The translations under genes were made by a program, and so were the position numbers. From IMG/VR virus record IMGVR_UViG_3300042898_002514: DNA of 64,000 bases; one strand, given 5' to 3'. This DNA comes from a virus. The notes beneath the pieces were generated by a model. It saw only the letters and a list, made by a program, of their open reading frames with translations. It made no database searches and had not been told where the DNA came from. Every line of letters starts with the position of its first letter. Position 1 is the first letter of the stretch. This document shows, in pieces, positions 1 through 64,000 of the stretch.

Positions 1-66
1 CACAGAGGTAGTTGCGCTTCGCTGTTAACGAAGATGTCGTACGTTCGATCCGTACTCGGGGAGCCA
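1..66 (+). tRNA. tRNA-Asn(GTT), 5' truncated by window edge
   Basis: Anticodon arm ttcg-ctGTTaa-cgaa, T-loop GTTCGATC, 3' GCCA. Confidence 0.85.
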
Positions 67-72
67 GACAAT

Positions 73-146
73 GTATCTCTAATGTAATGGCAGCATCACA
101 GTCTCCAAAACTGTTCGTCGGGGTTCGAGTCCCTGGAGGTACGCCA
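73..146 (+). tRNA. tRNA-Trp(CCA)
   Basis: Acceptor gtatctc/gaggtac, acagt-ctCCAaa-actgt, GTTCGA, encoded CCA. Confidence 0.92.
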
Positions 147-154
147 AACAATTT

Positions 155-229
155 GCACGATTCGTCTATCGGTTAGGACGCTGCCCTTTCAAGGCGGAAA
201 GACGAGTTCGATTCTCGTATCGTGTACCA
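155..229 (+). tRNA. tRNA-Glu(TTC)
   Basis: gcacgat/atcgtgt, ctgcc-ctTTCaa-ggcgg, CCA. Confidence 0.93.
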
Positions 230-236
230 ATATACC

Positions 237-310
237 GCGGGATTAGTTTAATGGTCAAACGAAACCTTGCCAAGGTTTAGTCAGGAGTTCGATTCTCCTA
301 TCCCGCTCCA
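237..310 (+). tRNA. tRNA-Gly(GCC)
   Basis: gcgggat/atcccgc, aaacc-ttGCCaa-ggttt, U73, CCA. Confidence 0.93.
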
Positions 311-313
311 TAT

Positions 314-405
314 GCCAGCGAGACTTGACAGTCAGAGAGTCCTTATAAGACTTTTAGCGCCAGATTAGCGTTCTTGAGAGGGTTTGATTCCCTCCGCTGG
401 TACCA
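314..405 (+). tRNA. atypical tRNA with TAT anticodon (Ile?) and long variable arm
   Basis: gccagcg/cgctggt, gagtc-ctTATaa-gactt, ~20-nt variable arm, T-loop TTTGATT, ACCA. Confidence 0.75.
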
Positions 406-411
406 CACCAT

Positions 412-489
412 ATAGGGATGGCAGAGAGGCCCAATGCAACAGTCTGCAAAACTGTAAACCCGTGGGTTCGAATCCCACTCCCTATTCCA
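412..489 (+). tRNA. tRNA-Cys(GCA)
   Basis: ataggga/tccctat, acagt-ctGCAaa-actgt, U73, CCA. Confidence 0.92.
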
Positions 490-493
490 ATAT

Positions 494-570
494 ACCCCTG
501 TACGCTAATTGGTAGTGCGGGTAGACTTAAAATCTGCTGGATGGCGGTTCGAATCTGCCCAGGGGTACCA
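494..570 (+). tRNA. tRNA-Leu(TAA) with short variable loop
   Basis: acccctg/caggggt, gtaga-ctTAAaa-tctgc, 5-nt variable loop, ACCA. Confidence 0.85.
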
Positions 571-577
571 ATCAACC

Positions 578-632
578 AGTCTTGGACACGCAGACTTTAA
601 AGCGATGTGGGAGTAGGTGGAAGCCCTGCACC
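578..632 (+). ncRNA. candidate small structured RNA (two hairpins)
   Basis: agtct/agact hairpin plus gtagg-TGGAAGC-cctgc hairpin with a T-loop-like 7-nt loop, in a spacer between tRNAs. Confidence 0.3.
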
Positions 633-638
633 TAATAT

Positions 639-728
639 GGAAGTATGGCTGAGCATGGCTTAAGGCAGCAGTCTTGAAAACTGAAGGCTCGAAAGGGTCC
701 GTGGGTTCGAATCCTACTACTTCCGCCA
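639..728 (+). tRNA. tRNA-Ser(TGA)
   Basis: ggaagta/tacttcc, cagt-ctTGAaa-actg, long variable arm, GCCA. Confidence 0.93.
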
Positions 729-732
729 ATTT

Positions 733-806
733 TCCCGGATAATTAAATGGTATAATAATCGGCTGATAACCGGTCTTCGCAAGTTCGATTCTTGCTCTGG
801 GAACCA
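733..806 (+). tRNA. tRNA-Ile(GAT)
   Basis: tcccgga/tctggga, atcgg-ctGATaa-ccggt, ACCA. Confidence 0.92.
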
Positions 807-827
807 ATTTTTAAAATGGAGAATGAC

Positions 828-848
828 ATGAAACGAGGTAAACTCTAG
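828..848 (+). CDS. putative leader peptide MKRGKL
   Basis: GGAG Shine-Dalgarno at 818-821; ATG AAA CGA GGT AAA CTC TAG; stop overlaps a strong hairpin. Confidence 0.5.
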   Translation: MKRGKL

Positions 849-912
849 TGTCATCCTAGACCCCCGTATGGTCCTGGATGGCACGTAAAAGAAAATATTT
901 ACGATCCATCCA
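848..912 (+). promoter_or_regulatory. mutually exclusive hairpins upstream of tRNA-Lys
   Basis: A: 848-856 pairs with 876-884. B: 875-881 pairs with 906-912 and 884-889 with 898-903, covering tRNA nt 1-3. Confidence 0.55.
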
Positions 913-984
913 CGCTAAACTTTAGTGGCGAAGTACCCGGCTCTTAACCGGACTAACTGAGTTCGATTCTCAGAGCGTGGACCA
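910..984 (+). tRNA. tRNA-Lys(CTT)
   Basis: ccacgct/agcgtgg, ccgg-ctCTTaa-ccgg, ACCA. Confidence 0.9.
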
Positions 985-987
985 TAT

Positions 988-1063
988 GGGAGTATAGTGA
1001 AATGGTTATCACAGCAGACTTTTAATCTGCCAGTTCCGGGTTCGAGTCCCGGTGCTCCTACCA
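988..1063 (+). tRNA. tRNA-Lys(TTT)
   Basis: gggagta/tgctcct, gcaga-ctTTTaa-tctgc, ACCA. Confidence 0.93.
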
Positions 1064-1144
1064 TAGACAAACACATTAGAAGCCTTCGTGACTGTGGGCG
1101 AGTAGGTCTCTAAGTCGTTTCCGACTAGTGTGTTTTTCTATGGT
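1060..1144 (+). ncRNA. conserved-stem/variable-loop element copy 1
   Basis: accatagacaaacacattag ... ctagtgtgtttttctatggt, ~20-bp stem enclosing ~45 nt. Confidence 0.6.
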
Positions 1145-1189
1145 TAGTATCAGAAGATGTGATCGAAACAGGTGTACTAGTCATACACA

Positions 1190-1253
1190 ATGTCGTGACC
1201 GGAGGATGAGAAGTCGCAAGAGTAGGCCTGACCGCTAGAGGGTAGCGACACCA
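1190..1253 (+). ncRNA. candidate CCA-ending structured RNA (GTGACC..GATGAGAAG..CCGCTAG motif, short form)
   Basis: tgtcg/cgaca closing stem followed by CCA; motifs shared with 4530-4731. Confidence 0.45.
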
Positions 1254-1337
1254 TATAAAAACACATTAGGCCTGATCATAGATCATCGCGGGTATAGTGC
1301 CTTCCGAGCCGCGGACTTGAGTGTGTTTTTATATGGT
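1250..1337 (+). ncRNA. conserved-stem/variable-loop element copy 2
   Basis: accatataaaaacacatt ... agtgtgtttttatatggt, 18-bp stem enclosing ~52 nt. Confidence 0.6.
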
Positions 1338-1409
1338 AACGTAGCATAATGGTCGTGCACCTCCTTCATACGGAGCAAGGTGCTGGTTCGAATCCAGCCG
1401 TTACCACCA
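1335..1409 (+). tRNA. tRNA-Met or Ile2 (CAT)
   Basis: ggtaacg/cgttacc, ctcc-ttCATac-ggag, ACCA. Confidence 0.85.
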
Positions 1410-1412
1410 AGT

Positions 1413-1609
1413 TTTGTAAGTGTCAGCAAGAGAAAGACTCGCTAGGAAGATTCTTCGAAGGTCAACCTAGTGCAAAAGTAGGGCGGGTTCGAGTCCCGTA
1501 AAAGCAGCGGAGCACCTATGTCAAGTATTCCAAGTGATGTACCACCTCCCGTCCGGACCAGTGCAATCGGGTGAATGGTAGAGATTAAAGTGGCTCTACT
1601 ACTTACAAA
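1413..1609 (+). ncRNA. candidate ~197-nt ncRNA with internal T-loop hairpin
   Basis: Ends pair (tttgtaagt/acttacaaa); internal gcggg-TTCGAGT-cccgt and several hairpins; no long ORF. Confidence 0.55.
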
Positions 1610-1618
1610 TTCAATTAT

Positions 1619-1694
1619 CTCTCTAAAGTGTTATCTGGTTGCATCCGCGGTTTGGGGCCGTGTGGTCTAGGTTCGAATCCTAGTAGGGAGACCA
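1619..1694 (+). tRNA. tRNA-Pro(TGG)
   Basis: ctctcta/tagggag, cgcgg-ttTGGgg-ccgtg, ACCA. Confidence 0.88.
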
Positions 1695-1702
1695 GTTTCT
1701 GT

Positions 1703-1776
1703 TGGGGGTTAGTTAAATGGTATAACCGCGGATTTTGATTCCGCTATTAAAGGTTCGATTCCTTTACCCTCTGCCA
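1703..1776 (+). tRNA. tRNA-Gln(TTG)
   Basis: gcgga-ttTTGat-tccgc, 1-72 mismatch, GCCA. Confidence 0.92.
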
Positions 1777-1783
1777 AATTTAT

Positions 1784-1860
1784 CGGACCGTAATTCAATT
1801 GGATAGAAAGCAAGTCTTCGAAACTTGAGGTTGGGAGTTCGAATCTCTCCGGTCCGGCCA
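1784..1860 (+). tRNA. tRNA-Arg(TCG)
   Basis: cggaccg/cggtccg, caagt-ctTCGaa-acttg, GCCA. Confidence 0.9.
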
Positions 1861-1876
1861 TATAAAGGAAAATGCT

Positions 1877-2044
1877 ATGAAAACAATTACATTTAAAAAT
1901 AGATTCAACAATGAGCGAGTGGTCTGTAATGATCCCAAGGCTGTACAAGTAATTGACGGCATTGAGTACCTGTTGGTCAGCAAGACCATTCAAGATAGAA
2001 AATTTCTAATGCGTAAAGATGCATTGGAGAAGATTAAAACATAG
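1877..2044 (+). CDS. hypothetical protein (55 aa, MKTITFKNRFNNERVVC...)
   Basis: AAGGA SD; fills the gap between tRNAs; below ORF-track cutoff. Confidence 0.65.
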   Translation: MKTITFKNRFNNERVVCNDPKAVQVIDGIEYLLVSKTIQDRKFLMRKDALEKIKT

Positions 2045-2050
2045 ATCAAT

Positions 2051-2124
2051 GTTGTTCCTAGTGTAGTGGCTGCACAACTGTCTGTGAAACAGTTAGAGAG
2101 GGTTCGATTCCCCGGTTCAACCCA
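2051..2124 (+). tRNA. tRNA-His(GTG)
   Basis: actgt-ctGTGaa-acagt, G-1:C73, two acceptor mismatches, CCA. Confidence 0.82.
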
Positions 2125-2140
2125 ACAAAGTAGAAATATC

Positions 2141-2545
2141 ATGGAACAAGTAAAAATATTAAACACATTAAAGGGATCTGTTCGTAAGTTCGAAGAATTA
2201 CTAGGACGATCATTGTACAAGGCAGAAGCAGACGACTCAGTATTGACACTGTATCTGTCCAAGACAAACTATGTAAGATTCCAACATCACCAAGATTGTT
2301 GCGAAAGTGTTTACATAGAAGACATATGTGGTGACCTCGATGACCTTGTGGGAGCACCACTAGTTGAAGCTGAAGAAGTTTCTGACTATGAAGGTGAAGC
2401 TACAGGAGACGAGTCTTACACATGGACATTTTACAAGTTTGCTACACGCAAGGGATTTGTAACTGTTCGGTGGTATGGTTCCAGCAATGGATACTATTCC
2501 GAAAGTGTCAGTGTTGATGTAGTTGATACTACTATAAAGGATTAA
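2141..2545 (+). CDS. conserved phage hypothetical protein (HHQDCCE ... SNGYYSE motifs)
   Basis: ORF track; start moved to first ATG after tRNA-His. Confidence 0.8.
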   Translation: MEQVKILNTLKGSVRKFEELLGRSLYKAEADDSVLTLYLSKTNYVRFQHHQDCCESVYIEDICGDLDDLVGAPLVEAEEVSDYEGEATGDESYTWTFYKFATRKGFVTVRWYGSSNGYYSESVSVDVVDTTIKD

Positions 2546-2546
2546 T

Positions 2547-2622
2547 GCAACTTTAGCTGATGTGGTCATAGCGGCGGTTTGAAGAACCGTTGAACCAGGT
2601 TCGATTCCTGGAGGTTGCACCA
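2547..2622 (+). tRNA. tRNA-Phe(GAA)
   Basis: gcaactt/aggttgc, gcggt-ttGAAga-accgt, ACCA. Confidence 0.92.
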
Positions 2623-2630
2623 AGACAAAT

Positions 2631-2646
2631 GCGAGAATGGTGGAAT
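2631..2646 (+). pseudogene. 5' remnant of a tRNA-Leu-like gene
   Basis: gcgagaatggtggaat resembles the 5' end of tRNA-Leu at 4027 (gcgcaagtggtggaat), then breaks off into AT-rich sequence. Confidence 0.5.
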
Positions 2647-2660
2647 TTAATAAATATTAT

Positions 2661-3224
2661 ATGAACATATTATTCCTTCCAATTGATATTGAAATTCCAA
2701 AGATTGATACATCAAAAATACAGTCTACAATTAACGTCATCAACAACCTAACCTACATAAAAACTGCAGAGTATCAACAGTATTGGGATACTTCTAGAAT
2801 TACTGAAACAGTTGATGATACTTTAAAATCTGTACTAGATCAGTTGCCTATAAGCAAAGTAACAAATGTATATTATAAAGAGCAAAGACAAGCTGTGTCA
2901 CCTCATTACGATGTATATCCAAATATGAAATTTGAAGAAGGAGAATACACTAATATTTTAGATAACGAACCTGCAGGGTATCGTCTAGTCCTAGAAGGGT
3001 CCACTGATGTACTTTATGTTAAAAGTGGAGGCACGTTTAAGTTAGCAGAATTGCCATCTGTGCCTTGTTGTTATCTTTTAAATACCACAGCAGGGCTACA
3101 CATGCTCAAGGATGATCCGGGCAGAAAGATTATCTATATTAGAGGATTTATTGATACAGCAAGGCATCAGACGCTGATAGAAAAAAGTCTCAAACGTTAT
3201 AAAAATTTAGCAATTATTGCATAA
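2661..3224 (+). CDS. 2OG-Fe(II) oxygenase-like protein, paralog family A
   Basis: HYD...H motif, N-term ILFLPIDIEIP, C-term SLKRYKNLAI; TAAATA just upstream. Confidence 0.65.
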   Translation: MNILFLPIDIEIPKIDTSKIQSTINVINNLTYIKTAEYQQYWDTSRITETVDDTLKSVLDQLPISKVTNVYYKEQRQAVSPHYDVYPNMKFEEGEYTNILDNEPAGYRLVLEGSTDVLYVKSGGTFKLAELPSVPCCYLLNTTAGLHMLKDDPGRKIIYIRGFIDTARHQTLIEKSLKRYKNLAIIA

Positions 3225-3228
3225 CATT

Positions 3229-3303
3229 GCCGCCTTTGTATAATAGAGAATACAGCTCTCTTCCAAAGTGCGAATAGGAGTTCGATTCCTAGAGGTTGCA
3301 CCA
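3229..3303 (+). pseudogene. chimeric pseudo-tRNA (TCC-like loop; 3' end copied from tRNA-Phe)
   Basis: Acceptor and T stems mispair; 3280-3304 matches 2599-2623 at 24/25 nt. Confidence 0.7.
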
Positions 3304-3348
3304 ACTAAGTTGGACTCTTAGAACTCTACATAATTAATAAATACCAAC

Positions 3349-3912
3349 ATGCAAAACTTTTATAAACACTTTCCAGAAATAGATAATGTATATTGGACTA
3401 ACTATTTTTTGAAAGAATTCATACCAAAATATAAAATTTTTGAACAATTGTCTAGTCCTTTATATATGATGTATTTTAAAAAAGATTTTTATAAAGATTT
3501 AGAAATATTAAAACTTAGTTCGTTGCTAGTTAGTAAACTAAAATTTCCACCGATTGAATATTTTTCAATATTTAAACACACGTATTCCCAGGCCATTCAT
3601 GCTGATGGTAAATCAACATTGAGATATGCAAGCTTCAACTTACCTCTCGTGGGGTTTGAAGGGACAAGGATGTGTTTTTATAATACAAAATCAAATGTTA
3701 TTCCTAAAGTAGCAGATGCTTATTATTTTAAAGAAGATGATGTATGTCTTGCTACAGAACTAGAAGGCAAGAATGAATGGACATTAGTAAACAGTTCAAT
3801 CCCACATAATATTGTGAATGTAGATTTTAATAATCCTAGAATAACAGTATGCATTAGATTTAATGGTAATCCAAAACTTGAGGATCTAATAACAAATGAA
3901 ATTCAATCCTAA
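3349..3912 (+). CDS. 2OG-Fe(II) oxygenase/cupin-like protein, paralog family B
   Basis: IHAD...IPHNIVN...RITVCIRF; TAAATA upstream; stop codon lies in a tRNA 3' remnant. Confidence 0.65.
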   Translation: MQNFYKHFPEIDNVYWTNYFLKEFIPKYKIFEQLSSPLYMMYFKKDFYKDLEILKLSSLLVSKLKFPPIEYFSIFKHTYSQAIHADGKSTLRYASFNLPLVGFEGTRMCFYNTKSNVIPKVADAYYFKEDDVCLATELEGKNEWTLVNSSIPHNIVNVDFNNPRITVCIRFNGNPKLEDLITNEIQS

Positions 3913-3923
3913 GGACGGCACCA
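3902..3923 (+). pseudogene. orphan tRNA 3' end (T-loop half + acceptor strand + CCA)
   Basis: ttcaatcct-aaggacggc-acca; complementary (one bulge) to gccgcct at 3229. Confidence 0.55.
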
Positions 3924-3944
3924 AAAAATATTTTAAAATAACTG

Positions 3945-3973
3945 TTGACAAGATAACGTAATGACTATATAAT
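3945..3973 (+). promoter_or_regulatory. sigma70-type promoter
   Basis: TTGACA-17-TATAAT with AT-rich upstream tract. Confidence 0.85.
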
Positions 3974-4026
3974 AGTTACATACTAAGCAATTAGTAATGT
4001 TCATTAAAAATTTAAAGTAAGATTTT

Positions 4027-4110
4027 GCGCAAGTGGTGGAATGGTATACACGATGGTCTTAGAAGCCATTGCCGAAAGGATTGAGAGTTCGAGTCTCTCC
4101 TTGCGCACCA
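4027..4110 (+). tRNA. tRNA-Leu(TAG)
   Basis: gcgcaag/cttgcgc, atggt-ctTAGaa-gccat, long variable arm, ACCA. Confidence 0.93.
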
Positions 4111-4193
4111 TATTGAAACATATTAAAGATAGGGTTGTAACGGTTCATTGAACTTTAGTACATACCGTGGTAGTTAGTGTGTTTCAATATGGT
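4107..4193 (+). ncRNA. conserved-stem/variable-loop element copy 3
   Basis: accatattgaaacatattaa ... ttagtgtgtttcaatatggt, 20-bp stem enclosing ~47 nt. Confidence 0.6.
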
Positions 4194-4203
4194 AAAGAAT
4201 TTT

Positions 4204-4278
4204 GCCTGGTTAGCTCAGGGGTAGAGCGTCTCGTTTACACCGAGAGGGTCCGCGGTTCGAAACCGTGACCAGGTACCA
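4204..4278 (+). tRNA. tRNA-Val(TAC)
   Basis: gcctggt/accaggt, tctcg-ttTACac-cgaga, ACCA. Confidence 0.93.
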
Positions 4279-4297
4279 CTAGTAGAAAGAAGACTGT

Positions 4298-4438
4298 ATG
4301 ATACCCAAAGAAATTATAGACCAGGCATACCGAAATATTCCTAACAAAGTGGGGTTTGCTGTCAATTGGAATTTTACGCCGACTTGGCGTGGTGTGAGAT
4401 ATTACTGGTATAAATTACTACGTAAAGCAACAAGATAA
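4298..4438 (+). CDS. hypothetical protein (46 aa)
   Basis: MIPKEIIDQAYRN...; fills the gap between tRNA-Val and tRNA-Ser. Confidence 0.5.
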   Translation: MIPKEIIDQAYRNIPNKVGFAVNWNFTPTWRGVRYYWYKLLRKATR

Positions 4439-4439
4439 T

Positions 4440-4527
4440 GGAGCATTGGCCGACCGGTTAAGGCAACAGATTGCTAATCTGTCACTGCGCAAGTGGTGAG
4501 TAGGTTCGATTCCTACATGCTCCGCCA
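4440..4527 (+). tRNA. tRNA-Ser(GCT)
   Basis: ggagcat/atgctcc, acaga-ttGCTaa-tctgt, long variable arm, GCCA. Confidence 0.93.
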
Positions 4528-4529
4528 GA

Positions 4530-4731
4530 ACGTTCCGAGTGTCTTCGGATAGTGTGACCCGCACGATGAGAAGTAGTGTGACAACTACGGGTGGTAGTCT
4601 TTAAACCCAAAGGCCGCTAGCAATGCGAGAACGGTCCCTGTCGGGAAGCGGGTGGAAGGTACGAGTGAGAGGTATGATAGCGTCATATCTTTCTGTACTA
4701 TAATTACCGCCGGGGGACGTCAGAGCAACCA
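4530..4731 (+). ncRNA. candidate ~200-nt structured RNA (GTGACC..GATGAGAAG..CCGCTAG motif, long form)
   Basis: acgttcc/gggacgt closing stem, many hairpins, GC-rich, ends in ACCA. Confidence 0.55.
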
Positions 4732-4752
4732 GATTTTAATAAAGGAAACATA

Positions 4753-4965
4753 ATGAAACCAGGTCCAAATTACAAGATGTCATCTTTGACTAAAGCAAGT
4801 CTAGCAATGAGTAGAGTTCTAGATCCTCACAAGCGAGGTGAGTGGAAACGTGCCATGATTGATGCAGAGCTATGTGCCGCTGTTCAACCCAAGCGTGAAA
4901 CACGCAAACCGGGCAATGGTAATTTTACCACCCATGCATCTGGGACCGTATCTTCAGGAAGTTGA
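4753..4965 (+). CDS. hypothetical protein
   Basis: AAGGAA SD, 70-aa ORF. Confidence 0.65.
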   Translation: MKPGPNYKMSSLTKASLAMSRVLDPHKRGEWKRAMIDAELCAAVQPKRETRKPGNGNFTTHASGTVSSGS

Positions 4966-4966
4966 T

Positions 4967-5257
4967 ATGAGCAAGGGATCTAAAGCAAGACCCTTTAGTG
5001 TCAGCCAGCGTGAGTTTGACAATAGATGGGATACAATTTTTCGCAAGAGTCCTCAAGAAGTGCAAGATGCAGTTCGAGAAGATGAAGAATTTAACAGGAT
5101 TGATACTATGCAAGTACGAGTAAAAGAAGATGAAAGTAAAATCGGATCTTGCGGTTGCGGTCGTTCGCCAACCGGCAAGTGCATCGGTTGGCACGGACTA
5201 ACCGAAGAAGCATTTAAAGAAAAACTTCAAGAGTATAAACTCAACGAAGGTAAGTGA
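4967..5257 (+). CDS. CDGSH-type iron-sulfur-binding domain protein
   Basis: CGCGRSPTGKCIGWH resembles the CxCx2S-x-CDGxH motif. Confidence 0.65.
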   Translation: MSKGSKARPFSVSQREFDNRWDTIFRKSPQEVQDAVREDEEFNRIDTMQVRVKEDESKIGSCGCGRSPTGKCIGWHGLTEEAFKEKLQEYKLNEGK

Positions 5258-5263
5258 AATATT

Positions 5264-5339
5264 GGGGGATTGGTATACTTGGCTAACACACCTGGTTTGC
5301 AACCAGGAGCAAACGGTTCGAATCCGTTATCCTCCACCA
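5264..5339 (+). tRNA. tRNA-Ala(TGC)
   Basis: G3.U70 pair, cctgg-ttTGCaa-ccagg, ACCA. Confidence 0.93.
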
Positions 5340-5345
5340 AGCATT

Positions 5346-5419
5346 GCCCTTATAGTTAAATGGTATAACGGCGGTTTTGTAATCCGCAGTTTGCAGTTCG
5401 ATTCTGTGTAGGGGCACCA
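5346..5419 (+). tRNA. tRNA-Thr(TGT)
   Basis: gccctta/taggggc, gcgg-tttTGTaat-ccgc, ACCA. Confidence 0.9.
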
Positions 5420-5429
5420 ATATAGTCAA

Positions 5430-5464
5430 AAGATGTTGACAAACATCTTGTATAGTGCTATAAT
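5430..5464 (+). promoter_or_regulatory. sigma70 promoter with extended -10 and an inverted repeat over the -35
   Basis: TTGACA(5436)-17-TATAAT(5459), TG at the extended -10 position; aagatgtt-gaca-aacatctt palindrome. Confidence 0.85.
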
Positions 5465-5470
5465 AGTTTT

Positions 5471-5717
5471 GTTGTGTAGCAATACACAACCGGCAAAGTG
5501 AAAGGTAGATGAGAGAAGACACTACTGTTTGGCTTCATGCCAAATGGAACTTAACTCCAAATACTCTGAAAAAGTATCCGTGTCATTGTGTTCCGGCCCC
5601 AAAAGATATTTGTTTATTGATTACCGGAAATATAGTGACCCCTGTGGATTGTATATTGAGCATTGTTATTTGCACATTGTCCAGTCTTTTACTTGACCTT
5701 TCACTGAACCGTTTTTT
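5471..5717 (+). ncRNA. candidate ~245-nt sRNA/leader with 7-nt periodic UUG tract
   Basis: Starts at predicted TSS; agtgaaaggt/acctttcact long-range stem; U-tract end; TTG at 5649, 5656, 5663, 5670, 5677. Confidence 0.6.
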
Positions 5718-5731
5718 AACCTGAGGAAAAT

Positions 5732-5977
5732 ATGACATCAAGATTAACATCAGAATTAGCAGTAGAACAGATAGGCAATAGGTTTGACTTGGTACTAGTT
5801 GCCAGTCAGCGAGCCCGAGAGTTAAAAAACGGTTCAATGCCCAAAGTCGCTGAACCAGGCAAAACATTTATTTCTACAGCACTTCGAGAGATTGAAGAAG
5901 GCAAGTATACCTATAAAGATTATATTAATAAATTACCAAAAAAACGTAAAGGACAACGAGATGAATATTTCACTTAG
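5732..5977 (+). CDS. rpoZ: RNA polymerase omega subunit
   Basis: IGNRFDLVLVASQRARELKNG...ALREIEEG signature; GAGG SD. Confidence 0.9.
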   Translation: MTSRLTSELAVEQIGNRFDLVLVASQRARELKNGSMPKVAEPGKTFISTALREIEEGKYTYKDYINKLPKKRKGQRDEYFT

Positions 5978-6533
5978 AAAAGCCAGCGCCCTACAAAACA
6001 GCATCAATGATGCTATCAAGGGCATTAAAATCACAACATCGATTGATCTCAATGAATTTCAAGATGTAGCAGTAGAACTAAAGAATGCCAACGATACGCT
6101 GTTTAACAACGACAGTCGGAGACAACGCCTGCTGTTGGCCTTGTATAACATTCGTGGTCTTGTGGGCAGTGCCAACGCACAAAGCGGCATTGATTTGAAA
6201 TTGGCCACTGCTGCCTTTGTGGACAAACGTGTTGCTCAACTTGAAGGTCTTGTAGTAGATCCTGTAACTAATCTTGCCGTGATCAACGGTAAGTTGGACA
6301 AGATTCGCAACGACAAGAGCGAAAGTAGCCGTAGCCGTATCTATGGATTTAGTGACACAGTGTCTACTAATGTCATCGGTCACGAACAGCTAGATGTGAT
6401 TAGTACAGAGATTAAAAATCTCAAGAAACAAAAGCAGAAACTCAACGATGAAGTACTTGAGTTAAATATCAAAACAGAGATTCCACTCAGTGAAGAAGTA
6501 GTGGCAACATTGCAATCAGAAGGTTTAGTTTAA
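5961..6533 (+). CDS. hypothetical coiled-coil protein
   Basis: 190-aa ORF from ATG 5961. Confidence 0.8.
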   Translation: MNISLRKASALQNSINDAIKGIKITTSIDLNEFQDVAVELKNANDTLFNNDSRRQRLLLALYNIRGLVGSANAQSGIDLKLATAAFVDKRVAQLEGLVVDPVTNLAVINGKLDKIRNDKSESSRSRIYGFSDTVSTNVIGHEQLDVISTEIKNLKKQKQKLNDEVLELNIKTEIPLSEEVVATLQSEGLV

Positions 6534-6535
6534 AA

Positions 6536-6737
6536 ACCCGTGATCCCGTACACGTAATAAACGGGGGTGGGGCAGTCACCATAGAGAGCGCCGGGTATTC
6601 AATGCTATGACCATTAGTTCTCTGAGTTAAGGGATACTAGAACGCATTGGGTGAGGTTTAGCACCTTTCCAGAAGAATAAATGTTATGGACAGAGTAACC
6701 GCTCAGTTCGGGGCTTATGTGGTGTAAGTAGCCGGAC
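6536..6737 (+). ncRNA. candidate ~200-nt structured RNA
   Basis: Non-coding GC-rich gap with stems cccgt/acggg, ggtg/cacc, caatgc/gcattg, ttcgg/ccgga. Confidence 0.45.
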
Positions 6738-6850
6738 ACTTTATTAGAACAAATTAGAATCTTGTAGAAATACTTGATTAGGTTTGGCTTCCCCGGAGCT
6801 CTTTAGCATAGCTATAACTTTTAATATGCCTTAGTTTGTTTTAATAAAGT
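6738..6850 (+). ncRNA. conserved-stem/variable-loop element copy 4 (divergent)
   Basis: actttattagaacaaatta ... tagtttgttttaataaagt, 19-bp stem; core AACAAATTA/TAGTTTGTT covaries with copies 1-3. Confidence 0.5.
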
Positions 6851-6853
6851 TAT

Positions 6854-6929
6854 CGCAGGATGGAGAAGGTGGTATCTCGGAAGTCTCATAAGCTTCAGAT
6901 CGTCGGTTCGACTCCGACTCCTGCAACCA
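6854..6929 (+). tRNA. initiator-type tRNA-Met(CAT)
   Basis: C1.A72 mismatch, gaagt-ctCATaa-gcttc, ACCA. Confidence 0.88.
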
Positions 6930-6934
6930 ATATT

Positions 6935-7084
6935 ATGAAATTATTTGAAGCAACAATCAGAGTCAACGGCAAAGAATTCAAGGATCGTGTTGGTGCAGAA
7001 ACAGCACAGGAAGCAATGAAGCTTCTGCAACAGAGATACGGTCCTAGAGCAGTGCCCTATGTTCCTCATATGATTCCCAATTAA
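6935..7084 (+). CDS. hypothetical protein (49 aa)
   Basis: MKLFEATIRVNG...; between two tRNAs. Confidence 0.6.
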   Translation: MKLFEATIRVNGKEFKDRVGAETAQEAMKLLQQRYGPRAVPYVPHMIPN

Positions 7085-7086
7085 TT

Positions 7087-7163
7087 CGGAGTGTGGCGCA
7101 GTCTGGTAGCGCACCTGGTTTGGGACCAGGGGGTCCAAGGTTCGAATCCTTGTACTCCGACCA
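7087..7163 (+). tRNA. tRNA-Pro(TGG), second copy
   Basis: cggagtg/tactccg, cctgg-ttTGGga-ccagg, ACCA. Confidence 0.93.
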
Positions 7164-7176
7164 ATTTTTTAAATTT

Positions 7177-7773
7177 ATGAAAATAACAAAATGTAATCTA
7201 TTTCCAATTTCACTTTTTGAAGTTTCAGAGTTTTTGACTGTAACTCAGTGCAATGATATTGTCACTTACATACGAGGATTACCTAAAAAACCTTATCCGG
7301 CAATGACTGGGAAATCGTTTACTACATTTAATATTTCTAATAGATTATTAGAAGACATTCAACAACATGTAAAATCATGTGCTAATATGTTATCATCATT
7401 ATCTGATATTGTGTTAGAATATGAAAAAACATCTGGTTACAACTGTGGTAAACTAGGTAATTCTTGGGCTAGTTTTCAATATAAAGATAGTGCATTATTA
7501 ACCCATACTCATTATTCTAGTTTAATATCGGGCGTATTGTATTTGCAAGTAGATAATAATAGTAGTAAAATTATTTTTAATAATGTTAATCCTTTTTTAG
7601 AATATCTACCTAAAAAACATCTTACAACATATACATACAATAAAATGAGTTTCGAACCCACTGTTGGGAAATTAATAGTATTTCCCAGCTGGTTACCACA
7701 TGGTTCAGACACTGAGTTGAATAAGTCGGACGAACGAATAATTATTAGTTTCAATACTGAATTAATAATTTAG
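7177..7773 (+). CDS. putative 2OG-Fe(II) oxygenase (TIGR02466-like)
   Basis: HTH..S.ISGVLYL...GKLIVFPSWLPH...ERIIISFN. Confidence 0.85.
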   Translation: MKITKCNLFPISLFEVSEFLTVTQCNDIVTYIRGLPKKPYPAMTGKSFTTFNISNRLLEDIQQHVKSCANMLSSLSDIVLEYEKTSGYNCGKLGNSWASFQYKDSALLTHTHYSSLISGVLYLQVDNNSSKIIFNNVNPFLEYLPKKHLTTYTYNKMSFEPTVGKLIVFPSWLPHGSDTELNKSDERIIISFNTELII

Positions 7774-7808
7774 TCAGTTTTCTACCAAATTTTTTATAAA
7801 AGGCAACA

Positions 7809-7994
7809 ATGACAAAAGCAGAAAATCAAGCGGCAACAGAAGCAGCGATGGCTGAGTTTCTAGCCAAAGGTGGTGTAGTTCAACAACTAAAACCAAATCA
7901 AAGTGGTAGGGTCGAAGGAGAATCATATTCAATGTGGTCTAAGAAAAAGCCTTCAACTTCACCTTTGGCCAATCCTCCAGAAGACGACGAATAA
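7809..7994 (+). CDS. hypothetical protein
   Basis: AAGG SD; EFLAKGGVVQ motif. Confidence 0.7.
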   Translation: MTKAENQAATEAAMAEFLAKGGVVQQLKPNQSGRVEGESYSMWSKKKPSTSPLANPPEDDE

Positions 7995-8008
7995 ATAGAA
8001 ATAACAAT

Positions 8009-8082
8009 GCGGGGTTCGTATAGTGGTAATACCTCAGATTTCCAATCTGATGCGGACAGTTCGATTCTGTTACCCCGCTCCA
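8009..8082 (+). tRNA. tRNA-Gly(TCC)
   Basis: gcggggt/accccgc, tcaga-ttTCCaa-tctga, TCCA. Confidence 0.93.
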
Positions 8083-8086
8083 AATT

Positions 8087-8665
8087 ATGCACACAGTTAT
8101 TGACAGAAACGATACCTTTAGAAAATTTGACTTTAGTTCTACGATCGGTAAAGAAGATAATACAACTGCCATAGGCATTATAAAGAATATTGTCGCCGAT
8201 GGGAACTATTTTAAAAATAGTCCAAAGTATCAAACCCAAGAAAACATATTTGCAAGACCCGAAGCTGTATGGTTAAAGTACCGTATGAGTTTCTTGTTCA
8301 GTGTGTTTATGTATCTTGGGCGAGAAGTAAAAGTCAATAACATGATGGCCTGGGCATTTATGACCAATCTAGAAGGTGTAGAAGATCGTGAAAAGCTATG
8401 GCACGATCATTGGCATCCTACAAATCCAAATGCCAAGATGCTGAGTGGTATATTTTATCTGCATATTCCCGAGGATGTAAAAGACCGTGATTATTGCGGA
8501 ACTGAAATGGCGCCAAATGGACCCCAAGGCGAAGGAAAGTTCTTTGTTCGCCCTACTGATTACAGTTGGTTGTTGTATCCCAGTAATCAATGGCATCGAC
8601 CGGGCGTGGTCCAAAGCAATGATTATAGATTTATCCTAGCAGTGGACGTAGAATATCTACCGTAA
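8087..8665 (+). CDS. 2OG-Fe(II) oxygenase-like protein
   Basis: WHDH..LSGIFYLH..GTE..LLYPSNQWHRP..RFILA. Confidence 0.7.
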   Translation: MHTVIDRNDTFRKFDFSSTIGKEDNTTAIGIIKNIVADGNYFKNSPKYQTQENIFARPEAVWLKYRMSFLFSVFMYLGREVKVNNMMAWAFMTNLEGVEDREKLWHDHWHPTNPNAKMLSGIFYLHIPEDVKDRDYCGTEMAPNGPQGEGKFFVRPTDYSWLLYPSNQWHRPGVVQSNDYRFILAVDVEYLP

Positions 8666-8727
8666 TAAAACTGTAACAGTCTTTTTGTCTAAAAGACATA
8701 AGTACGCATATAAACTGAAAGAAAAAA

Positions 8728-9162
8728 ATGTTATCCTTTATCACCAATCTCACTGACCCACTCCTAGATTACATAAAGGATGATCCTGTTCGCCCTGAGT
8801 TGCCTAAGGAGTTTAGGGTAGGAAAGAACAAGTTTGTGAGTGCTCTAGTTGATGACATTCCTCGAGCTATGGTATGTGTGAGTTTACACGATTTCATACC
8901 GGAAGATGTCGATGATTTGATCAAAGATACGGAAGTGCCAACCGCAGCAATTTTCTACACCATTTGGAGTTACGCCCCGGGGGCTGGTGTAGAATTGCTG
9001 AGAGCAACTGTAGCAGAAATACAAAAGCAATTTCCCAGCATAGAACGCTTTGTCACTCTGAGTCCAAAGACCGATATGGCCAAGAAGTTTCATACCAAAA
9101 ATGGCGCCGGAGTTTTTAGAGAAAATTTAGACACCGTAAACTACGAGTACGATGTAAAATAA
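8728..9162 (+). CDS. malonyl-CoA-decarboxylase C-terminal-like (GNAT-fold) protein
   Basis: AIFYTIWS..GAG..LL....FVTLSP motif. Confidence 0.6.
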   Translation: MLSFITNLTDPLLDYIKDDPVRPELPKEFRVGKNKFVSALVDDIPRAMVCVSLHDFIPEDVDDLIKDTEVPTAAIFYTIWSYAPGAGVELLRATVAEIQKQFPSIERFVTLSPKTDMAKKFHTKNGAGVFRENLDTVNYEYDVK

Positions 9163-9219
9163 CAACTCTCCCTGACAGGCGGAGTATAATGAGCCAAATA
9201 GTCTGTCATCAACAACACG

Positions 9220-9263
9220 GCCCTGCCCTCTAAGACATAGTACTTAGGGCAGGGTTTTTCTTT
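9220..9263 (+). terminator. intrinsic terminator
   Basis: ccctgccct...agggcaggg stem followed by T-tract. Confidence 0.7.
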
Positions 9264-9265
9264 AT

Positions 9266-9340
9266 CCGGCCTTAGTATAATGGATAATACAGCGGTCTTC
9301 TACACCGTGAATATGGGTTCGATTCCTGTAGGCCGGACCA
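9266..9340 (+). tRNA. tRNA-Arg(TCT)
   Basis: ccggcct/aggccgg, gcggt-ctTCTac-accgt, ACCA. Confidence 0.92.
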
Positions 9341-9341
9341 C

Positions 9342-9415
9342 GCTCTTGTAGTAAAATGGTATTACACAGTCTTGGTAAGACTGAATTTCAAGTTCAATTC
9401 TTGGCTAGAGCACCA
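9342..9415 (+). tRNA. tRNA-Thr(GGT)
   Basis: gctcttg/ctagagc, cagtc-ttGGTaa-gactg, ACCA. Confidence 0.88.
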
Positions 9416-9416
9416 C

Positions 9417-9445
9417 TTGACAACTTAAAGGAAAGACAGTATAAT
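9417..9445 (+). promoter_or_regulatory. sigma70 promoter (leaderless mRNA)
   Basis: TTGACA-17-TATAAT; ATG starts 7 nt after the -10 box. Confidence 0.85.
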
Positions 9446-9451
9446 AGTCGT

Positions 9452-9676
9452 ATGTACAAAGTAATAGAAAAACAAAGCTCAACAGAGTTTGCCAATTTGG
9501 ATTTGGCCTTGACATTTGCCAAAGAATTAAATGTGTTTGTTACCATTCAAGGTGGCGAATTTGAAATCGTAGGGGTGTTTGGTGTAGACAGCATCAAAGA
9601 CGGAAAGTGCCCAGATGGCGTTAAATACGATTGGAATAAATCGAGCCGTATCGGCCGTGTTAAAAAGGAAAGATAA
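9452..9676 (+). CDS. hypothetical protein
   Basis: MYKVIEKQ... ORF starting at the predicted TSS. Confidence 0.75.
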   Translation: MYKVIEKQSSTEFANLDLALTFAKELNVFVTIQGGEFEIVGVFGVDSIKDGKCPDGVKYDWNKSSRIGRVKKER

Positions 9677-9683
9677 AAACTAG

Positions 9684-9902
9684 ATGGCTAAAGAAGATAT
9701 AATCGAATTAACAGGTGTTGTAGAAGAAGTTCTGCCGGGCAGTATGTATAAAGTAAAAATTGAAAACATGCCCAACTTGATGCTGTGTTATACCAGCGGT
9801 AAACTCAAGCAACACAAGATTCGTATCATTCTTGGTGATCGTGTCAAGATAGAAGTTAGCCCTTACGATCTGTCAAAAGGTCGTGTTTCTTATAGATTGT
9901 AA
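9684..9902 (+). CDS. infA: translation initiation factor IF-1
   Basis: MAKEDIIE..GVVEEVLP...SGKL..HKIRIILGDRVKIEVSPYDLSKGR. Confidence 0.95.
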   Translation: MAKEDIIELTGVVEEVLPGSMYKVKIENMPNLMLCYTSGKLKQHKIRIILGDRVKIEVSPYDLSKGRVSYRL

Positions 9903-9945
9903 CAAAAGGCATTATGCCGTATAGAGAAAGAACGGGTACAAAAAA

Positions 9946-10206
9946 ATGAGCATTAGTGATAAAAAGATCTTGGAAGTTGCCAATATATGCTACGCAAATG
10001 TAGCAGGACAATTTGCAATGTTCTGTAATTCAAAGTATCGTGGTCCAAACTTTACATGGTCTGATTTTGCTAGCATGATGGAAAAACAGGCTGAGACATG
10101 GATGATGATTCATCGTGTGCGTGGCTGCAAGGAAGACATTAACAAACAAGCAGCTCAGTTTGCAAGAGAAATTGCAGAACGATTGATTATTAGATCTGAA
10201 TTTTGA
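9946..10206 (+). CDS. hypothetical protein
   Basis: 86-aa ORF in co-directional run. Confidence 0.65.
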   Translation: MSISDKKILEVANICYANVAGQFAMFCNSKYRGPNFTWSDFASMMEKQAETWMMIHRVRGCKEDINKQAAQFAREIAERLIIRSEF

Positions 10207-10218
10207 TAGGAGGCAGAT

Positions 10219-10686
10219 ATGCCGTGGATTGAAAATGTAGCAGCCGCTGACATCCCAACAGGATTCCATCATGCGGCCGGGGAGAATAGTATGTTGATCA
10301 GCATTACTGATCCCGCAAGCTGGCGTCCAGAAGCCAAGCATGAATTCAAAGAGCGTCATGACTTTGAGTTTTTGGACATTGAAGAAAAGGACTTTGCTCT
10401 AGATGAAGCCATGCGTTGTAGTCATGAGCAGGCCGCAGAGCTTGTTCGACTACTGCAACACGCACTAGAAAATCGCATGAATGTGGTTGTTCATTGCTAT
10501 GCTGGCATTTGCCGATCGGGTGCGGTCTGTGAGGTTGGTGTAGCAATGGGGTTTGATGACACTGAGAGATTCCGTGCTCCAAATTTGTTAGTCAAGCACC
10601 GCATGATGAAAGCGTTAGGATGGACATATGATCCAGACGAAAAGCCAAACTTAGATGATTGGCGTACTTTTAGGAATGAACTATGA
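10219..10686 (+). CDS. dual-specificity/tyrosine phosphatase-like protein
   Basis: VVHCYAGICRS (HCx5R) motif; AGGAGG SD. Confidence 0.85.
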   Translation: MPWIENVAAADIPTGFHHAAGENSMLISITDPASWRPEAKHEFKERHDFEFLDIEEKDFALDEAMRCSHEQAAELVRLLQHALENRMNVVVHCYAGICRSGAVCEVGVAMGFDDTERFRAPNLLVKHRMMKALGWTYDPDEKPNLDDWRTFRNEL

Positions 10687-10889
10687 GTATTTCAAGAGCA
10701 GAACAAAGCGTTATCAAGTATAATCTAGAACAGTATCGTTTAGATCAGACTCGTTTGGAAAAACAACGAGAGCAAGATTACGCCAAAAAAATCGAAGAAC
10801 GCAGACTTGATCAAATCATAGCAGAACGAGTGAGCAGAAATCTTCGTTTAGATTTAGACAAAGGTCGTCACATTGATTTAGAATGTTAA
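10683..10889 (+). CDS. hypothetical protein
   Basis: ATGA-coupled ORF. Confidence 0.65.
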   Translation: MSISRAEQSVIKYNLEQYRLDQTRLEKQREQDYAKKIEERRLDQIIAERVSRNLRLDLDKGRHIDLEC

Positions 10890-10891
10890 AC

Positions 10892-11200
10892 ATGAATAAA
10901 TTGCAAGAAAACGGAAAAGTAGGTGTAGTGTATTCTCCCGGATTTGGAGCAGGATGGTATACGTGGAACACAGAATATCCAGAAATTGTTTTTGATCCAA
11001 CTATAGTAAAATATGTGGAAACAGAACGCTGGGATGAACTCAAGGTATATGTAGAGTTAAAGTATCCAGAAATATATGCCGGAGGTATGGACTCATTACA
11101 GGTAGAGTGGGTTCCTGTAGGAGCCCAGTTTAAAGTAACAGAGTACGACGGCAACGAATCTATAGAATATAGAGACAGTGACAATTGGTTAACAGCTTGA
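10892..11200 (+). CDS. conserved phage hypothetical protein
   Basis: YSPGFGAGW ... EYDGNE motifs. Confidence 0.75.
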   Translation: MNKLQENGKVGVVYSPGFGAGWYTWNTEYPEIVFDPTIVKYVETERWDELKVYVELKYPEIYAGGMDSLQVEWVPVGAQFKVTEYDGNESIEYRDSDNWLTA

Positions 11201-11210
11201 AAGGCAAAAA

Positions 11211-11384
11211 ATGGCAGGTAAGGCAAAATCGGTTTATTTGACTATAAACCCAAAAGGTGGATTTACAACAGTATTCCAAAAAGTATTCTTTGATGCTAAG
11301 GCATACAACGATTACGTTAAGTCGGAAGAATTTAAAGCCAAGTGGCCTAAAGAAGAGTTTGATATTGTAAAAGAAACTTATTAA
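11211..11384 (+). CDS. hypothetical protein (57 aa)
   Basis: AAGG SD, MAGKAKSVYLTINPKG... Confidence 0.65.
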   Translation: MAGKAKSVYLTINPKGGFTTVFQKVFFDAKAYNDYVKSEEFKAKWPKEEFDIVKETY

Positions 11385-11399
11385 AGAAAGGAGGCGAAT

Positions 11400-11987
11400 A
11401 TGCCTAGTGTATTCTTAGTAAGCGACACGCACTTTGGACACACAGGTGTATGCCGCTTTACCCGTAACGATGGTGTTACAAAATTACGTCCATGGGATAG
11501 TCCCGAAGAAATGGACGAAGCTATGGTCAAGGCTTGGAACGAACGTGTAAAACCCACTGACAAAGTCTACCATTTAGGTGATGTTGTTATTAACCGCAAG
11601 GCCTTGAAAATCTTACATCGGTTAAACGGTGACAAAGTGTTAATACGCGGTAACCACGATATCTTTAGAGACGAGGACTATCGCGAACACTTTAGAGAAT
11701 TACGTGCCTACCACGTGATGAACGGACTTATTTTAAGTCATATTCCGTTGCACCCAGAGTCATTAGGCCGCTTTGGTACTAACATTCACGGTCACTTACA
11801 CGCCAATCGTGTAATGATGGAACCTGCAGGTAAGTATGGAATTCCTGTAATTGATACTCGCTATCATTGTGTATGTGTAGAACAAACTCCGGATTTCGCT
11901 CCTATCTTGTTTGAAGATGTTATCAAACGTATTGAAGCAGAAGGTGGTACCGTTGGATTTAAGAGTGGCAACGGACCCACAATGTAA
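11400..11987 (+). CDS. calcineurin-like metallophosphoesterase
   Basis: SDTHFGH, LGD, GNHD, HGHLH motifs. Confidence 0.9.
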   Translation: MPSVFLVSDTHFGHTGVCRFTRNDGVTKLRPWDSPEEMDEAMVKAWNERVKPTDKVYHLGDVVINRKALKILHRLNGDKVLIRGNHDIFRDEDYREHFRELRAYHVMNGLILSHIPLHPESLGRFGTNIHGHLHANRVMMEPAGKYGIPVIDTRYHCVCVEQTPDFAPILFEDVIKRIEAEGGTVGFKSGNGPTM

Positions 11988-12058
11988 TTGGTTTCCTGAG
12001 CATGTTTTTCAACACACTATATAGATTTTTATATAATATATAACTGTTAAATATAGTC

Positions 12059-12766
12059 ATGAGGCCAATTGATATTTTATATACACCGTTAGTGTCGCTA
12101 GATTTTCCAACTTATGATTATACAAAGTTGTTATCGTGGGTACATAAATTTTATGTTACTCAAACAATTCAATCTCGACCAGATTCAAGTAAACATATAA
12201 CAGGTGATATATATCCGTGGACTATCATATATGCAAAATACGATAGAGTATGGCGTTTTAATTTTGATAAAGAATTTCCACAATTAGCTTCTTTTTTTGG
12301 AGATGCATACAACTTAGCAACTTCAGAAATCGACTCTGTTGTTTTACTACCAGTAAAAGACAATCATCGTGGATTAGGATTTTGGCACCGTGATCCTGAT
12401 AAATGGGGACTACGTATGTATTTAGAAAACACAGAGTTAGAAAACTCTCTGTTGATTAAACCAACAAAACTTCCACACAATTCACATTCAGAATTACTAT
12501 CAGCAATTGATCCTCTTGGACCTTGGGAATTTATTCAAGATGTACAATATGCGGCTAATATTCCAAATCCGCAACAAGTATTTTATATCAATAACGTGAG
12601 AGCAATCCATGCTGTGAATAAAAATATACCCAGTTCAAAAAGACTTGCTGTAATAGTAAGCACTGGCAAAACCACGTCTGAAATTCCTCAACATCTTCAA
12701 AACTTAATTGTATCTTCTGCCGAACATTATAAAGATTCAGCAATTTATTGGAGTCCAGAAATTTAA
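12059..12766 (+). CDS. 2OG-Fe(II) oxygenase-like protein, family A
   Basis: WHRD...NNVRAIH...KRLAV; C-term SAEHYKDSAIY. Confidence 0.6.
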   Translation: MRPIDILYTPLVSLDFPTYDYTKLLSWVHKFYVTQTIQSRPDSSKHITGDIYPWTIIYAKYDRVWRFNFDKEFPQLASFFGDAYNLATSEIDSVVLLPVKDNHRGLGFWHRDPDKWGLRMYLENTELENSLLIKPTKLPHNSHSELLSAIDPLGPWEFIQDVQYAANIPNPQQVFYINNVRAIHAVNKNIPSSKRLAVIVSTGKTTSEIPQHLQNLIVSSAEHYKDSAIYWSPEI

Positions 12767-12812
12767 TTATCTACCAATAAATAATTATTATATAAGATTA
12801 CCTTTTTTCTTG

Positions 12813-12868
12813 TTAAACGTAAATGACGTAATCTGAATATTTTTGTTTACTATCCTCTAATACAGATT
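12813..12868 (-). repeat. diverged duplicate of the 3' end of the 13806-14411 gene
   Basis: Encodes SVLEDSKQKYSDYVIYV* versus SVLTDSIQKYSDYVIYV* at 13806-13861. Confidence 0.75.
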
Positions 12869-13130
12869 GTTTGTTTCAAATGGAAAATTCAGAACCTGAA
12901 TTTTTAGAATATGGAAATGTCTATAGCTGGGACACAAACCTACCTCATCGAGTATTTCCTGTAAAGAAAAAAACTTTCAACGTATACACGTTGTTCTAGG
13001 ATTTAGTCCTTGGTTCGATTACATCGAAGAAGAAGATGCATGGGTTACTAATGATTTTTTTGGAAAGAAACATCCATTAGACATGTTGATAGGCGGCGAG
13101 TTTCATCCACTCATTAAAGGTTTAGAATAG
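12869..13130 (+). pseudogene. C-terminal remnant of a hydroxylase/oxygenase-like gene, frameshifted
   Basis: LFQMEN..GNVYSWDTNLPHRV, frameshift near an A-run, then RIHVVLGFSPWFDY...GLE*. Confidence 0.65.
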
Positions 13131-13178
13131 CACTAACATTAGGATGCTATACTATTTTTTGATCAATTATTAGATAAA

Positions 13179-13202
13179 AGTATAGGATCAAGATCCTATA
13201 CT
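13179..13202. repeat. perfect 11-bp inverted repeat
   Basis: agtataggatc-aa-gatcctatact. Confidence 0.75.
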
Positions 13203-13231
13203 ACCCGGTGCTTTATATAAATATTTTTATA

Positions 13232-13768
13232 ATGGACAACTACTACCTAATTGATTTTAACAAGAACATCATTGTTGAAAATTTTAAACAAGAAAATTAC
13301 GTTTCAGGTACAGGTTGGTTAACTCATAAGATTCTCAATAAAGAGGATATACTATCACCCGAGATTATTGATTTCTTATCTACGCTAGATATCCCACTCT
13401 TTATTAATTTATTTTACGGTCCTCCTGCTGGTTTAACGTATATTCATATAGATAATCATGCAGGCGGTTGGGCTATTAATTATGCATGGGGGAGTTCTAA
13501 TTCTATTATGAAATGGTACTCAATTAAAAAAGGAAGTACACCTAAAAGGGTATTGACTACTGCTAATACTCCTTATTTTTTCTATACTTCAGATCAAGTT
13601 GAGATTATAGAAGAAACTGAAATTAAAGGATTATGCCTGGTAAGAACAGACATACCACATTCAGTTCATAATTACAGCACTGACAGCGGACGTTGGTGTT
13701 TAAGTATACGATCACTTGTGAAAACTAATATATTAGAAAAACTTTCACCTTATATAATAAGTAGATAA
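13232..13768 (+). CDS. 2OG-Fe(II) oxygenase/cupin-like protein, family B
   Basis: IHID...LVRTDIPHSVHN...RWCLSIR; TATAAATA upstream. Confidence 0.65.
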   Translation: MDNYYLIDFNKNIIVENFKQENYVSGTGWLTHKILNKEDILSPEIIDFLSTLDIPLFINLFYGPPAGLTYIHIDNHAGGWAINYAWGSSNSIMKWYSIKKGSTPKRVLTTANTPYFFYTSDQVEIIEETEIKGLCLVRTDIPHSVHNYSTDSGRWCLSIRSLVKTNILEKLSPYIISR

Positions 13769-13805
13769 AGAAGCTGTTTAGAGAATATTGCTACCTATAT
13801 TTTTA

Positions 13806-14411
13806 TTAAACATAGATGACGTAATCTGAATATTTTTGTATACTATCTGTTAACACAGATTTTAAAGATTCTTTTATAGGTCCTTGATACATAATTAGTT
13901 GTTTGTTATATCGAGGATTAAAATCAGTGCCGTGTTTTACTTTTGCATCATCATACCACCAAGTGTTAGTATCTTCCGGTAATTTTAGATAGTGCTTGTT
14001 CGTATTACTATCTTCATACCACCAAGTTTGTTTTGGATTGTTATCAGTTAATAAACTTCTTATTGAATTGTATCCTGAAATTGAGGCAAAGTCTTGATGA
14101 GCGTAGACCTTAGTGAAACTTTGCAACATCCGAACTACATGTACTTCAATAGGAAGTTTATCTAAGTGATCAAACAATGATGGAAATAGTTCAGGACAGT
14201 TTACATTCTTACATGTGTACGGCATAATATCATTTGAGTCTATACCTGGTTTAACATAGATATCAAATCCCACCCAATAGGCTTGTGCTAAGTTTTTTGT
14301 CTGCAATGACTTCGGAACAAATTTTTTATTTTTCTCCCATACTTTATTCCATATTTCCCAGTCATTGGGTACAACCTTAGGAAAAATTAATGGTATTGAT
14401 ACAGGAATCAT
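13806..14411 (-). CDS. 2OG-Fe(II) oxygenase-like protein, family A
   Basis: AHQD...LPEDTNTW...KHGT; C-term SIQKYSDYVIY. Confidence 0.6.
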   Translation of the reverse strand: MIPVSIPLIFPKVVPNDWEIWNKVWEKNKKFVPKSLQTKNLAQAYWVGFDIYVKPGIDSNDIMPYTCKNVNCPELFPSLFDHLDKLPIEVHVVRMLQSFTKVYAHQDFASISGYNSIRSLLTDNNPKQTWWYEDSNTNKHYLKLPEDTNTWWYDDAKVKHGTDFNPRYNKQLIMYQGPIKESLKSVLTDSIQKYSDYVIYV

Positions 14412-15010
14412 TTCACAGTGCTCCAATCAAAATTAAACGTAGAATCCAATTTTTCATATATTACCCATTGCTTAGTATATTGTATCATTACAGGGAATTC
14501 TACTTCAATTAAATTGTTGTAAAAAAGATGACGGGGTTGTCGAGTAGTAATCCTTTCTTTAGTCTCACCTAATCGTCGTTTTTGGAAGACCTGTATAAGA
14601 TTTTTGTTATAATCATTAAATGTTAATGCTATAATTTTTATGTTTTTTTCTTGGCACCAGATTTTTTGTATAGGAAATAGATATTCCCTAAGAATGCTTT
14701 GATGACGATAAATTTTATTAACCCATGTCCTTACACCCACAAATGCAACATCTTGAGAAAAATTACTAATATATACACCCCCGCAAGCAACTATAGTTTC
14801 TCCGTCAAATACTATATGGTATGCACCACTGTTATCATTAAATCTATCTGTTTTATTTAAGATAAAAGGCAATGTATGTTTTTCATTTTTCCAATCCTTG
14901 TGCCACATATTAATATTAGCAGATTTTAATTCTAAGTGTGTCGACTCAAGAAAAAAATAAAAGTTTGTTTTTTCAATAGCGGACAAATTGTTATATGTTG
15001 AAACTCTCAT
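14408..15010 (-). CDS. GNAT-like acyltransferase
   Basis: IVACGGVY...RTWVNKIYR motif-A-like segment. Confidence 0.5.
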   Translation of the reverse strand: MRVSTYNNLSAIEKTNFYFFLESTHLELKSANINMWHKDWKNEKHTLPFILNKTDRFNDNSGAYHIVFDGETIVACGGVYISNFSQDVAFVGVRTWVNKIYRHQSILREYLFPIQKIWCQEKNIKIIALTFNDYNKNLIQVFQKRRLGETKERITTRQPRHLFYNNLIEVEFPVMIQYTKQWVIYEKLDSTFNFDWSTVK

Positions 15011-15023
15011 TTTACCTTGATAC

Positions 15024-15644
15024 TTAATTATAAATGATGTAATCTTTATATTTTTCGATGCTTCTATTTAGAAGTTCTAGATGTTTTGTAGAATCTAGTT
15101 TGCCTGCAATAAACATTGTGATTTTTCTATACTCTTTTGGGGCTAAAAACGATCCGTGATATCCTAGATGATTATTTAGAATAAACCAATCAGTGGTATC
15201 GGGAAGTATAGGAAATACTGGATTTAATTTTTCTCTAGATCTTGCATCATACTGAACAATATCGGGATTTGTAGAGTTTGGTAATACATAAAATGTCTCT
15301 AACATGTCACGCATTACTAGATTTTTGTAAGCAGTAGGTCCTAGATTGGAGGGCGCTAGGGACTTGGCAATGGGATCTTGGTGCGGTTTATTATTGACAA
15401 ATTGCTCTCTAAAATCAAAATGTCCACCGTTATCATAATCTAACAACGGAATTGCTCGTAGTTTTTCATCCAGATCTGGAAAAAGTTTCAATAGTTCCGG
15501 ATCAATTGGCTGATTTGTTTTTTTAAAGTTAACCCAATTCCAATCTTGATGTCTTTCTTTTCTAGCATCAAAGTATTCTAATGTCTTGTCTCTGTTTAAT
15601 TCCAGCTTAGGCAGATCAATCGGTAGCAATATAATATTGTTCAT
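15024..15644 (-). CDS. 2OG-Fe(II) oxygenase-like protein, family A
   Basis: PHQD...LPDTTDWFILNNH..YHGS; N-term ILLPIDLP; C-term SIEKYKDYII. Confidence 0.6.
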   Translation of the reverse strand: MNNIILLPIDLPKLELNRDKTLEYFDARKERHQDWNWVNFKKTNQPIDPELLKLFPDLDEKLRAIPLLDYDNGGHFDFREQFVNNKPHQDPIAKSLAPSNLGPTAYKNLVMRDMLETFYVLPNSTNPDIVQYDARSREKLNPVFPILPDTTDWFILNNHLGYHGSFLAPKEYRKITMFIAGKLDSTKHLELLNRSIEKYKDYIIYN

Positions 15645-15687
15645 ATGTTATTTAATCAGGCGTCATGAGTTACATAATAAATACTGA

Positions 15688-16440
15688 GTGAAACTATTTT
15701 CGTCTTCCCCGAATACATTGCGTATAATCCAACTCTTGTCAATCGCACTTATTATAGTGTGTCCATTCGTTGCAGATGTTTCTTGGCAATACATATTGCT
15801 ATCCGTATTGATGTTCTACGGGTATAGTGTGTTGGGAATCAGCATGATGCTGCACAGATATTACAGCCACAAAAGTTTTAAACTAAACTCAGTGATCAAA
15901 TGGTTCTTTACTGTGTTTGCTGTGCTATCAGGCCGCGGAAGTCCCCTAGGTTGGGTGTATATACACCGTATTCATCACGCAACTTCTGACACCGAAAAAG
16001 ATCCTCACAGTCCGCATTACGATACTTTTAAGTTTATAGGATTTAAACCTATACAAGAAAATACAAAAATCAATCACTTTATTGTAAAAGAATTATTAAC
16101 TACCGCACACATAAAAATTGACAAGTATTATCTTTTGCTAATACTAAGTTTCCTAGTATTGTTGTCTATAATTGATTTTAATTTGATATTTTATATGTGG
16201 GCTATTCCTGTATTTGTAGTCAGTGTGACTCAAACTATGTTTAATTATTTTGCACATATGAAGGGTTATCGAAATTTTGAAACAACAGATCGTAGCACTA
16301 ACAATTTGTATCTTTGGCCGTTTATACTAGGCGATGCTTGGCATAATAATCACCATGCCAACGCCCAAAAAACTTCGACAAAAGTATTAAAATATGAATA
16401 CGATCCAATTGGAGTATTAATAAATTTTATAAAACAATAA
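15688..16440 (+). CDS. membrane fatty-acid (delta-9-like) desaturase
   Basis: His boxes HRYYSH, HRIHH, HNNHH; DPHSP; TM segments. Confidence 0.92.
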   Translation: MKLFSSSPNTLRIIQLLSIALIIVCPFVADVSWQYILLSVLMFYGYSVLGISMMLHRYYSHKSFKLNSVIKWFFTVFAVLSGRGSPLGWVYIHRIHHATSDTEKDPHSPHYDTFKFIGFKPIQENTKINHFIVKELLTTAHIKIDKYYLLLILSFLVLLSIIDFNLIFYMWAIPVFVVSVTQTMFNYFAHMKGYRNFETTDRSTNNLYLWPFILGDAWHNNHHANAQKTSTKVLKYEYDPIGVLINFIKQ

Positions 16441-16444
16441 CACT

Positions 16445-17026
16445 ATGACAGAAGTTCGTGAAATTACTGGCAATCAAGAGTACGAAGAATTTTGTAAACA
16501 AATTATTTTTTCTCGTAAAAAAATAAGCGGTACTACTCCAATATCCCCCGAACGTTATCAAGCTCTTCGAGAAGAATCTAAATCTAACAATTCTGTAGGA
16601 ATTGGTTATTTTGAAGATGGTAAATTAATTAGTTGGATAACTGTAGGGTTTTACGAAAGTAAGATGCGAGGAAAATTTTGGGTAATCTCAAATTTTTTTA
16701 GTTCTGTTTATACGTCTTATTTTAATTTTAACCGGCCCGAATTTGGAATGTTGTTTAAAGCGGCATTTGACATAGCAGAAGGGCGAGGGTATCATCAATA
16801 CTTTTACAGTATAGCAGAAAGACTAGAACGGGTATACGAAAGACAATGGAAGAAAAATTCATATGCAATTCAAGGAAAGTATGACTTGACTACACTGGCT
16901 GTTGTTCCAGCAAATACCAAACCAGAATTTGAATTGTACTGGAGATTAATGGGACAGGAATTGAAACCAGATAATATTGTTATAAAATCTAGAAAACTTA
17001 AAGGCCACAATTTACCTGATAAATAG
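16445..17026 (+). CDS. hypothetical protein, possibly GNAT-fold
   Basis: 193-aa ORF between the two desaturases. Confidence 0.6.
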   Translation: MTEVREITGNQEYEEFCKQIIFSRKKISGTTPISPERYQALREESKSNNSVGIGYFEDGKLISWITVGFYESKMRGKFWVISNFFSSVYTSYFNFNRPEFGMLFKAAFDIAEGRGYHQYFYSIAERLERVYERQWKKNSYAIQGKYDLTTLAVVPANTKPEFELYWRLMGQELKPDNIVIKSRKLKGHNLPDK

Positions 17027-17030
17027 TTGC

Positions 17031-17804
17031 ATGAAGAACTATTTTTCAAGCAGTACGTTGGGTGCCCAACTATTTTTAATCATATCTTTGCTAGGATCTA
17101 TACTAGGCGTATATATCTACGGCATGAGTGCAATTGAATTGTTGTTAGTTTTACTAGGTTACTTTGTTTACGGGTGTTTAGGAATCGTAATAACATATCA
17201 TAGACGGTTAACGCATAACAGTTACAAAACATATCCATGGTTAACTAAAATACTTTCAGTTGTAGGCTGTTTTGCGGGCACCGGCAGTCCATTAGCCTGG
17301 GTTGCTATTCATATCAACCATCACTTAAAGAGCGACAAACCAGAAGACCCACACAGTCCTTTACACAAAGGCGTTAAAATTTTTACACTAGATTATGTTA
17401 ATCAAATCAGTGCGGATACTAAATGGCGTATGCGTGATCTAGTTACTGATAAATTTCAACAGTTCTTACACCGTTATTATTTTGCCATTCTTATAGCTTA
17501 TAGTGCTGTACTTTTTGTTGCCGGCGGCTTCTGGTTAATGGTATTTGCACATTGGATGCCAGCAGTGATTACTGGACTTATGAGTAATGTAGTTAACTAT
17601 GTAGGGCATATGCCAAACTGGTTTGGCGGTTATCGAACTTATAATCTATCAGATCAAAGCACAAATAATTGGTTATGGTCAATTCCCAGTTGGGGAGAAA
17701 GTTGGCACAACAATCATCACAGATATCCTAAGAATTCATACTTTGGTACAAAGTGGTGGGAAGTTGACATATCAGGTCTAATTATTAAATTGATAAAGAT
17801 TTAA
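17031..17804 (+). CDS. membrane fatty-acid desaturase
   Basis: HRRLTH, HINHH, GESWHNNHH. Confidence 0.92.
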   Translation: MKNYFSSSTLGAQLFLIISLLGSILGVYIYGMSAIELLLVLLGYFVYGCLGIVITYHRRLTHNSYKTYPWLTKILSVVGCFAGTGSPLAWVAIHINHHLKSDKPEDPHSPLHKGVKIFTLDYVNQISADTKWRMRDLVTDKFQQFLHRYYFAILIAYSAVLFVAGGFWLMVFAHWMPAVITGLMSNVVNYVGHMPNWFGGYRTYNLSDQSTNNWLWSIPSWGESWHNNHHRYPKNSYFGTKWWEVDISGLIIKLIKI

Positions 17805-18236
17805 ATGTTTCTTCTGTATTTCTTTCTATGGACGTTAATTCTATATTGGATTCATAGAATAGGGCACAAACTGCCTGTAGTACGTACTATACATATGCAT
17901 CACCATAGATTTGTATTAAACCATACTACAACGTGGCATTGGTCTAATTTAGTATTATTTAATGATGATTGGACTAGCACGTTAGACTTATGGCTCACTG
18001 AAGTTATTCCTACATTGTTGTTTAGTTTAGTAACTGGTCAATGGTGGATTAGTGTGTTCTATTATATATGGGCTGCATTTATACAAGAATCAATAGAACA
18101 TAATTCAAATTTTAATTTACCTATTCTTACTAGTGGTAAATGGCATTTGATTCATCATCGGAATAATTCTAATTATGGGCTATTCATGCCAATATGGGAC
18201 ATAATATTCGGAACTCACAAAAATGTATACAAGTGA
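17805..18236 (+). CDS. sterol desaturase/fatty-acid hydroxylase family protein
   Basis: YWIHRIGH, HMHHH, HLIHH..NYG...WD..FGT. Confidence 0.85.
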   Translation: MFLLYFFLWTLILYWIHRIGHKLPVVRTIHMHHHRFVLNHTTTWHWSNLVLFNDDWTSTLDLWLTEVIPTLLFSLVTGQWWISVFYYIWAAFIQESIEHNSNFNLPILTSGKWHLIHHRNNSNYGLFMPIWDIIFGTHKNVYK

Positions 18237-19143
18237 AAATAATTGGTATCAATGGAAATACGGCAATGATGCTTTATTTGGGAGACAAATTGAAAATAAA
18301 GAGCTTAAAACCATTTACACTAAAATGGATAGACCATTATTATCGTTCAAAGAAGAATTAATCGAAGCAGCCAAAAGCACTATAGATCATTATCCAGGAT
18401 TAAGACCTTGCATATTTTTTAGTGGTGGAGTAGATAGCGAAATAATACTACGTTCCTACCTAGCAATTGGCTCAAACCCTAAGGTTTATGTTGTTAGGTA
18501 CGAAAATGATCTAAACATTTATGATGTAAGTTATGCCGTTACCGTATGTTCTATTCTTAATATTGATTATACAATAGTAGACTTTAACTTAAAAAAGTTT
18601 TATGAAAACGATGCAGTAAAAGTATCAGAAGATGCACAAATAGATAGACCTAGAATGCTACCCCATCTTAAATTTACAGACTGTGCCGATGGGTTAATTA
18701 TTGTAGGGCATAGTGATGTAAGATGGTATCGTACAGATGATGACTATAGTAAAAAGGGTACTTGGTTGATGCAAGATTTTGAACACGATTTAGGATGTGA
18801 CAAATACAACATTCTACATAATCGTCCTGCAATTTATCAATGGTTTAAGTGGTCACCTGGATTGGTTTTAGGGTATACTACGTTAACCTGGTTTAAAAAA
18901 TTAGTAAACGACGAATACCGTGGACGATTAGGCATCAATTCTACAAAAATACTAGGCTTTCGAGAAATGTATCCCGATATTATCGAACGCAAGAAACAGA
19001 CAGGATTTGAAAAAATTGATGATCTAGTTGCTGAAGTTCAACTTGTATTGAAAAATAAGTACAATGGTTTGCCCTACAGGCAACAAATAGATAGAACTAT
19101 AACTCAACTTTATAATGAAATTAAAGGCCCAATTAATAAGTAA
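18223..19143 (+). CDS. asparagine-synthase-like PP-loop ATP pyrophosphatase
   Basis: FSGGVDSE PP-loop; RKKQTGFE near C-terminus. Confidence 0.7.
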   Translation: MYTSENNWYQWKYGNDALFGRQIENKELKTIYTKMDRPLLSFKEELIEAAKSTIDHYPGLRPCIFFSGGVDSEIILRSYLAIGSNPKVYVVRYENDLNIYDVSYAVTVCSILNIDYTIVDFNLKKFYENDAVKVSEDAQIDRPRMLPHLKFTDCADGLIIVGHSDVRWYRTDDDYSKKGTWLMQDFEHDLGCDKYNILHNRPAIYQWFKWSPGLVLGYTTLTWFKKLVNDEYRGRLGINSTKILGFREMYPDIIERKKQTGFEKIDDLVAEVQLVLKNKYNGLPYRQQIDRTITQLYNEIKGPINK

Positions 19144-19284
19144 CTGTGGGTTTTACAAAGTAGCGGATAAAACTTGTAATAACGAAATTTATGAATCAAC
19201 TTGTATTAATTCTCCTATAGTAAGAAATTTTTAAACATGTGTCTTTGATATGTAAATACTACCTATACTACAGAGGCAGTCACG

Positions 19285-19917
19285 ATGAAATTTCAAAAAA
19301 TAACAGACGAGTTAACAATTTATGATAGGACTATTTTAAAAATAAAAGTAATAGATACTCATTACACATCTGAATTAAAAAATCATTCAACATTTATTAT
19401 TGGAAATAATTGTAAGATGGTATCGGCATCTTATCAAATTAACGGAAAATTTGGCGCCTGCGTAAATGAAAATATTGTATTAGATGGGAGTGCATTGATT
19501 ATTGAAACTCCCGGATACAAATTTCAAGAGCAACAATTGGTAACATTTGATCCTACTATTCAGGGTCAATTAAGTTATATAGATGGTTGCTCAAATACCA
19601 ATATTATTAATCCGTTGCGTAACGGAGATCCCTGTATAAATTATTTGTTTTTTCCTAACGATATAAAGCAAACATTTCACACACATCCTAGTATTCGAAT
19701 AGGCGTAATATTAGAAGGTAGGGGATTTGCTGAAATTGACAAAGAAGTAGTTGAATTATCCAAAGGTGATCGATTTATTTTAGACAGACACGCTAGACAT
19801 AGATTTTTTACAACAGACTCTTTTATGAGTTTAGCTGTTTTTCATCCAGATAGTGAAGACGGTCCAAAAGATGAAGCTAACCCTATGAAAACTAGAACAT
19901 ATATAAATAATCAATAA
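19285..19917 (+). CDS. cupin-domain protein
   Basis: YIDGCS..QTFHTHPSIRIG..H.F.T..FHPDS. Confidence 0.75.
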   Translation: MKFQKITDELTIYDRTILKIKVIDTHYTSELKNHSTFIIGNNCKMVSASYQINGKFGACVNENIVLDGSALIIETPGYKFQEQQLVTFDPTIQGQLSYIDGCSNTNIINPLRNGDPCINYLFFPNDIKQTFHTHPSIRIGVILEGRGFAEIDKEVVELSKGDRFILDRHARHRFFTTDSFMSLAVFHPDSEDGPKDEANPMKTRTYINNQ

Positions 19918-19929
19918 TTGGAGATAACA

Positions 19930-20235
19930 ATGATTAAAATTAAAAGAGAATATACAAGACCTTCTGCAGATATTCCTTGGCACGGGGATGTCTTACCAGC
20001 CGTCGAATTTAAGACCAAATTACAAACTTATATTGATTCAAGTAAACACATTTCGTATAATATCACATATAGCGAAGATGGATTGAAAATGTTTTATGAA
20101 GGAGTTTGGGTTGATCGTGCGGCTTTTGACGAATACGATGTTGACCCGGACCTTGTCCCGTACTGGGATTTAAGAAACGAATACTACTCTTCTGTTGGTA
20201 TTACTATAGGTCCTAAAATTTTTGAAGATATTTAA
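19930..20235 (+). CDS. hypothetical protein
   Basis: GGAG SD; TATAAATA upstream. Confidence 0.7.
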   Translation: MIKIKREYTRPSADIPWHGDVLPAVEFKTKLQTYIDSSKHISYNITYSEDGLKMFYEGVWVDRAAFDEYDVDPDLVPYWDLRNEYYSSVGITIGPKIFEDI

Positions 20236-21110
20236 TATATTAAGTTTTTAGGAACTAATACAACATCTCCTATATAGGGGTCCCAATTCGCGGACCCCTT
20301 ATTTTTTAATAGAGTTATTATGGTATCTGCTAATTTCATATTTTCAAAATTTAAAGTTTTAAGAGGAGATACAAAATTCATCTTTACTAAATCTGCCAGC
20401 AATATACTCTTAGGATCATAAAAAAACTTACCATTAGTTCTCAACTTATTGCTGTTTAAAATATGATACCACGAATCAAAAATCCTGCTATAAAAATTCA
20501 TTTCGCCAGATTTTTTATAAAAATTTAAAGATTGCTGATAAGCTATTTCAGTTAGATGCATAGGTATGTAAAACACACTAGAATCGTAATTGGTAATTTT
20601 TCTATTAAAGATAGTTAGGTATTTGTTTACACTATCTTTTTCTAGATCACCCTCTCCTACAATTATATAAAAATCACTTGGAATTAATTTTAAAATATAT
20701 GGGACTGTAGAGTACGTGGGCCAACATACTTCAGTAATTTTAAAATTTTCATGTATTATTGATTTTAGAATATCATCAATGGAAAATTCATAAATGTTTA
20801 ATTTAACACCATATTTCTTAGCAATATCCTCAACTATTATTTTTGTAGAATCATTAATTCCGTTAATATGAAAGAAAAAATATTCTACCGGAATGTCGTT
20901 TAGGTGTATGTAATGTGCAATTAATTCACTGTCAATTCCAGAAAGGCACAGACCAATTTTATCAAGTCCTAAACCTGTCATCTCTTGTTTGATATCTTTT
21001 ACAGTTTTATCAACTGCATCAAAGAACGTATCTGTAGTTACTTTATCAAAATTATCTATTTGGTATGTGAACTTTTTTGTATTTTTATCAAATGTATAAA
21101 TTCTATTCAT
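20232..21110 (-). CDS. asparagine-synthase-like PP-loop protein
   Basis: CLSGIDSE; IVGEGD. Confidence 0.6.
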   Translation of the reverse strand: MNRIYTFDKNTKKFTYQIDNFDKVTTDTFFDAVDKTVKDIKQEMTGLGLDKIGLCLSGIDSELIAHYIHLNDIPVEYFFFHINGINDSTKIIVEDIAKKYGVKLNIYEFSIDDILKSIIHENFKITEVCWPTYSTVPYILKLIPSDFYIIVGEGDLEKDSVNKYLTIFNRKITNYDSSVFYIPMHLTEIAYQQSLNFYKKSGEMNFYSRIFDSWYHILNSNKLRTNGKFFYDPKSILLADLVKMNFVSPLKTLNFENMKLADTIITLLKNKGSANWDPYIGDVVLVPKNLIY

Positions 21111-22221
21111 GTTTAAAATTTGTAATGTGATTTGTATCATCAAATACATCACTAAGATCTATAGATTGTGTTACACTTTGATCAGCAGTGATTGCGTTAA
21201 ATCTTGGACGTAGATATAATATATTTTTTAAACTTGGTCTTTTTACTTTTTGCAAATATTCATTAGACCCTAATACGCTACACACAAACTTTTTTGCAGA
21301 AATCTTATATGTATTCCATGATCCTAGATGTTTAGACTCTTGATTGTTCATACTCCATAATTGAAAATTTGTGGTATCAAAAAATGGAAAATATCGATCA
21401 TCTAACCAAGCAGTATTAATATTGTTTGTTACGTTGCTAAACAAAAATAATCGATAATAAACATATATCCATTTCCATGTAAAATTATACCACCAAAACA
21501 GATCCCAAACTTGATTATTATGATTCGGGCACGTTTTTAGATTTTCAATAAACAATGATGTCCACATTTTTGCTGATCTTGATGATATTTTTTTAGAGTC
21601 CATAAAAAACTTTACCATTGTATCAAAATTAATTGTCTTGTTTAATGAACCGGGACCACCCCACAGTTCATAACTTTGTTGAATATCTGCACCAAATAAT
21701 TGATCATTTAGTTCGCCGATAACGTAAATCCAATTACCTATGTCCTTATCACTATAAGAAAAATCACTATTTTCAACTTTGAAATGTGGTCTTATAAATT
21801 TATACCACATTTCTGGATTTTCATCGACACTGTTTTGATTCATTTTTATAGTAATTCTTTTTGAGGCTTGTTCTACTCCTAGAAGTTTGATAAACGAGGA
21901 TACAATCACACTCGAATCAATTCCTCCACTATACATAATTTGTATTGGAATATCGAGATCTTCTTGTTGTTTTAATATTTGTGCAGCACGTTCTATTACA
22001 CATTCTTCATATGTAATACTTGAATTTTTAAATTCTGGTAGCCTAAATTTATCAGGAACGTATGTTCGTATAGGAAATCTAAATGTATTGGTTCTATCAT
22101 TGATGCCTATACAACGATCCTGAATAATGCTATAAAAGTCTAACCATTCTTTAAATTTGGGATCAGCAATTAATTGAGCATTAAGAATATCAGCTTGATA
22201 TGCTATCAACGATTGTGTCAT
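21103..22221 (-). CDS. asparagine-synthase C-terminal-domain-like protein
   Basis: YSGGIDSS and IGELNDQLFG motifs; PFFD. Confidence 0.75.
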   Translation of the reverse strand: MTQSLIAYQADILNAQLIADPKFKEWLDFYSIIQDRCIGINDRTNTFRFPIRTYVPDKFRLPEFKNSSITYEECVIERAAQILKQQEDLDIPIQIMYSGGIDSSVIVSSFIKLLGVEQASKRITIKMNQNSVDENPEMWYKFIRPHFKVENSDFSYSDKDIGNWIYVIGELNDQLFGADIQQSYELWGGPGSLNKTINFDTMVKFFMDSKKISSRSAKMWTSLFIENLKTCPNHNNQVWDLFWWYNFTWKWIYVYYRLFLFSNVTNNINTAWLDDRYFPFFDTTNFQLWSMNNQESKHLGSWNTYKISAKKFVCSVLGSNEYLQKVKRPSLKNILYLRPRFNAITADQSVTQSIDLSDVFDDTNHITNFKHE

Positions 22222-22805
22222 ACAACAGCCATCCTACTAATAATTTTGTTTTCTATAATATCTAATTTACTAATATCATTTTCCAAAATAATCACTTCCA
22301 TAAAATAATCAATGGTAGATTGTAATTTTATTAATATATGATTAAACGAGTCAGATTTAATTTTTAATTCTTTCAATGCTTCTTCTTTTGTTAAGCCTCT
22401 ACCGCTTACATAGTCATCTAATAATTTTTCGTTTTTTGATTCTAACATATCATTTATTAAGTAGGCTACGGCTGGATTAAAGAAAAAATTACAAGTTGAT
22501 AGTGATTTTGCAGTAACAAAGAATAGTACTTTAACAATTTTTCGTTTTTTTAATGCTAACAATTTTTTAAGTTTTATGTACTCAGGAACTTCGGTATCTA
22601 ACTTTAACTCTATGCCTTGTTTAGAAATGCACAGGCAATTATCTTCAATATTTTTGTCGGTAATATTTTTGTAAAAGTCATAGTGTGGATAAAGTGCTAT
22701 AATGTCTACATCAAATAAAGAAGACTTTAAACTTGTAGATAATCTAGTATCTTCCACATACGTAAGTATTACACGGGTCGCAGCATCGACTATAATATAT
22801 TTCAT
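22218..22805 (-). CDS. hypothetical protein
   Basis: ATGA-coupled to the downstream gene. Confidence 0.65.
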   Translation of the reverse strand: MKYIIVDAATRVILTYVEDTRLSTSLKSSLFDVDIIALYPHYDFYKNITDKNIEDNCLCISKQGIELKLDTEVPEYIKLKKLLALKKRKIVKVLFFVTAKSLSTCNFFFNPAVAYLINDMLESKNEKLLDDYVSGRGLTKEEALKELKIKSDSFNHILIKLQSTIDYFMEVIILENDISKLDIIENKIISRMAVV

Positions 22806-22822
22806 GTTAAATGCCAGAATTT

Positions 22823-23275
22823 TTAAATTTCTTTAATCATCAAGTAGAAGAAAGGCTTCATTCCTACCTTTTCAGCAGATTTCTGTCGAACAAGATTTTT
22901 AACGTGTACATAACTTGAAATGTATTGACAACCTTTTTCTTTTGCAATTTGCTCAAAGTGCTTGTGAAGTATTGTATAGATACCTCTGCCTCTGCAAGTT
23001 TCGTCAACAGCACTAAGAGTGATCCAAAGATGATTGGGCCTAACTGTATCATATACAATATGACCCAAAATCTTGCCATCTTGTTCTGCATAAACAGCTC
23101 CGCAGGTTTTATCATCCCATGTGGTAATAGATGTTCCAAATCCTTTATCGATTAGTTCTGCCATTTGTCGCAGAAAGAATGTATAAATGGGGCTCTTGCC
23201 AAGTTGATCGGTCCTGAAAACGTTTATTTCATTGCCTAGTTTGTCTGTCTCACTGTTTAGGAATACTGGTTTCAT
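22823..23275 (-). CDS. GNAT family acetyltransferase
   Basis: AVDETCRGRGIY motif A; N..RQKSAEKVGM motif B. Confidence 0.88.
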   Translation of the reverse strand: MKPVFLNSETDKLGNEINVFRTDQLGKSPIYTFFLRQMAELIDKGFGTSITTWDDKTCGAVYAEQDGKILGHIVYDTVRPNHLWITLSAVDETCRGRGIYTILHKHFEQIAKEKGCQYISSYVHVKNLVRQKSAEKVGMKPFFYLMIKEI

Positions 23276-23449
23276 GCCTATATTTAACCATCAACTGTAG
23301 GTGCTTAAAAATTAGTTGTCTATTAAACTAGCATAATACTTTGTTTTTGGGTATAAATTCGTGTTTGCTATCATAACTCACAGTAGAATTTAACACTCCA
23401 AGTTATCATAATGCGAATAAATACAAGTTAAGATATTCAGGAGTTTAAA

Positions 23450-24859
23450 ATGCCATTACAAATACGCAGAGGGACCACTGCACAACGACTTGCAATCACA
23501 CCATTGACCGGCGAGCTGATTCATGATACTACTACCGGACAATTGTTTGTGGGTAATGGTACAACTGCTGGCGGTGTCACTACTACTGGTATTTCTTTAG
23601 AAGATGCGGCTGATGCCGCAGCATCATTGTTTACTACAGGATCGCATTCCGGAATCACATTTGCTTATAATGACGCAGCTGGTCGAATAGATGCTACTGT
23701 TACTGTGGCAGCTACTGGTCCGTTTGATGGCGATTTAACAGGTAGTGTATTTGCAGATGATTCTACCTTGCTAGTTGACGGCACCGGAGGGGCTCTGGTT
23801 GGTTCTTTAAGAACTTCAGGTGACGTGTATATTACTAAAAATTCGTATTCTGGTACGTTTGGAAATGGATTAACATATGCGCAACACCACTCAACTGTTG
23901 ATGCAGTAAATTTTAATTTTTTAAGAACTCGGGGAACAGATATTGCACCCACCGCTGTTGCCAACGGCGACGATATTGCTGATTTAAATTTCATAGGTCA
24001 CGACGGTACCAATAGAGTGTCAATTGGTGGTATAACTGCTAGAGTTTCGGGAGCTGTGTCATTGGGAATTGTTCCAGGCGAACTTACGTTTGATACTCGT
24101 AGTACAGCAGGAGTATTGTCGGAAAAAGCAGCATTAACATCAGACGGTATATGGAAAATCAATCAACTTGGTGCGCTTTCGGGTACAACCATAAATGTTG
24201 TTGACAATAATACTATTACATTAGGTGATGTTAGACTGAGTCAAGATGGACTTTCTACTATAAACACTAATGCTACTTTGATATTATCTGCAAACGGAAC
24301 TGGCTCAGTTGACATTGAATCTCTTAGAATTATAGGTAGTACTATATCAACTACAGATTCTAGCAGCATCACAGTTTCTCAAGCATCTACCTTTAGCAGT
24401 AATCTAACTGTTGACGGCACACTAACAGTCGGTGACAGTATTGTACAAAACAACGCTAACAGAGACTATGTCAGTACCACATTACAGACACAGGGAGTTG
24501 CTCGAGTAGTAGAGGGAGTACAAAACGGTACCTATACTCAATTGGTTACAAATACAGCAGAGACATATACAACCATTTCTTATAACTCCACAATCTACAA
24601 AGGTTGTCGGGCAACATTCAAAGTCCATCAGTCTACCAATGTCTATATTAGTGAGGTGTTGTTGGTCAATGACACAACCACAGTCACTATTGTAAATGCT
24701 CAGGCTACAGCGGCAGCGATCAACTTCAGTATCATTGGTTCGATTACTGCAGACTACGACAGTGCATCTGGTACGATTAGACTAAGACCAATTACTAGTA
24801 CATCGATTACATCTGGTCTTAATTTATTTTGGACTGTAAGTTACCAATTGTTCACATAA
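23450..24859 (+). CDS. tail fibre/receptor-binding protein (Mtd-N-like N-terminus)
   Basis: LQIRRGT....PLTGELIHDTTTGQLFVGNG; Gly/Thr-rich. Confidence 0.8.
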   Translation: MPLQIRRGTTAQRLAITPLTGELIHDTTTGQLFVGNGTTAGGVTTTGISLEDAADAAASLFTTGSHSGITFAYNDAAGRIDATVTVAATGPFDGDLTGSVFADDSTLLVDGTGGALVGSLRTSGDVYITKNSYSGTFGNGLTYAQHHSTVDAVNFNFLRTRGTDIAPTAVANGDDIADLNFIGHDGTNRVSIGGITARVSGAVSLGIVPGELTFDTRSTAGVLSEKAALTSDGIWKINQLGALSGTTINVVDNNTITLGDVRLSQDGLSTINTNATLILSANGTGSVDIESLRIIGSTISTTDSSSITVSQASTFSSNLTVDGTLTVGDSIVQNNANRDYVSTTLQTQGVARVVEGVQNGTYTQLVTNTAETYTTISYNSTIYKGCRATFKVHQSTNVYISEVLLVNDTTTVTIVNAQATAAAINFSIIGSITADYDSASGTIRLRPITSTSITSGLNLFWTVSYQLFT

Positions 24860-24873
24860 TTGACAAAAAAGAC

Positions 24874-24901
24874 TTGACTCTAGTATTATTTCCTGTATAC
24901 T
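24874..24901 (+). promoter_or_regulatory. sigma70-like promoter
   Basis: TTGACT-16-TATACT directly before the tRNA-like RNA. Confidence 0.6.
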
Positions 24902-24907
24902 AATATT

Positions 24908-25018
24908 GTGGTCGTGAGTGGAATAGGCAGACCTCCCGCCAGGCCCATAGCTTGGTAAGGGGACGGGGCGTAGTCATAGACGTAGCCCTTGTAGGTTCGA
25001 AACCTACCGACCATACCA
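24908..25018 (+). ncRNA. 111-nt tRNA-like RNA with enlarged anticodon and variable arms
   Basis: gtggtcg/cgaccat acceptor + ACCA, Leu-like D-loop, gtagg-TTCGAAA-cctac T-arm; no canonical anticodon arm. Confidence 0.75.
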
Positions 25019-25061
25019 TATACGATAATAAGTATTAGAACATAACTTTAAGGAAACAATT

Positions 25062-25253
25062 ATGTCAACAACAGTAGAACAATTAAAAGCAGACTTCGAA
25101 GCATTCTTAGCTGAGGACGCAAAATTCACAGCAGGCAACGGTGCCGCAGGTACTCGTGCTCGTAAAGCACTTCAAGAAGTTGCCAAGGGTGTTAAAACTC
25201 GTCGCAACGAAATCACAGAAGAAAAAAACACTCGTAAAGAAGCCAAGGCCTAA
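25062..25253 (+). CDS. histone H1-like (Hc1 family) protein
   Basis: KFTAGNGAAGTRARKALQEV motif. Confidence 0.75.
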   Translation: MSTTVEQLKADFEAFLAEDAKFTAGNGAAGTRARKALQEVAKGVKTRRNEITEEKNTRKEAKA

Positions 25254-25255
25254 TC

Positions 25256-25756
25256 GTGAGCAAACAAGATCTTGACGATCCTGATGTAGGCATTATTGCA
25301 CAGGATATTGGTACATTAGATCTAGGTTACGGCGCCGTTCCTCCCGACTATGGTAACATCAGTTATAGTGGCGGCGTCGATACCATCACAATAGATACTA
25401 GCACTATGAATAGTATGTACAGTTCAAATACTATTACTTTACCGAGCACAACTATTGCTAATAATGGATATACCATTGGAAGTGCCAGCAGTAATAACTA
25501 TTATATCACAGGTACTAGTGGTTATAATACATCATCAAGTGTGAATATCAGCAGTGACGGTATTGATATGGCCGCTGGCACTGATATCAAAGTAGATGGC
25601 AAAAGTCTCAAAGAGTTCATGAACAAGATGGAAGAACGCTTGGCCATACTTGTGCCTGACCCTAAGAAACTAGAACAGTTTGCCGCACTTAAAAAAGCCT
25701 ACGATCATTACAAGCTGATGGAGAAACTCTGTCAGGAACCACCTAAAGAAGATTAA
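25256..25756 (+). CDS. hypothetical protein
   Basis: Ser/Thr-rich N-part; C-term ERLAILVP..LKKAYDHYKL. Confidence 0.7.
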   Translation: MSKQDLDDPDVGIIAQDIGTLDLGYGAVPPDYGNISYSGGVDTITIDTSTMNSMYSSNTITLPSTTIANNGYTIGSASSNNYYITGTSGYNTSSSVNISSDGIDMAAGTDIKVDGKSLKEFMNKMEERLAILVPDPKKLEQFAALKKAYDHYKLMEKLCQEPPKED

Positions 25757-25760
25757 ATAC

Positions 25761-26426
25761 ATGAATGTTAAACTTTTATCCTATAGTCAACCAACAGAGG
25801 AATTTAGAGATCTGGGCCTCACAGATGCGCAGGAACTCATTGCGTATTGCGCCCGTGTCAGCAATCCCTCCAATCAGCTCAACACAGACACATCCGAAAA
25901 ACTCATACGATATCTTGTTAAACACGCCCACTGGAGCCCACTTGAAATGGTCTCCGCCTGCGTTGAAATTACCACAACCAGAGACATTGCCCGACAGATC
26001 CTTAGACACAGAAGTTTTAGTTTCCAAGAATTTTCTCAACGCTATGCTGACCCAACTCGAGATCTCAATTTCGTTACAAGAGAAGCCAGACTACAAGACT
26101 CCAAAAACAGACAGAACTCAGTCGAAGTGGAAGATCAACAGTTACAAAATGAATGGTTTAGAGCTCAACAACGAGTCATCTATGCCGCACAACGAGAATA
26201 CGAGTGGGCTATCAAGAATGGCATAGCCAAGGAACAGGCTCGTGCTGTGTTACCCGAAGGCCTAATTGAAAGCAGATTGTATATGAACGGCACTCTACGT
26301 AGCTGGATTCACTTTATTGAATTGCGTAGTGCAAACGGTACACAAAAAGAGCATCAACTAGTTGCTGTAGCCTGTGCTAAGGCCATTGCTGCCATATTCC
26401 CAATGAGTGAAAGCCTAGTGCAATGA
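25761..26426 (+). CDS. thyX: FAD-dependent thymidylate synthase
   Basis: HWSPLE, RQILRHRSFSFQEFSQRY motif. Confidence 0.95.
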   Translation: MNVKLLSYSQPTEEFRDLGLTDAQELIAYCARVSNPSNQLNTDTSEKLIRYLVKHAHWSPLEMVSACVEITTTRDIARQILRHRSFSFQEFSQRYADPTRDLNFVTREARLQDSKNRQNSVEVEDQQLQNEWFRAQQRVIYAAQREYEWAIKNGIAKEQARAVLPEGLIESRLYMNGTLRSWIHFIELRSANGTQKEHQLVAVACAKAIAAIFPMSESLVQ

Positions 26427-26806
26427 AAGAAAAAATTGATCAGTTTTGCAAAAACTACGAAATACAAATCGTAGATGATCAAAAACGGAGGGCTAGATAC
26501 CACCCTCCCAAATATTTTACAGATCCTATGCGAGCAGATATTATCAATAAGGATTTTGTAGAATTTGAAACTGAAAAAGTCTATACAGTTCAAATACCTG
26601 AAAGCCGCTTTCGAGCTCTAGTAGAAATGGAACAGAGATTTTTTGGCAACCATAAACACGGCTACAGTGATGCTGATATGTTTTCTATGCTTATGGAAAA
26701 AGAACGTGAGGAAAGTTGGTATCGGCAGTCAAACACGGCTGTGCAAAAAGCATACGAACAATACAGTATTATGCTTAATCTGGCAGGATATCAAAGAAAA
26801 ATCTAA
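26423..26806 (+). CDS. hypothetical protein
   Basis: ATGA-coupled 127-aa ORF. Confidence 0.75.
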   Translation: MKEKIDQFCKNYEIQIVDDQKRRARYHPPKYFTDPMRADIINKDFVEFETEKVYTVQIPESRFRALVEMEQRFFGNHKHGYSDADMFSMLMEKEREESWYRQSNTAVQKAYEQYSIMLNLAGYQRKI

Positions 26807-27466
26807 ATGAAAACCGCAATTGTGATACCCGCGAGACTTGCAAGCACTCGCTTTCCAAATAAAATGCTATGTGATGTCGGTGGACAAACTCTTATTCGTA
26901 GAGTCTACGAACAATGCTTATCCACGGGGCTCGATGTATATGTTGCAACGGACAGCAAAGACATTGCCGCTGAAGTATCAAATGCTCTACTGGTATATGA
27001 TTCTGAAAACGGTACAGCTCGTATTGCCAAAGCCATAGATCAAATGCCTCATTATGATGCCATAATCAATGTGCAGGGTGACATGGTAACAGTGCCTGTA
27101 GAAGATGTAAAGAAATTGCCATTGCTGCTCAATATCTACGATGTTGCCACATTAAAACATCCCATGGCAGATGGTCAACGACACGATCCTAACACTGTTA
27201 AAGTGATTTCGTCGGGCACCGAAGCACACTGGTTCTGTCGTGCTCCTTTAAAATACGGTGATTGGCATTACGGTATCTACGCTTACAGAATGGATGCTCT
27301 TAAAAAATACCAAACACTGACTGTCTATCCCGAAGAAAACATTGAAAGTCTGGAACAATTACGTTGGATACAAAATGGTTACACTATTGGTATCATCGAC
27401 GCAGGAATCGCTGCTGAAATCAATACTCCGGAAGATTTAGAATTGTTCAAAAAAGAATCTTATTGA
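26807..27466 (+). CDS. kdsB: CMP-KDO synthetase
   Basis: IPARLASTRFPNK, INVQGD, ESLEQLRW, INTPEDL. Confidence 0.92.
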   Translation: MKTAIVIPARLASTRFPNKMLCDVGGQTLIRRVYEQCLSTGLDVYVATDSKDIAAEVSNALLVYDSENGTARIAKAIDQMPHYDAIINVQGDMVTVPVEDVKKLPLLLNIYDVATLKHPMADGQRHDPNTVKVISSGTEAHWFCRAPLKYGDWHYGIYAYRMDALKKYQTLTVYPEENIESLEQLRWIQNGYTIGIIDAGIAAEINTPEDLELFKKESY

Positions 27467-27491
27467 CAGGTTTCTAGAAAGACTGTATAAT
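27463..27491 (+). promoter_or_regulatory. sigma70 promoter
   Basis: TTGACA-17-TATAAT. Confidence 0.85.
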
Positions 27492-27500
27492 TACTTTATT

Positions 27501-28337
27501 ATGGCACAACACACAAACTATTGGTCTTGCTCACCGTTCGCTGATTGGCTTCGCGGTACTAAAAAACTGGCCGCGGGTACATCCGATGAATGGGATGACT
27601 GGACCACAGCCGCTCAGATGAAGCACAACTTCCGCTATTGGTTAGCAGAAGAAGCACTTGGACACATCCAAGATTTTGTCACTTGGCCTGTAAGGACTCT
27701 TTATGATATCAAGTACTACATTAACAACCGTTGGGTTAGTCGCACTCATAGCCTTACCGCTCATCCCCGGGATATTAAGCCTGGCCAGTGGCAGGACGTG
27801 GGGAACCGCTTTTTGCCTTGCTTATTCAATGAGTTGGTTGATTTTGTTGAGATAGAATCAGCTTGGAGTCATATTGCCTGGGGCGACAAAGAAGCTCGTG
27901 CCAAGTATGATCCTCCCTTCTGGGCCAGTGGTTGGTTCCGTTGGCGTGTGTGGCGTTGCCCACAGGCTGGTCTCGATCACTTAGACTGGGCAATGACACT
28001 GACCAACACTGACTGGTGCCAACCAGACGATCCAGAATACGGCAAGCCCACCGGACAAGCAGAACGTGCCAAAGAAATCAAAGAACTCTACACCTGGTGG
28101 ACTGTGACCTATCGTGCTCGTCCTGATCCATATGATGCCAGTGGCTGGAGTGACTACTGCGAACAGGCTAGAATTCTCAATGGTGGCAAATTGTTTGGTG
28201 GTAAGAGTACTCCTGAACTTAAAAAACTAAGCGATAAATCACACAAGCTACTTCAGAAAATTGAAGCCGCATATGAAAAAGAAGATGAAGTCATGATGAT
28301 CCGATTAATCAAGGCTAGAGATAGTTTATGGACCTAA
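27501..28337 (+). CDS. Trp-rich phage hypothetical protein
   Basis: 278-aa ORF. Confidence 0.8.
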   Translation: MAQHTNYWSCSPFADWLRGTKKLAAGTSDEWDDWTTAAQMKHNFRYWLAEEALGHIQDFVTWPVRTLYDIKYYINNRWVSRTHSLTAHPRDIKPGQWQDVGNRFLPCLFNELVDFVEIESAWSHIAWGDKEARAKYDPPFWASGWFRWRVWRCPQAGLDHLDWAMTLTNTDWCQPDDPEYGKPTGQAERAKEIKELYTWWTVTYRARPDPYDASGWSDYCEQARILNGGKLFGGKSTPELKKLSDKSHKLLQKIEAAYEKEDEVMMIRLIKARDSLWT

Positions 28338-28669
28338 CAGCCGAAGCTCCAGCTAGGAGTATTTTAAAAGTTAATGAGTGGGGTACATCTAAAATGTACA
28401 AGGTTGTCTGCGAATGCGGCAACGATGATTGTACACATACCGTTGATATAGAGGCAGAAGATACCGGCGTAACTGTAACCATTTATACTAAAACAAGAAC
28501 TAACTTTTGGTCAATGAATCGTTGGCAACACATTTGGACATTGTTAATCAACGGCCATGTAGACTTCGAAACTAACATACATTTGTCAGAACAAAGTGCT
28601 CTTAATTATAGTGAAACACTAAAACAAGCTGTATATGATGTTAAAAATTTCAAGAAGCCCCTCCCGTAA
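28328..28669 (+). CDS. hypothetical protein (CECG motif)
   Basis: Overlapping co-directional ORF. Confidence 0.7.
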   Translation: MDLTAEAPARSILKVNEWGTSKMYKVVCECGNDDCTHTVDIEAEDTGVTVTIYTKTRTNFWSMNRWQHIWTLLINGHVDFETNIHLSEQSALNYSETLKQAVYDVKNFKKPLP

Positions 28670-29207
28670 TACTTTTCAAAAAGAAAAGTATATCGAACGC
28701 TGTAAGGAAGAGGGCAAAGAGCCTAGCAAAGCATATATTAGAATGTACGAAGAACATAATTTTGATAAACTGATCAAAGAAGAGGATCCCAATTGGCGTA
28801 AAGACAATATGGAATATGATCTTCGATCCACTGATTGGATACTGGCCAAGGTTCGTGAAAGTAATGTGTATGCTCAGAATCTCTATGCCTCAATGTGCAA
28901 TATGCAGTTTATCAAAATGGATGTTTTACCTATTCTAAAAAATCAACGCTGGTCGTGTTCGTGGAGATATGCTGGTGGTATCGTTGCCGATATGCAGGAG
29001 AAAGGCGATTACATTGATTGGTATTGTAGCGGTATTAGAGATACTAGAACTCTAATTGCAAGCGAGTTTGCTGTGCTCACTGAGCAACAACAACTGGCCT
29101 ATAAAGAAGGTGAAGGCTATGTTAGCGAAGGCATAGTCACTGATGAGATCCGTGAGGATCTATTTCGTCTGGGCTGGGTAGTCCAAGACGATAGAATGGA
29201 CGACTAA
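28635..29207 (+). CDS. conserved phage hypothetical protein
   Basis: YAQNLYASMCN..WSCSWRYAGG..GDYIDWYCSG. Confidence 0.8.
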   Translation: MMLKISRSPSRNTFQKEKYIERCKEEGKEPSKAYIRMYEEHNFDKLIKEEDPNWRKDNMEYDLRSTDWILAKVRESNVYAQNLYASMCNMQFIKMDVLPILKNQRWSCSWRYAGGIVADMQEKGDYIDWYCSGIRDTRTLIASEFAVLTEQQQLAYKEGEGYVSEGIVTDEIREDLFRLGWVVQDDRMDD

Positions 29208-29230
29208 CCAAAAGGAGACAATAGTCCAAA

Positions 29231-29425
29231 ATGAACTGGGAACTTTATGAAGTATGGGCCGAGGACGATGCCGGCCAAGAAGAGTTGATTGAAACAACCA
29301 ACAGCCGTAAGCAGGCTTTTGAAATTGCTCAGACTCAATTAAATTTGGGCTATATTGCCAGCATTGTGTATTTGGAAAACGAAGATGGCGAGTTAGAAAA
29401 GGTCAAAAGATTTGAACACAGTTGA
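29231..29425 (+). CDS. hypothetical protein
   Basis: AGGAG SD, 64 aa. Confidence 0.65.
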   Translation: MNWELYEVWAEDDAGQEELIETTNSRKQAFEIAQTQLNLGYIASIVYLENEDGELEKVKRFEHS

Positions 29426-29450
29426 CAATCTTGATAAATGGTGTTATACT
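29422..29450 (+). promoter_or_regulatory. sigma70 promoter
   Basis: TTGACA-17-TATACT with extended TG. Confidence 0.8.
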
Positions 29451-29480
29451 ATAAGTATTGTTTAACACACTGGAGTGAAA

Positions 29481-30653
29481 ATGGCTACTAACGCAAAACA
29501 TTTGGCAGAAGTTCGTGCAAAGAAGGGTCGTGACTTTAGCCCAAAATGGGAAGGACACGAAACCTGGGATACCAATCAATTCTTACGCCAGTTTCATTCT
29601 GCCATGGCCTGGTATCGTTTAGAAAGTTCTGCCAAGGAACTCAAACCCAAAGTGATAGATTGGATGGGTCGTCAGGGCTGTACCAAAGAAGATATTTCTG
29701 CATTTAAGAAAACCAAAGACAATCGTTGCGGCATGACAATGGGTGCAGTTGCAGCCTGTCTACTCAAAGGTATGCCTAGTGTTCGTGACGAGTTCAATGA
29801 AGGTAGAGACACTGCCGTTTGGTTGCGGGCTCGTATCAACGAAGTTATTGAGCAGGGACGGGACGATGTTGATGACAGCGATAGCGGCATTGAGGTTAAA
29901 AAAGATGTATATGTTCCTAGCATCCAAGAACGGCTTCGTGAAGTGTCTTTGGGAATGACTGAGGAAATTGAAGCAGCCATCGAAGCGTTTCAAACTGATC
30001 CCGAAACATTTGATCCAAAGGCATTTAAAATGCTGAACTTGCTCAAGGCAAAACAGGCCAAGGCAGCTCACGCTCGGATCATTCGTGACTTTTATGCTCG
30101 TGACCTTACAGAGCTACTTGAGCTCGCCAGTGGCAAAGCTGACGAGCAGTTGAAAGAAGGCTACAGTCACCGTAGCAAGAAACAGATTAAATCCTTTATT
30201 GCATTTTTACAAGAAATTGAAAGTGCCTGCAATATGCTAATGCAAGAGGCCAAGGTTAACAAGAAGCCCCGTGCTAAAAAGGTTGTCAGCAAAGACAAGA
30301 TCATTGCCAAACTCAAGTACAAGAAGAGCGACGAGCCTCTCAAACTGGTTAGTATTAATCCAGCAGACATTATTGGTGCTCAGGAATTATGGATTTTTAA
30401 CAGTAAAACACGCAAACTTGGCAAGTATGTGGCTGCTGAGTTCCAGGAACTTGGTATCAAAGGCACCACTATTACAGGCTTCAACGAAATAAAAAGTGTG
30501 CAAAAAACTTTGCGTAAGCCTGCAGAACAAATCAAGGCCTTTAAAGAGGCTGGCAAAGTGGTTCTTCGCAAGTTTCTTGAAGAGATTAATGCAGTAGATA
30601 CCAAGATGAACGGTCGAATCAACGAAGATATTATGCTGTTAAAGATTGCATAA
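29481..30653 (+). CDS. conserved large-phage hypothetical protein
   Basis: 390-aa ORF; C-term KTLRKP...NGRINED. Confidence 0.8.
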   Translation: MATNAKHLAEVRAKKGRDFSPKWEGHETWDTNQFLRQFHSAMAWYRLESSAKELKPKVIDWMGRQGCTKEDISAFKKTKDNRCGMTMGAVAACLLKGMPSVRDEFNEGRDTAVWLRARINEVIEQGRDDVDDSDSGIEVKKDVYVPSIQERLREVSLGMTEEIEAAIEAFQTDPETFDPKAFKMLNLLKAKQAKAAHARIIRDFYARDLTELLELASGKADEQLKEGYSHRSKKQIKSFIAFLQEIESACNMLMQEAKVNKKPRAKKVVSKDKIIAKLKYKKSDEPLKLVSINPADIIGAQELWIFNSKTRKLGKYVAAEFQELGIKGTTITGFNEIKSVQKTLRKPAEQIKAFKEAGKVVLRKFLEEINAVDTKMNGRINEDIMLLKIA

Positions 30654-30683
30654 TATTTCAGTGAGAGTTTGATAAATACTGAT

Positions 30684-31562
30684 ATGAATAATACCAATAT
30701 CGATCAAACTCTTACTGAATTCAACGATGCTTTTAAAGCACTGTTGGAACAGGCACATCGACCTGTTGCTCAGGAAATTACACAATTTGTAGAATTTCGT
30801 GCCAAAGACGGTAGCACAAATAACGGCAAGGGCATCCTTTGGTTCGGTGAAGGTAATGTAAAACAATTTGTGTACAATGAAAAGCCGGATAGATTTTTCT
30901 CATCTGAGCACATTGAACTATTCAAAGATCGCACATTGATCATTGGCGGAGTGCCTATTCTTTCTTCTACGGAACTAGGCACATCTGTAACAAAGAGCAA
31001 TCTACGTGAACTAGGAAGACTTCGAGGATTGATCGTAGACGGATCAATAGTAATCGATCAATACATCTATTACAATAAAGAAAATAATAGACTGGGACTA
31101 GGTACGGACACTCCAAATGCAGGATTATCTGTAGCAGAAGACGGCATTGAGGTTATGCTTGGAACTAAAGATCAAACACGAGGAATGGTAGGAACACATG
31201 CCAGTACTCCTTTTGACATTATCACCGATAATACAACTAGAATAAGCGTATCACCTAATGGAAATATACAACTAGGCAACACTGAACAACCCCCTATTCA
31301 AGTGTCAATTCATGGAAAATTAAGTATTGGAGTCAAGAATCCCGATCCAGCGGTCGATTTACACGTAAACGGATCAGTAAGATTTAACGGACATATGCAG
31401 TCATATGCAAGCACACCCCCGGACTATGGTGCATACACTCGAGGTGACATAGTTTGGAATTCAGAACCAGAAATTAAAAAGTATATAGGTTGGGTCTGTG
31501 CAAAATCCGGTGTGCCAGGAACTTGGTTACCATTCGGAGAAATCAAAGAAAGAGATAGATGA
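30684..31562 (+). CDS. putative virion structural/tail protein
   Basis: RLGLGTDTP, GNIQLG, DLHVNG, GDIVWN..GWVC fibre-like motifs; TAAATA upstream. Confidence 0.65.
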   Translation: MNNTNIDQTLTEFNDAFKALLEQAHRPVAQEITQFVEFRAKDGSTNNGKGILWFGEGNVKQFVYNEKPDRFFSSEHIELFKDRTLIIGGVPILSSTELGTSVTKSNLRELGRLRGLIVDGSIVIDQYIYYNKENNRLGLGTDTPNAGLSVAEDGIEVMLGTKDQTRGMVGTHASTPFDIITDNTTRISVSPNGNIQLGNTEQPPIQVSIHGKLSIGVKNPDPAVDLHVNGSVRFNGHMQSYASTPPDYGAYTRGDIVWNSEPEIKKYIGWVCAKSGVPGTWLPFGEIKERDR

Positions 31563-32194
31563 TACCTAATTCTGTACTGGTAATGGGCAATGGCGAAAGT
31601 CGTGGTTCTATTAATATACAAAATTTATTAGGTAATATATTATTGGTAGGCTGTAACGCCATACATCGAGACGCTGTGGTCAATCACCTTATTTGCTGTG
31701 ATGAACGTATGGTAAGAGAAGCAGTAGAAAATCCAAACACAGCTTCAACATTTATATATGTTCGAGAACACGCATATCAATGGTTTCGCAAGGTGCAAAA
31801 GCACAAAAATATAATTCTATTACCTGATATTCCCAATCAAGAACACAATAGAATTGATCAACCAAGAAATTGGGGTAGTGGAACTTATGCATTACTGGTT
31901 GCTTCTCAGTTGCCAGACATTAAAAAAGTTTATCTATTGGGTTTTGATTTATACGGTAACGATACGTTAGTAAACAATCTTTATAAAAACACAAAAAATT
32001 ATTCTTCCGGAGGATCACACTCAGTTGATCCTAGCTATTGGATTTGGCAAGCAGCCAAAGTATTCAAATTGTTTCCTACTATAGAATATAATATTGTGAA
32101 TCATGACAAATGGCTGATGCCACCAGAATGGAAAAAATCTAATGTTGGGTTTCTTAGCATAGATAATTTTAAGAATCAGTTGCAAAACAGTTAA
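31559..32194 (+). CDS. glycosyltransferase-like (MAF/GT29-like fold) protein
   Basis: GNGESR, GCNA, SG..A, LLGFD motifs. Confidence 0.55.
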   Translation: MIPNSVLVMGNGESRGSINIQNLLGNILLVGCNAIHRDAVVNHLICCDERMVREAVENPNTASTFIYVREHAYQWFRKVQKHKNIILLPDIPNQEHNRIDQPRNWGSGTYALLVASQLPDIKKVYLLGFDLYGNDTLVNNLYKNTKNYSSGGSHSVDPSYWIWQAAKVFKLFPTIEYNIVNHDKWLMPPEWKKSNVGFLSIDNFKNQLQNS

Positions 32195-32295
32195 ATAGAC
32201 TGTATACTAAAACTTAGCGGACTTTCTACGTCATTCATCCCGCTTTATAAACTCTGCATGTCGTCAAACTTGCTACCTTACAAAGGAGACTAGAG
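32180..32295 (+). promoter_or_regulatory. promoter and structured 5' leader of queD (riboswitch candidate)
   Basis: TTGCAA-17-TATACT; agcgg/ccgct stem then TTATAAAC tail. Confidence 0.4.
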
Positions 32296-32802
32296 ATGGC
32301 AAATCTACAACCCGTACTTTATAAGTACACTTCGACAAAAGAATATCACGATGCATTTCCCTGTGCTTACAGGCAATGGAGAAGTGATAGTCACTGTAAT
32401 CTAATTCACGGCTATTCATTTAGCATGAAATTTTACTTTGGCACCAACGACCTAGACGTCCGCAATTGGGCGGCTGACTATGGTGGTTTGAAAGAACTTA
32501 AAAAGACACTGGAAGATCAATTTGATCATACACTAATTGTTGCACAAGACGATCCATGTCTTGCTACATTTAAAATGTTGCAAGAAAAGAATATGGCTAA
32601 GATTGTTATCCTGCCGGCACTAGGCTGTGAAGCACTAAGCGACATGCTTTACAAATACGTGAATGGTGTTTACATTCCAGAAATGTGGGGTCCTGGTGAA
32701 GCAGCTAGGCTTTGGTGTTATCGTGTAGAAGTACGTGAGACACAGAGCAATATGGCTTTCCGTGAAGGTCATCGAGAATGGAATGAGGATCTGTTTGCGT
32801 GA
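32296..32802 (+). CDS. queD: 6-carboxytetrahydropterin synthase (PTPS family)
   Basis: CNLIHGY, DYGGLK, FDH, VRET motifs. Confidence 0.85.
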   Translation: MANLQPVLYKYTSTKEYHDAFPCAYRQWRSDSHCNLIHGYSFSMKFYFGTNDLDVRNWAADYGGLKELKKTLEDQFDHTLIVAQDDPCLATFKMLQEKNMAKIVILPALGCEALSDMLYKYVNGVYIPEMWGPGEAARLWCYRVEVRETQSNMAFREGHREWNEDLFA

Positions 32803-32990
32803 ACTCGCTTGAACGTATATGGGCCCGGGCGACCGGGCACCTAATGGGTCAAACAGATGAGGATAGACCAGATGTGCCCATCCTTTCTCTACGCGAAGCT
32901 CGAATTGCTCTATTCTTTAAAACATTCTGGGTAATTATTCATGTTATAACCTGTCTGTTTATTATTGCCAACACCATTAGACATTGGTAA
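32799..32990 (+). CDS. small membrane hypothetical protein
   Basis: GTGA-coupled; hydrophobic C-term ending RHW. Confidence 0.6.
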
Positions 32991-32998
32991 ATAATTAT

Positions 32999-33832
32999 AT
33001 GCGTACATTTAACATTCATAATATAAAATTAGGAAACAACGAGCCGTTGGTATTGATTGCCGGGCCTTGTCAAATTGAAAGTCTAGACCATACACTCGAA
33101 ACTGCACATAGCATAAAAGAAACCTGCGATAGTTTAGGAATTAAATTTATCTATAAAAGCAGCTTTGACAAAGCCAATCGATCTAGCATATCAACTCAAC
33201 GAGGTATTGGAATTGACGAAGGTTTAAAAATTCTCAATACCGTTAAACATCAGTTAGGAGTGCCAGTTTTAACTGACATTCACGAAAGCTATCAGGCAGA
33301 ACTGTGTGCTACAGCTGGCATTGATGTACTACAGATCCCAGCATTTCTCTGTAGACAGACTGACCTATTGTTGGCAGCAGGTGCTACAGGCTGTGCCATC
33401 AATGTCAAGAAGGGGCAGTTCCTTGCACCTCACGATATGAAGAACGTTGCGACAAAGATTGCTTCAACTGGCAATGACCGCATCATGTTATGCGAAAGAG
33501 GATACACTCATGGATATAATAATCTTGTTGTTGATATGCGTAGTCTACCCATTATGGCAAGCACCGGGTATCCAGTGGTCTTTGATGCCACACATAGTGT
33601 TCAGCAACCAGGGGGATTGGGCTCAGTCTCCGGAGGGGATCGTACTATGGTCCCGTACCTCGCGAGGGCAGCAGTGGCCACCGGATGCGTAAGTGCAGTG
33701 TTTATGGAATGTCATGAAGATCCAGACAATGCCCCTAGCGATGGTCCCAATATGATAATGTTGTCTAATCTTAAAAACGTGTTAGAAAGTCTTATAAAAA
33801 TAGATGGAATTGTTAAATCCTCCTCAAACTAA
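32999..33832 (+). CDS. kdsA: KDO-8-phosphate synthase
   Basis: [39 protein letters not shown]. Confidence 0.95.
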
Positions 33833-34619
33833 ACAAGAACGAAAGCGACTCAAGGCTATTAGAAGATTTGAAAAAGAGTCTCAACATCTGCAAAAAGAAA
33901 TTGGTGTCGGTGATGCTAATCCTGAAAAAGTAACTGTTCTGTGTGTAAAATTTGGTACTAAGTACGGGCGTGAATATATCGAACGACTTCGGAACATGGT
34001 ATCCCGCCATCTTACGGTACCTTATGAATTTGTCTGCATCACTGATGATCAACACTCCATACCTGGTGTTCGAAGTATTGTGCAACCTATGAAAAATTAT
34101 AAAAAAATATGGTGGCACAAGGTACATATGTTTGATCCTGGGCTGCCAATACAAGGAAGAATATTATATTTTGATCTTGACGTGATAATACACGCCAATA
34201 TTGATAGTCTTGCAATCGGTCACGGACATAGTTTCTTGGGTATCAAAGATTTTAATAGAAAATTTCATGCTTCGTGGACCTATCTCAATAGTTCAGTTAT
34301 GAGTTGGATACACGGATCACAAACTCATATCTATCAAGAATTTAATAATAACCCAAACGAAGCACAAAAACTGCAAGGTGATCAAGATTGGATATGGAAA
34401 ACCAGCAAGGATCGTATAAAGTTTTGGCCCATAGAATGGATTCAAAGTTACAAATGGGAAATTCGCAGTCGCGAAGAACTGGTGTTGAAGGACGGTAAAC
34501 GAAACTTCAAGTCAGTGATCAATCCAAAAATTCCAATCAATTGCAGTGTTTGTGTATTTCACGGAGATCCAAATCCTCACGATGTTTTAGATCCGTATGT
34601 AGTTGACAACTGGCGGTGA
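33804..34619 (+). CDS. GT-A glycosyltransferase
   Basis: [30 protein letters not shown]. Confidence 0.8.
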
Positions 34620-34631
34620 TTGTGCTATAAT
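34603..34631 (+). promoter_or_regulatory. sigma70 promoter (leaderless mRNA)
   Basis: TTGACA-17-TATAAT; ATG starts 7 nt after the -10 box. Confidence 0.85.
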
Positions 34632-34637
34632 AATAGC

Positions 34638-34940
34638 ATGACTACTATTACCCCCGAAGCATTACGCACTCTGCTTCTTGAAAACGAGTGTGTTGTTGAA
34701 TTTACCAAAGTCAACGGCGAGACTCGAGCTATGCCCTGTACACTCAAGGCAGAGCTCATTCCTGCTCCTACTCCCCATATTAGTAACACAGACAATCCCG
34801 TTGACTTTCCCAAAGTTAAAAAAGAAAATCCTAATGTTATGAGTGTTTGGTGTTTAGATAAAAAGGAATGGCGATCCTTCCGTATCGCCAATGTGATCTC
34901 AGCGAAAGTAAAAGATGAAACTAACACAGTACAGTCGTAA
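34638..34940 (+). CDS. WYL-like/SH3-fold (DUF2693-like) protein
   Basis: FTKVNGETRAMPCTL...VWCLDKKEWRSFR. Confidence 0.75.
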   Translation: MTTITPEALRTLLLENECVVEFTKVNGETRAMPCTLKAELIPAPTPHISNTDNPVDFPKVKKENPNVMSVWCLDKKEWRSFRIANVISAKVKDETNTVQS

Positions 34941-35310
34941 TCGTATCCTAGAAACTTTTAACCGCTGGAATGTACCTAAAGAGTTTGCCGAGCCAATGTA
35001 CAATTATCTTGTTCATGGGTTTAGTCCGGGCGGATGTTTTACCGCGGTGCTAGCCAATGACTTTCACCGTGCTATACGTAGCAGTCATCCTGGCAACACT
35101 GTCGAAGCATTTAAGGCTCTGTCTGGTTGGATAGATGAATGCATACCTCCCGAAACAAAAGGTAACTATAATAATGTTGAAGTTTGGTGCAGTCTACCTG
35201 CAGATGTTCGTAGATCAATATTAGAAGACTGCGAAATAATCTATACTGAGCAACAAGAAATTATGATGGCTCTGCAAAGTAAACCCACAGTTGAACCTGT
35301 CTTTTTTTAA
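34915..35310 (+). CDS. hypothetical protein
   Basis: 131 aa; YLVHGFSPGG.FTAVLAND. Confidence 0.7.
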   Translation: MKLTQYSRNRILETFNRWNVPKEFAEPMYNYLVHGFSPGGCFTAVLANDFHRAIRSSHPGNTVEAFKALSGWIDECIPPETKGNYNNVEVWCSLPADVRRSILEDCEIIYTEQQEIMMALQSKPTVEPVFF

Positions 35311-36356
35311 TGAAAGAAACTATGATTAAACGCATAGGCTTTGCCTGCAAATGGATCAATGATCCTGAAGAAGTCAACGGCATGAAGATCAATGCCAAAG
35401 ACCGTGACTTAAATACTGGTGCTACTACAGTTAGGTGGTTGCGTGAACATCCCCAAGAAGCAGAACAGCGACTTTGGGACTTGATGAAACGAAATATTGA
35501 TGCCTGCACCAAGTTGGTGGCCAGGGTAGGAACACTAGATGAAGATCTTAGAATGGTACGACTCAGCAGCGATATACTGCCTGTATACACTGAGCCTAGT
35601 TGGAAGTGGTTTTGGCGGCAGCCCGATGTTAGAGCCTATGCAGAAACAGCATTTAGAACAGTGGGAGATTTGGCTCGCCAGAACGGTGTTCGCCTGTCTT
35701 TCCACCCTGGTCAGTTTTGCGTGTTGGCATCTATCAACCCTGGTATTGTAGAACGAAGTATCGAAGAGTTTGAGTATCATGTGGACATGGCTCGCTGGAT
35801 GGGCTATGGCAAGACGTTTCAAGACTTTAAGATCAATGTGCATATCTCGGGTAAGCAAGGTCCACAAGGTGTTCGTGATGCTCTAAGCAAAATGACACCC
35901 GAAGCCCGTAACTGTCTTACCATTGAGAATGACGAAATGACCTGGGGCATTGACTCTAGCATTGAGTTGGTCAAGGACTGTGCCCTGGTCATGGACATAC
36001 ATCATCATTGGATTAACTCTGGAGAATATATTGAAGCAACTGACGACCGTGTTAAGCGGATTATTGATAGCTGGCGTGGCGTTCGCCCTGTTTTACATTA
36101 TAGTGTTTCACGGGAAGACTGTCTTATTGACCATCCCGGACATATCCGTCCCAATCTTTCGACCCTCTTAGAGCAGGGCTACAAAAAACAAAAGCTCAGA
36201 GCACATTCAGAATTTTACTGGAATACAGCAGTAAATGAATGGGCACTGAGCTTTCGAGACTCGTTTGACATCATGTGCGAAAGCAAGGCTAAGAATCTAT
36301 CCAGCTTTGCACTCTATGAACAAAGTCTTAAGCAGCCGGCTTTACTTTTGGCTTAA
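35310..36356 (+). CDS. uvsE: UV-damage endonuclease
   Basis: RIGFACK, RLSS, RLSFHPGQF, IENDE, DIHHH, HS, CESKAK. Confidence 0.92.
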   Translation: MKETMIKRIGFACKWINDPEEVNGMKINAKDRDLNTGATTVRWLREHPQEAEQRLWDLMKRNIDACTKLVARVGTLDEDLRMVRLSSDILPVYTEPSWKWFWRQPDVRAYAETAFRTVGDLARQNGVRLSFHPGQFCVLASINPGIVERSIEEFEYHVDMARWMGYGKTFQDFKINVHISGKQGPQGVRDALSKMTPEARNCLTIENDEMTWGIDSSIELVKDCALVMDIHHHWINSGEYIEATDDRVKRIIDSWRGVRPVLHYSVSREDCLIDHPGHIRPNLSTLLEQGYKKQKLRAHSEFYWNTAVNEWALSFRDSFDIMCESKAKNLSSFALYEQSLKQPALLLA

Positions 36357-36648
36357 GTGGTGCTTTTGGCTTAGGTGGTGCTTTTGACGTTGCAGTCTTT
36401 GGAGCAACAGGCTTTTTGGCAACCTGTGGCTTTTTAGGTGCAGGCTTTTTAGCAGGTGCTTGTTCAACCACAGCCGCTGGAACAACTGCTTCTGCCTCAA
36501 CAACCACTGCTTCAACTACAGGCGCAGGTGCTGCCTCAACAACCACTGCCTCAACTACAGGCGCAGGTGCTGCCTCAGCTTTATATGGGGCTTCCGCAGT
36601 TTGTTCTGCTGGCTTGGCGCCAAATAGTTTCTTTAATAAATCGATCAT
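36328..36648 (-). CDS. Ala/Pro/Lys-rich low-complexity protein
   Basis: AGGAG SD on minus strand; MIDLLKKLFG...; internal 13-aa repeat. Confidence 0.7.
   Translation of the reverse strand: MIDLLKKLFGAKPAEQTAEAPYKAEAAPAPVVEAVVVEAAPAPVVEAVVVEAEAVVPAAVVEQAPAKKPAPKKPQVAKKPVAPKTATSKAPPKPKAPLKPKVKPAA
36492..36577. repeat. 39-bp tandem repeat (about 2.2 copies)
   Basis: ctgcctcaacaaccactgcytcaactacaggcgcaggtg x2. Confidence 0.85.
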
Positions 36649-36689
36649 ACTAAATCTCCTTAGGAATTTATTTAGCGGTAAATACATAT

Positions 36690-37256
36690 ATGGAATTTAA
36701 ATTCATTCAAAAGTTTATAATCGAAGGCAAAAAAGACAAACTCATACAGTTGACACTGCCCTACGACCCCGATGAGTTGGCGCCAATAAAATCCAAAGAA
36801 ACTATAGATTATCACTACGGTACACTATATAAAGCCTATGTTGATCGATACAACAAGGGCGAGGGTGATGACGATTTCAACGAAGCTGGTGCGTTTTTAC
36901 ACAATATCTATTTTGGTCAATTACAAAAACCAGAAGGTGCCAATAGACCCTATGATGCTATTTTACAGTTTATAGAAAAACATTTTGATACATTTGATCG
37001 TTTCAAAGAAGAATTTGAAAAAACTGCTATGACAATACAAGGCAGCGGGTGGGCATACCTAGCTCGAGATGGCAAGATCAAAACCATTGCGAATCACGAA
37101 ATTAGAAATGATATTGTGCTGTTAGTAGATTGGTGGGAACACGCTTGGGCTTTAGACTATCAGGCTGATAAAAAAAGCTATTTGAAAAACATATGGAAGC
37201 TAATAAACTGGAGAGTAATCAATGGCGTACTCGGACAAAGTAATCGATCACTATGA
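36690..37256 (+). CDS. sod: Fe/Mn superoxide dismutase
   Basis: LPY...L.P..S.ET..YH, GSGW, DWWEHA. Confidence 0.9.
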   Translation: MEFKFIQKFIIEGKKDKLIQLTLPYDPDELAPIKSKETIDYHYGTLYKAYVDRYNKGEGDDDFNEAGAFLHNIYFGQLQKPEGANRPYDAILQFIEKHFDTFDRFKEEFEKTAMTIQGSGWAYLARDGKIKTIANHEIRNDIVLLVDWWEHAWALDYQADKKSYLKNIWKLINWRVINGVLGQSNRSL

Positions 37257-37608
37257 AAACCCACGTAATGTAGGATCATTTGCTAAAGATGATCCCAACA
37301 TAGGCACAGGTATGGTCGGTGCTCCGGCATGCGGAGATGTAATGAAATTACAGATAAAGGTAGACAATGATACAGGTCTTATTACAGATGCAAAATTTAA
37401 AACGTATGGCTGCGGATCGGCTATCGCGAGTTCGAGCCTCATTACAGAATGGGTCAAAGGAAAAACCCTCGACCAAGCCGGAGCAATTAAAAACTCCGAA
37501 ATCGCCGAAGAACTAGCCCTACCTCCAGTAAAGATACACTGTAGTATTCTAGCAGAGGATGCAATCAAAGCAGCCGTAAATGATTACCGTAACCGACACA
37601 GCCTGTAA
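37222..37608 (+). CDS. iscU: Fe-S cluster scaffold protein
   Basis: YSDKVIDHYENPRNVG, GAPACGD, GCGSAIAS, LPPVKIHC. Confidence 0.96.
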   Translation: MAYSDKVIDHYENPRNVGSFAKDDPNIGTGMVGAPACGDVMKLQIKVDNDTGLITDAKFKTYGCGSAIASSSLITEWVKGKTLDQAGAIKNSEIAEELALPPVKIHCSILAEDAIKAAVNDYRNRHSL

Positions 37609-37906
37609 AAGAATTAAGCAAACACTTGCCAAACGTGGCAAGGGTGCGGGTATTCGAATAGGTGTTAGAACTACAGGGTGTAGTGGGTTGGCCTACGTAT
37701 TAGAATACGTAGATGACTACAAACCCGAAACTGGAGTAACTAATTTTGCTCAAGATGGTTTTGTTGTTTTGGTAGATGCCAAAAGTCTAGTGTATCTAAA
37801 AGGGATAACTATGGATTGGGTTCGCAATGGGCTCAATGAGGGATTTGACTTCGTCAATCCCAACGAACGTGATCGATGCGGTTGCGGTGAAAGTTTTAGA
37901 GTTTAG
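37580..37906 (+). CDS. iscA: Fe-S cluster assembly accessory protein
   Basis: GCSGLAY, CGCGESF. Confidence 0.95.
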   Translation: MITVTDTACKRIKQTLAKRGKGAGIRIGVRTTGCSGLAYVLEYVDDYKPETGVTNFAQDGFVVLVDAKSLVYLKGITMDWVRNGLNEGFDFVNPNERDRCGCGESFRV

Positions 37907-38183
37907 AAATATCTAGATCAGCGTCAGCGGGCATATCCCAGATTTTCTTGTGATCTACTCCTGTTCGCTGCGCAAATCTCTTGATATCGCACCCAGAACA
38001 ACAATGAAAGTAGTTGTTATTCAACCGTTTTCTATCTATATTTTTTAGATCTCTTTCAAACACTGCATCACAGTCATCACACTTTAAAGTCACAACGGTT
38101 TTTGTCCTGGTATAACTGTGTTGATTGCCCAGTTTACTGAACCTAACATATTGATTTTTCTGCGATCTGGTCTGTATGAACAT
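37896..38183 (-). CDS. zinc-finger-like hypothetical protein
   Basis: CDDC...CCSGC; TAAATA upstream on minus strand. Confidence 0.65.
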   Translation of the reverse strand: MFIQTRSQKNQYVRFSKLGNQHSYTRTKTVVTLKCDDCDAVFERDLKNIDRKRLNNNYFHCCSGCDIKRFAQRTGVDHKKIWDMPADADLDISKL

Positions 38184-38253
38184 CTAGTATTTACATTAGG
38201 CTTATAAAAACTTTGGATAAATATTATCGATATCCAAACACATAGGATCTGCT

Positions 38254-41200
38254 ATGGCAAGAAAAATTATTAATATTGGTGCAATTGGCAACGACGGCAC
38301 CGGCGACAGTATCAGAGACAGTTTTAGATCTGTCAACGACAACTTTAGAGAACTCTATAGTTCACTAGGACTAGGTGAAAAACTCACATTCATAGGTCTA
38401 GATGATACACCCGAATCATTTCCTAACGATTATGAAAATGCGTTGGTTGTGATCAATGATACCACAGACGGCGTGGTTTTCAAAAAACTAGAAGCTGGCG
38501 TAGGTGTTCAAATTGATTTTGATACCAGTCAAAATTCCATTGTGGTCAACAGCTTGTTTTCAGATATTTCAGGCGATCCTAATCCAAATCTAGGAGGACC
38601 AGTTAATGCTCAAAGTGGTGGAGTAAGATATCCTATTGGAAATTTACCCGATATAGGATCTTTTTCTGAACTCACTGATTCAATTGGCAGAATAAACACA
38701 ATTCACGGATCCACTGCCACAGAAACAAACAGACTGGCGGCCAATAAGGGCTATGTAGATTCCAAGATATCCCTGCAGGGCATAGATGCTGTTGATCCTG
38801 CTACCAATACAACCAACACTGCATTTGGTACCATGACCGGGCCGTTGATACTTTCAAGAGACCCTGTGGATGATGATGATGTGGCCTACAATGGTTTGAT
38901 AGCTGCCACCAAACGATATGTTGACAGTTCCGGTTATAGCAGCACAGTGAATCTGTATGTGAGTACAGCCGGGTTAGATGATCGACCAGGTGTTGGATTA
39001 GACCGACAAGGTCGCAGTTTGGCCTATGCATATAAGACACTAGAAGCTGCTCTTAAACGTGCAGAAGAATTGGTGCTGGAAGCACCGTTAGAAATTGGCC
39101 CTTACAAGAAAGTTCTTACTTGGAACAACGGTGATGAGCCTTGTACTCTAGTAGAAATTGACGATACCAGTGCTACCGCAGGCACTGGTTTCAGTCCTGC
39201 ATTTATTTTTATGAATGTGGACACAGTTGAAATTGTCAGCGGTGGCCTAAATTATCTACCCGGTGACATACTTACTGTGGCCACTGGTACCGGTACAGCA
39301 GCAAGATATCAGGTGCTGTCGGTTAGTCCTGGCGGCTCAGGAGGACGAGGACCAGTTACTGCCATTAGACAGATCACTGGCGGCAACTACAGCGTGTTGC
39401 CCGCACCAGTGGCTCCAGCAGCCACTACCTGTCCCGGCAGCAGTGTTGGTGTTAGAACTGGATGCACACTAAATCTCACATTCAAAGTGGCCAGAGTGCA
39501 GGTTAACTCGGGAGGCCGTGGAACTGGATACGGTTTAGTGTCAGTGAGATTTGTTGGTGGTGGTGGTGGTGGAGCCTTTGGTGTAGCAGATGTTAGCGCA
39601 GTTGACGGCGGCATAAACAGCATCAGTATCACCAACGGAGGAACAGGGTTTACTTCGCAGCCATCTATACTTGTGAGTCTTCCAAGATTTAGATTGTTTA
39701 CCAGCGGTTACAGAACAGACTTTACTGGAAATCCTGCATTGAGCACAGTGGCTGCTAACGCAGCCAAAGACATACGAGAAGGACTATATCTTCGTGGGGA
39801 AACGTCTGGAGCTCTTGCACAGATTCTAGCACACGACGGTACTTTGGACACGTCCGGCAATGAAGAATTTGATGTTGATGTTGTCAGTGGTGAATTTGTT
39901 GTTGGCGAGGTTATTTCATTCGGTGATGTAACCAAACGTATTCAAATTTCTGTATTTGTTGAAACTGGCATTTACCTAGAAAATTTACCATTACGTGTGC
40001 CTCAAAACGTGGCAGTAATAGGTGATGAATTTCGTAGAACTATTATTAGACCACAGATAGGCTTTGACAGTTCCAGTCCCTGGGCATTTTTGAATTTTAG
40101 ACGAGATCCTGTGGTAGACGGACTGACTGTGGCAAATGAACTGTATGGTTATCACTATCTAGCAGATTCCACACAGCCTGTTTATCCCCTGATCAATAAC
40201 AAAGGTAACTATACCAGTGCTGCACGACTGATCACATTGAATAGAAAGTTTATTCAAGATCAGGTCATAGGTTGGATCAATAATCAAATTTTAACAAACA
40301 CTGCACCATTTACATCTGCATTTGACTACAATGAAGATATCTGTTATAGAGACGTTGGCTTGATCATAGACTCTATGGTATTTGATTTGAAATGGAGTGG
40401 ACAGAATCGCACAATTTCTGCTGCATTGAAATACAAGGGACCAGCAGTTCCGGGCAGTAATCCTGCACTAGCTATTGGTGCGCAACTGAGTCAGACTGTG
40501 GCCGGTATTCAACGTATCAACACCTTGGCCCAAGACATTATCGACAATGTGAGTATTGCGGCACTGTATACATTGTCCGGTACTGTGGCCACTACTGCCA
40601 CAGTACCAACACTACAGACTCTAGACGAAGGTCTAGTGGCAGAAGTAGGATCCGATACTGTGATCACATTGTTGACCAATGCCATAGTTGATGTTATCAG
40701 CAACAGTGGAACAGTAAACTATCCCAAAGACAACGGCGATATGGACATGTTCTTGTGTAACGATGCTGTAATCCTAAGAGCCATGACCTTCCAGGGTCAA
40801 GGTGGATTTGCAATGGTATTAGATCCAGAGGGACAAATCCTTGCTAAATCTCCGTACTGTCAAGAATCTGCATCCTTTAGTAGAAGTATAAATGCCAAGG
40901 CATTTTCTGGTGGTATGTTTGTAGATGGATTCACCGGCAATCAGAAATTTGTCATAGACAGCAAAGACAGTAATATATTTTTACGAGTATCGGGACTGCT
41001 GAGACCGCCTAATACTCCCTGCAGCTTTATTGTCAGTGGTGAAATTTACAGAATAAACTACATTAGAGGGTATACATTTGGAACAGGTGCTGCTACTGCT
41101 ACCACAGGTGGATTCAGCACAGCTCAGTTCATCTTGGATGAGCTGACACCTTACACACCTGCTGCTGGATCACGTGCCTGTACATTTAGTACTCCAAATA

Positions 41201-44200
41201 TAACCACTGCATCTGTTCACGAACTACAACCAGGTGCCATTGTGAAATTCAGTTCTACTGGAACACTGCCAACTGGTATCGCTGCCAATCAAGAATACTA
41301 TGTGTTACTGGCTGGATTTACGCTTACTCAATTCAGAGTTGCCGCAGTAGCTGGCAGTACCACAGCAGTGACTTTTGTAGGTGCCGGCTCGGGTACACAC
41401 AGTTTTATCAGAGTGTTTGAAGTTCTTATGCCCGGTAATCGTTCCATGCTTAGTAACGACTTTACCCAGGTCTGTGATCTAGGCTACGGACTTATAACCA
41501 CCAACGGCGGATTGGCCGAAGCTGTGAGTATGTTTACCTACTACTGTCAAATTTCCTACTATTCATTGAACGGTGGACAGATTAGAAGCGTGGGTGGATC
41601 TAGTGCTCACGGAAACTTTGCATTGGTAGCGGAAGCCAGTGATCCATTAGAAGTTCCGACTCCCACAGGATTTTACACCGATCTTGCACAGACCGCAACT
41701 GTTTATGCTGCATCAGTTGATACGTTGAACGAAAAGGGAGAAAATATATTATATGTGACCTATGATGATTTCTTTCCTTTGCCGAACAGTGAATTAGAAA
41801 TCAATCATGGAGGCCAAATTGTACGATATGTTGTCACTACGGCACAGATCAGCGATGTTGCCACCAAACGTGCAAAATTAAATATCAGCACCGGCGGCGG
41901 ACTTTTGGCAGCAGTGCCCCATGGACAACGTGTTACAATTAGAAACAACAGTTTCCATGTGTTACACGGAGACATTGTAGAGGTAGCAACTAGACCTAGT
42001 ACTGCTCTGATACTAAATGACAGTAATTTTGTCTACAGACAATTGGAATTCACAGACTATGATTCCACATATGATCTAGAAACCTATACTATCACAGGTA
42101 TAAACTATGGCACTGGGGTGATAACCACTGATATCAATCATAGACAACGTGCAGGATATCAAGTGAGATTTGTCAAACCTCCAGGCGCAGTGTTGCCCAA
42201 TGAGATTACTGCAGGTGTCACAGTTGACGACGGTGTCATATACTATGTCAAGACTGCACCAACTCCTACCACATTTACCATTTCTGCTACAGAAACAGGC
42301 TCAGGCATAACCACATTTACTGGATCGGCGGTGTCGGGAAGTCCCACAATGGTTCCTTACGGTCTAGCCCTGGCACAAGGTAGAGAAAATTATGATTATA
42401 TAGAAATCACTGTGTATGAGCCGGGTGTAGAAACAGGTGCGGCCAATACTGTAACCAGTATAAGCACTGCGGCCAATACGTTTACCAAAAACAGTCACGG
42501 ACTCACAGCTGGTCAACCTGTGAGATTCAGTGCCAGTGTGTTGCCTGGAGGACTAACTGCAAACACAGTGTACTTTGTAACCACTTCTGGACTAACTGCC
42601 AATGATTTCAGTGTTAGTACCAGAGCGTTAGTAGACAGTACATTTATAGGTGTGCCTACTTCTTTGGCATTTTCAGTGGGGCCATCCCTGGGAACATCTA
42701 CTGGCGCTGGTCCTTATTTTACAACCATTTCAAATATCATCTGTTTGGAAAATCTTATATTGGGATCAAGTTTGGTAGCAAAGCCAAATATTACCGGTGT
42801 TAGCGCAGTAGGTGACGGTGTTACCTGCACATTGACGTTTACCGCTCAAAACGTTCCTCCATATTTGCCATTCCAGTTGATTACTGTGAGCGCATTTGCT
42901 GTAGGTGGTGTGCCATTCAATGGCGCACAAACCGTGGTGACCTGTACCAATACCACTGTGACATTTGCCAGCGCAACCATTGCTACAGACAGCGGTGGTG
43001 TCATAGCTACTGGTGGTACAGGCGCATTAGGTGCGGACTCAGTGATTTATTCTGTTTCTGCAGCTACCAACAGCATTGTGGTGCAGTCTTCTACAGCAGC
43101 CACAACAGGAACAATAGCCTTTCAACTAGAAGGCAGTGTGTTAGATATCACCACAACCGGTACTGCCGTAACCTACAAACTGATTCAAGGCGAACGTGGT
43201 GATGCTACCTTTGGTATAGGAAACCTAGGCGGCAGTGACGGTGATAGATTGTTGACTGGTATAGCTGCTGGTACATTTTATAGATTTGTACACGAAGGCC
43301 AAGAATATGAAATAACCAATTATCAAGACAGTCTTACCACTGGTCAAGACTATGCACTACTAACAGTCAGTCCAGCATTGACACGCAGTGTGGTCAGATT
43401 CAATGATACGCCTACTCTAAAGGGATCGGTTCCTGGACCAAGCGCACTATCCGATGGTACACTGACCATTAGAATCAGTTTGACTCGTGTTACGTCACAT
43501 GATCTATTGGAAATTGGTACAGGTGGTTATGCCGATACCAACTATCCTAGCGAAATCTATGGACCTGCCGTTAATTCAATTATTTCAGTACCTACATATG
43601 CCACACAGGCAGATACAGAAACAGGCGAACTAGTATTACGTGCGCAGATGCAGGAACGAGGCTCGGGGCGTACATTCTTTGTGACCACTGACCAATTTGG
43701 TAACTTTAACGTTGGTCCGTTCTTCCGTGTTGATCAGGGTACTGGTACTGTTACATTCTCAGCTTCAATTGCGCTGAGTCAGTTAGACGGTCTAGGATTT
43801 AAACGTGGTACAACAATTTCTGAATTCTCCACAGCAATGGACGAAGGTCGTGTTGACGCGGTGCCTACAGAATCAGCGGTTAGAACCTACATTGGTCGTA
43901 GATTGGGATTGGACTTCAATGGCAACATTGTTGCCCTAGGCGATCGTGTGCCAAACAATGTGGGCTTTATGGCTCTTAGTGGTGACTTGGCGTGGGTTGG
44001 ACCTGCTGACATGGACATGAATTCGTACAAGATTGAAAATCTTGGGGTGCCTACATTAGCCAGTGATGCTGCCAGACTGGACAGTATTACAATTACTAAT
44101 CTAAAAGATACCGACGGAACCAGCCTATTTAATTTTTCACAGTCACAGGCAGGTCAATTGTTAGCCTTGGATGGTACGGGTAATACAATTATCAATGTGA

Positions 44201-45675
44201 CACCTACAGGTGAAGTTACTTTTGATATATTGTTAGGTGATAGTACTACCAACATCATAAGAACCACTATCAGTGATGGTGTCATTGACGATGCCAATAT
44301 CATGTCCACTGCGGCCATTGATCAGGCCAAGTTGAGTTTGAATGATGCTTATGCTACTATATCAGCCAGTATTACCAATGTGACTGCAACTGGTAGCGGC
44401 AGTACAGCTACTATAACATTCCCTGTAGCACAGTCCAGTGCTCCGTTTACAGCGGGACAAAAAATTGTAGTTACAGGATTGTCTGTGAGTGGATACAACG
44501 GAACTTATACCGTTGCAACCTGCAACACCACTGTTGTTACCTATAGTAATACAACTACAGGATCAGCTATCAGTGGAACTGTAGCAGCTCTACGAGGTAT
44601 ATCAAGTTTTGACAGTGCTCAATTTACACTAACCAACGGTTGGGCTACAATCAAAGACAACGGTCTAGCATTGACCAAATTAGCACAGGTGGGAGCAGAT
44701 AGACTATTGGGCAACAGTACAGCTTCAACAGCCGATGTTGCTGAAGTGAGCTTTGCCACAGTGGTTGATGAAGGCCTGGCTTTGAGACTGTCGGACTATG
44801 GCAGCGCCACAAGTACTGGTTATCTACGACACACAGGCGGCGATGGCACTGTTCGTGCAAGTTGGGCATACAGCATTGTTGACGAAGCTTCTGCTGCCAC
44901 TGTGAGCACTTTGGTTAAACGTGATAGCAACGGAGATTTTGCTGCACGTAATGTAGATCTTGCTCAGCTTAAAATTGACAGCATATTATCCATTGACAGC
45001 AGCGCCAGCGGCACTGGTGGATTTCTTCAGTATTATGGTTATCTAGGACAAGTGGGTATTTACATAGGTGATGGTACAGTACCAGCTAGCGATAAGAAAA
45101 CTTACTACAACAACACACAGCACGTATTCCGCAGTCAAGACAGTGCCACAACATTTGCCACTCTCGACTCTACTGGTATTAGTGTAGCAGCATTAAAAAG
45201 TTGTACCAGTATCAGCACAGGCGCTGTGACAACACCTGGAACTATAGAGGGCTATTGGTCATTGAGTGGTAGCAGTAGATTCCAAGCTACCTATGCTGCT
45301 GACCTAGCAGAATACTACGAAGGTGACAAGGAGTATGCTGTGGGCACTGTGTTGATATTTGGTGGAGACAAAGAAGTTACAATAGCAAATCGACAAGGTG
45401 ATCATAGAGTGGCTGGTGTAGTAAGCGATAATGCTGCCTATTCCATGAATGGTGATTGTCCGGGCTTTAAAAATCAAGTGGCTCTACAGGGTAGAGTTCC
45501 TTGTCGAGTAGTTGGAAAAATTGAGAAGGGAGACCTGCTGATTGCCAGCAACATTGCAGGCTGTGCTGTAAGTGCAGGCGGTGATGCTAGAACAGGCACA
45601 GTGATTGGCAAAGCACTAGAAAACTACAATTCAGATCATATTGGCACTATTGAAGTGGCCGTGGGAAGAAACTAA
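38254..45675 (+). CDS. giant baseplate/tail structural protein with C-terminal autoprocessing (peptidase G2-like) chaperone domain
   Basis: T4 gp9/gp10-like N-term (INIG..NDGTGDS.R..F..VN.NF.ELY); C-term ADLAEYY...VALQGRVPCRVVG. Confidence 0.85.
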   Translation: MARKIINIGAIGNDGTGDSIRDSFRSVNDNFRELYSSLGLGEKLTFIGLDDTPESFPNDYENALVVINDTTDGVVFKKLEAGVGVQIDFDTSQNSIVVNSLFSDISGDPNPNLGGPVNAQSGGVRYPIGNLPDIGSFSELTDSIGRINTIHGSTATETNRLAANKGYVDSKISLQGIDAVDPATNTTNTAFGTMTGPLILSRDPVDDDDVAYNGLIAATKRYVDSSGYSSTVNLYVSTAGLDDRPGVGLDRQGRSLAYAYKTLEAALKRAEELVLEAPLEIGPYKKVLTWNNGDEPCTLVEIDDTSATAGTGFSPAFIFMNVDTVEIVSGGLNYLPGDILTVATGTGTAARYQVLSVSPGGSGGRGPVTAIRQITGGNYSVLPAPVAPAATTCPGSSVGVRTGCTLNLTFKVARVQVNSGGRGTGYGLVSVRFVGGGGGGAFGVADVSAVDGGINSISITNGGTGFTSQPSILVSLPRFRLFTSGYRTDFTGNPALSTVAANAAKDIREGLYLRGETSGALAQILAHDGTLDTSGNEEFDVDVVSGEFVVGEVISFGDVTKRIQISVFVETGIYLENLPLRVPQNVAVIGDEFRRTIIRPQIGFDSSSPWAFLNFRRDPVVDGLTVANELYGYHYLADSTQPVYPLINNKGNYTSAARLITLNRKFIQDQVIGWINNQILTNTAPFTSAFDYNEDICYRDVGLIIDSMVFDLKWSGQNRTISAALKYKGPAVPGSNPALAIGAQLSQTVAGIQRINTLAQDIIDNVSIAALYTLSGTVATTATVPTLQTLDEGLVAEVGSDTVITLLTNAIVDVISNSGTVNYPKDNGDMDMFLCNDAVILRAMTFQGQGGFAMVLDPEGQILAKSPYCQESASFSRSINAKAFSGGMFVDGFTGNQKFVIDSKDSNIFLRVSGLLRPPNTPCSFIVSGEIYRINYIRGYTFGTGAATATTGGFSTAQFILDELTPYTPAAGSRACTFSTPNITTASVHELQPGAIVKFSSTGTLPTGIAANQEYYVLLAGFTLTQFRVAAVAGSTTAVTFVGAGSGTHSFIRVFEVLMPGNRSMLSNDFTQVCDLGYGLITTNGGLAEAVSMFTYYCQISYYSLNGGQIRSVGGSSAHGNFALVAEASDPLEVPTPTGFYTDLAQTATVYAASVDTLNEKGENILYVTYDDFFPLPNSELEINHGGQIVRYVVTTAQISDVATKRAKLNISTGGGLLAAVPHGQRVTIRNNSFHVLHGDIVEVATRPSTALILNDSNFVYRQLEFTDYDSTYDLETYTITGINYGTGVITTDINHRQRAGYQVRFVKPPGAVLPNEITAGVTVDDGVIYYVKTAPTPTTFTISATETGSGITTFTGSAVSGSPTMVPYGLALAQGRENYDYIEITVYEPGVETGAANTVTSISTAANTFTKNSHGLTAGQPVRFSASVLPGGLTANTVYFVTTSGLTANDFSVSTRALVDSTFIGVPTSLAFSVGPSLGTSTGAGPYFTTISNIICLENLILGSSLVAKPNITGVSAVGDGVTCTLTFTAQNVPPYLPFQLITVSAFAVGGVPFNGAQTVVTCTNTTVTFASATIATDSGGVIATGGTGALGADSVIYSVSAATNSIVVQSSTAATTGTIAFQLEGSVLDITTTGTAVTYKLIQGERGDATFGIGNLGGSDGDRLLTGIAAGTFYRFVHEGQEYEITNYQDSLTTGQDYALLTVSPALTRSVVRFNDTPTLKGSVPGPSALSDGTLTIRISLTRVTSHDLLEIGTGGYADTNYPSEIYGPAVNSIISVPTYATQADTETGELVLRAQMQERGSGRTFFVTTDQFGNFNVGPFFRVDQGTGTVTFSASIALSQLDGLGFKRGTTISEFSTAMDEGRVDAVPTESAVRTYIGRRLGLDFNGNIVALGDRVPNNVGFMALSGDLAWVGPADMDMNSYKIENLGVPTLASDAARLDSITITNLKDTDGTSLFNFSQSQAGQLLALDGTGNTIINVTPTGEVTFDILLGDSTTNIIRTTISDGVIDDANIMSTAAIDQAKLSLNDAYATISASITNVTATGSGSTATITFPVAQSSAPFTAGQKIVVTGLSVSGYNGTYTVATCNTTVVTYSNTTTGSAISGTVAALRGISSFDSAQFTLTNGWATIKDNGLALTKLAQVGADRLLGNSTASTADVAEVSFATVVDEGLALRLSDYGSATSTGYLRHTGGDGTVRASWAYSIVDEASAATVSTLVKRDSNGDFAARNVDLAQLKIDSILSIDSSASGTGGFLQYYGYLGQVGIYIGDGTVPASDKKTYYNNTQHVFRSQDSATTFATLDSTGISVAALKSCTSISTGAVTTPGTIEGYWSLSGSSRFQATYAADLAEYYEGDKEYAVGTVLIFGGDKEVTIANRQGDHRVAGVVSDNAAYSMNGDCPGFKNQVALQGRVPCRVVGKIEKGDLLIASNIAGCAVSAGGDARTGTVIGKALENYNSDHIGTIEVAVGRN

Positions 45676-47186
45676 TGGCACAACAAACACTAAACGCAGG
45701 CAGTCCTCCAATAGTATGGAGCACAGTAGAAGATGCATTTACAAAAATAAATGCCAACTTTGACGAACTGTATGGTAGCATAGGAGGTCCGGGAGGAGTA
45801 TTAGACTTTACCAGTCTCAGCACTGATATTAAACCCAGTGCCAGCGAAGTCTACGATCTTGGTAGTCCAACAGCTCGGTGGAGAGATCTTTATCTAGCTG
45901 GATCAAGTTTATATCTAGGCTCGGCACAGATAACCGCTGACGGAGCTGGTGTTGTGAATTTGCCGGCTGGCACTACTGTTGCAGGAGAGTTAATTAGAAA
46001 TCCTGCAGAAACCAATTTCAAAACAATTACAGTTAGTGGTCAATCAAATATTGTTGCAGATAGTTTTGAAGACACATTGACTGTAGCAGCAGGCAATGCT
46101 GGTATAACATTGACCACAAATGCCGGCACTGACACATTAACCATTGCCAACAGCGGTGTTACAGACCTCACAGGAACTGCGGGGCAGATTGCAGTGAGTG
46201 CTGCAACGGGTAGTATAACACTAACCAATTTGGGAGTCACTAGTCTAACTGGCACAGCAGGTGGCATCGGAGTAAGTGCTGCAACTGGCGGTATAACATT
46301 GACCAATCTCGGTGTCAAGCAGATCGTAGGAACTGCCAGTCAGATTGGTGTAACTGGTGATGGCACTGGAATAGTAACCATTACCAATTTGGCTCCTGCA
46401 AGTCCAACATTTAGATTTATTGTTGTAGACGGTGCTACTCTGCAGCCAGTGGCAGCTGACAATATTTCAGATACATTGAATTTGATATCTGGTCCTGGTT
46501 TAACAATTACCAAAGACACTGCCACAGATACACTGACATTTAGTGTAAACAGCAATTTAGATATCAGAGGTTCGGTGTTTGCAGATGACTCCACCATGTT
46601 GGTAGATGCTACCAATGGCGTACTGAGAGGCACGTTGATCGGTACCGTGGTCGGTGACTTAAAAGGATCTATATTTGGCGACGACTCAACAAAGATTGTT
46701 GATGCTGTGGAGAACAAAGTATACGCAGAATTTTTTGGCAACTTAACTGGTAATGTAACTGGTAATTCTAGCTCGGCAACAGTTTCAACTACATTAGATA
46801 TTACAGATACCAACGGACTGACAACTGTTTATTATCCTACGTTTGTTGAGAATAGAACTACTGGTCAAACTGTTAGAGCAGATATTGATCTATCATACAG
46901 AACAGATACCAATACACTAACAGTACCAAACATTGCTGGTAACTTAACTGGGTCAGTTACCGGTAATATTTTTACATCATTGATTGATTCATCAGATTCA
47001 TCAGCAATTACTGTAACTCCTGCAACAATATTCAGTTCGGATGTAACTGTAGAAAATGATCTAGACGTTACACAACGATTAAGAGTTCAAGGCAGCAGGG
47101 TTATTAATATAACAGAATTACAAGCCATTGTGGCGGTCAGCATAGACTTTACTGACTTCCAAACAAGAATAGCTGGTTTGGTATAA
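45675..47186 (+). CDS. tail/baseplate fibre protein
   Basis: AFTKINANFDELY N-term; YDLGSPTARWRDLY; GVTSLTG repeats. Confidence 0.8.
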   Translation: MAQQTLNAGSPPIVWSTVEDAFTKINANFDELYGSIGGPGGVLDFTSLSTDIKPSASEVYDLGSPTARWRDLYLAGSSLYLGSAQITADGAGVVNLPAGTTVAGELIRNPAETNFKTITVSGQSNIVADSFEDTLTVAAGNAGITLTTNAGTDTLTIANSGVTDLTGTAGQIAVSAATGSITLTNLGVTSLTGTAGGIGVSAATGGITLTNLGVKQIVGTASQIGVTGDGTGIVTITNLAPASPTFRFIVVDGATLQPVAADNISDTLNLISGPGLTITKDTATDTLTFSVNSNLDIRGSVFADDSTMLVDATNGVLRGTLIGTVVGDLKGSIFGDDSTKIVDAVENKVYAEFFGNLTGNVTGNSSSATVSTTLDITDTNGLTTVYYPTFVENRTTGQTVRADIDLSYRTDTNTLTVPNIAGNLTGSVTGNIFTSLIDSSDSSAITVTPATIFSSDVTVENDLDVTQRLRVQGSRVINITELQAIVAVSIDFTDFQTRIAGLV

Positions 47187-47198
47187 TTGGAGCGATAA

Positions 47199-50100
47199 AT
47201 GGCAAAACAGAATATTAATGTAGGCACCACAGCCAACGACAAGAAAGGCGATAGCCTACGAGCTGCGTTTCAAAAAGTAAATGCTAACTTCACAGAACTT
47301 TACACAGCACTGGGAATAAATGCAGATGTCAATTTAAATATTGGCGCATTTGAATTCACTGGTAGCACCCTGAGTACCACAGACAGCACACCCGTTGTAA
47401 TTGATCAAGCAACCACCATAACCAGTAACTTAACAGTTGGCGGAGATATGTTGCCTAGTGTGGCCAATGGTGGCGATCTAGGTAGTTCAACATTGCCTTG
47501 GCGCAGTCTGTATGTCAGCAATAACACAATTTTCCTAGGTGGCACAGCATTATCTGTAGATAGTCAAGGTAATCTATTAGTGGGAGGGCAGTTTATAGCA
47601 GATGTTGGCACAGCAGCCTGGAACAGTATCACAGGCAAGCCCACATTCGCTACAGTGGCTACTACAGGTGCCTATGCTGACCTAACTGGCAAGCCAACTA
47701 TACCAACCAGCTTTGACAGCTTAGTCAACGGTGCTAACACAGTTAGTCTTGGCTCAGATGGTAAACTAACACTACCAAACGGTTCTACCATAGGAGATGC
47801 TGATACTTCCGCTGGTGTCCCAATAACCACAGCCCGTGGCACAATATTGTTGGGCAACCTAGCAGAGTGTGCAGGCGGGGAAAGTCATTTCCACATAATG
47901 AAAGGCGGCCAGCAGGCCATTGATTTGTTCTTGGGTGATGACAGCAACTATGTAAAACTGCCAAGCACTGGTGGGGTTGAAATAGCCACACAAAATTTCA
48001 ATCAATATTCTTGGATCTTTAGCACAGATGGTAATTTAACTATCCCAGGTGATATCCGCAGTGAAGGCAATATCAATATTGACATCAACCTGTCAGACTC
48101 AACTCTGCACCGTTGGCAGTTCGGAGAAGATGGTGAGTTGACATTCCCTAACGGTGGTCAAATATCAAATTATCCAGGCGGCGTAGGTGTCAGCAACGAC
48201 AGTTGGTTTGTGACACCCGACAACGGTACCGGCGGTATTTCCAGCCAAGACGGTCAGCAATATATACAGATAAACGATAATTTGCATGTTGAAATCGGCA
48301 CAAGTTACGGCACAGAAAATGAATCTATTTGGCAATTTGGCCTTGATGGCAATCTAACACTGCCAGTAGGTGGAGACATTTTAGACAGCACAGGCACAAG
48401 TGTGTTAGGCGTTGGTGGCACAGGCGATAGTCTAACCAGTAACAATGACATCAACATCACAGTCAACAGTGAAGACAGCAGTAGCTATACTTGGAACTTT
48501 GGACAGACAGGTGATTTAACCGCTCCTGGCGACATTGTTGTCGGCGGCGTCGATGGCGGACACATTTACATAGACAGTACCGAAGGTGCCAATACCAGTG
48601 TGCGTTGGATCAATATGCCTGTAAATGAAGACGCTAGTATCATTAGAGCCTACACTGGCAATCCCGATGAGGAAACAGGTCTAAATCGAGGTCGAATTCA
48701 ACTAGCGTGGCAAGACAGTGATCGTAGCGGTCTAAGAATTATATCATATGATCGCACTGATTCAGAAGATACAGTTGAACACGAATGGACCTTCCAAGGC
48801 GACGGCGGATTACAATTCCCAGATGGTACTACACAGACCACAGCCTACACTGGCGGTGGCGGTAATGCCAACACTGGAGACTTTACATTTAGCGAAGACA
48901 CTATCACAAACGGTGACGGACTGATACTGTCCACCAATAGAGGCACATTGGCCATGGGTACTGACATGGAAGTGCCAGGTGTAGCACAACACTTCCATAT
49001 TGCCTTTGACGGTAGTAACAGTAATCCACCCGCCAGTGACCTGTTCCTAGGTGATGACCACAACTATGTTAAATTGCCTGGATATGAACTCAACCCAACT
49101 GCTCAATTTGGTGTGGAGATTGGCACAGATAATAGAAACCTTGGCCCACAGAATATTGAAGTTGGTACGGTAGATGAACTTGTGCCACCGGGTGGCGTGT
49201 GGCGGGTGTTTATTGACCACGAGACCTATCCTAACTTGGGCTCCGCTGTCAGCGTAGGTGATACAGTGACCACATCATGGGGAACACCCATAACTGCCAC
49301 AATCACAGACGTCGTTGAAGAACCTGGTAATTGGTGGAAAATTCATGTTGCTCAAGATATTACCGCTGGATTTCTTGATGAGGGTGAAACAGTTTCATTT
49401 GGTGCTTCAGGAGACAGTCATGTTTGGCGTTTTGGCACAGATGGTGATTTAACTATTCCAGGTGATATTAAGAGCGAAAACGACATCAACATCACAGTCA
49501 ACAGTGAAGATAGCAGTAGCTATACTTGGAACTTTGGACAGACTGGTATACTAACAGCACCAGATGATATTGTCACTGGTACAAATGGTGGTAGATTTGT
49601 ACAAGACTGTGCCGATGGCACAACTTCAATGCGTTGGATCAATGTAGAGGTTGACGAAGATAGCACACAACTTATTCGAGCCTACAGTGGTGAAGGTGAC
49701 AGTGACGAACGAGCACAGATTAAACTAAACTGGCAGGATGAAGATCGCAGTGGCCTAACCATTAGATCATTTGATCGCACAGATACAGAAGATACTGTTA
49801 GCCATGATTGGAAATTTCAGGGCGACGGTAGCATAGAATTCCCAGACGGCAGTATACAGACCACAGCCTACACTGGACAGAATAGTGGCGCAATAGGTAC
49901 TTTTTTTGTCGTAGTCAACGAAGACGGCACAGTCAGCAAATCCACAGACGGTGTCACTTGGACCACGGCAGTTGATCTAGTTCAAGGCATTGGTCGTGTG
50001 GCCACCAACGGTGTCACAGTGGCCATGATTCAAAGCGATCAACTGAGTTGGACCACATTCGCTGGGCTGGAAGCATCAACATACGTAAGCGGCAGCAGTG

Positions 50101-53100
50101 GCACTGCCGATGAAATCGGTGGTCAAGATATTGACTGGAATCAAATTGACTACGCCGGCGGATACTTTGTGGCAGTAGGTAGTTATACTCCAACCGGATC
50201 AAGTTTTACACAAGGTGTATACGGCTATAGTACAGATGGTAGAATTTGGGCTTTTCTAACTGTTGATCAAACAGTGGTAGAGTTTTTTGGTAACGATCCT
50301 GTGGACAGCGATTGGGAGTTTTCAGACGTAGACTACAATGGAGTGGGTTGGATGTTCAGCGTCGGCGACAACGAAAGCGGTGATGCCAACGGCGGTGGCG
50401 TATACATCACTGACCTAACAGCCACAGTGACTTCTGCTAGATGTTTTAGTATGAACATAACTTACCGGGCAGCATGGAATGGCTCAGCGTGGTACATGGA
50501 AGGTGAAGACAGTATAGCCGGTGTCAACACCAACCTCGATCCACGCAACGGCACATTCGCCGGGCCAATTGATCCATGGGCTACTGATATTCAAGATCTT
50601 GGCATTGACGCGGGTGACACTGTTGAAACAGCAGGCGGTAATGGATACCTTGCGGCAGGAGACGGTGACGGACACGTGGCGTGGAGTGATGACAACGGGC
50701 AAACCTGGCAGATTGTCACGCCGATACCATACACTCGTACTATTTCAGCAATTACACAAGCCAGCCCACCACAGGTAACATTCAGTGGCAGTGGGAATAA
50801 TGGAACCTCGGGCGAGAAAGTCGTTATCAGCGGTTCGTCAGTCTCAGGCTATAACGGCACGTTTTACTGGAAGTCCGCCGATAATTCTTTATACACAGAC
50901 CAAATATTAGACACACCATTTGACACCAGTGGACTAGCACCGTTCACTGGCACAGCAACACTGACTTGGAGTAACGGAACATACATTGACGCCATGGACT
51001 ACATCAATGGTTATTTCTACATTGGCAATGACGATGAACAAATTGCTCGTACCACCGACTTTGTATCTTGGACCATTTTAGACGATCAAAGCAGTAGCGA
51101 ATTTGACTATTGGAATGACATTGCTGGCTTTGTGGGAACAGGTGGCGACATTGGCGACATTGTGGTTGAAGTGGAAGAAGGTACCACAACACTGACCTTG
51201 GCCAACAAAGATTTTACTCTTGAAACCACCAGAACAGGTACTCAAGATGCTGACATAAATCTTACTGCCGCAGACGATATTTGGATTGAAGCCAATGGTA
51301 ATGATATTTCTCTTTCAGCGGCAGATCAAGTTAGAATTAACACAGGCTGGTCCACCAATGACGACCCAGAAGAGTATCCTACTTGGACGTTTGACAATGT
51401 TGGTGATTTAACTATTCCAGGAAACATCAAGAGCGAAGGCAACATCAACCTTGACATTAACTTGAGTGACTCTACTCTAAGACGCTGGACATTTGGGGAA
51501 GATGGCAATCTAAATCTACCAACTGGCGGTGACATTCTTGACAGCGAAGGTAACTCAGTATTGGGTGGTGCTACAGGTGATGCCAATGTTTGGGTGCAGA
51601 CATTTGAAACGCAAAACGGTGCTCCAACAGACATTGTGTCACTAGCAATCAGCGTGGAATACGATTCAGCGGGCAATGTGATTGCCTTGTTCAATCATTT
51701 CAACGACGATGGTGGTGGTAGTAGTTATTATTCCGTGGGCAAGTACACCACAACTGGCGCCAAGATATGGACAGCAAGATTTGACGATGAATTTTACACA
51801 GACGGTTGGGGGCTGGCAGTGGACAACGACAGCAACTCGATATATGTAGCAGGCGAGACAGATGTTGAAGGACAGGACAATGCCACTTTGACCAAAATTG
51901 ACAGCACTGATGGCAGTGTACTATGGAGCAAGATCTATGACTTTGGATTCAGTAGTCAAAGTTCAGTAGTGGATGTGGCTTCAGACGGTGACCCGGTTAT
52001 GGTTGGATATGCCTACAACGGCACAGATGACTATGTTGCCACTACCAAGGTAGATGCCGCAGACGGCTCAGTCATATGGTCAAGAGCACTGGACGGTCAG
52101 GCCGACGAAGAAGCCTACGGTATGGCAGTGGGTCCTACAGGTGAAGTGGTGGCCATTGGTTACATGGAGCAGTTGGGTATTCTTGATGCCGCCGAAACAC
52201 TATACGCAGATCCAGTAAGCAACGCTAACTGGACAATAAATCAAACAGGAGTGTTAGCCGGCGCACTAGGGTTTGATGTTAGTTTTGCGGCAGGTGTTCC
52301 AACATTTGCCAACATTAGTGACACAGCAGGCGGCAGAACAGTGGATGACACAGTTGCTACTATCCTTGGCTCTATACTTGGCGGTGCTGATGGTGTAGAC
52401 GATATGGTAGTCAAAGTAGCCACACTGGCCGCTAATAATACAGACAATCACATGCTTGTGGTCAAATACAACAGCGCAGGATCTATACAGTGGCAAAAGG
52501 CCATACTGTTTGATGAGGGTTTTGATTGCCGTGGAGCAGATGCTGACATCGACAGTGCGGGTAACATCTATGTAACTGGCAGTTATGAATATAGTTTTGA
52601 AAGCTACACAACCAGTGCCCTAAGCATACTGAAACTGGACGGCACGGGTGCTAAACAGTGGAGCAGAAGAGTAACAGGTGACTGTGATACATTTGGCGTC
52701 AGCGTGGTAGTTGGTGCTGATGACAAACTGTACTTGTCAGCCATGACTGGCAACGATGCCAATAGTGAGTACACTTGGGTCGCGGCCAAGTATGGCATTG
52801 ACGGTACTGTAGAATGGCAAAGACTCATAGACAATACCACAGGTTGGTCATTTGCCGGTAACATCTTTGGCGCCGACGGCGGTGGTAGTAACATAGCAGT
52901 CAAAGACGGGTATGTGCTACTTGGCGGCGGTTTTGGTAATTTACCAGAAGATTTTCCTCAAGCCACAGTGGTTCAGGTCTCGGCTGCTGGAGATGTATTC
53001 ACTGTTGGCGACTGGGATTTCAAAGCAGCCTCATTCAGCGGAGTGTTGTCTGCTGATGCCAGCGATATCACAGTGGTCAACGCAGGCAAGACCGACACAG

Positions 53101-54881
53101 ACAATGCTGAAAACATCACCACCGGCACAGTGACACTGACCACAGAAGTCAGCGGATTCTTGATAGGCACATTATACTCAACCACTGCCAACAACAGATT
53201 AATCAACGGCAGTAACGAATTAGTTTTAGGTACAACAGGAACTGTGACATTGCCACAAGGCGGTACGATCACAGAAGGATATGTTACCAGCAATCCCACT
53301 ATACAACTTACACCAGCAACGCCAACGGTGGCCAGTCAGAAGTTGGTGATCAAAGGCGGCAGCAATTATAATTTCACTGACAACGGTATAACCTTAAGTT
53401 ATCAAGATAACACTGCTAACAACGGCGATAGTCTTGATTTCTATATTAACAACGCAATCACTTATGCTAACCAAACACTCTACTGGTGGATCTATCCAGA
53501 GGGTGCTGGCCTAACAACCCCAAGTTCTGGCACAATAGCACTAAATGGATCGGGTAATAGTGGAGAGGAATCTATCAGTTTTGTGGTAGACAGTGATGCT
53601 TATGAATTTACTGTGCGGGTATCACCTGAAGAAGATAATTACGATCCTGCGAATGTAGGTGTTGAATCAGGTTTGATAAACGGAGACGCACCCGCATATG
53701 GTGATCATCACTTACACTTGACCACAGGTGATTTAACAGAAACCAGTATCTTTCTGGGCACTGACGATCACAATGTGCGTACTACCACTGACGGTAAGAT
53801 ACAGATAACCACTCCTAATGATACTAACAATGTTTGGGAGTTTGACGCAACTGGTAACTTAACCATTCCAGGCAATATCCGTAGTGAAGGCAATATTGAT
53901 ATTGAGATTAATTTAAGTGATAGCACACTACGTAGATGGAGTTTTGGTGAAGATGGTAACTTAACATTACCAAATGGTATGACCATAGACAGCGAAGGTA
54001 GTTTAGGCAGTAACGCATTTGTTCGAATCGGTGGCAACAATACTCGGATCAGTATTGACGACAATGGAGCACCTCCAGGAATCGTAATGGCAACTGATAT
54101 TACCGGTACAGGTAACTATTGGTTGTTTAGTTCAGATGGTATTACATCACTACCTGGAGATTTAGAATTAAACTCTACCGGTAATATCCGCAGTGAAAAC
54201 GCTATCAACATTGAAGTCAATCTTTCAGACTCAACACTACGCAGATGGCGATTTGGTGAGGATGGCGAGTTAACATTCCCAGACAATACTGTACAGACAA
54301 CGGCTTATACTGGCAATACCACTGCGACTACTCCAACAACAACTGGTATCCCTAATGGGTTTGCCCTGGATGCTTACACTAATACTAACCTCACTCCAGG
54401 AAACTATTCCAACATACTTGTTGGGTTTGATGGCAAAAATGTTACGCTAGGAGTTCAGGTTAGCAGTGAATATAATATTACTATTTTTGGTATTACAAAT
54501 GCGTCGCCGGCTACTTTTATTATCAGTGACAGCGCCGTAATACCCGGTAATCTTATTGGCGGTGCTACACCTACTGATGACTTGACTATTACTGTAGACA
54601 GTCTAGATCTTGTTGCTATAGACCTAACTAAAACTATCAACAAACTAACAGACGGTGAGTATACGCTGGCCGACGGTGTAGAAGGTCAGATCATGTATTT
54701 GGTAAGACAGGACGGTTCAACTGCGGCAAATATATCTGTAGTAGTTGCCAACGCACGTTGGGACGGAGGTCTATTTCCAGATCAACTTGTTGTTCCATTT
54801 CAAATCCCTTTTACTGATATGGTCACAATAATCTTTACAGACGGTGCTTGGCAAGCAAGCACATTTGGCAGTTTAACTTAA
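47199..54881 (+). CDS. giant modular tail fibre (2560 aa)
   Basis: gp9/10-like N-term; repeated W.F..DG.L.LP units; beta-propeller-like segments. Confidence 0.85.
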   Translation: MAKQNINVGTTANDKKGDSLRAAFQKVNANFTELYTALGINADVNLNIGAFEFTGSTLSTTDSTPVVIDQATTITSNLTVGGDMLPSVANGGDLGSSTLPWRSLYVSNNTIFLGGTALSVDSQGNLLVGGQFIADVGTAAWNSITGKPTFATVATTGAYADLTGKPTIPTSFDSLVNGANTVSLGSDGKLTLPNGSTIGDADTSAGVPITTARGTILLGNLAECAGGESHFHIMKGGQQAIDLFLGDDSNYVKLPSTGGVEIATQNFNQYSWIFSTDGNLTIPGDIRSEGNINIDINLSDSTLHRWQFGEDGELTFPNGGQISNYPGGVGVSNDSWFVTPDNGTGGISSQDGQQYIQINDNLHVEIGTSYGTENESIWQFGLDGNLTLPVGGDILDSTGTSVLGVGGTGDSLTSNNDINITVNSEDSSSYTWNFGQTGDLTAPGDIVVGGVDGGHIYIDSTEGANTSVRWINMPVNEDASIIRAYTGNPDEETGLNRGRIQLAWQDSDRSGLRIISYDRTDSEDTVEHEWTFQGDGGLQFPDGTTQTTAYTGGGGNANTGDFTFSEDTITNGDGLILSTNRGTLAMGTDMEVPGVAQHFHIAFDGSNSNPPASDLFLGDDHNYVKLPGYELNPTAQFGVEIGTDNRNLGPQNIEVGTVDELVPPGGVWRVFIDHETYPNLGSAVSVGDTVTTSWGTPITATITDVVEEPGNWWKIHVAQDITAGFLDEGETVSFGASGDSHVWRFGTDGDLTIPGDIKSENDINITVNSEDSSSYTWNFGQTGILTAPDDIVTGTNGGRFVQDCADGTTSMRWINVEVDEDSTQLIRAYSGEGDSDERAQIKLNWQDEDRSGLTIRSFDRTDTEDTVSHDWKFQGDGSIEFPDGSIQTTAYTGQNSGAIGTFFVVVNEDGTVSKSTDGVTWTTAVDLVQGIGRVATNGVTVAMIQSDQLSWTTFAGLEASTYVSGSSGTADEIGGQDIDWNQIDYAGGYFVAVGSYTPTGSSFTQGVYGYSTDGRIWAFLTVDQTVVEFFGNDPVDSDWEFSDVDYNGVGWMFSVGDNESGDANGGGVYITDLTATVTSARCFSMNITYRAAWNGSAWYMEGEDSIAGVNTNLDPRNGTFAGPIDPWATDIQDLGIDAGDTVETAGGNGYLAAGDGDGHVAWSDDNGQTWQIVTPIPYTRTISAITQASPPQVTFSGSGNNGTSGEKVVISGSSVSGYNGTFYWKSADNSLYTDQILDTPFDTSGLAPFTGTATLTWSNGTYIDAMDYINGYFYIGNDDEQIARTTDFVSWTILDDQSSSEFDYWNDIAGFVGTGGDIGDIVVEVEEGTTTLTLANKDFTLETTRTGTQDADINLTAADDIWIEANGNDISLSAADQVRINTGWSTNDDPEEYPTWTFDNVGDLTIPGNIKSEGNINLDINLSDSTLRRWTFGEDGNLNLPTGGDILDSEGNSVLGGATGDANVWVQTFETQNGAPTDIVSLAISVEYDSAGNVIALFNHFNDDGGGSSYYSVGKYTTTGAKIWTARFDDEFYTDGWGLAVDNDSNSIYVAGETDVEGQDNATLTKIDSTDGSVLWSKIYDFGFSSQSSVVDVASDGDPVMVGYAYNGTDDYVATTKVDAADGSVIWSRALDGQADEEAYGMAVGPTGEVVAIGYMEQLGILDAAETLYADPVSNANWTINQTGVLAGALGFDVSFAAGVPTFANISDTAGGRTVDDTVATILGSILGGADGVDDMVVKVATLAANNTDNHMLVVKYNSAGSIQWQKAILFDEGFDCRGADADIDSAGNIYVTGSYEYSFESYTTSALSILKLDGTGAKQWSRRVTGDCDTFGVSVVVGADDKLYLSAMTGNDANSEYTWVAAKYGIDGTVEWQRLIDNTTGWSFAGNIFGADGGGSNIAVKDGYVLLGGGFGNLPEDFPQATVVQVSAAGDVFTVGDWDFKAASFSGVLSADASDITVVNAGKTDTDNAENITTGTVTLTTEVSGFLIGTLYSTTANNRLINGSNELVLGTTGTVTLPQGGTITEGYVTSNPTIQLTPATPTVASQKLVIKGGSNYNFTDNGITLSYQDNTANNGDSLDFYINNAITYANQTLYWWIYPEGAGLTTPSSGTIALNGSGNSGEESISFVVDSDAYEFTVRVSPEEDNYDPANVGVESGLINGDAPAYGDHHLHLTTGDLTETSIFLGTDDHNVRTTTDGKIQITTPNDTNNVWEFDATGNLTIPGNIRSEGNIDIEINLSDSTLRRWSFGEDGNLTLPNGMTIDSEGSLGSNAFVRIGGNNTRISIDDNGAPPGIVMATDITGTGNYWLFSSDGITSLPGDLELNSTGNIRSENAINIEVNLSDSTLRRWRFGEDGELTFPDNTVQTTAYTGNTTATTPTTTGIPNGFALDAYTNTNLTPGNYSNILVGFDGKNVTLGVQVSSEYNITIFGITNASPATFIISDSAVIPGNLIGGATPTDDLTITVDSLDLVAIDLTKTINKLTDGEYTLADGVEGQIMYLVRQDGSTAANISVVVANARWDGGLFPDQLVVPFQIPFTDMVTIIFTDGAWQASTFGSLT
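48447..49543 (+). repeat. 62-bp direct repeat within tail fibre (48447-48508 and 49482-49543)
   Basis: gacatcaacatcacagtcaacagtgaaga...ggacagac, one mismatch. Confidence 0.85.
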
Positions 54882-54909
54882 ACGGTAAATATACTAAAGA
54901 GAGCGAAAT

Positions 54910-55458
54910 ATGGCCATACAAGAAATTAATTTAGGTAATGTAGTCAATGACGGACTAGGTGACGACCTACGATCAGCTTTTCAAAAGGTTAACGCTAACT
55001 TTGCAGAATTATTAACCACCTTTACTTTAACTGGTGCAAATACTCAAGAAGTAGGCGCTAAAGTTTTTAAAGAAAAAACAGGTAGCATATTAAAATTTAG
55101 AAATTTGATATCTGGTACAAAAATTGTTGTCACAGAATTTGACAACAGTATTGAAATTCGTTCCACACAACCAGATGCTTTTACCAGTATTACTACTAAT
55201 GCAGGAATAGTACAGGCAGGAGATAATACCAATATTGCCATCCAAGGCGGAAACAATATCACAGTTACAGGATCTACTCCATATATCACTGTTGATACCA
55301 ACTTGGATCTAAATGCATTACTGTTAGGTTTTGATTTTGGGCCTGTTGGCAATCAATATACCACAGCTCTGCAGGTGCTATCCGCTGCTGCCAATGTGGA
55401 CTTTGGTACTTTTCCAACACCTGGACCATTTAACATAGACCTTGGCACATTGGCCTAA
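54910..55458 (+). CDS. baseplate-associated structural protein
   Basis: INLGNVVNDGLGDDLRSAFQKVNANF. Confidence 0.8.
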   Translation: MAIQEINLGNVVNDGLGDDLRSAFQKVNANFAELLTTFTLTGANTQEVGAKVFKEKTGSILKFRNLISGTKIVVTEFDNSIEIRSTQPDAFTSITTNAGIVQAGDNTNIAIQGGNNITVTGSTPYITVDTNLDLNALLLGFDFGPVGNQYTTALQVLSAAANVDFGTFPTPGPFNIDLGTLA

Positions 55459-55467
55459 GGACAGCCA

Positions 55468-58101
55468 ATGATTACTTGGATTACTCCAGCTGGCAGACTA
55501 AACATAGTAACCGAAAGGATTATTCTAGATATTCCTCTAGAAGCAACATCCAGTGTTGGTCCTATTACATTTACCTTGCTGGCAGGCTCATTGCCTAGAG
55601 GGCTAAGACTAGACACAGTGGTAACCACAGATAGTTCTCAGGGCACGGTGTTTATCAAGGGCAGTCCCACAGAAGTAGAAAAATACACAGTCAGCAGATT
55701 TGTAATTCGTGCAGACGACGGAGAAGACATTGAAGATCGAACTTTCAGCATCGATGTTGACGGTTCCGATGAACCAGCTTGGTTGACCAAAGAAGGGTTC
55801 TTGAATGTAGGTTCAGGTGAAAATTATTTTGTTCTCGATAATGCGTTTGTGGATTTCCAGCTAGAAGCAGAAGACACAGATGAAAGCATCGGTGATGTAC
55901 TAGAATACTATCTTGTGCCGTCGGGTGGGGAATTACCTCCTGGTCTAACACTAACACGCCAAGGAAGACTATTTGGATTCACTGATCCGGTGTTTGCGCT
56001 AGATGTGGCAGGTCCAGGTGGATATGATACTGAAGCATTTGATATCACAGCACTGGATGTAGCTGAAGCCAAAAGCAACGGATTTGATTCCTATCTCTAT
56101 GACAATGTCACCTATGGTTACACCGAGGCCAGTCAAACTCCTAGACGACTAAGTAGATTCTACACGTTTATTGTTGCTGTGTCAGACGGCGAAAATGAAA
56201 TAAGAAGATTGTTTAGAATTTGGGTGGTCACTGAAGAATTCTTGCAGGCGGACAACAGTATACTACAGATCGATACCAATCTGTTCCGAGCTGATGCTTC
56301 AAGTGATCGTAAACCAATATGGATTACTGAAAGCAATCTAGGTAGACGAAGAGCCAATAACTACATCACAGTTTATCTAGATGTTTATGATCCTCCTTCA
56401 CTTGCCGGCACTATTACATATATATTTTTGCCTACCAACGGTGGCACCTACAGATACAAAGATACCGGGGAAATAATTACCACTGGCCGATGGGAACTTA
56501 GTTCAGAAACTGTGTACTTTCCAGTATCGAATATTAGAACCAATGATCCTGATGACTGGACTGTGATCATACCGGAAACTGTGAGCCAACTGCCTCCGGG
56601 CATGGTGATTGATTCTATCACTGGTGAAATAGCTGGTCGAGTGCCTTATCAAAGTGCTGTAACCAAAACGTATCAATTTACCGTACAGGCTATTAATTAT
56701 CCTGCCACTCTGTCCTCGTTGGTCTACACAGTGTTGCTGGGCAGTTGGAGTTCTACTTTTAACTATACCATAGGTCAGGCCGTGAGGTATGGAGATTTTA
56801 TCTACATAGCTGTGCAAGCCAGTAGAAATCAATTTCCAGATGCATTGGACAGCATATATTGGACCAAGGGTGTTTCAACTGTTGAAAAAATATTCAGTAT
56901 AGACATCATTGGTGAAATTGAAAGCAGTATAGAGTGGATATCCGACAGTGATCTAGGAACCATAGTTCCCAATCAACCCAGTCAGAAGTTTGTAGAAGCT
57001 AGAAGTTTGAGATACGGTGGCAGAGTGATCTATGAAATTGCCACAGGCACACTGCCGCCAGGATTAGACTTTCAGTCCACGGGTATCATAATCGGCAAGG
57101 TAAAACAATTTGGTGATGACAACGGGCCTGGCCTCACTAGATTCTACGAAAGAATTGACAGTTTGAATCCCAGTGAAGATAGTTCTACACTGTCTAGAAA
57201 CTATACTCCAGCATTTGATAACAACACCAGCTTTGACAAAACATTTAAATTTGAGATCATAGCCAAAGATTCTGCAAATTTTGCAGAATCGTTAAAAGCA
57301 TTCACGATGCTGGTGGTAGCAGACAACACAAAAACTTTCGCCAACCTGTATCTTAAAGCATTTCAGACCAAGGATAAAAGACTGAATTGGTTTAATTTTA
57401 TCACGGATAACAATATATTTAGATCCGATGATTTATATAGACCCGGTGATACCAATTTTGGCATACAGACAGAATTAAAAATACTGGTGTTTGCTGGCAT
57501 TGAAAGTGTTGAAGCTGTGAATTATGTACAGGCCATGAGTCGAAATCACTATCGCAAGCAGATACGTTTTGGCAATCTACAGTATGCGGAAGCCAAAGAT
57601 CCCGTCACTCAAGAAACTTTGTATGAAGCAGTTTATGTGGAAGTTGTAGACGAATTTGAAAAAGATGGTAAAAGTATCAGTCAAACAGTAGAGCTTCCTA
57701 ACAATATCAACAGCAAGGTGCTTGTAAGTTATGACACCATAAAGATCGACAGCAATATACCTTTGATCAGCGACAGCGATCATCAAAGAGTGTTTCCCAA
57801 CAGTTTTAAAAATATGCGAAGTCGTATAAAAACTCTAGGAGAAAGAGACCGCACATTCCTTCCACTATGGATGAGAAGTATACAAAATCAAGCGTTTGTG
57901 GAAGCTGGATATGTTAAAGCTCTAGTTCTTTGTTACAGTAAACCTGGATCAGGGGCCAAGATAATTTCCAGAATAAAGCAGACCAACTTTGATTTTAAAT
58001 CAATAAATTTCACCGCAGATAGGTATCTGATTGATGTGCTGGACGGTGTCATTGAGAATAAATATCTAGCATTTCCGCAACGTGGAGAAAAATTACCGTG
58101 A
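55468..58101 (+). CDS. Ig/cadherin-like repeat structural (baseplate wedge-like) protein
   Basis: Repeated G.LP.GL.L....G..G units. Confidence 0.75.
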   Translation: MITWITPAGRLNIVTERIILDIPLEATSSVGPITFTLLAGSLPRGLRLDTVVTTDSSQGTVFIKGSPTEVEKYTVSRFVIRADDGEDIEDRTFSIDVDGSDEPAWLTKEGFLNVGSGENYFVLDNAFVDFQLEAEDTDESIGDVLEYYLVPSGGELPPGLTLTRQGRLFGFTDPVFALDVAGPGGYDTEAFDITALDVAEAKSNGFDSYLYDNVTYGYTEASQTPRRLSRFYTFIVAVSDGENEIRRLFRIWVVTEEFLQADNSILQIDTNLFRADASSDRKPIWITESNLGRRRANNYITVYLDVYDPPSLAGTITYIFLPTNGGTYRYKDTGEIITTGRWELSSETVYFPVSNIRTNDPDDWTVIIPETVSQLPPGMVIDSITGEIAGRVPYQSAVTKTYQFTVQAINYPATLSSLVYTVLLGSWSSTFNYTIGQAVRYGDFIYIAVQASRNQFPDALDSIYWTKGVSTVEKIFSIDIIGEIESSIEWISDSDLGTIVPNQPSQKFVEARSLRYGGRVIYEIATGTLPPGLDFQSTGIIIGKVKQFGDDNGPGLTRFYERIDSLNPSEDSSTLSRNYTPAFDNNTSFDKTFKFEIIAKDSANFAESLKAFTMLVVADNTKTFANLYLKAFQTKDKRLNWFNFITDNNIFRSDDLYRPGDTNFGIQTELKILVFAGIESVEAVNYVQAMSRNHYRKQIRFGNLQYAEAKDPVTQETLYEAVYVEVVDEFEKDGKSISQTVELPNNINSKVLVSYDTIKIDSNIPLISDSDHQRVFPNSFKNMRSRIKTLGERDRTFLPLWMRSIQNQAFVEAGYVKALVLCYSKPGSGAKIISRIKQTNFDFKSINFTADRYLIDVLDGVIENKYLAFPQRGEKLP

Positions 58102-58841
58102 GCAATATCAATTACGTCAGTATAAACGAAAACTTTCCTGTAGCAGGGCAAGACAACGACACACAGGTGTTCAGAGACAACTTTGACACAATCAAAACTA
58201 GCCTACGCTATGCCAAAGAAGAATTGGAAGTTTTCCAAAGTTCTACCACTGGCGCAGCTAGATTAAATCAAAGCAACGATTTTAATCAAAATGTCATATC
58301 CAATGCTGTTTTGCAAGGCAATCGAGATGCTCTGTTTGATGGTGGAAATTATAATCAATCAACATTGGATGTAACCTATACCAATGGTGCATATCAAATT
58401 TACAAATTTGCTGCGCCTGTTGAACTAAACTTTCTTGAATTTCCAGAAAACGAAACTCCACCAGGTGTTGGCAAAATCACATTGGAATTGTATAGTGACA
58501 GTGTTACTTCGCGTACTATTACTTTTAAAAGTATTGGTGGGTTGGTCTATAAGAAAAATGCTGCATTTCCGGGCACACTAACTGTAGCATCAGCTGATAA
58601 TCCAGTCATTATAGAAGTTTGGAGATACAAATCTGGCACAATATTTCTAAATTATCTCGGAGTATCAAAAACTACTCTGAGCGTTTTTGATCAAACTTCC
58701 AAACTTGTATCATTAACAACAGGAGCTAGAGATGCCGCCGCCGCAGATGCGGCAGTTGGTTATTTGATTTACAATACAACTACTAGTAAGGTTCAAGTTT
58801 GTGCAAGCATCGGTCCAGTAGTTTGGGTCGACCTCAACTAA
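58098..58841 (+). CDS. structural protein
   Basis: FPVAGQDNDTQVFRDNF N-term; GYLIYNTTT C-term. Confidence 0.7.
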   Translation: MSNINYVSINENFPVAGQDNDTQVFRDNFDTIKTSLRYAKEELEVFQSSTTGAARLNQSNDFNQNVISNAVLQGNRDALFDGGNYNQSTLDVTYTNGAYQIYKFAAPVELNFLEFPENETPPGVGKITLELYSDSVTSRTITFKSIGGLVYKKNAAFPGTLTVASADNPVIIEVWRYKSGTIFLNYLGVSKTTLSVFDQTSKLVSLTTGARDAAAADAAVGYLIYNTTTSKVQVCASIGPVVWVDLN

Positions 58842-59074
58842 TGTTCCATCCACTTGAAGAAGATCTCAGTCTACTCAAAGACAGTGAAGTTGAATTAAAA
58901 CTTCAAGAATTGACTAGAAAATATTTTTTGGCCGCTAGAATGGGCAAAAATGAGATGTTGACACAACTGTCTACGTTTGTTACAATATATAAAGAGGAGC
59001 TATCAAAGAGAATGTTAGCTAAGACTCAAGGTACTTACGATACAGATTTGAATACACTTATAAATGTGGACTGA
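58841..59074 (+). CDS. hypothetical protein
   Basis: TAATG-coupled MFHPLEEDLS... Confidence 0.7.
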   Translation: MFHPLEEDLSLLKDSEVELKLQELTRKYFLAARMGKNEMLTQLSTFVTIYKEELSKRMLAKTQGTYDTDLNTLINVD

Positions 59075-59534
59075 AGATAATACTCAAGAAGAACTTGTAA
59101 AAGGCGTACTCCGACACGGGCCAGCTCTGCTTGACCTGTGTCTAAGTTCTGCAGATCTGTCAAAATACATTGATACCATTGTTGCTGAACATCTAGACTA
59201 TCCAATTCCCACAGACTCAATAGATTCCAACAATTGGTTTATCCCTAGAGCATATCAAGAGATGGACATAGAAACATTTCTCTTGGAAAATAGTCCTGAA
59301 TCAAATCACCCAAGAATCATACAGGAAATAGAACTGTATAAAAAACACAATATGATTTTGATGCTCAAGACCATGAAATATATTGTGGACACACTTAGAA
59401 CTAATAATGTGATTTGGGGTGTTGGGCGAGGATCCAGTGTGGCCAGTTATGTGCTTCACATCATAGGTGTACACAAGATAGACAGTGTTAAATACAATCT
59501 ACCAATAGAAGAATTCTTTAAAGGAGAAAAATAA
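59064..59534 (+). CDS. DNA polymerase III alpha (DnaE) fragment
   Basis: WGVGRGSSVASYVLHIIGVHKID..KYNL..EEF matches the DnaE GRGS motif region; only 156 aa. Confidence 0.75.
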   Translation: MWTEDNTQEELVKGVLRHGPALLDLCLSSADLSKYIDTIVAEHLDYPIPTDSIDSNNWFIPRAYQEMDIETFLLENSPESNHPRIIQEIELYKKHNMILMLKTMKYIVDTLRTNNVIWGVGRGSSVASYVLHIIGVHKIDSVKYNLPIEEFFKGEK

Positions 59535-59761
59535 TGGCTAAAGCATATCGTACAATGAGAGGACGTGAAGTTGATTTTGAAAAACTAAGTCTACGGAACG
59601 AAAATACACCAGCAGTGGGTAATATGAGAGTGAACGCTCGAGGTGACGAACTAGGAGCAGGTGGCAAGATTATTAAAACTAGAGAACAAATTCTAGCAGA
59701 CTACTATCAAAACAATCCACGCTCAGTAGACACAGTTGGTGTCACCGGTAATAAAAAATAA
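59534..59761 (+). CDS. hypothetical protein
   Basis: AVGNMRVNARGDELG..G motif. Confidence 0.7.
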   Translation: MAKAYRTMRGREVDFEKLSLRNENTPAVGNMRVNARGDELGAGGKIIKTREQILADYYQNNPRSVDTVGVTGNKK

Positions 59762-59770
59762 AAGAAATCT

Positions 59771-60193
59771 ATGACATTTGCATTCGCACCTAAAAAAATC
59801 AAAGTTCGAGCCCTGGCCAAAGACATTTTGGTTGTTGATATGGACATGGGTGACATGACCACATCCAGTGGTATTGTCATTCAAAGCGACGATGGTAAGG
59901 CTCACGGAGTAAAACCCCGTTGGGCAAAAGTTTATAAAGTCGGTAGTGAAGTAGATATAGATGTTAAAGTTGGACAGTGGGTGTTGATCGAACACGGTCG
60001 GTGGACTAGAAAAATTAACATTGACGACGGCGAAGGTGTCAAGGACTTCCAGAAAGTAGAAATCAAGTCTATCATGGCGGTAACTGATGAAAGACCCAAT
60101 GACTTTTATATCGGTAAAGAATTTAGTAACGGCAGCAGTATGACTATTTCACCTGATGACTTTATGCCCGGCAACTTATCTAAAATTGGATAA
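59771..60193 (+). CDS. groES: co-chaperonin GroES-like protein
   Basis: TTSSGIVI...AKVYKVG...DVKVGQWVL. Confidence 0.75.
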   Translation: MTFAFAPKKIKVRALAKDILVVDMDMGDMTTSSGIVIQSDDGKAHGVKPRWAKVYKVGSEVDIDVKVGQWVLIEHGRWTRKINIDDGEGVKDFQKVEIKSIMAVTDERPNDFYIGKEFSNGSSMTISPDDFMPGNLSKIG

Positions 60194-60429
60194 TGGGGTT
60201 TAAGAAGAACTGGGAAGTAGGTGATATTACTTCTCAAGTACACAGTCTTGCTAGAGAAATCTCTAGTCCGTATAATGACGGATACACACAATGGCACTGC
60301 AAACAAGATCTATATCAAATCAAAGAAGTCATAGATGCGGCCATTCGAAGCTCTCCTACATTTGCTGGAGAACAGGAGTGGTTGCAAGAACAAGAAAAAA
60401 AGCGTATAATTAAAATACTTAAACAATAG
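60193..60429 (+). CDS. hypothetical protein
   Basis: TAATG-coupled 78-aa ORF. Confidence 0.7.
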   Translation: MGFKKNWEVGDITSQVHSLAREISSPYNDGYTQWHCKQDLYQIKEVIDAAIRSSPTFAGEQEWLQEQEKKRIIKILKQ

Positions 60430-60437
60430 GAATTGTT

Positions 60438-61226
60438 ATGCGTATAGGTATTATAGGGTTTGGCTTTGTGGGTCAAGCTATTGGATGGAGTTATCAACAC
60501 AAAGCTGAATTAGTTATTAGAGATCCAAAATTAGTAGATTCTGCATCTCTAGATCAATTTGTAGACTGTGATGCTATTTTTATTTGCGTTCCGAGTCCAT
60601 CAACTGAAGACGGTCATTGTGATACAACTATTCTAGAAGACACTCTAAAAGAATTGTTGTTTGTAAACATCAATAAACAAATTCCCATTATCAGCAAGGT
60701 CACTGCTCCACCTAGTGTCTATACTCGTTTACAACAAGAATATCCCAACTTGGTCTACTGTCCGGAGTTTTTAACTGCGGCCAATAATGTTGCAGACTAT
60801 GCTAACTCAAACTACTTTGTACTTGGTGGCAACTACGATTGGTGTGTTAAAGCTAGAACAGCAATTCATCAAGGTGTTCCATTAGTACATAACAAGTTTA
60901 CTATAGTAGATATAAAAACTGCTTCACTGTACAAGTATATGATGAACACCTATCTAGCAACTAAAGTAACGTTTATGAATGATTTTAAACTGTTAGCAGA
61001 CGCAGAAGGAGTTGCTTGGGACGATTTAAAGCATCTATCAAAAGCAGATAATCGAATTGGTAATACACATATGAATGTTCCCGGACCTGACGGACAATAC
61101 GGTTGGGGAGGTGGATGCTTTCCTAAAGATGTTGCTGCTATAATAATGGAAGCCATTGATAAGAACATAGACTGTGATCTGTTAGATAGAGTAGAAACAA
61201 TTAACAAAAAACATAGGAAATTATAA
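60438..61226 (+). CDS. ugd: UDP-glucose/GDP-mannose dehydrogenase family protein
   Basis: IGFGFVG, CVPSP, PEFL, KY..NTYLA.KV.F.N, GGGCFPKD. Confidence 0.9.
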   Translation: MRIGIIGFGFVGQAIGWSYQHKAELVIRDPKLVDSASLDQFVDCDAIFICVPSPSTEDGHCDTTILEDTLKELLFVNINKQIPIISKVTAPPSVYTRLQQEYPNLVYCPEFLTAANNVADYANSNYFVLGGNYDWCVKARTAIHQGVPLVHNKFTIVDIKTASLYKYMMNTYLATKVTFMNDFKLLADAEGVAWDDLKHLSKADNRIGNTHMNVPGPDGQYGWGGGCFPKDVAAIIMEAIDKNIDCDLLDRVETINKKHRKL

Positions 61227-61591
61227 TGAATCCTTTTAGAGACCAAGAAAAGTTTATGCGAGCCTGCGACCAAACTGTCGACAAGTTCGATGAAAAACAA
61301 TACGCAATGTATGTTAAACTAATCGACGAAGAGCATCAAGAATTACTAGAAGCCACACTGGCAGAAGATAGAGTAGAACAACTAGATGCACTTATCGATA
61401 TCTTAGTTGTCACCATTGGCGCTATCCACAGCATGGGTGCGGATGCTGAAGGTGCTTGGAAAGAAGTCATGAAAACCAACTTTGCCAAGATTGATAAAGA
61501 GACTGGCAAGGTTCGTAAACGTGAGGACGGCAAGGTATTGAAACCCGTAGGGTGGGTGCCGCCGGAGTTGGCTCTTTTTGTGAGCAAATAA
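61226..61591 (+). CDS. MazG-like/all-alpha NTP pyrophosphohydrolase
   Basis: EEHQEL..DALID....VMKTNFAK..REDGKVLKP. Confidence 0.85.
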   Translation: MNPFRDQEKFMRACDQTVDKFDEKQYAMYVKLIDEEHQELLEATLAEDRVEQLDALIDILVVTIGAIHSMGADAEGAWKEVMKTNFAKIDKETGKVRKREDGKVLKPVGWVPPELALFVSK

Positions 61592-61594
61592 CTC

Positions 61595-61631
61595 AAAGGG
61601 TCTAGACAGACCCTTTCTTTTTGTATATAAT
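61595..61631 (+). promoter_or_regulatory. terminator hairpin overlapping a sigma70 promoter
   Basis: aaagggtct/agacccttt + T-tract; TAGACA(61603)-17-TATAAT(61626); ATG 7 nt later. Confidence 0.65.
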
Positions 61632-61637
61632 ATTATT

Positions 61638-62063
61638 ATGAAAGTAGGATTCACTTGCTCAACCTTTGATTTATTACACGCTGGTCATGTACAGATGTTA
61701 CGTGAGGCGAAAGAACAATGCGACTATCTTATCTGTGGATTGCAAATGGATCCCAGCTTAGATAGAGCAAACAAAAATGCTCCTATTCAAACCATTGTAG
61801 AGCGTTATACACAACTTAATGCAGTTGGATATGTTGACGAGATTATTCCCTATTGTACCGAAAATGACTTAGAAGACATCTTGGCCATGTATCATATTGA
61901 TGTTAGAATACTAGGTGAGGAATATAGAGATAAAGATTTTACCGGCAAAGATATATGTCGTAAACGAGATATTGAACTTTATTTTAATAAAAGAGATCAT
62001 CGGTTTAGTTCAAGCGATTTAAGAAAACGAGTAACGGAGAGACAAAATGGAAGTACAACCTAA
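61638..62063 (+). CDS. glycerol-3-phosphate cytidylyltransferase-like protein
   Basis: TFDLLHAGH (HxGH), SSSDLR. Confidence 0.88.
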   Translation: MKVGFTCSTFDLLHAGHVQMLREAKEQCDYLICGLQMDPSLDRANKNAPIQTIVERYTQLNAVGYVDEIIPYCTENDLEDILAMYHIDVRILGEEYRDKDFTGKDICRKRDIELYFNKRDHRFSSSDLRKRVTERQNGSTT

Positions 62064-62214
62064 AGATACCAGCAAGGGACATTTTTATGTCAGCCTTGCT
62101 AAGAGTGCGTTACGAGTAATTGCCGGAGGCAATTTAGTTATAGGCAATTTGTTTTGGGCAGGAACATTTCTAATTCTTGCCGAAGTGTTAGGTGTTGTGG
62201 AGGAACTGGTATAA
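62047..62214 (+). CDS. small membrane protein (55 aa)
   Basis: GGAG SD; hydrophobic ...AEVLGVVEELV. Confidence 0.6.
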   Translation: MEVQPKDTSKGHFYVSLAKSALRVIAGGNLVIGNLFWAGTFLILAEVLGVVEELV

Positions 62215-62435
62215 TGTATAAAACTATGTACAAAGAAGTTGAAGTAGATGTAGATCTTTCCGACTTTGAAACAGATGACCTAATTGAAGAATTAGAAAGT
62301 CGTGGGGCAGGTGCTACTGACTACGGGGATGGAAAAGAAATACTGCAGGCCATCTACGAAAAACGTAGAATGAATAAAGATTATCAACAAGAATTAGATC
62401 AATTGATCTGGTTAGGAACAGGAAGAATTGTATGA
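62214..62435 (+). CDS. hypothetical protein
   Basis: TAATG-coupled; VDVDLSDFETDDLIEELESRG. Confidence 0.7.
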   Translation: MYKTMYKEVEVDVDLSDFETDDLIEELESRGAGATDYGDGKEILQAIYEKRRMNKDYQQELDQLIWLGTGRIV

Positions 62436-63352
62436 AAGAACTATGGGTAGAGGCGTATAGGCCCAAGACCATTGACGGTTATGTATGGCGTGATGAAGCG
62501 CAACGTAGGCAGGTCTTAACCTGGATTAAAGATAAAAGTGTTCCACATCTGTTGTTGAGCGGTCCTCCGGGCATTGGAAAAACCACTATGGCCAAGATGT
62601 TGGTCAATGAAATTGGCATTGAAGATGCAGATGTCTTAGAAGTAAACGCCAGTAGAGAAACTGGTATTGAATTTATTAGAGATAAAATTGTTCCTTTTAT
62701 TTCTACTATTGCCTGGGGACCTTTCAAAGTAGTGTTACTTGACGAAGCAGATCGATTGAGTCCCAATGCACAAGATTCTCTAAAAGGTATCATCGAAGAG
62801 TACAGTTCGTTTGCTCGATTCATTCTAACCTGTAATAGTCCAAATAAAATAATGCCTGCACTGCACAGTCGCTGCCAGCAATTTCATTTTACAAAACTTG
62901 ATATTACAGAATACACAGCCAGAGCAGCCACTGTTTTAGTAGAAGAATCAGTTGAATTTGATCTCGAAACACTGGATTTATATGTTAGTACTGCTTATCC
63001 TGATCTTAGAAAATGTCTCAATCTACTACAACAACACGTAACAGATCAAAAACTTTATCCGCCGACCAAAGAAGATGCAGGCACCTTGGAGTGGAAGTTT
63101 GACATGGTAGCATTATTTCAAGCCGGAAAGATACACGATGCTCGTAAACTACTGTGTTCAAAACTTCGTGCTGATGAAATTGAAGAAGTTTATAGATGGT
63201 TGTATGATCATGTAGAGATCTTCGGAGGAGATGAAAGTCAATATCAAGCCATACTTATACTAAAACAAGGGCTAGTTGATCATTCTATGGTTATTGATCC
63301 AGAGATAAATCTGGCTGCGGTACTAATTAAACTTGCTAGAATAAATGCCTGA
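62432..63352 (+). CDS. sliding clamp loader ATPase (T4 gp44/RFC-like)
   Basis: WVEAYRP, GPPGIGKT, NAS, LDEAD, SRC. Confidence 0.93.
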   Translation: MKELWVEAYRPKTIDGYVWRDEAQRRQVLTWIKDKSVPHLLLSGPPGIGKTTMAKMLVNEIGIEDADVLEVNASRETGIEFIRDKIVPFISTIAWGPFKVVLLDEADRLSPNAQDSLKGIIEEYSSFARFILTCNSPNKIMPALHSRCQQFHFTKLDITEYTARAATVLVEESVEFDLETLDLYVSTAYPDLRKCLNLLQQHVTDQKLYPPTKEDAGTLEWKFDMVALFQAGKIHDARKLLCSKLRADEIEEVYRWLYDHVEIFGGDESQYQAILILKQGLVDHSMVIDPEINLAAVLIKLARINA

Positions 63353-63821
63353 AGAGAATACGCCAAACTCAGCCAAGGGAAGGGCCAGTTATGATTCTAC
63401 ATCTACTGGATCTATTATTCCGTTCTTTAACAGAAATGTATCAGAGTATCCCACTGAGGCTGGCGGAGTTAAATTTGATCTAGTGCCTGTCACCAAACAA
63501 AAGGATCTAATGATCAATCATGCTAGGATGTATGCCCAGCAGGAATATGATCGTATCATGGAGTTGGTCAGTGTGTTGGAAAAACAGGCTCAGGCTATCA
63601 AACGTAGATTGGAAATTACAGATTCTGTTCATGCAGCGGTTTATCAATTTCAGGTAGTTATGGGTAATCATTATTGGTTGGTATGGGACAAAAGAAAGCA
63701 ACACACTTTGCTTACACTGCATGGTCCTAATGATTGGTCTACTGGGGCGCCGGAAGATTACGAATATAAGGCCCAAGTAAAGTATATGGGCGATCACACC
63801 TGGATGGAAATAAATGAATAA
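63345..63821 (+). CDS. conserved hypothetical protein (DUF2452-like)
   Basis: YPTEAGG.KF...L.GP.DW...DHTW. Confidence 0.65.
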   Translation: MPEENTPNSAKGRASYDSTSTGSIIPFFNRNVSEYPTEAGGVKFDLVPVTKQKDLMINHARMYAQQEYDRIMELVSVLEKQAQAIKRRLEITDSVHAAVYQFQVVMGNHYWLVWDKRKQHTLLTLHGPNDWSTGAPEDYEYKAQVKYMGDHTWMEINE

Positions 63822-64000
63822 CAGATATATGATTGTAACTTATGTTAAAAAGCCCAATGGCAAGTGGGACGAGTTAACAGAGTTTAAAAACAATATTAGA
63901 ACCAAGCACATTCAAAGTGCCAAGGTTATCCTAGACTTTAAAGAAAAGAAATGTGTTGTAAACAGTCTCAACAGAGAAGCTACATTTGATGATATGTTAG
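63814..64000 (+). CDS. hypothetical protein, runs off window
   Basis: MNNRYMIVTYVKKPNGKWDE..., open to window end. Confidence 0.6.
   Translation, partial: MNNRYMIVTYVKKPNGKWDELTEFKNNIRTKHIQSAKVILDFKEKKCVVNSLNREATFDDML

Follow-up and report, generated by a model that had tools for sequence, protein, structure and literature searches.

A conserved two-state leader RNA with a lysine-codon mini-ORF precedes paired tRNA-Lys genes in uncultured lake phages and may act as a ribosome-read switch of tRNA maturation

Organization of the Lys Module in a Phage tRNA Array

The window, that is the whole 64,000-nt stretch of DNA analyzed here, carries a phage tRNA array with 26 tRNA genes in bases 1-9415, and the remainder encodes myovirus-like structural proteins and other phage genes (T4 gp9/10-like N-terminus, Mtd_N, UvdE). 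In this array, a 103-nt spacer separates tRNA-Ile(GAU) (733-806) from tRNA-Lys(CUU) (910-984). The module described here (window 818-1063) comprises a Shine-Dalgarno (SD) motif, a 6-codon ORF, a bistable leader RNA, tRNA-Lys(CUU) and tRNA-Lys(UUU). A sequence-only reading of the same DNA had already placed the SD, an ORF encoding MKRGKL, a hairpin A, a helix B and the tRNA-Lys genes here, and all of these positions were found to be exact by sequence, folding and ARAGORN. The features of the module, with the names used throughout, are the following.

818-821, + strand: Shine-Dalgarno-like GGAG, seen in the sequence 6 nt upstream of the ATG; it belongs to region 1 and is predicted to pair with 854-856
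824-829, + strand: core of region 1, the bases just 5' of the ATG and the first two bases of the ATG, predicted to pair with 848-853 (helix 1:2)
828-848, + strand: leader mini-ORF of 6 codons (MKRGKL), with ATG at 828, TAG at 846-848 and Lys codons at 831-833 (codon 2) and 840-842 (penultimate)
848-856, + strand: region 2, the 5' strand of hairpin A, whose first base is the G of the TAG stop (folding and covariation)
859-873, + strand: segment L, the top of hairpin A (a 7-nt loop flanked by GACC and GGUC stem strands), antisense to 980-992
875-884, + strand: region 3, the strand shared by hairpin A (as its 3' side) and helix B (as its 5' side) (folding, three-way covariation)
884-903, + strand: inner hairpin of B (6 bp, 8-nt loop), able to persist in both folds (folding)
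906-912, + strand: region 4, the last 4 leader bases and nt +1 to +3 of the tRNA, forming the 3' strand of helix B (folding, covariation)
910-984, + strand: tRNA-Lys(CUU), anticodon CTT in the DNA (ARAGORN; Rfam 30.7 bits, just over threshold)
980-992, + strand: segment J, consisting of G72, A73 and CCA of tRNA-Lys(CUU), a 3-nt spacer and nt +1 to +5 of tRNA-Lys(UUU); partner of segment L
988-1063, + strand: tRNA-Lys(UUU), anticodon TTT in the DNA (ARAGORN; Rfam 68.5 bits)

Positions 807-909 had no family match in Rfam, and cmscan in E-value mode over positions 1-10000 returned tRNAs only.

Apart from the module, the tRNA-Ile(TAT) called at window 314-405 is unusually long for an isoleucine tRNA (92 nt, anticodon at position 31) and may represent an insertion or a mis-call. 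Window 1064-1334 contains long near-perfect hairpins that abut tRNA ends and share a stem core with variable interiors; such hairpins take the place of the Lys leader upstream of a G1-type tRNA-Lys(CTT) in L015, L016, L042 and other related loci. Window 1410-1618 is a conserved structured spacer of about 200 nt with a T-arm-like GGGTTCGA-type motif and without a tRNA or tmRNA call or an Rfam match. A similar element is found in one relative, L001, at 3835-4060 (- strand), and ARAGORN called a permuted tmRNA elsewhere in that locus, at 7247-7678.

Distribution and Genomic Context of the Module

Exact-pattern scans of IMG/VR recovered many uncultured viral contigs, some of more than 300 kb. A first set of 35 unique leaders was obtained from tRNA-anchored scans, and folding and mask statistics were calculated on 33 versions of this first set. 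The leader-motif scan gave at least 116 unique matches, of which 5 were chance matches and 111 were true modules, with 107 used for codon statistics. More than 100 distinct versions of the module were found on uncultured (IMG/VR) phage contigs, all of them preceding tRNA-Lys, and its carriers are many uncultured giant lake phages. Its parts follow a constant order (SD, mini-ORF, switch, tRNA-Lys(CUU), tRNA-Lys(UUU)). Among the matches listed, the next tRNA was tRNA-Lys(CUU) in 109 of the 111 true modules and tRNA-Lys(UUU) in the other 2, and tRNA-Lys(UUU) was the second tRNA in 100 of the 111. One exception to this gene order, L086 (IMGVR_UViG_3300046804_006442), has the leader followed by an 88-nt tRNA-Lys(TTT) call and then by tRNA-Lys(CTT), and the 3' strand of helix B stops 3 nt short of the tRNA in this locus.

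No comparable leader was detected before non-Lys tRNAs among the 1204 tRNAs in these loci, the only hits being false positives inside tRNA-Cys. Near and distant searches of the cultured phages in INPHARED matched tRNA bodies only and recovered no leader, and a search for relatives through a neighboring protein (ORF 2637-3224) gave no match. A motif scan of bacterial genomes returned mostly chance matches and at least three true copies on short contigs that had been assigned to Crocinitomicaceae, Bacteroidetes and Polynucleobacter MAG bins. These copies are probably mis-binned phage DNA; among the matches listed they occurred only on short contigs, and a chromosomal bacterial origin, or a host assignment from the MAG bins, was set aside.

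What lies upstream of the module differs between loci: in the window it is a further tRNA gene, and elsewhere it may also be a consensus promoter (TTGACA-N17-TATAAT), a stem-loop resembling a terminator, or a basic ORF of 42 codons that is itself conserved. The consensus promoter lies 20-25 nt upstream of the SD in about 10 relatives (L024, L025, L029, L040, L041, L049, L052, L054 and others), and because it sits just upstream of the leader, the Lys module heads its own transcript in these phages. This promoter type argues for a sigma-70-type host rather than a Bacteroidota-like one, despite the MAG bin labels. The 42-codon ORF is Lys/Trp-rich and was found in at least 15 relatives besides L001 (4297-4425, - strand, in the latter); its stop (TGA or TAG) is located 1 nt before the ATG of the mini-ORF, which suggests termination-reinitiation coupling into the leader. 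It had no significant Pfam match, and the window lacks it. L001 (4440-4510 and 4810-4870, - strand), L021, L022, L057 and L061 also share a recurrent stem-loop of about 65 nt that combines a GC-rich stem with a large loop of A/T-rich sequence and a run of T. Copies lie between neighboring tRNA genes as well as immediately 5' of the leader or of the 42-codon ORF, and the element resembles a terminator or processing element.

Conserved Lysine Codons in the Leader Mini-ORF

Among the matches listed, to which all codon counts in this section refer (n = 107), the mini-ORF has 6, 7, 8 or 9 codons in 53, 44, 9 and 1 versions, respectively, and is always in frame. An SD-like purine motif precedes the ATG in 104 of 107 versions. 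The mini-ORF always ends at TAG, and the G of this stop is always the first base of hairpin A. Codon 2 encodes Lys in every version (AAA in 96, AAG in 11), and the penultimate codon is AAA in all 107, never AAG, and is always positioned 8 nt before hairpin A. The arrangement recognized in the sequence-only reading, an SD and an in-frame ORF with Lys codons upstream of tRNA-Lys, is therefore conserved in the relatives. The remaining codons are less constrained: codon 3 is Arg in 94 of 107 and otherwise A, P, T, Q, L, D or V, the middle of the mini-ORF is made up of small residues in varying number, and the last sense codon varies most of all (R in 69 versions, L in 23, Q and P in 5 each, S and I in 2 each, and H in 1). 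Codon 2 and the penultimate Lys are the only invariant sense-codon residues after the start.

Two invariant Lys codons are the pattern expected of regulatory codons. At the same time, the presence of AAA without AAG at the penultimate position hints at a constraint at the nucleotide level, and both Lys codons could reflect selection for efficient translation alone. In E. coli, initiation is favored by AAA at codon 2, and termination by a basic residue at position -2 relative to the stop.

The start of the mini-ORF may also be closed by a weaker hairpin. This helix 1:2, in which region 1 would pair with 848-853, would enclose the ORF together with its start site, and it was predicted in 33 of 33 first-set versions at -4.6 to -12.8 kcal/mol. 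Covariation of this helix was not significant, with 435 of 5000 permutations as good in the swap test and weak column counts; it is thermodynamically plausible in all versions and is retained here as a prediction only.

Hairpin A and Helix B Share One Strand

Hairpin A (848-856 with 876-884, and an inner GACC/GGUC stem of 859-862 with 870-873) folds at -19.6 kcal/mol alone, and helix B (875-881 with 906-912, plus 884-889 with 898-903) at -15.1 kcal/mol. Helix B covers leader positions -1 to -4 and nt +1 to +3 of tRNA-Lys(CUU). Folding of the spacer gave z = -3.85 and of the spacer with the first tRNA z = -3.72, and in neither test did any of 200 shuffles do as well. Every one of the 33 first-set versions can form both structures, with energies of -15.7 to -21.1 kcal/mol for A and -7.4 to -15.1 kcal/mol for B, and in each of them helix B joins the end of the leader to region 3 and extends to tRNA +1 or further. 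In a crude energy control, helix B alone ranked 5th of 23 upstream complementarities and was not an outlier. A terminator scan of 807-909 found none, and there was no U-tract after helix B or hairpin A.

Both helices showed compensatory base changes. In a MAFFT alignment, 88.6% of the cells of hairpin A were paired versus 23-54% in slid controls, with compensatory UA/AU and CG/UA/GC changes. In an alignment of 42 diverse modules, 81.6% of helix B was paired versus 35-54% with slid partners; one pair occurred as UA in 19, AU in 14 and GC in 3 modules, and the pair involving tRNA +3 occurred as GC in 16 and UA in 10, showing that tRNA +3 covaries with the leader. As some classes pair one base out of register, MAFFT columns under-count helix B, and alignment-free swap tests were therefore added, in which the strands of each version were compared with the strands of other versions by permutation without correction for shared ancestry. 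Cognate strands paired better than swapped strands in hairpin A (-12.6 versus -9.8 kcal/mol) and in helix B (-9.7 versus -7.3 kcal/mol), with 0 of 5000 permutations as good in either test (ancestry uncorrected), and the swap tests on the first set had the same outcome for A and B.

Furthermore, regions 2, 3 and 4 covary three ways, as (U,A,U) in 14, (A,U,A) in 10 and (C,G,C) in 3, and tRNA +3 changes jointly with its acceptor partner and with the leader. The two alternative hairpins of the sequence-only reading are thus each backed by covarying pairs, including those of the strand that they have in common. Joint change of the shared strand with each partner is what selection on two mutually exclusive helices leaves behind.

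A Second Helix Reaches Both tRNA-Lys Ends

The acceptor end of tRNA-Lys(CUU) is unusual in having C1-G72 and C2-G71. Among the matches listed, leader-linked tRNAs begin with CCA (58), CCC (49) or CCT (2). At least four very different tRNA-Lys(CUU) bodies are found behind the leader, all of which start with C1 C2, and the sister tRNA-Lys(CUU) in leaderless related arrays has the body of the window tRNA with an ordinary G1 end. Judging from these comparisons, tRNA-Lys(CUU) is adapted to the leader.

When the whole module (812-1066) was folded, the minimum free energy (MFE) structure, at -90.2 kcal/mol (z = -6.0, 0 of 200 shuffles as good), was a locked fold in which 862-873, at the top of A, pairs with 980-991. 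The same structure also holds helix B and the 1:2 hairpin, with the SD and the first ATG bases paired to region 2. The duplex between segments L and J (L:J) is mostly 12-16 bp long, at -14.6 to -28.8 kcal/mol in 60 haplotypes. Its swap test gave a cognate mean of -22.2 versus -17.3 for swapped strands, with 0 of 10000 permutations as good (ancestry uncorrected). Taken ungapped from fixed anchors, 83% of L:J positions were paired versus 26-47% when slid, the column counts were concordant, and positions 6-13 showed 2-6 pair types each. In the window's array, no other tRNA 5' junction has an upstream antisense partner as strong as L:J (-21.0 versus -15.9 for the next).

These comparisons identify L:J as a covarying helix that locks the 3' end of tRNA-Lys(CUU) together with the 5' end of tRNA-Lys(UUU). 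The picture is accordingly larger than the one drawn in the sequence-only reading, as it includes L:J as a second lock and a weaker hairpin that is predicted to be able to close the start site of the mini-ORF.

Two Folds of the Precursor and the Effect of Ribosome Masks

Covariation and folding together show that the precursor has two mutually exclusive folds. The open fold consists of hairpin A with its apical stem and two intact cloverleaves, with about 6 single-stranded leader bases before tRNA-Lys(CUU). The locked fold consists of helix B and helix L:J, with both acceptor stems broken and both RNase P sites within helices; in the folding model, region 2 can then fold back on the SD and AUG of the mini-ORF. 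RNAalifold on 42 modules gave the open fold (A and two normal cloverleaves) with abundant compensatory pairs. The single-sequence ensemble minimum was the locked fold in 96 of 97 versions, by 7.1 +/- 2.8 kcal/mol in a model that ignores tRNA tertiary stabilization, and stepwise folding showed that the minimum-energy state depends on transcript length. By these calculations, the open and locked states are both encoded and close in energy.

The effect of a ribosome on the fold was modeled by masking. According to the sequence-only reading, a ribosome stalled at codon 2 would free the tRNA and a ribosome at the stop would favor helix B, and this was reproduced in computed folds of the leader with the first tRNA (33 versions): with a codon-2 stall, tRNA +1 paired with nt 72 at a mean probability of 0.94, and with a ribosome at the stop it paired with region 3 at a mean probability of 0.88. 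Without a ribosome the same RNA was mixed (+1 with nt 72, 0.65; with region 3, 0.32). The prediction did not extend to the full two-tRNA precursor, for which a nearest-neighbor equilibrium model with the codon-2 mask left the locked fold favored in most versions and the locked fold came out ahead whichever mask was applied. Since a codon-2 stall does not by itself tip most variants at equilibrium, any such control must be kinetic or use the tRNA tertiary stability that is absent from the model.

A Proposed Ribosome-Read Switch

We propose that the module is a cis-acting, ribosome-read RNA switch, in which the position of the ribosome on the mini-ORF selects the fold and couples Lys decoding to RNase P access; we put the probability of this reading at roughly 0.5. 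The structure and conservation of the module are firmly established, whereas the odds for translation-coupled gating of RNase P are about even, and lysine specificity is somewhat less likely than such gating.

Translation of the mini-ORF, the choice of fold by the ribosome and the block of RNase P are steps that we infer to work as follows. Hairpin A would form first in transcription, giving the open fold first, because the polymerase completes the partner strands of A earlier than those of B and L:J. A ribosome translating to the UAG at the foot of A would unwind the base of A and free region 3 for region 4; this unwinding would destabilize the top of A, the more stable locked fold would take over, and region 2, once released, could close the start of the mini-ORF. 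A ribosome awaiting Lys-tRNA, either at codon 2 or at the invariant AAA that lies 8 nt upstream of A, would instead hold region 1 and leave region 2 uncovered, and with region 2 uncovered A would stay or re-form and RNase P would be able to cut. Ample Lys-tRNA would thus keep the tRNA-Lys precursors locked, and scarcity of usable Lys-tRNA, through starvation or cleavage by a host anticodon nuclease, would release the phage tRNA-Lys. A hairpin that sequesters the single-stranded 5' leader is known to block E. coli RNase P in vitro and in vivo, from work on a synthetic riboswitch (PMC7897497), and in the Lys module an alternative helix over the 5' leader by the cleavage site is available for both tRNAs (B at the first, L:J at the second). 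tRNA-Lys is also a target of phage defense, and a phage tRNA-Lys can rescue infection (PMC11464382).

In its fullest form, which we put forward tentatively, the module would be a natural double lock, an RNase P-resistant pre-tRNA-Lys from which both species are freed only by stalls on the leader Lys codons, for example after PrrC/PARIS-type cleavage. It would then be an inducible counter-defense and the first natural leader-peptide attenuation of tRNA processing.

The competing explanation that survives best, which we nevertheless consider unlikely, accepts that the mini-ORF is translated and that the ribosome flips the switch, and takes the signal to be general translation activity or a timer, not lysine decoding, with the Lys codons kept for efficient initiation and termination of a very short ORF. 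The effects of AAA at codon 2 and of a basic residue at -2 in E. coli are in line with this, as is the penultimate codon, where 107 of 107 AAA and never AAG among the matches listed would fit a constraint on nucleotide or context better than one on the amino acid. A general signal would leave unexplained why, in more than 100 versions with at least four tRNA bodies, the module was found solely before tRNA-Lys genes, and why the two Lys are the only invariant sense-codon residues after the start among the matches listed while their neighbors vary freely.

It is more doubtful still that the element is RNA only, its alternative folds ordering or delaying the processing of both tRNA-Lys precursors, or storing them in a nuclease-resistant form, without a ribosome and with the ORF-like features as by-products of structure. 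All helices but 1:2 covary, which needs no reference to coding, codon 3 of the ORF is often base-paired with its last codon, and a short motif is repeated within the ORF. Yet the versions retain the ATG, a well-spaced SD-like motif and a TAG in frame, their four length classes are each divisible by three, and codon 2 toggles solely between the two Lys codons. The 42-codon ORF that ends 1 nt before the ATG (at least 15 relatives) and the consensus promoter upstream (about 10) are likewise as would be seen for a translated leader.

A classical transcription attenuator, with intrinsic or Rho-dependent termination before the tRNA genes, is highly improbable. Its trp-type layout is reproduced here in the 1:2, 2:3, 3:4 topology and the leader ORF with regulatory codons, but neither B nor A is followed by a U-tract, the terminator scan was empty in 807-909, and B takes its 3' strand from the 5' end of the tRNA itself. 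The second helix, moreover, reaches 70-80 nt further, into the next tRNA, which would be senseless for a terminator. With no terminator in the leader, transcription termination is not the output.

Least probable of all is a minigene or functional micropeptide, whether lambda bar-like (peptidyl-tRNA drop-off tying up a tRNA) or an active basic hexapeptide, for although the ORF is short (6-9 codons among the matches listed) with an SD, and minigene effects are documented for ORFs of 3-8 codons (PMC2490762), the last sense codon, which sets the tied-up tRNA, is the most variable position among the matches listed, the middle and end of the peptide vary, and covarying antisense helices to both tRNAs would be left unexplained.

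Comparison With Known Systems

The ribosome-read switch that we favor combines elements of several known systems. As in the trp-type attenuators (E. coli trpL, hisL, pheL), there is a short leader with relevant codons and there are mutually exclusive 1:2, 2:3 and 3:4 helices chosen by ribosome position, the role of the ribosome being a proposal, and helix 1:2 a prediction, for the Lys module. The attenuator-like geometry noted in the sequence-only reading stands in these respects, with a leader ORF carrying Lys codons and helices that exclude each other, and departs from the model in its 3:4 helix, which lacks a U-tract and is no terminator. In further contrast to the trp-type systems, region 1 of the Lys module is the start site of the ORF itself, the output is the tRNA 5' end with a second long-range helix that locks a second tRNA, and the genes downstream specify tRNAs where those systems have biosynthetic enzymes. 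Attenuation at the translational level, as in ermC and cat/cmlA, is similar in being post-transcriptional and in that a stalled leader ribosome (here proposed) frees a sequestered site through a swap of hairpin partners. In the Lys module, however, the freed site is an RNase P substrate (tRNA acceptor ends) and not a ribosome-binding site, and the proposed stall signal is a lack of Lys-tRNA and not an antibiotic.

The T-box riboswitches are also cis-acting RNAs, with a state that depends on the supply of a specific tRNA, as that of the Lys module would. In contrast to these, the Lys module has no specifier loop, T-box motif or Rfam RF00230 match (807-909), its sensing would go via the ribosome and not by direct tRNA binding, and T-boxes control synthetase and transporter genes, not tRNA processing. 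The effector principle is shared with a synthetic RNase P riboswitch that responds to theophylline (Ender et al. 2021, PMC7897497), where a leader hairpin hides or exposes the 5' leader and gates RNase P, as proposed here. That device is man-made and ligand-gated, whereas the Lys module is natural and apparently ribosome-gated, invades the acceptor stem and acts on two tRNAs at once. Attenuation acting on tRNA maturation was not known to the sequence-only reading as a described mechanism, and our full-text literature searches likewise found no precedent for natural leader-peptide control of tRNA processing, the synthetic RNase P riboswitch sharing its principle.

Phages are known to invest in keeping lysine decoding alive. 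T4 repairs PrrC-cut tRNA-Lys. In T5, a phage tRNA-Lys acts against PARIS AriB (PMC11464382), and tRNA-Lys is at stake there as it is here. Supply in T5 or repair in T4 is constitutive, whereas supply in the phages carrying the Lys module is seemingly gated by a Lys-codon sensor.

Implications for tRNA Supply in Phages

The supply of tRNA is normally thought to be set at transcription. The comparative evidence presented here points to control of tRNA supply at maturation, by a sensor that reads the codons which the tRNAs decode. If true, access of RNase P would be a new output for leader-peptide attenuation, and the module would be a natural counterpart of the engineered RNase P riboswitch. The module is small (about 250 nt), self-contained and directly testable in vitro and in E. 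coli, and its more than 100 natural variants provide a ready set of compensatory mutants. For the phages themselves, our findings suggest that they may regulate, and not merely carry, the tRNA most often attacked by bacterial defense nucleases.

What the first reader, a model, noticed from the sequence alone, without database searches (positions are those of the whole stretch)
1060..6850. Family of four covarying long stems, each enclosing a different 45-75 nt 'cargo' RNA, docked at tRNA ends
Seen: elements at 1060-1144, 1250-1337, 4107-4193 and 6738-6850 share an 18-20 bp stem with core AACAHATTA...AGTKTGTT and a conserved U.G wobble. Compensatory changes are visible: outer ga/tc vs ta/ta vs ttg/caa, and core C-G vs A-T in copy 4. 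The enclosed sequences are unrelated and contain their own small hairpins. In copies 1-3 the stem begins with the ACCA 3' end of the upstream RNA and its TGGT end pairs back with that ACCA; copy 2 also overlaps the first GGT of the next tRNA. Inference: a constant scaffold with a variable insert looks like a dispersed guide/sRNA cassette system (for example RNase III-type processing stems releasing small RNAs, or a protein-bound handle with a variable guide or decoy). It could also control tRNA 3'-end maturation.
Basis: partly seen in the sequence, partly recalled or inferred. Interest (0 to 1): 0.8.

Follow-up and report, generated by a model that had tools for sequence, protein, structure and literature searches.

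The report
Stem-closed RNA cassettes on phage tRNAs
Four RNA hairpins in an uncultured lake phage's tRNA gene cluster share one 20-base-pair stem that starts on the CCA end of the preceding RNA and encloses a different small folded RNA each time. They belong to a large, apparently undescribed phage RNA family that sits mostly behind the tRNAs for lysine, glutamate and glutamine and probably marks where the long transcript is cut.

Summary
All four stems fold far better than shuffles. A covariance model finds exactly these four in the 64 kb, all on the tRNA strand. Rfam has no match.

The family is large: more than 230 IMG/VR phage contigs and at least 118 unrelated, conserved cargo types. It is almost absent from about 186,000 prokaryote genomes. 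This scan has already reported the family on at least eight other genomes.

New here:
- **Docking preference.** The stems dock overwhelmingly on three tRNAs: Lys(UUU) 76%, Glu(UUC) 36% and Gln(UUG) 24%. Most other tRNA types are at 0-4% and none exceeds 15%. An independent locus set replicated this.
- **Shared geometry.** Unrelated stems of other sequence clamp the same CCA ends. They have the same length (20-22 bp), so geometry rather than sequence is what is shared.
- **RNA-level helix.** It tolerates G·U but not A·C, ends sharply at pairs 1 and 20, and has no target-site duplications.
- **Movable cargo.** The same cargo occurs behind different tRNAs.

Best reading: co-transcribed RNA cassettes whose two-turn helix is a structure-specific processing mark, probably for host RNase III. 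The mark would release small structured RNAs and free the tRNA end. The enzyme and the cargo functions are unproven. No support was found for a guide or antisense role.

The parts
1060..1144 (+). Hairpin cassette 1. 5' arm 1060-1079, cargo 1080-1124, 3' arm 1125-1144. It starts on A73-CCA of tRNA-Lys(UUU).
   Evidence: Fold z -4.9. CM 59.7 bits. The same cargo occurs in L023, L063 and L071 at 93-98% identity: behind tRNA-Lys in L071, behind tRNA-Arg in L063, and with no tRNA directly upstream in L023.
1250..1337 (+). Hairpin cassette 2. 5' arm 1250-1269, cargo 1270-1317, 3' arm 1318-1337. It starts on the ACCA at the end of the 105-nt spacer RNA. Its last GGT is G1-G2-U3 of tRNA-Met.
   Evidence: Fold z -5.2. 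CM 61.5 bits. There are five orthologous cargos, with two compensated pairs in the cargo hairpins.
4107..4193 (+). Hairpin cassette 3. 5' arm 4107-4126, cargo 4127-4173, 3' arm 4174-4193. It starts on A73-CCA of tRNA-Leu(UAG) and lies 10 nt before tRNA-Val.
   Evidence: Fold z -7.5. CM 67 bits. Orthologs in L070 and L090 are not docked on a CCA, and their outer pair has covaried.
6738..6850 (+). Hairpin cassette 4, a divergent member with a 75-nt cargo. It has no CCA dock. It follows a conserved 200-nt non-coding stretch and ends 3 nt before tRNA-Met 6854-6929.
   Evidence: Fold z -4.1. CM 50.7 bits. It shows the core change C-G to A-U at pair 15 and G.U at pair 10. No cargo homolog was found in the fetched loci.
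988..1063 (+). tRNA-Lys(UUU), the dock of cassette 1.
   Evidence: ARAGORN. Rfam 68.5 bits. This is the preferred dock of the family: 52 of 68 distinct Lys(UUU) genes carry a CCA-anchored helix.
1145..1249 (+). 105-nt non-tRNA RNA between cassettes 1 and 2. The ACCA that follows it (1250-1253) forms the base of cassette 2.
   Evidence: No Rfam or ARAGORN hit. It is 100% identical in L105. Cassette 1 together with this stretch is absent from L009, L061 and L103, where tRNA-Lys is joined directly to cassette 2.
1335..1409 (+). tRNA-Met(CAU). Its first three bases are shared with the 3' arm of cassette 2.
   Evidence: In 32 of 196 family members the stem ends on the first 3 nt of the next tRNA. 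Among downstream tRNAs within 12 nt, CAU tRNAs are the commonest, with 23.
4027..4110 (+). tRNA-Leu(UAG), the dock of cassette 3.
   Evidence: Leu(UAG) is the fourth most frequent dock, 10 of 67.
3945..3973 (+). Perfect sigma-70 consensus promoter in front of the unit tRNA-Leu, cassette 3, tRNA-Val and onward.
   Evidence: 12 of 12 hexamer matches with a 17-nt spacer.
5436..5464 (+). Perfect sigma-70 consensus promoter in front of the unit that runs through small ORFs and a 200-nt non-coding stretch into cassette 4 and tRNA-Met.
   Evidence: 12 of 12 matches with a TG extension.

Best explanation
The four elements are members of a large phage RNA family of 'stem-closed cassettes'. Each is transcribed as part of a long tRNA, non-coding RNA and mRNA precursor from early-type sigma-70 promoters.

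Each cassette folds on itself. A helix of fixed length, about two turns (pairs 1-20, with a frequent mismatch at pair 9 and a U.G at pair 17), encloses an independently folded small RNA of about 30-150 nt.

The helix usually begins exactly at the discriminator base and CCA of the preceding tRNA. That tRNA is mostly Lys(UUU), Glu(UUC) or Gln(UUG). The helix often ends at or a few bases before the next tRNA.

Inferred mechanism: the two-turn helix is a structure-specific processing mark, most likely a substrate of the host's double-strand-specific RNase III. RNase P would cut at the next tRNA and exonucleases would trim back to the CCA. Cutting separates the neighbours, frees the tRNA's clamped CCA end and releases the cargo as a stable small RNA on a short stem. 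Because the arms are near-identical, recombination within them swaps and inserts cargos.

Shown: the RNA-level helix, its fixed length, the docking rule, and that the same cargo recurs at different docks.
Inferred: the enzyme, the cut positions, recombination within the arms as the way cargos move, and that the cargos have functions of their own.
For: **Family and specificity**
117 matches have 6 or more of 9 extra outer pairs.
- The same pattern in 185,579 prokaryote genomes gave 122 matches with outer pairing at chance level. Only about 6 are real, all on freshwater MAG contigs.

**RNA helix on the tRNA strand**
- Same-strand tRNAs outnumber opposite-strand ones 2706 to 232.
- In 72 members not found by the pattern, core positions 10-18 show 75 G.U but only 4 A.C cells. 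Uncompensated changes sit mostly in the 5' arm, opposite the G/U-rich 3' arm.
- Outer pairs covary.
- In 28 tandem pairs an arm pairs better with its own partner 12 times and with the neighbour's arm 2 times.
- Both hairpins form in the MFE and centroid fold of the 422-nt block.

**Fixed length**
- Pairing is 81-100% at pairs 1-8 and 10-19 and 70% at pair 20 in the tRNA-docked class (65-100% and 56-66% in the other two classes). It drops to about 35% beyond either end in docked and undocked members alike.

**Geometry rather than sequence**
- At least six unrelated stems of 16-22 bp (for example ACCATTTGTTTTG...CAAAACAAATGGT) also start on the CCA of tRNA-Glu.
- The length mode is 20-22 bp for non-family stems and 19-21 bp for family stems. 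The shuffled control gave 2 hits among about 1,900 flanks.

**Docking**
- 81 of 196 members start at offset -3 of a tRNA.
- Lys(UUU), Gln(UUG) and Glu(UUC) together carry a stem in 65 of 172 cases, against 20 of 1249 for all other types.
- This was replicated on 114 new loci: 37 of 109 against 13 of 733.

**Co-transcription**
- Perfect promoters lie upstream and there is no terminator at the stems.

**RNase III likeness**
- E. coli RNase III needs 11 bp between the cut and the helix end.
- Its distal box is a U-A pair plus a U.G pair.
- The natural T7 R1.1 site has a mismatch next to the cut (PMC1540722).
- Here pairs 18 and 17 are U-A and U.G, and pair 9 is a mismatch in 73% of docked members.

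**No phage RNase III**
- Three complete 354-374 kb genomes that carry the element have no RNase III gene, so a host enzyme would be needed.

**Cargo conservation and mobility**
- 118 cargo types were found.
- The same cargo occurs behind Lys, Glu, Arg or a non-tRNA stretch.
- The window has cassette 1 plus the 105-nt RNA inserted relative to L009, L061 and L103.
- Cargo hairpins show compensated pairs.
Against: - No transcript data could be obtained. Transcription, cleavage and stability of the products are therefore all inferred.
- The fit to the E. coli RNase III boxes is only partial: no G-C at proximal-box position 1 and a mismatch at position 3 under my register. The host, and hence its RNase III rules, are unknown.
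- Where a cassette lies exactly between two tRNAs, RNase P plus 3' trimming could define both ends without RNase III.
- The strong conservation of the 10-bp core is more than RNase III would require. It may instead reflect common descent, recombination or a second ligand.
- Nothing explains why Lys, Glu and Gln tRNAs are preferred.
- The core statistics come from loci first found with an exact core pattern. My relaxed scan counted G.U as paired, which favours G.U over A.C to some degree.
Confidence: 0.55

Rival explanations
1. CCA clamp for a special tRNA set. The main job of the helix is to hold the 3' CCA end of tRNA-Lys(UUU), Glu(UUC) and Gln(UUG) in a duplex. These are the three tRNAs that carry a 2-thiolated wobble uridine in bacteria (my own knowledge) and that known anticodon nucleases attack (PrrC; PARIS cuts tRNA-Lys). 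The clamp would delay or gate their maturation, or protect them, during the conflict with tRNA-targeting host defences. The cargo would be secondary, or a decoy.
For: - Selectivity: Lys(UUU) 52 of 68, Glu(UUC) 35 of 96, Gln(UUG) 17 of 70. Lys(CUU) is 3 of 32, and eleven tRNA types have none.
- Replicated on independent loci.
- Convergence: unrelated stems clamp the same tRNA-Glu CCA.
- Hairpin-bearing Gln and Glu tRNAs are closest (up to 97% identity) to hairpin-less Gln and Glu tRNAs, not to tRNA-Lys. Stems have therefore been gained or lost repeatedly at these tRNAs.
- Recurrent neighbours of the arrays are a calcineurin-like phosphoesterase and a DSP/PTP-type phosphatase, domain types known from RNA-repair systems.
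- Phage tRNAs as a counter to anticodon nucleases is an established idea (PMC10264068, listed).
Against: - About a third of members, including copy 4, are not docked on any CCA.
- Copy 3 docks on tRNA-Leu.
- The window's own tRNA-Glu and tRNA-Gln carry no stem.
- The clamp idea does not explain 118 conserved cargo types.
- Cargo loops do not mimic anticodon loops.
- No defence or anti-defence assay exists.
Confidence: 0.2
2. Sequence-specific protein handle. The conserved core (AAACACAUUA paired with UAGUGUGUUU) is bound or cut by a dedicated phage or host protein. That protein would use the stem as a handle and the cargo as a displayed ligand, decoy or guide.
For: - The core is far more conserved than the flanking outer stem or the cargo. 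In 72 members not found by the exact pattern, pairs 11 and 16 are A-U in all 72, and pairs 4, 5 and 18 are nearly invariant.
- The U.G at pair 17 is kept in 46 of 72 of these members.
Against: - Stems of entirely different sequence but the same length and docking occur at the same tRNA ends.
- The core tolerates compensated and wobble changes.
- No RNA-binding or nuclease gene stands out among the recurrent array neighbours.
- Core conservation is inflated by how the loci were found.
- No antisense targets were found for the cargos.
Confidence: 0.13
3. Selfish or neutral recombination cassette. The near-identical arms are homology patches through which DNA segments are shuffled between co-infecting phages. 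The hairpin only keeps the insert from disturbing the flanking tRNAs, and the cargos have no function.
For: - The same cargo occurs at different docks, and there is a clean insertion of cassette 1 plus spacer in the window relative to L009, L061 and L103.
- Copy number is low and variable, 1-3 per complete genome.
- Stems are gained and lost between 97%-identical tRNAs.
Against: - Cargos are conserved across phages at 85-98% identity, with compensated pairs.
- The helix length is fixed and the constraints are RNA-specific, with G.U tolerated and A.C not.
- There are no target-site duplications.
- There are no orphan arms in the window.
- The tRNA preference is hard to explain by neutral recombination.
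Confidence: 0.08
4. DNA-level element, such as a miniature inverted-repeat transposon or a recombinase site, or a transcription terminator.
For: - The arms are imperfect inverted repeats of 20 bp.
- Copy 1 contains one weak terminator-like match inside its cargo.
Against: - There are no target-site duplications at any of five offsets.
- Interiors are unrelated, unlike the copies of a transposon family.
- Strand bias follows the tRNAs.
- Wobble asymmetry is specific to one strand.
- No U-tract follows the stems, and terminator-like sites are fewer than in shuffles.
- The next tRNA often starts inside the stem.
Confidence: 0.03

Closest known systems
RNase III processing helices of polycistronic transcripts: phage T7 early sites such as R1.1 (PMC1540722); rRNA operon stalks and the hairpin after tRNA metY in E. 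coli (these last two from my own knowledge)
   Same: - A helix of about two turns inside a long precursor.
- It separates neighbouring functional RNAs.
- It has a U-A/U.G doublet and a mismatch near the middle, as in R1.1.
- A host enzyme is presumed, since the phage genomes have no rnc gene.
   Different: - Here the helix is a reusable module around more than 100 different small RNAs.
- It is anchored base-for-base on a tRNA's CCA end.
- It prefers three tRNA species.
- It is conserved in sequence across hundreds of phages.
- Cleavage has not been shown.
Phage T4 stable RNAs species 1 and 2 (rnaC, rnaD) in the T4 tRNA cluster
   Same: Small structured RNAs of unknown function, encoded among phage tRNA genes on the same strand. 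rnaC has a T-arm, like some cargos here.
   Different: - T4 has no member of this stem family (best CM hit 13 bits).
- T4 rnaC and rnaD are single genes, not cassettes with a common closing stem.
tRNA-linked small RNAs released by tRNA-processing enzymes: the tRNA-pre-miRNA units of murine gammaherpesvirus 68, and the bacterial 3' external transcribed spacer of glyW-cysT-leuZ (my own knowledge, not checked here)
   Same: A small RNA hairpin rides directly behind a tRNA, so tRNA-end processing sets one of its ends.
   Different: Those are single, sequence-unrelated cases without a shared closing stem, without CCA pairing and without cargo exchange.
Cassette systems with constant imperfect inverted repeats: integron attC sites, and the promoter-early stem-loops of T4-type phages (my own knowledge)
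   Same: Constant short repeats border variable inserts, and the inserts are exchanged between genomes.
   Different: - Those act on DNA and carry genes.
- Here the constraints are on RNA pairing, the inserts are 30-150 nt non-coding RNAs, and no recombinase is evident.

Membership tests
Any Rfam 15 family | Covariance-model score at or above the family's gathering score | tested here: not met
   Only tRNA matches in the window at gathering threshold. Nothing on the four elements at E up to 1 in positions 1-10000.
RNase III processing helix | Regular double-stranded RNA of about two helical turns (about 20-22 bp) | tested here: met
   Pairs 1-20 are formed and pairing drops to background outside, in docked and undocked members. 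The helix length mode is 19-21 bp.
RNase III processing helix | E. coli-type distal, middle and proximal box content at set distances from the cut (PMC1540722) | tested here: inconclusive
   The U-A plus U.G doublet at pairs 18 and 17 equals the canonical distal box. Pairs 8 and 10 are A-U or U-A as required. But there is no G-C at proximal-box position 1 and a mismatch at position 3 in my register. The host enzyme is unknown.
RNase III processing helix | Staggered cleavage that leaves 2-nt 3' overhangs and depends on rnc | not testable with these tools
Intrinsic terminator | G+C-rich hairpin followed directly by a U-tract | tested here: not met
   Stems are A+U-rich and are followed by a tRNA or mixed sequence. 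There are 4 terminator-like sites in 9.5 kb against 6.3 in shuffles, and none is formed by a closing stem.
Miniature inverted-repeat transposon | Target-site duplication flanking terminal inverted repeats, with related interiors among copies | tested here: not met
   Direct repeats flanking 175 distinct members are no more frequent than random controls. Interiors fall into 118 unrelated types.
T4 species 1 / species 2 RNA | Sequence or structure homology to rnaC or rnaD | tested here: not met
   The family CM scores at most 13 bits on the T4 tRNA cluster. blastn of the element region against 50,697 phage records gave no match, and a consensus member gave only one 21-nt chance hit.
Antisense or guide small-RNA system | Variable part complementary to a target RNA or DNA | tested here: not met
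   Best duplex z-score is -3.99 among 540 cargo-target pairs within the window. Host targets could not be tested.
Retron msr/msd RNA | Inverted repeats a1/a2 next to a reverse transcriptase gene | not tested
   No reverse transcriptase was seen among the 38 window ORFs scanned against Pfam, but the window was not scanned exhaustively.

The most novel reading that the evidence does not exclude
The CCA-anchored two-turn helix is a dedicated device for the three wobble-2-thiouridine tRNAs (Lys UUU, Glu UUC, Gln UUG). It would keep phage copies of the tRNAs most exposed to host anticodon nucleases as clamped, uncharged 'pro-tRNAs', and on cutting would co-release a swappable library of small structured RNAs that act as decoys or inhibitors of host RNA-targeting defences. 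That would make it an RNA-only anti-defence cassette system, exchanged between lake phages.
Probability: 0.12. Interest if true: 0.9.

Novelty: new variant of a known kind. Interest (0 to 1): 0.7.

Why it matters
Phage tRNA clusters are usually read as lists of tRNA genes. Here a sizeable share of the cluster is a modular system of small structured RNAs with a common wrapper.

The family is abundant in freshwater viromes and has no Rfam family. I found no description of it in the literature I could search.

Three results give a concrete handle for experiments on how large phages process their tRNA transcripts, and on whether they deploy small RNAs in the contest over host tRNA-cleaving defences:
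- The docking rule (tRNA-Lys, tRNA-Glu and tRNA-Gln).
- The fixed two-turn geometry shared by unrelated stems.
- The evidence that cargos are exchanged.

If the helix is simply an RNase III site, this is still the first case I know of a reusable processing cassette anchored on the CCA end.

Tried and rejected
- **Rfam.** Nothing at gathering threshold or at E up to 1.
- **Cultured phages.** megablast, blastn and tblastn against 50,697 phage records found no cultured relative carrying the element. A 21-nt hit in Phage NCTB is not a member: the CM is negative and there are no tRNAs nearby.
- **Whole genome and reads.** No genome is held for this window.
- **Phage-encoded RNase III.** PF14622 is absent from five element-bearing records, three of them complete.
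- **Antisense targets.** None for the four cargos in the window.
- **Anticodon-loop mimicry in cargo loops.** Only 6 of 30 seven-nt loops fit the loose pattern, and three of those are T-loops.
- **A common cargo motif.** GTAG (44 against 24 expected) and T-arm-like AGGTT(C) are enriched only in subsets, and no motif is universal. GAGUAG, seen in three window RNAs and twice in T4 rnaC, is not enriched in cargos.
- **Anticodon-shift origin of the Lys/Gln/Glu preference.** Rejected, because the nearest relatives are same-acceptor tRNAs.
- **Alternative pairing of neighbouring arms,** which would enclose the 105-nt RNA (I1). It is possible, but an arm's own partner fits better.
- **T4-type late promoter inside the 5' arm (TATAAAAA).** Rejected by inspection, because positions 8-9 vary freely.
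- **Target-site duplications.** None.
- **Apparent clamps behind tRNA-Lys(CUU).** 21 of 32 under a loose criterion, but these are an artefact of the G/U-rich 3' arm of the cassette behind the adjacent tRNA-Lys(UUU). They fall to 3 of 32 under the stricter criterion.
- **Literature.** Four full-text searches found no description.

Full report
**What the window is**

The first 9.4 kb hold 26 tRNA genes, all on the + strand. They are interspersed with small ORFs and conserved non-coding stretches. The rest of the window encodes:
- T4-type functions, namely a gp9/10-like N-terminus and a clamp-loader ATPase
- ThyX
- KDO-synthesis genes
- two ORFs of about 2,500 aa

No cultured phage is close, and no whole genome is held. 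Three perfect sigma-70 consensus promoters on the + strand (3945, 5436, 9417) head mixed tRNA, RNA and mRNA units.

All four elements fold as a long closing stem around their own small hairpins. Z-scores run from -4.1 to -7.5, and no shuffle folds as well.

I aligned the four copies with 61 members that carry different cargo (A1). The 20-22 bp helix has 87% of cells paired, against 77% in shuffles and 31-52% when the partner is slid. Thirteen pairs show double changes. Pair 9 is a recurrent mismatch and pair 17 is a U.G.

The covariance model built from this alignment finds exactly the four elements in the 64 kb with filters off. The next hit scores 17 bits. A weight-matrix scan finds no orphan arms.

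**It is a large, phage-restricted family**

In 117 matches the stem continues outward. A second scan for longer cargos gave 114 further loci.

The same pattern in 185,579 prokaryote genomes serves as a control. Its 122 matches have outer pairing centred on chance (3-4 of 9). Only about six look real, and those sit on contigs of freshwater MAGs.

Rfam has no matching family. Four full-text searches found no description. Earlier agents of this scan met the same family on at least eight other genomes and also found it undescribed. My report confirms theirs and adds to it.

**The constraint is on RNA**

- tRNAs on the element's strand outnumber those on the other strand 2706 to 232.
- In 72 members that the exact pattern did not select, core pairs 10-18 contain 75 G.U cells but only 4 A.C cells. 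Uncompensated changes sit mostly in the 5' arm, which faces a G/U-rich 3' arm. Most 3'-arm changes come with a compensating change. My scan counted G.U as paired, so this contrast is somewhat favoured by design.
- The helix has sharp ends. Pairing is 65-100% at pairs 1-8 and 10-19 and 56-70% at pair 20, then falls to about 35% outside, whether or not a tRNA is docked.
- Where two cassettes are neighbours, each arm fits its own partner better than the neighbour's arm, 12 times against 2.
- Both hairpins form in the MFE and centroid folds of the 422-nt block 988-1409.
- There are no target-site duplications and no terminator features.

**Cargo**

The 196 well-defined members of the first locus set carry 118 unrelated cargo types with a median length of 49 nt. 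No motif is universal. A minority contain T-arm-like hairpins.

Cargos are conserved between phages. Copies 1, 2 and 3 have homologs at 85-98% identity, and the cargo hairpins show compensated pairs.

Cargos also move:
- Copy 1's cargo lies behind tRNA-Lys in the window and L071, behind tRNA-Arg in L063, and with no tRNA directly upstream in L023.
- Copy 2's cargo lies directly between tRNA-Lys and tRNA-Met in L009, L061 and L103, and behind tRNA-Glu in L003.
- Relative to L009, L061 and L103, the window and L105 carry an insertion of cassette 1 plus a 105-nt RNA, with its joints inside the arms.

Complete 354-374 kb phage genomes hold one to three members. I found no antisense target for the four cargos inside the window.

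**New: a docking rule**

Of the 196 members, 81 start exactly at the discriminator base of an ARAGORN tRNA. Another 32 end on the first three bases of the next tRNA.

Share of each tRNA type followed by a family stem:

| tRNA | With stem |
|---|---|
| Lys(UUU) | 37 of 56 |
| Gln(UUG) | 15 of 56 |
| Glu(UUC) | 13 of 60 |
| Every other type | 0-4 each (20 of 1249 in all) |
| Lys(CUU), one of those | 1 of 21 |

These stems carry 24, 12 and 11 different cargo types respectively. Counting unique tRNA-cargo combinations gives P of about 1e-28 under equal use.

The rule replicated on the 114 new loci: Lys(UUU) 24 of 30, Glu 8 of 51, Gln 5 of 28, all others 13 of 733, and Lys(CUU) 0 of 23.

The preference is not an anticodon-shift artefact. 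Hairpin-bearing Gln and Glu tRNAs are closest to hairpin-less Gln and Glu tRNAs, at up to 97% identity.

In bacteria these three tRNAs are the ones with a 2-thiolated wobble uridine, and they are the classic targets of anticodon nucleases. That statement rests on my own knowledge. PMC10264068, on phage tRNAs and tRNA-targeting defences, was only listed and I did not read it. The counts are not phylogenetically corrected.

**New: geometry, not sequence**

I searched for any helix that starts at the discriminator base, requiring at least 13 Watson-Crick pairs and a length of at least 15. The results:

| tRNA | With a CCA-anchored helix |
|---|---|
| Lys(UUU) | 52 of 68 |
| Glu(UUC) | 35 of 96 |
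| Gln(UUG) | 17 of 70 |
| Leu(UAG) | 10 of 67 |
| Eleven other types | 0 |
| Shuffled flanks (control) | 2 of about 1,900 |

Fourteen of the tRNA-Glu helices are not family members. They belong to several unrelated sequence classes. All start NCCA and almost all end TGGT, and most are 20-22 bp long, enclosing spans of 40-234 nt. The shared features are therefore the CCA anchor and the two-turn length. That points to a structure-specific reader rather than a sequence-specific one.

**Mechanism**

A two-turn duplex is the classic minimal substrate of bacterial RNase III. In E. coli, 11 bp are needed between the cut and the helix end. The distal box is a U-A pair plus a U.G pair at positions 10-11. 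The natural T7 R1.1 site has a mismatch at the position next to the cut (PMC1540722).

Here pairs 18 and 17 are U-A and U.G, and pair 9 is unpaired in 73% of tRNA-docked members. In that register the cut falls near pairs 7-8. The tRNA would keep a trailer of about 3 nt, which exonucleases could trim back to CCA. The next tRNA would have a short leader for RNase P to remove. The cargo would be released on a stem of about 12 bp.

The fit to the proximal box is only partial, and the host is unknown. Element-bearing phages encode no RNase III of their own, so a host enzyme would be needed. Where a cassette exactly fills the gap between two tRNAs, RNase P and 3' trimming alone could release it. I could obtain no RNA data, so all of this is inference.

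**Rivals**

1. **A CCA clamp that gates or protects the three preferred tRNAs.** This reading draws on the docking rule, the convergence of unrelated stems, and the phosphoesterase and phosphatase genes that recur next to the arrays. It does not explain undocked members or the cargo diversity.
2. **A sequence-specific protein handle.** This is weakened by the non-family stems.
3. **A neutral recombination cassette.** This is weakened by cargo conservation and the RNA-specific constraints.
4. **A DNA transposon or a terminator.** Both are rejected.

**Verdict**

The feature is real, widespread and apparently undescribed. Its anatomy is now well defined, and two new regularities were found. Its function is inferred and the cargo roles are unknown. 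Because the scan has reported the family before, the added value of this report lies in the docking rule, the geometry result, the negative controls and the evidence that cargos move.

Noticed in passing
window 807-909, 1410-1618, 4528-4740, 6534-6737 (also 571-638): Further non-coding stretches of the tRNA array are conserved in 16-22 blastn matches to the fetched loci (571-638 in two) at 70-98% identity, and match no Rfam family. 6534-6737 lies directly in front of cassette 4. 1410-1618 contains a T-arm-like hairpin.
   Followed up: partly
window 5732-5977 (+): An 81-aa ORF matches the RNA polymerase omega / Rpb6 family (PF01192, E 5e-15). Homologs recur in 14 of the fetched phage loci next to tRNA arrays. 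A phage-encoded omega-like subunit is unusual.
   Followed up: partly
window 10219-10686 and 11400-11987 (+): A DSP/PTP-type phosphatase and a calcineurin-like phosphoesterase recur beside tRNA arrays in 14 and 20 loci. Both domain types are known from RNA end-healing and repair systems.
   Followed up: partly
window 314-405 (+): ARAGORN calls a 92-nt tRNA-Ile(UAU) that Rfam's tRNA model does not report even at E up to 1. It has a normal acceptor stem, T-arm and CCA but an oversized middle. It may be an intron-bearing or tRNA-like RNA.
   Followed up: no
window 3945-3973, 5436-5464, 9417-9445 (+): Three promoters match the sigma-70 consensus at 12 of 12 positions with a 17-nt spacer. Each heads a mixed tRNA and ORF unit.
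   Followed up: no
window 6854-6929 (+): The tRNA-Met that follows cassette 4 has a C1-A72 mismatch at the top of the acceptor stem, the bacterial initiator hallmark. I read this by eye from the sequence.
   Followed up: no
L111:4195, L046, L053, L067, L013, L017, L247 and others (3' flanks of tRNA-Glu): Several unrelated stem families of 20-22 bp also begin on the CCA of tRNA-Glu(UUC) and end in TGGT, enclosing about 80-175 nt. They may be sister families of the element studied.
   Followed up: partly
window 38254-45675 and 47199-54881 (+): Two giant ORFs of 2,473 and 2,560 aa. The first has a T4 gp9/10-like N-terminus and weak tail-fibre similarity to cyanophage and pelagiphage proteins.
   Followed up: no
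L056, L081, L059 (upstream of stems whose 5' arm reads GGTCCACCAnAAACAC or CTCCACCATAAAACAC): In one subclass the stem docks on a CCA-ended T-arm plus acceptor-like piece that is not a full tRNA.
   Followed up: no

Follow-up and report, generated by a model that had tools for sequence, protein, structure and literature searches.

Large RNAs with an intricate fold and no assigned function are uncommon, and to our knowledge every one investigated to date has brought new biochemistry to light. GOLLD and ROOL, two such RNAs of 400-800 nt that adjoin tRNA genes in phages or prophages, have a complex conserved fold and no known function, and protein-free RNA folding and self-assembly have been reported for them. 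Phage tRNA islands are widely thought to counter host tRNA-targeting defences. Other RNAs engage a multi-subunit protein through short motifs repeated on one molecule. This is the case for the targets of TRAP, with GAG/UAG triplets at 2-3 nt spacing, and for CsrB and RsmZ, of which CsrB presents GGA in hairpin loops. The T4 gp32 protein covers ~7 nt per monomer. Cold-shock proteins (CspB) bind heptanucleotides (PMC1904285, PMC1636342), and each face of the HutP hexamer binds three XAG triplets with four-base spacers, a linker joining the clusters (PMC2425495).

The window analysed here is a stretch of 64,000 nt of viral DNA (IMG/VR record IMGVR_UViG_3300042898_002514). Its first 9.4 kb hold 26 tRNA genes, all on the + strand (ARAGORN, Rfam), and constitute a phage tRNA island. 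An earlier note on this DNA had proposed a promoter-driven, structured, non-coding RNA of ~245 nt within this region, and our analysis bears this out, with a length of ~247 nt and a fold backed by 76 homologs. The features of the locus are as follows.

5264..5419, + strand: tRNA-Ala(TGC) and tRNA-Thr(TGT), found by ARAGORN and Rfam, directly 5′ of the RNA locus
5430..5449, + strand: 8-bp inverted repeat AAGATGTT/AACATCTT; the −35 hexamer falls in its loop and left arm
5436..5464, + strand: predicted sigma-70 promoter TTGACA-17-(TG)TATAAT, with a 12/12 consensus match plus an extended −10 TG
5471..5717, + strand: structured RNA of ~247 nt; the homology model spans 5466-5714
5471..5490, + strand: P1 hairpin; 10/10 pairs changed on both sides among the 76 homologs
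5497-5506 with 5696-5705, + strand: P2 closing stem; compensatory changes in 5/9 pairs
5510-5520 with 5684-5695, + strand: P2b closing stem, nearly invariant
5527..5545, + strand: P3 variable hairpin of the minimum free energy (MFE) fold; 6/6 pairs covary
5561..5577, + strand: P4 variable hairpin of the MFE fold; stems differ among lineages, loop kept
5580..5638, + strand: P5, a long hairpin whose internal loop has one invariant side (GGAAAUAU), with a hairpin loop of ~27 nt; compensatory changes in 9/13 pairs
5610..5619, + strand: motif pair of the P5 loop, TTG 5610 and TTG 5617; TG at both sites in 74/76 homologs, always 7 nt apart
5639..5683, + strand: junction strand from P5 to P2b, 45 nt, carrying six in-phase YUG
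5684..5705, + strand: 3′ strands of P2b and P2, containing invariant CTTGACC
5712..5717, + strand: U-tract, read from the sequence, 3′ of the closing stem
5732..5977, + strand: rpoZ (RNA polymerase omega); Pfam RNA_pol_Rpb6 5e-15, E. coli omega PDB chains ~5e-11
5961..6533, + strand: gene of a 190-aa helical protein, a constant neighbour of the RNA

The tRNA-Ala/tRNA-Thr pair also precedes the RNA in most homologous loci, and in nearly all loci the element lies within tRNA arrays and on the tRNA strand. The gene directly downstream in the window is a phage rpoZ, as the earlier note had recognised: its product contains the RNA_pol_Rpb6 domain and is similar to bacterial omega. It is followed by the 190-aa gene, which overlaps its end by 17 nt; this overlap suggests that the two genes are translationally coupled.

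A search with the omega protein led to 38 IMG/VR loci, 11 of which had a clearly homologous upstream element, and a 20-nt pattern from the conserved 3′ block matched at least 113 viral stretches. In the fetched IMG/VR loci an nhmmer profile gave 120 significant matches (E <= 1e-3), ~110 of them at E < 1e-19; the weaker remainder are fragments or distant relatives, and almost all of the pattern-matched stretches proved to be full-length copies. The family occupies more than 110 IMG/VR phage loci, these copies having come from a single DNA pattern, and the length of the RNA across it is ~250-280 nt. The alignment used below comprises 76 distinct homolog sequences. When cellular genomes were searched with the conserved 3′ block, at least 120 matches were returned, and those listed were all chance matches by nhmmer.

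The RNA is a new family, absent from the Rfam 15 catalogue. A scan of the whole window at gathering score returned tRNAs only, a scan of 5380-6000 at E<=10 gave one chance miRNA match, and a scan of 13 homologous loci at E<=5 gave no match on the RNA element. Outside the unnamed candidates of a catalogue of 10,006 candidate virus RNAs (PMC10690425), we found no description of it in the literature. One locus, L096, carries on its reverse strand two modules of the RNA plus the 190-aa gene, at 580-1442 and 3109-3971, 2.5 kb apart on a 6.9-kb contig and each followed by tRNA-Met; this double module may be a paralogous duplication or a metagenome assembly chimera.

The carriers of the family are freshwater jumbo phages that place the RNA among their tRNA genes. 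CheckV estimated relative contigs of 140 kb to be ~40% complete and contigs of 343-364 kb to be 98-100% complete, and it is these latter sizes that identify the carriers as jumbo phages. As to cultured relatives, a nucleotide search of GenBank phages returned tRNA matches only, and a protein search with the 190-aa protein returned no match. GOLLD (RF02032) matches were found elsewhere in the tRNA arrays of five relatives, never on the RNA element, and none was found in the window. Complete copies with 198-229 bits lie at L004:1205-1670, L091:6657-7114 (− strand), L020:7588-8052 and L030:3365-3830, and an end-truncated copy at L029:1-287 scores 106 bits, below the gathering score. In L020, L029 and L030, GOLLD is ~70-260 nt upstream of the RNA, with a tRNA between them in L029. 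The family also strengthens a view of jumbo-phage tRNA islands as cassettes of stable RNAs (tRNAs, tmRNA, GOLLD and the present RNA) and not as simple codon supplements.

The 246 nt from 5471 have a minimum free energy of −74.2 kcal/mol, with z = −5.5 against dinucleotide shuffles. In the consensus fold of the 76 homologs, 97.2% of the cells pair, versus 33-45% in controls with the 3′ partners shifted by 1-3 columns. Compensatory changes on both sides occur in 31/49 pairs, and on each of the five measures all 500 shuffles fall short. It is the + strand that folds as RNA, since several invariant G-U pairs would turn into C-A mismatches in its complement. In the predicted overall fold, a hairpin at the 5′ end precedes a four-way junction closed by ~20 bp. 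Both helices that the earlier note had drawn, the hairpin at the 5′ end (P1) and the long-range closing stem 5497-5506/5696-5705 (P2), are conserved in the homologs with compensatory changes, in P1 in every pair. On the 5′ side an invariant AGA bulge separates P2 from P2b (5497..5520), and the distant relatives L020, L029 and L030 possess compensated versions of both stems. Most relatives carry an extra hairpin, P6, within the junction strand, and the window is without it. As expected of a structured non-coding RNA in general, compensatory changes stand well above the controls and no reading frame is conserved. Kink-turn, hammerhead and RNase P readings of GGUAGAUGAG are at odds with the consensus and find no backing in Rfam.

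The most distinctive property of the RNA is a 7-nt register of UG dinucleotides. The sites of the tract are CTG 5642 and TTG 5649, 5656, 5663, 5670 and 5677, and a further two TTG occupy the P5 hairpin loop; the earlier note had placed all of these correctly. It had also counted GTG 5635 and CTG 5642 as in-phase members, and here only CTG 5642 is conserved with the array; GTG 5635, although in phase, belongs to the P5 stem and is outside the conserved array. In all 76 homologs TG is invariant at the six tract sites, whereas the intervening three or four bases are free to vary, giving a pooled unit of approximately A-Y-U-G-Y-N-N. The register is also kept in L020, L029 and L030, whose neighbour protein is ~50% identical and in which the sole change is UAG at repeat 4; in lineage B one site reads CCUG. 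P6, in relatives that have it, is inserted precisely between repeats 4 and 5, and four separate lineages that lack P6 (the window with L001, L056, L097, and L042 with L133) keep the exact 7-nt step. Among 20,000 dinucleotide shuffles of the RNA, not one contained an in-phase run of five TTG at any period from 4 to 12, and the tract is the sole in-phase TTG run of four or more across the 64-kb window. A chance origin of the heptad is excluded, and the 7-nt spacing is, by these comparisons, a selected feature.

The tract is likely to be single-stranded. The earlier note had called it unpaired, and indeed no conserved helix covers it: the consensus fold and covariation scan of the 76 homologs revealed no covarying helix there. 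Thermodynamic folding, however, gives it a mean unpaired probability of only ~0.45. An all-against-all covariation scan for pseudoknots or tertiary pairs with the tract yielded only 3-bp candidates with a single covarying pair. A kissing contact between GCAAU of the P1 loop and AUUGC of the heptads was also considered and rejected, as the loop variants (GCAAU to GAAAU) are uncompensated in the heptads. No complementary CAA arrays at 7-nt spacing were found in the window.

Among the described systems, the HutP sites of the Bacillus hut leader are the nearest precedent that has been solved. They resemble this array in having invariant triplets, four variable bases, a 7-nt period and more than one cluster with a linker (PMC2425495); in the distant relatives L020, L029 and L030 one triplet, the fourth only, is even UAG. 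However, the triplets here are YUG, so the NAG that identifies HutP sites, and of which A and G are recognised specifically, is not found; there are eight repeats (2 + 4 + 2) versus 3 + 3, and whereas the HutP sites belong to a terminator leader, these are carried by a stable RNA with a four-way junction, in its junction strand and one loop. With TRAP targets and with CsrB and RsmZ the RNA shares short repeated motifs on one molecule, but neither the motif nor the spacing of TRAP is present, and GGA hairpin loops of the CsrB type are absent from the sequence and the alignment. Like the T4 gene 32 operator and Csp sites, it has ~40 nt of weakly structured RNA beside a folded element, and the tract would have room for about six copies of a protein that binds single strands with a footprint of 7 nt, like that of gp32. 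Those binders are only weakly sequence-selective, though, while UG is invariant here; moreover, the RNA is no leader of an SSB or Csp gene, and a phage Csp gene is not universal. The likeness to GOLLD and ROOL lies in the tRNA-island location, the complex conserved fold and a function that is not known, whereas the present RNA is ~250 nt long, has another fold and matches neither Rfam model. An abundant stable RNA encoded beside an omega gene might plausibly target host RNA polymerase, as do 6S RNA and Ms1. But the present RNA folds into a multi-branched junction and does not have the rod shape with a central bubble, there is no RF00013 match, and about half of the loci here are without the omega gene.

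Transcription in the window would start near 5471, as predicted from the promoter spacing, and a comparable promoter is found in the equivalent position in 60/76 homologs. The consensus sigma70 promoter and the 8-bp inverted repeat over the −35 box had both been read correctly in the earlier note. In 32 of 55 distinct homologous promoters the −35 box is likewise bracketed by a perfect inverted repeat, 5 bp or longer, with differing, lineage-specific arm sequences. Several of these repeats are followed by a T-run and several read AAAAAGNC...GNCTTTTT; such versions look like terminators of the upstream tRNA transcripts in which the loop is the −35 box of the next promoter. At the other end, the U-tract in which the transcript had been said to end is present in the window, but only 33/76 homologs have one (>=6 T in 8), and no canonical terminator was called at 5712-5717.

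Two other readings of the segment were considered. One takes the ORF 5509-5724 (71 aa) for a small membrane protein gene. Its ATG, which lies within the conserved GGUAGAUGAG, has AAAGG nearby, and in the window it opens a 71-codon frame with a hydrophobic C-terminus. But the start is ACG or AAG in 13/76 homologs, the frame after it runs for anything from 4 to 76 codons (median 11), and it is base-pairing, rather than codons, that governs the substitutions. The comparative data already refute the coding reading, and we give it practically no weight; the claim that the region is non-coding stands, the ORF being unconserved. The other reading is a cis-acting leader, riboswitch-like or a protein-controlled 5′ UTR, for rpoZ and/or the 190-aa gene, as the earlier note had offered for rpoZ. 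The next gene on the same strand is indeed rpoZ or the 190-aa gene in 75 of the 76 distinct homologs, the upstream promoter is the only obvious one in most loci, and no canonical terminator follows the RNA. Where both the RNA 3′ end and the 190-aa gene could be located, they are 21-27 nt apart without rpoZ, 61-73 nt with an intervening promoter and 227-268 nt with rpoZ between them. On the other hand, rpoZ is found in only about half of the RNA loci and occurs without the RNA in more than 20 loci, including L012-L019, and in L063 the order is rpoZ, 190-aa gene, tRNA-Met, RNA. A promoter overlaps or follows the RNA 3′ end in 17/76 loci. In 13 homologs the RNA's own TTGACC, in the 3′ strand, doubles as the −35 box of a promoter for the downstream gene, with a TATAAT following at 17 nt, and in four copies (L137, L146, L115 and L063) a distinct promoter lies 3′ of the RNA, with full consensus and a preceding T-run in the first three and TTGACA-17-TATACT in L063. 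No promoter precedes the RNA in 16/76 loci, and several promoterless copies begin right behind a tRNA (copies starting 1-25 nt after a tRNA 3′ end are those of L137, L146, L056, L115, L054, L063, L041 and L029), which indicates that they are co-transcribed with the tRNAs and then cut out. Furthermore, no alternative pairing reaches the ribosome-binding site. Neither a fixed 5′ UTR position nor a shared transcript is found across the loci; a leader role is improbable, and the proposal of a protein-controlled rpoZ leader is not supported. The locus comparison shows the RNA to be independent of rpoZ, that is, free-standing and not an rpoZ leader.

The chief competing reading is an RNA-only architecture, whether fold or assembly, like that of GOLLD and ROOL, in which the UUG would pair with CAA or pack in tertiary or quaternary contacts, and folding or self-assembly would be protein-free. 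It is a real though minor possibility. These phages already carry one ornate RNA, GOLLD, in the tRNA arrays of L004, L091, L020, L030 and L029; many junction nucleotides are invariant and the P2b helix nearly so; and the CAA motifs that the alignment shows to be conserved in the P1 loop, the P3-P4 junction and the P6 loops could pair with UUG. Yet the tract covaries with no other segment, the change of GCAAU to GAAAU in the P1 loop meets no compensation in the heptads, two or three CAA elements face eight UUG, and helix geometry offers no obvious reason for a strict 7-nt register. The RNA might instead be a decoy or substrate mimic, its AUUG repeats soaking up a host ribonuclease or an RNA-targeting defence protein. 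Its place within a tRNA island, with the anti-defence role ascribed to such islands, would suit this, as would units that often read A/U-U-U-G after a purine, loosely like the preference of RNase E. The invariant letters are, however, the second U and the G, not the positions most important for RNase E; one site in lineage B is CCUG; and a simple decoy does not need a large conserved four-way junction. We consider a decoy quite improbable.

Of the readings, the sponge or scaffold for an oligomeric RNA binder that the earlier note had put forward is the best fit. We put the probability at about one half that this is a free-standing, stable, structured non-coding RNA that serves in trans as a scaffold or sponge, its heptads docking a partner that is multimeric or binds cooperatively. 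We infer that the partner is a protein and that the RNA acts in trans. A strict 7-nt register in which only U and G are fixed is hard to obtain from helix geometry, and would follow naturally from a partner with repeating subunits. The window copy would be transcribed from its own consensus sigma-70 promoter, and other members would be co-transcribed with tRNAs and released by tRNA end-processing. The eight YUG triplets of the junction strand and the P5 loop would then dock the partner, one unit per 7 nt, much as HutP reads XAG-N4. As both ends of the tract are anchored at the junction, it would form a closed loop long enough for six units.

A more specific form of this proposal, which we regard as unlikely in its full detail, is that the RNA is the core of a hitherto undescribed phage ribonucleoprotein, in which the 42-45-nt junction strand wraps a ring-shaped or cooperative protein and which retunes host transcription or RNA metabolism. 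Each subunit would take one YUG, and the two P5-loop sites would add to binding; the particle would act during jumbo-phage infection in company with the 190-aa protein inherited alongside it and, often, the phage omega. The RNA family is abundant, with more than 110 copies and 309 partner-gene loci in IMG/VR, and well backed by covariation, and eight UG dinucleotides in a fixed 7-nt register are an unusually explicit clue to mechanism, which makes the function directly testable.

Ring-shaped or periodic RNA binders were sought as candidate partners in contigs of relatives. HutP (PF09021) was not found in the phage contigs of five relatives, one of them ~98% complete, nor were Hfq and CsrA in the contigs of four relatives, again including one ~98% complete. 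A cold-shock (CSD) gene was present in 3/9 relatives' contigs and in 2/3 of those that are at least 98% complete; it is missing from a contig that is 99% complete. In a complete 353-kb relative, a canonical CspA-like cold-shock protein (PF00313, 8e-31) is encoded at L351:1501-1692 (G005 contig 24710-24901), and two other large relatives gave weaker CSD matches.

The 190-aa protein has relatives at 309 IMG/VR loci. From the best 80 of these 309, retrieved by the protein alone, 69 had enough upstream DNA, and in all 69 the RNA was located 21-268 nt upstream of the gene. This linkage is suggestive of a functional tie rather than proof of it, because all these phages are one lineage with a conserved gene order. 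The predicted fold (pLDDT 90) consists of long helical hairpins, and the net charge by residue count is about zero. No relative of known function was found in Pfam, PHROG or PDB, and structure and profile searches found no recognisable RNA-binding fold; charge and fold both weigh against the docking proposal. Leads on its function from Pfam, PHROGs, PDB profile, Foldseek against PDB, ESM Atlas and a wide VIA-align search came down to helical-hairpin look-alikes, the structure 3kdq, to which no function is assigned, and a weak hint of DUF6847.

Other features of the window were noted in passing. A second unannotated, apparently structured segment, GTGACC...GATGAGAAG..., is located after tRNA-Ser at 4530-4731 (also 1190-1253); it is without an Rfam match, and by eye a homolog lies upstream of rpoZ in L014 (~4700-4900). 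A 2OG-Fe(II) oxygenase gene (7093-7773) begins within the tRNA island and adjoins tRNA-Pro, and a gene for a UvdE-type UV endonuclease is found further on, at 35310-36356. There are also two ORFs of ~2,500 aa, at 38254-45675 and 47199-54881; the first has a T4 gp9/10-like N-terminus, and its product is therefore probably a baseplate or fibre protein.
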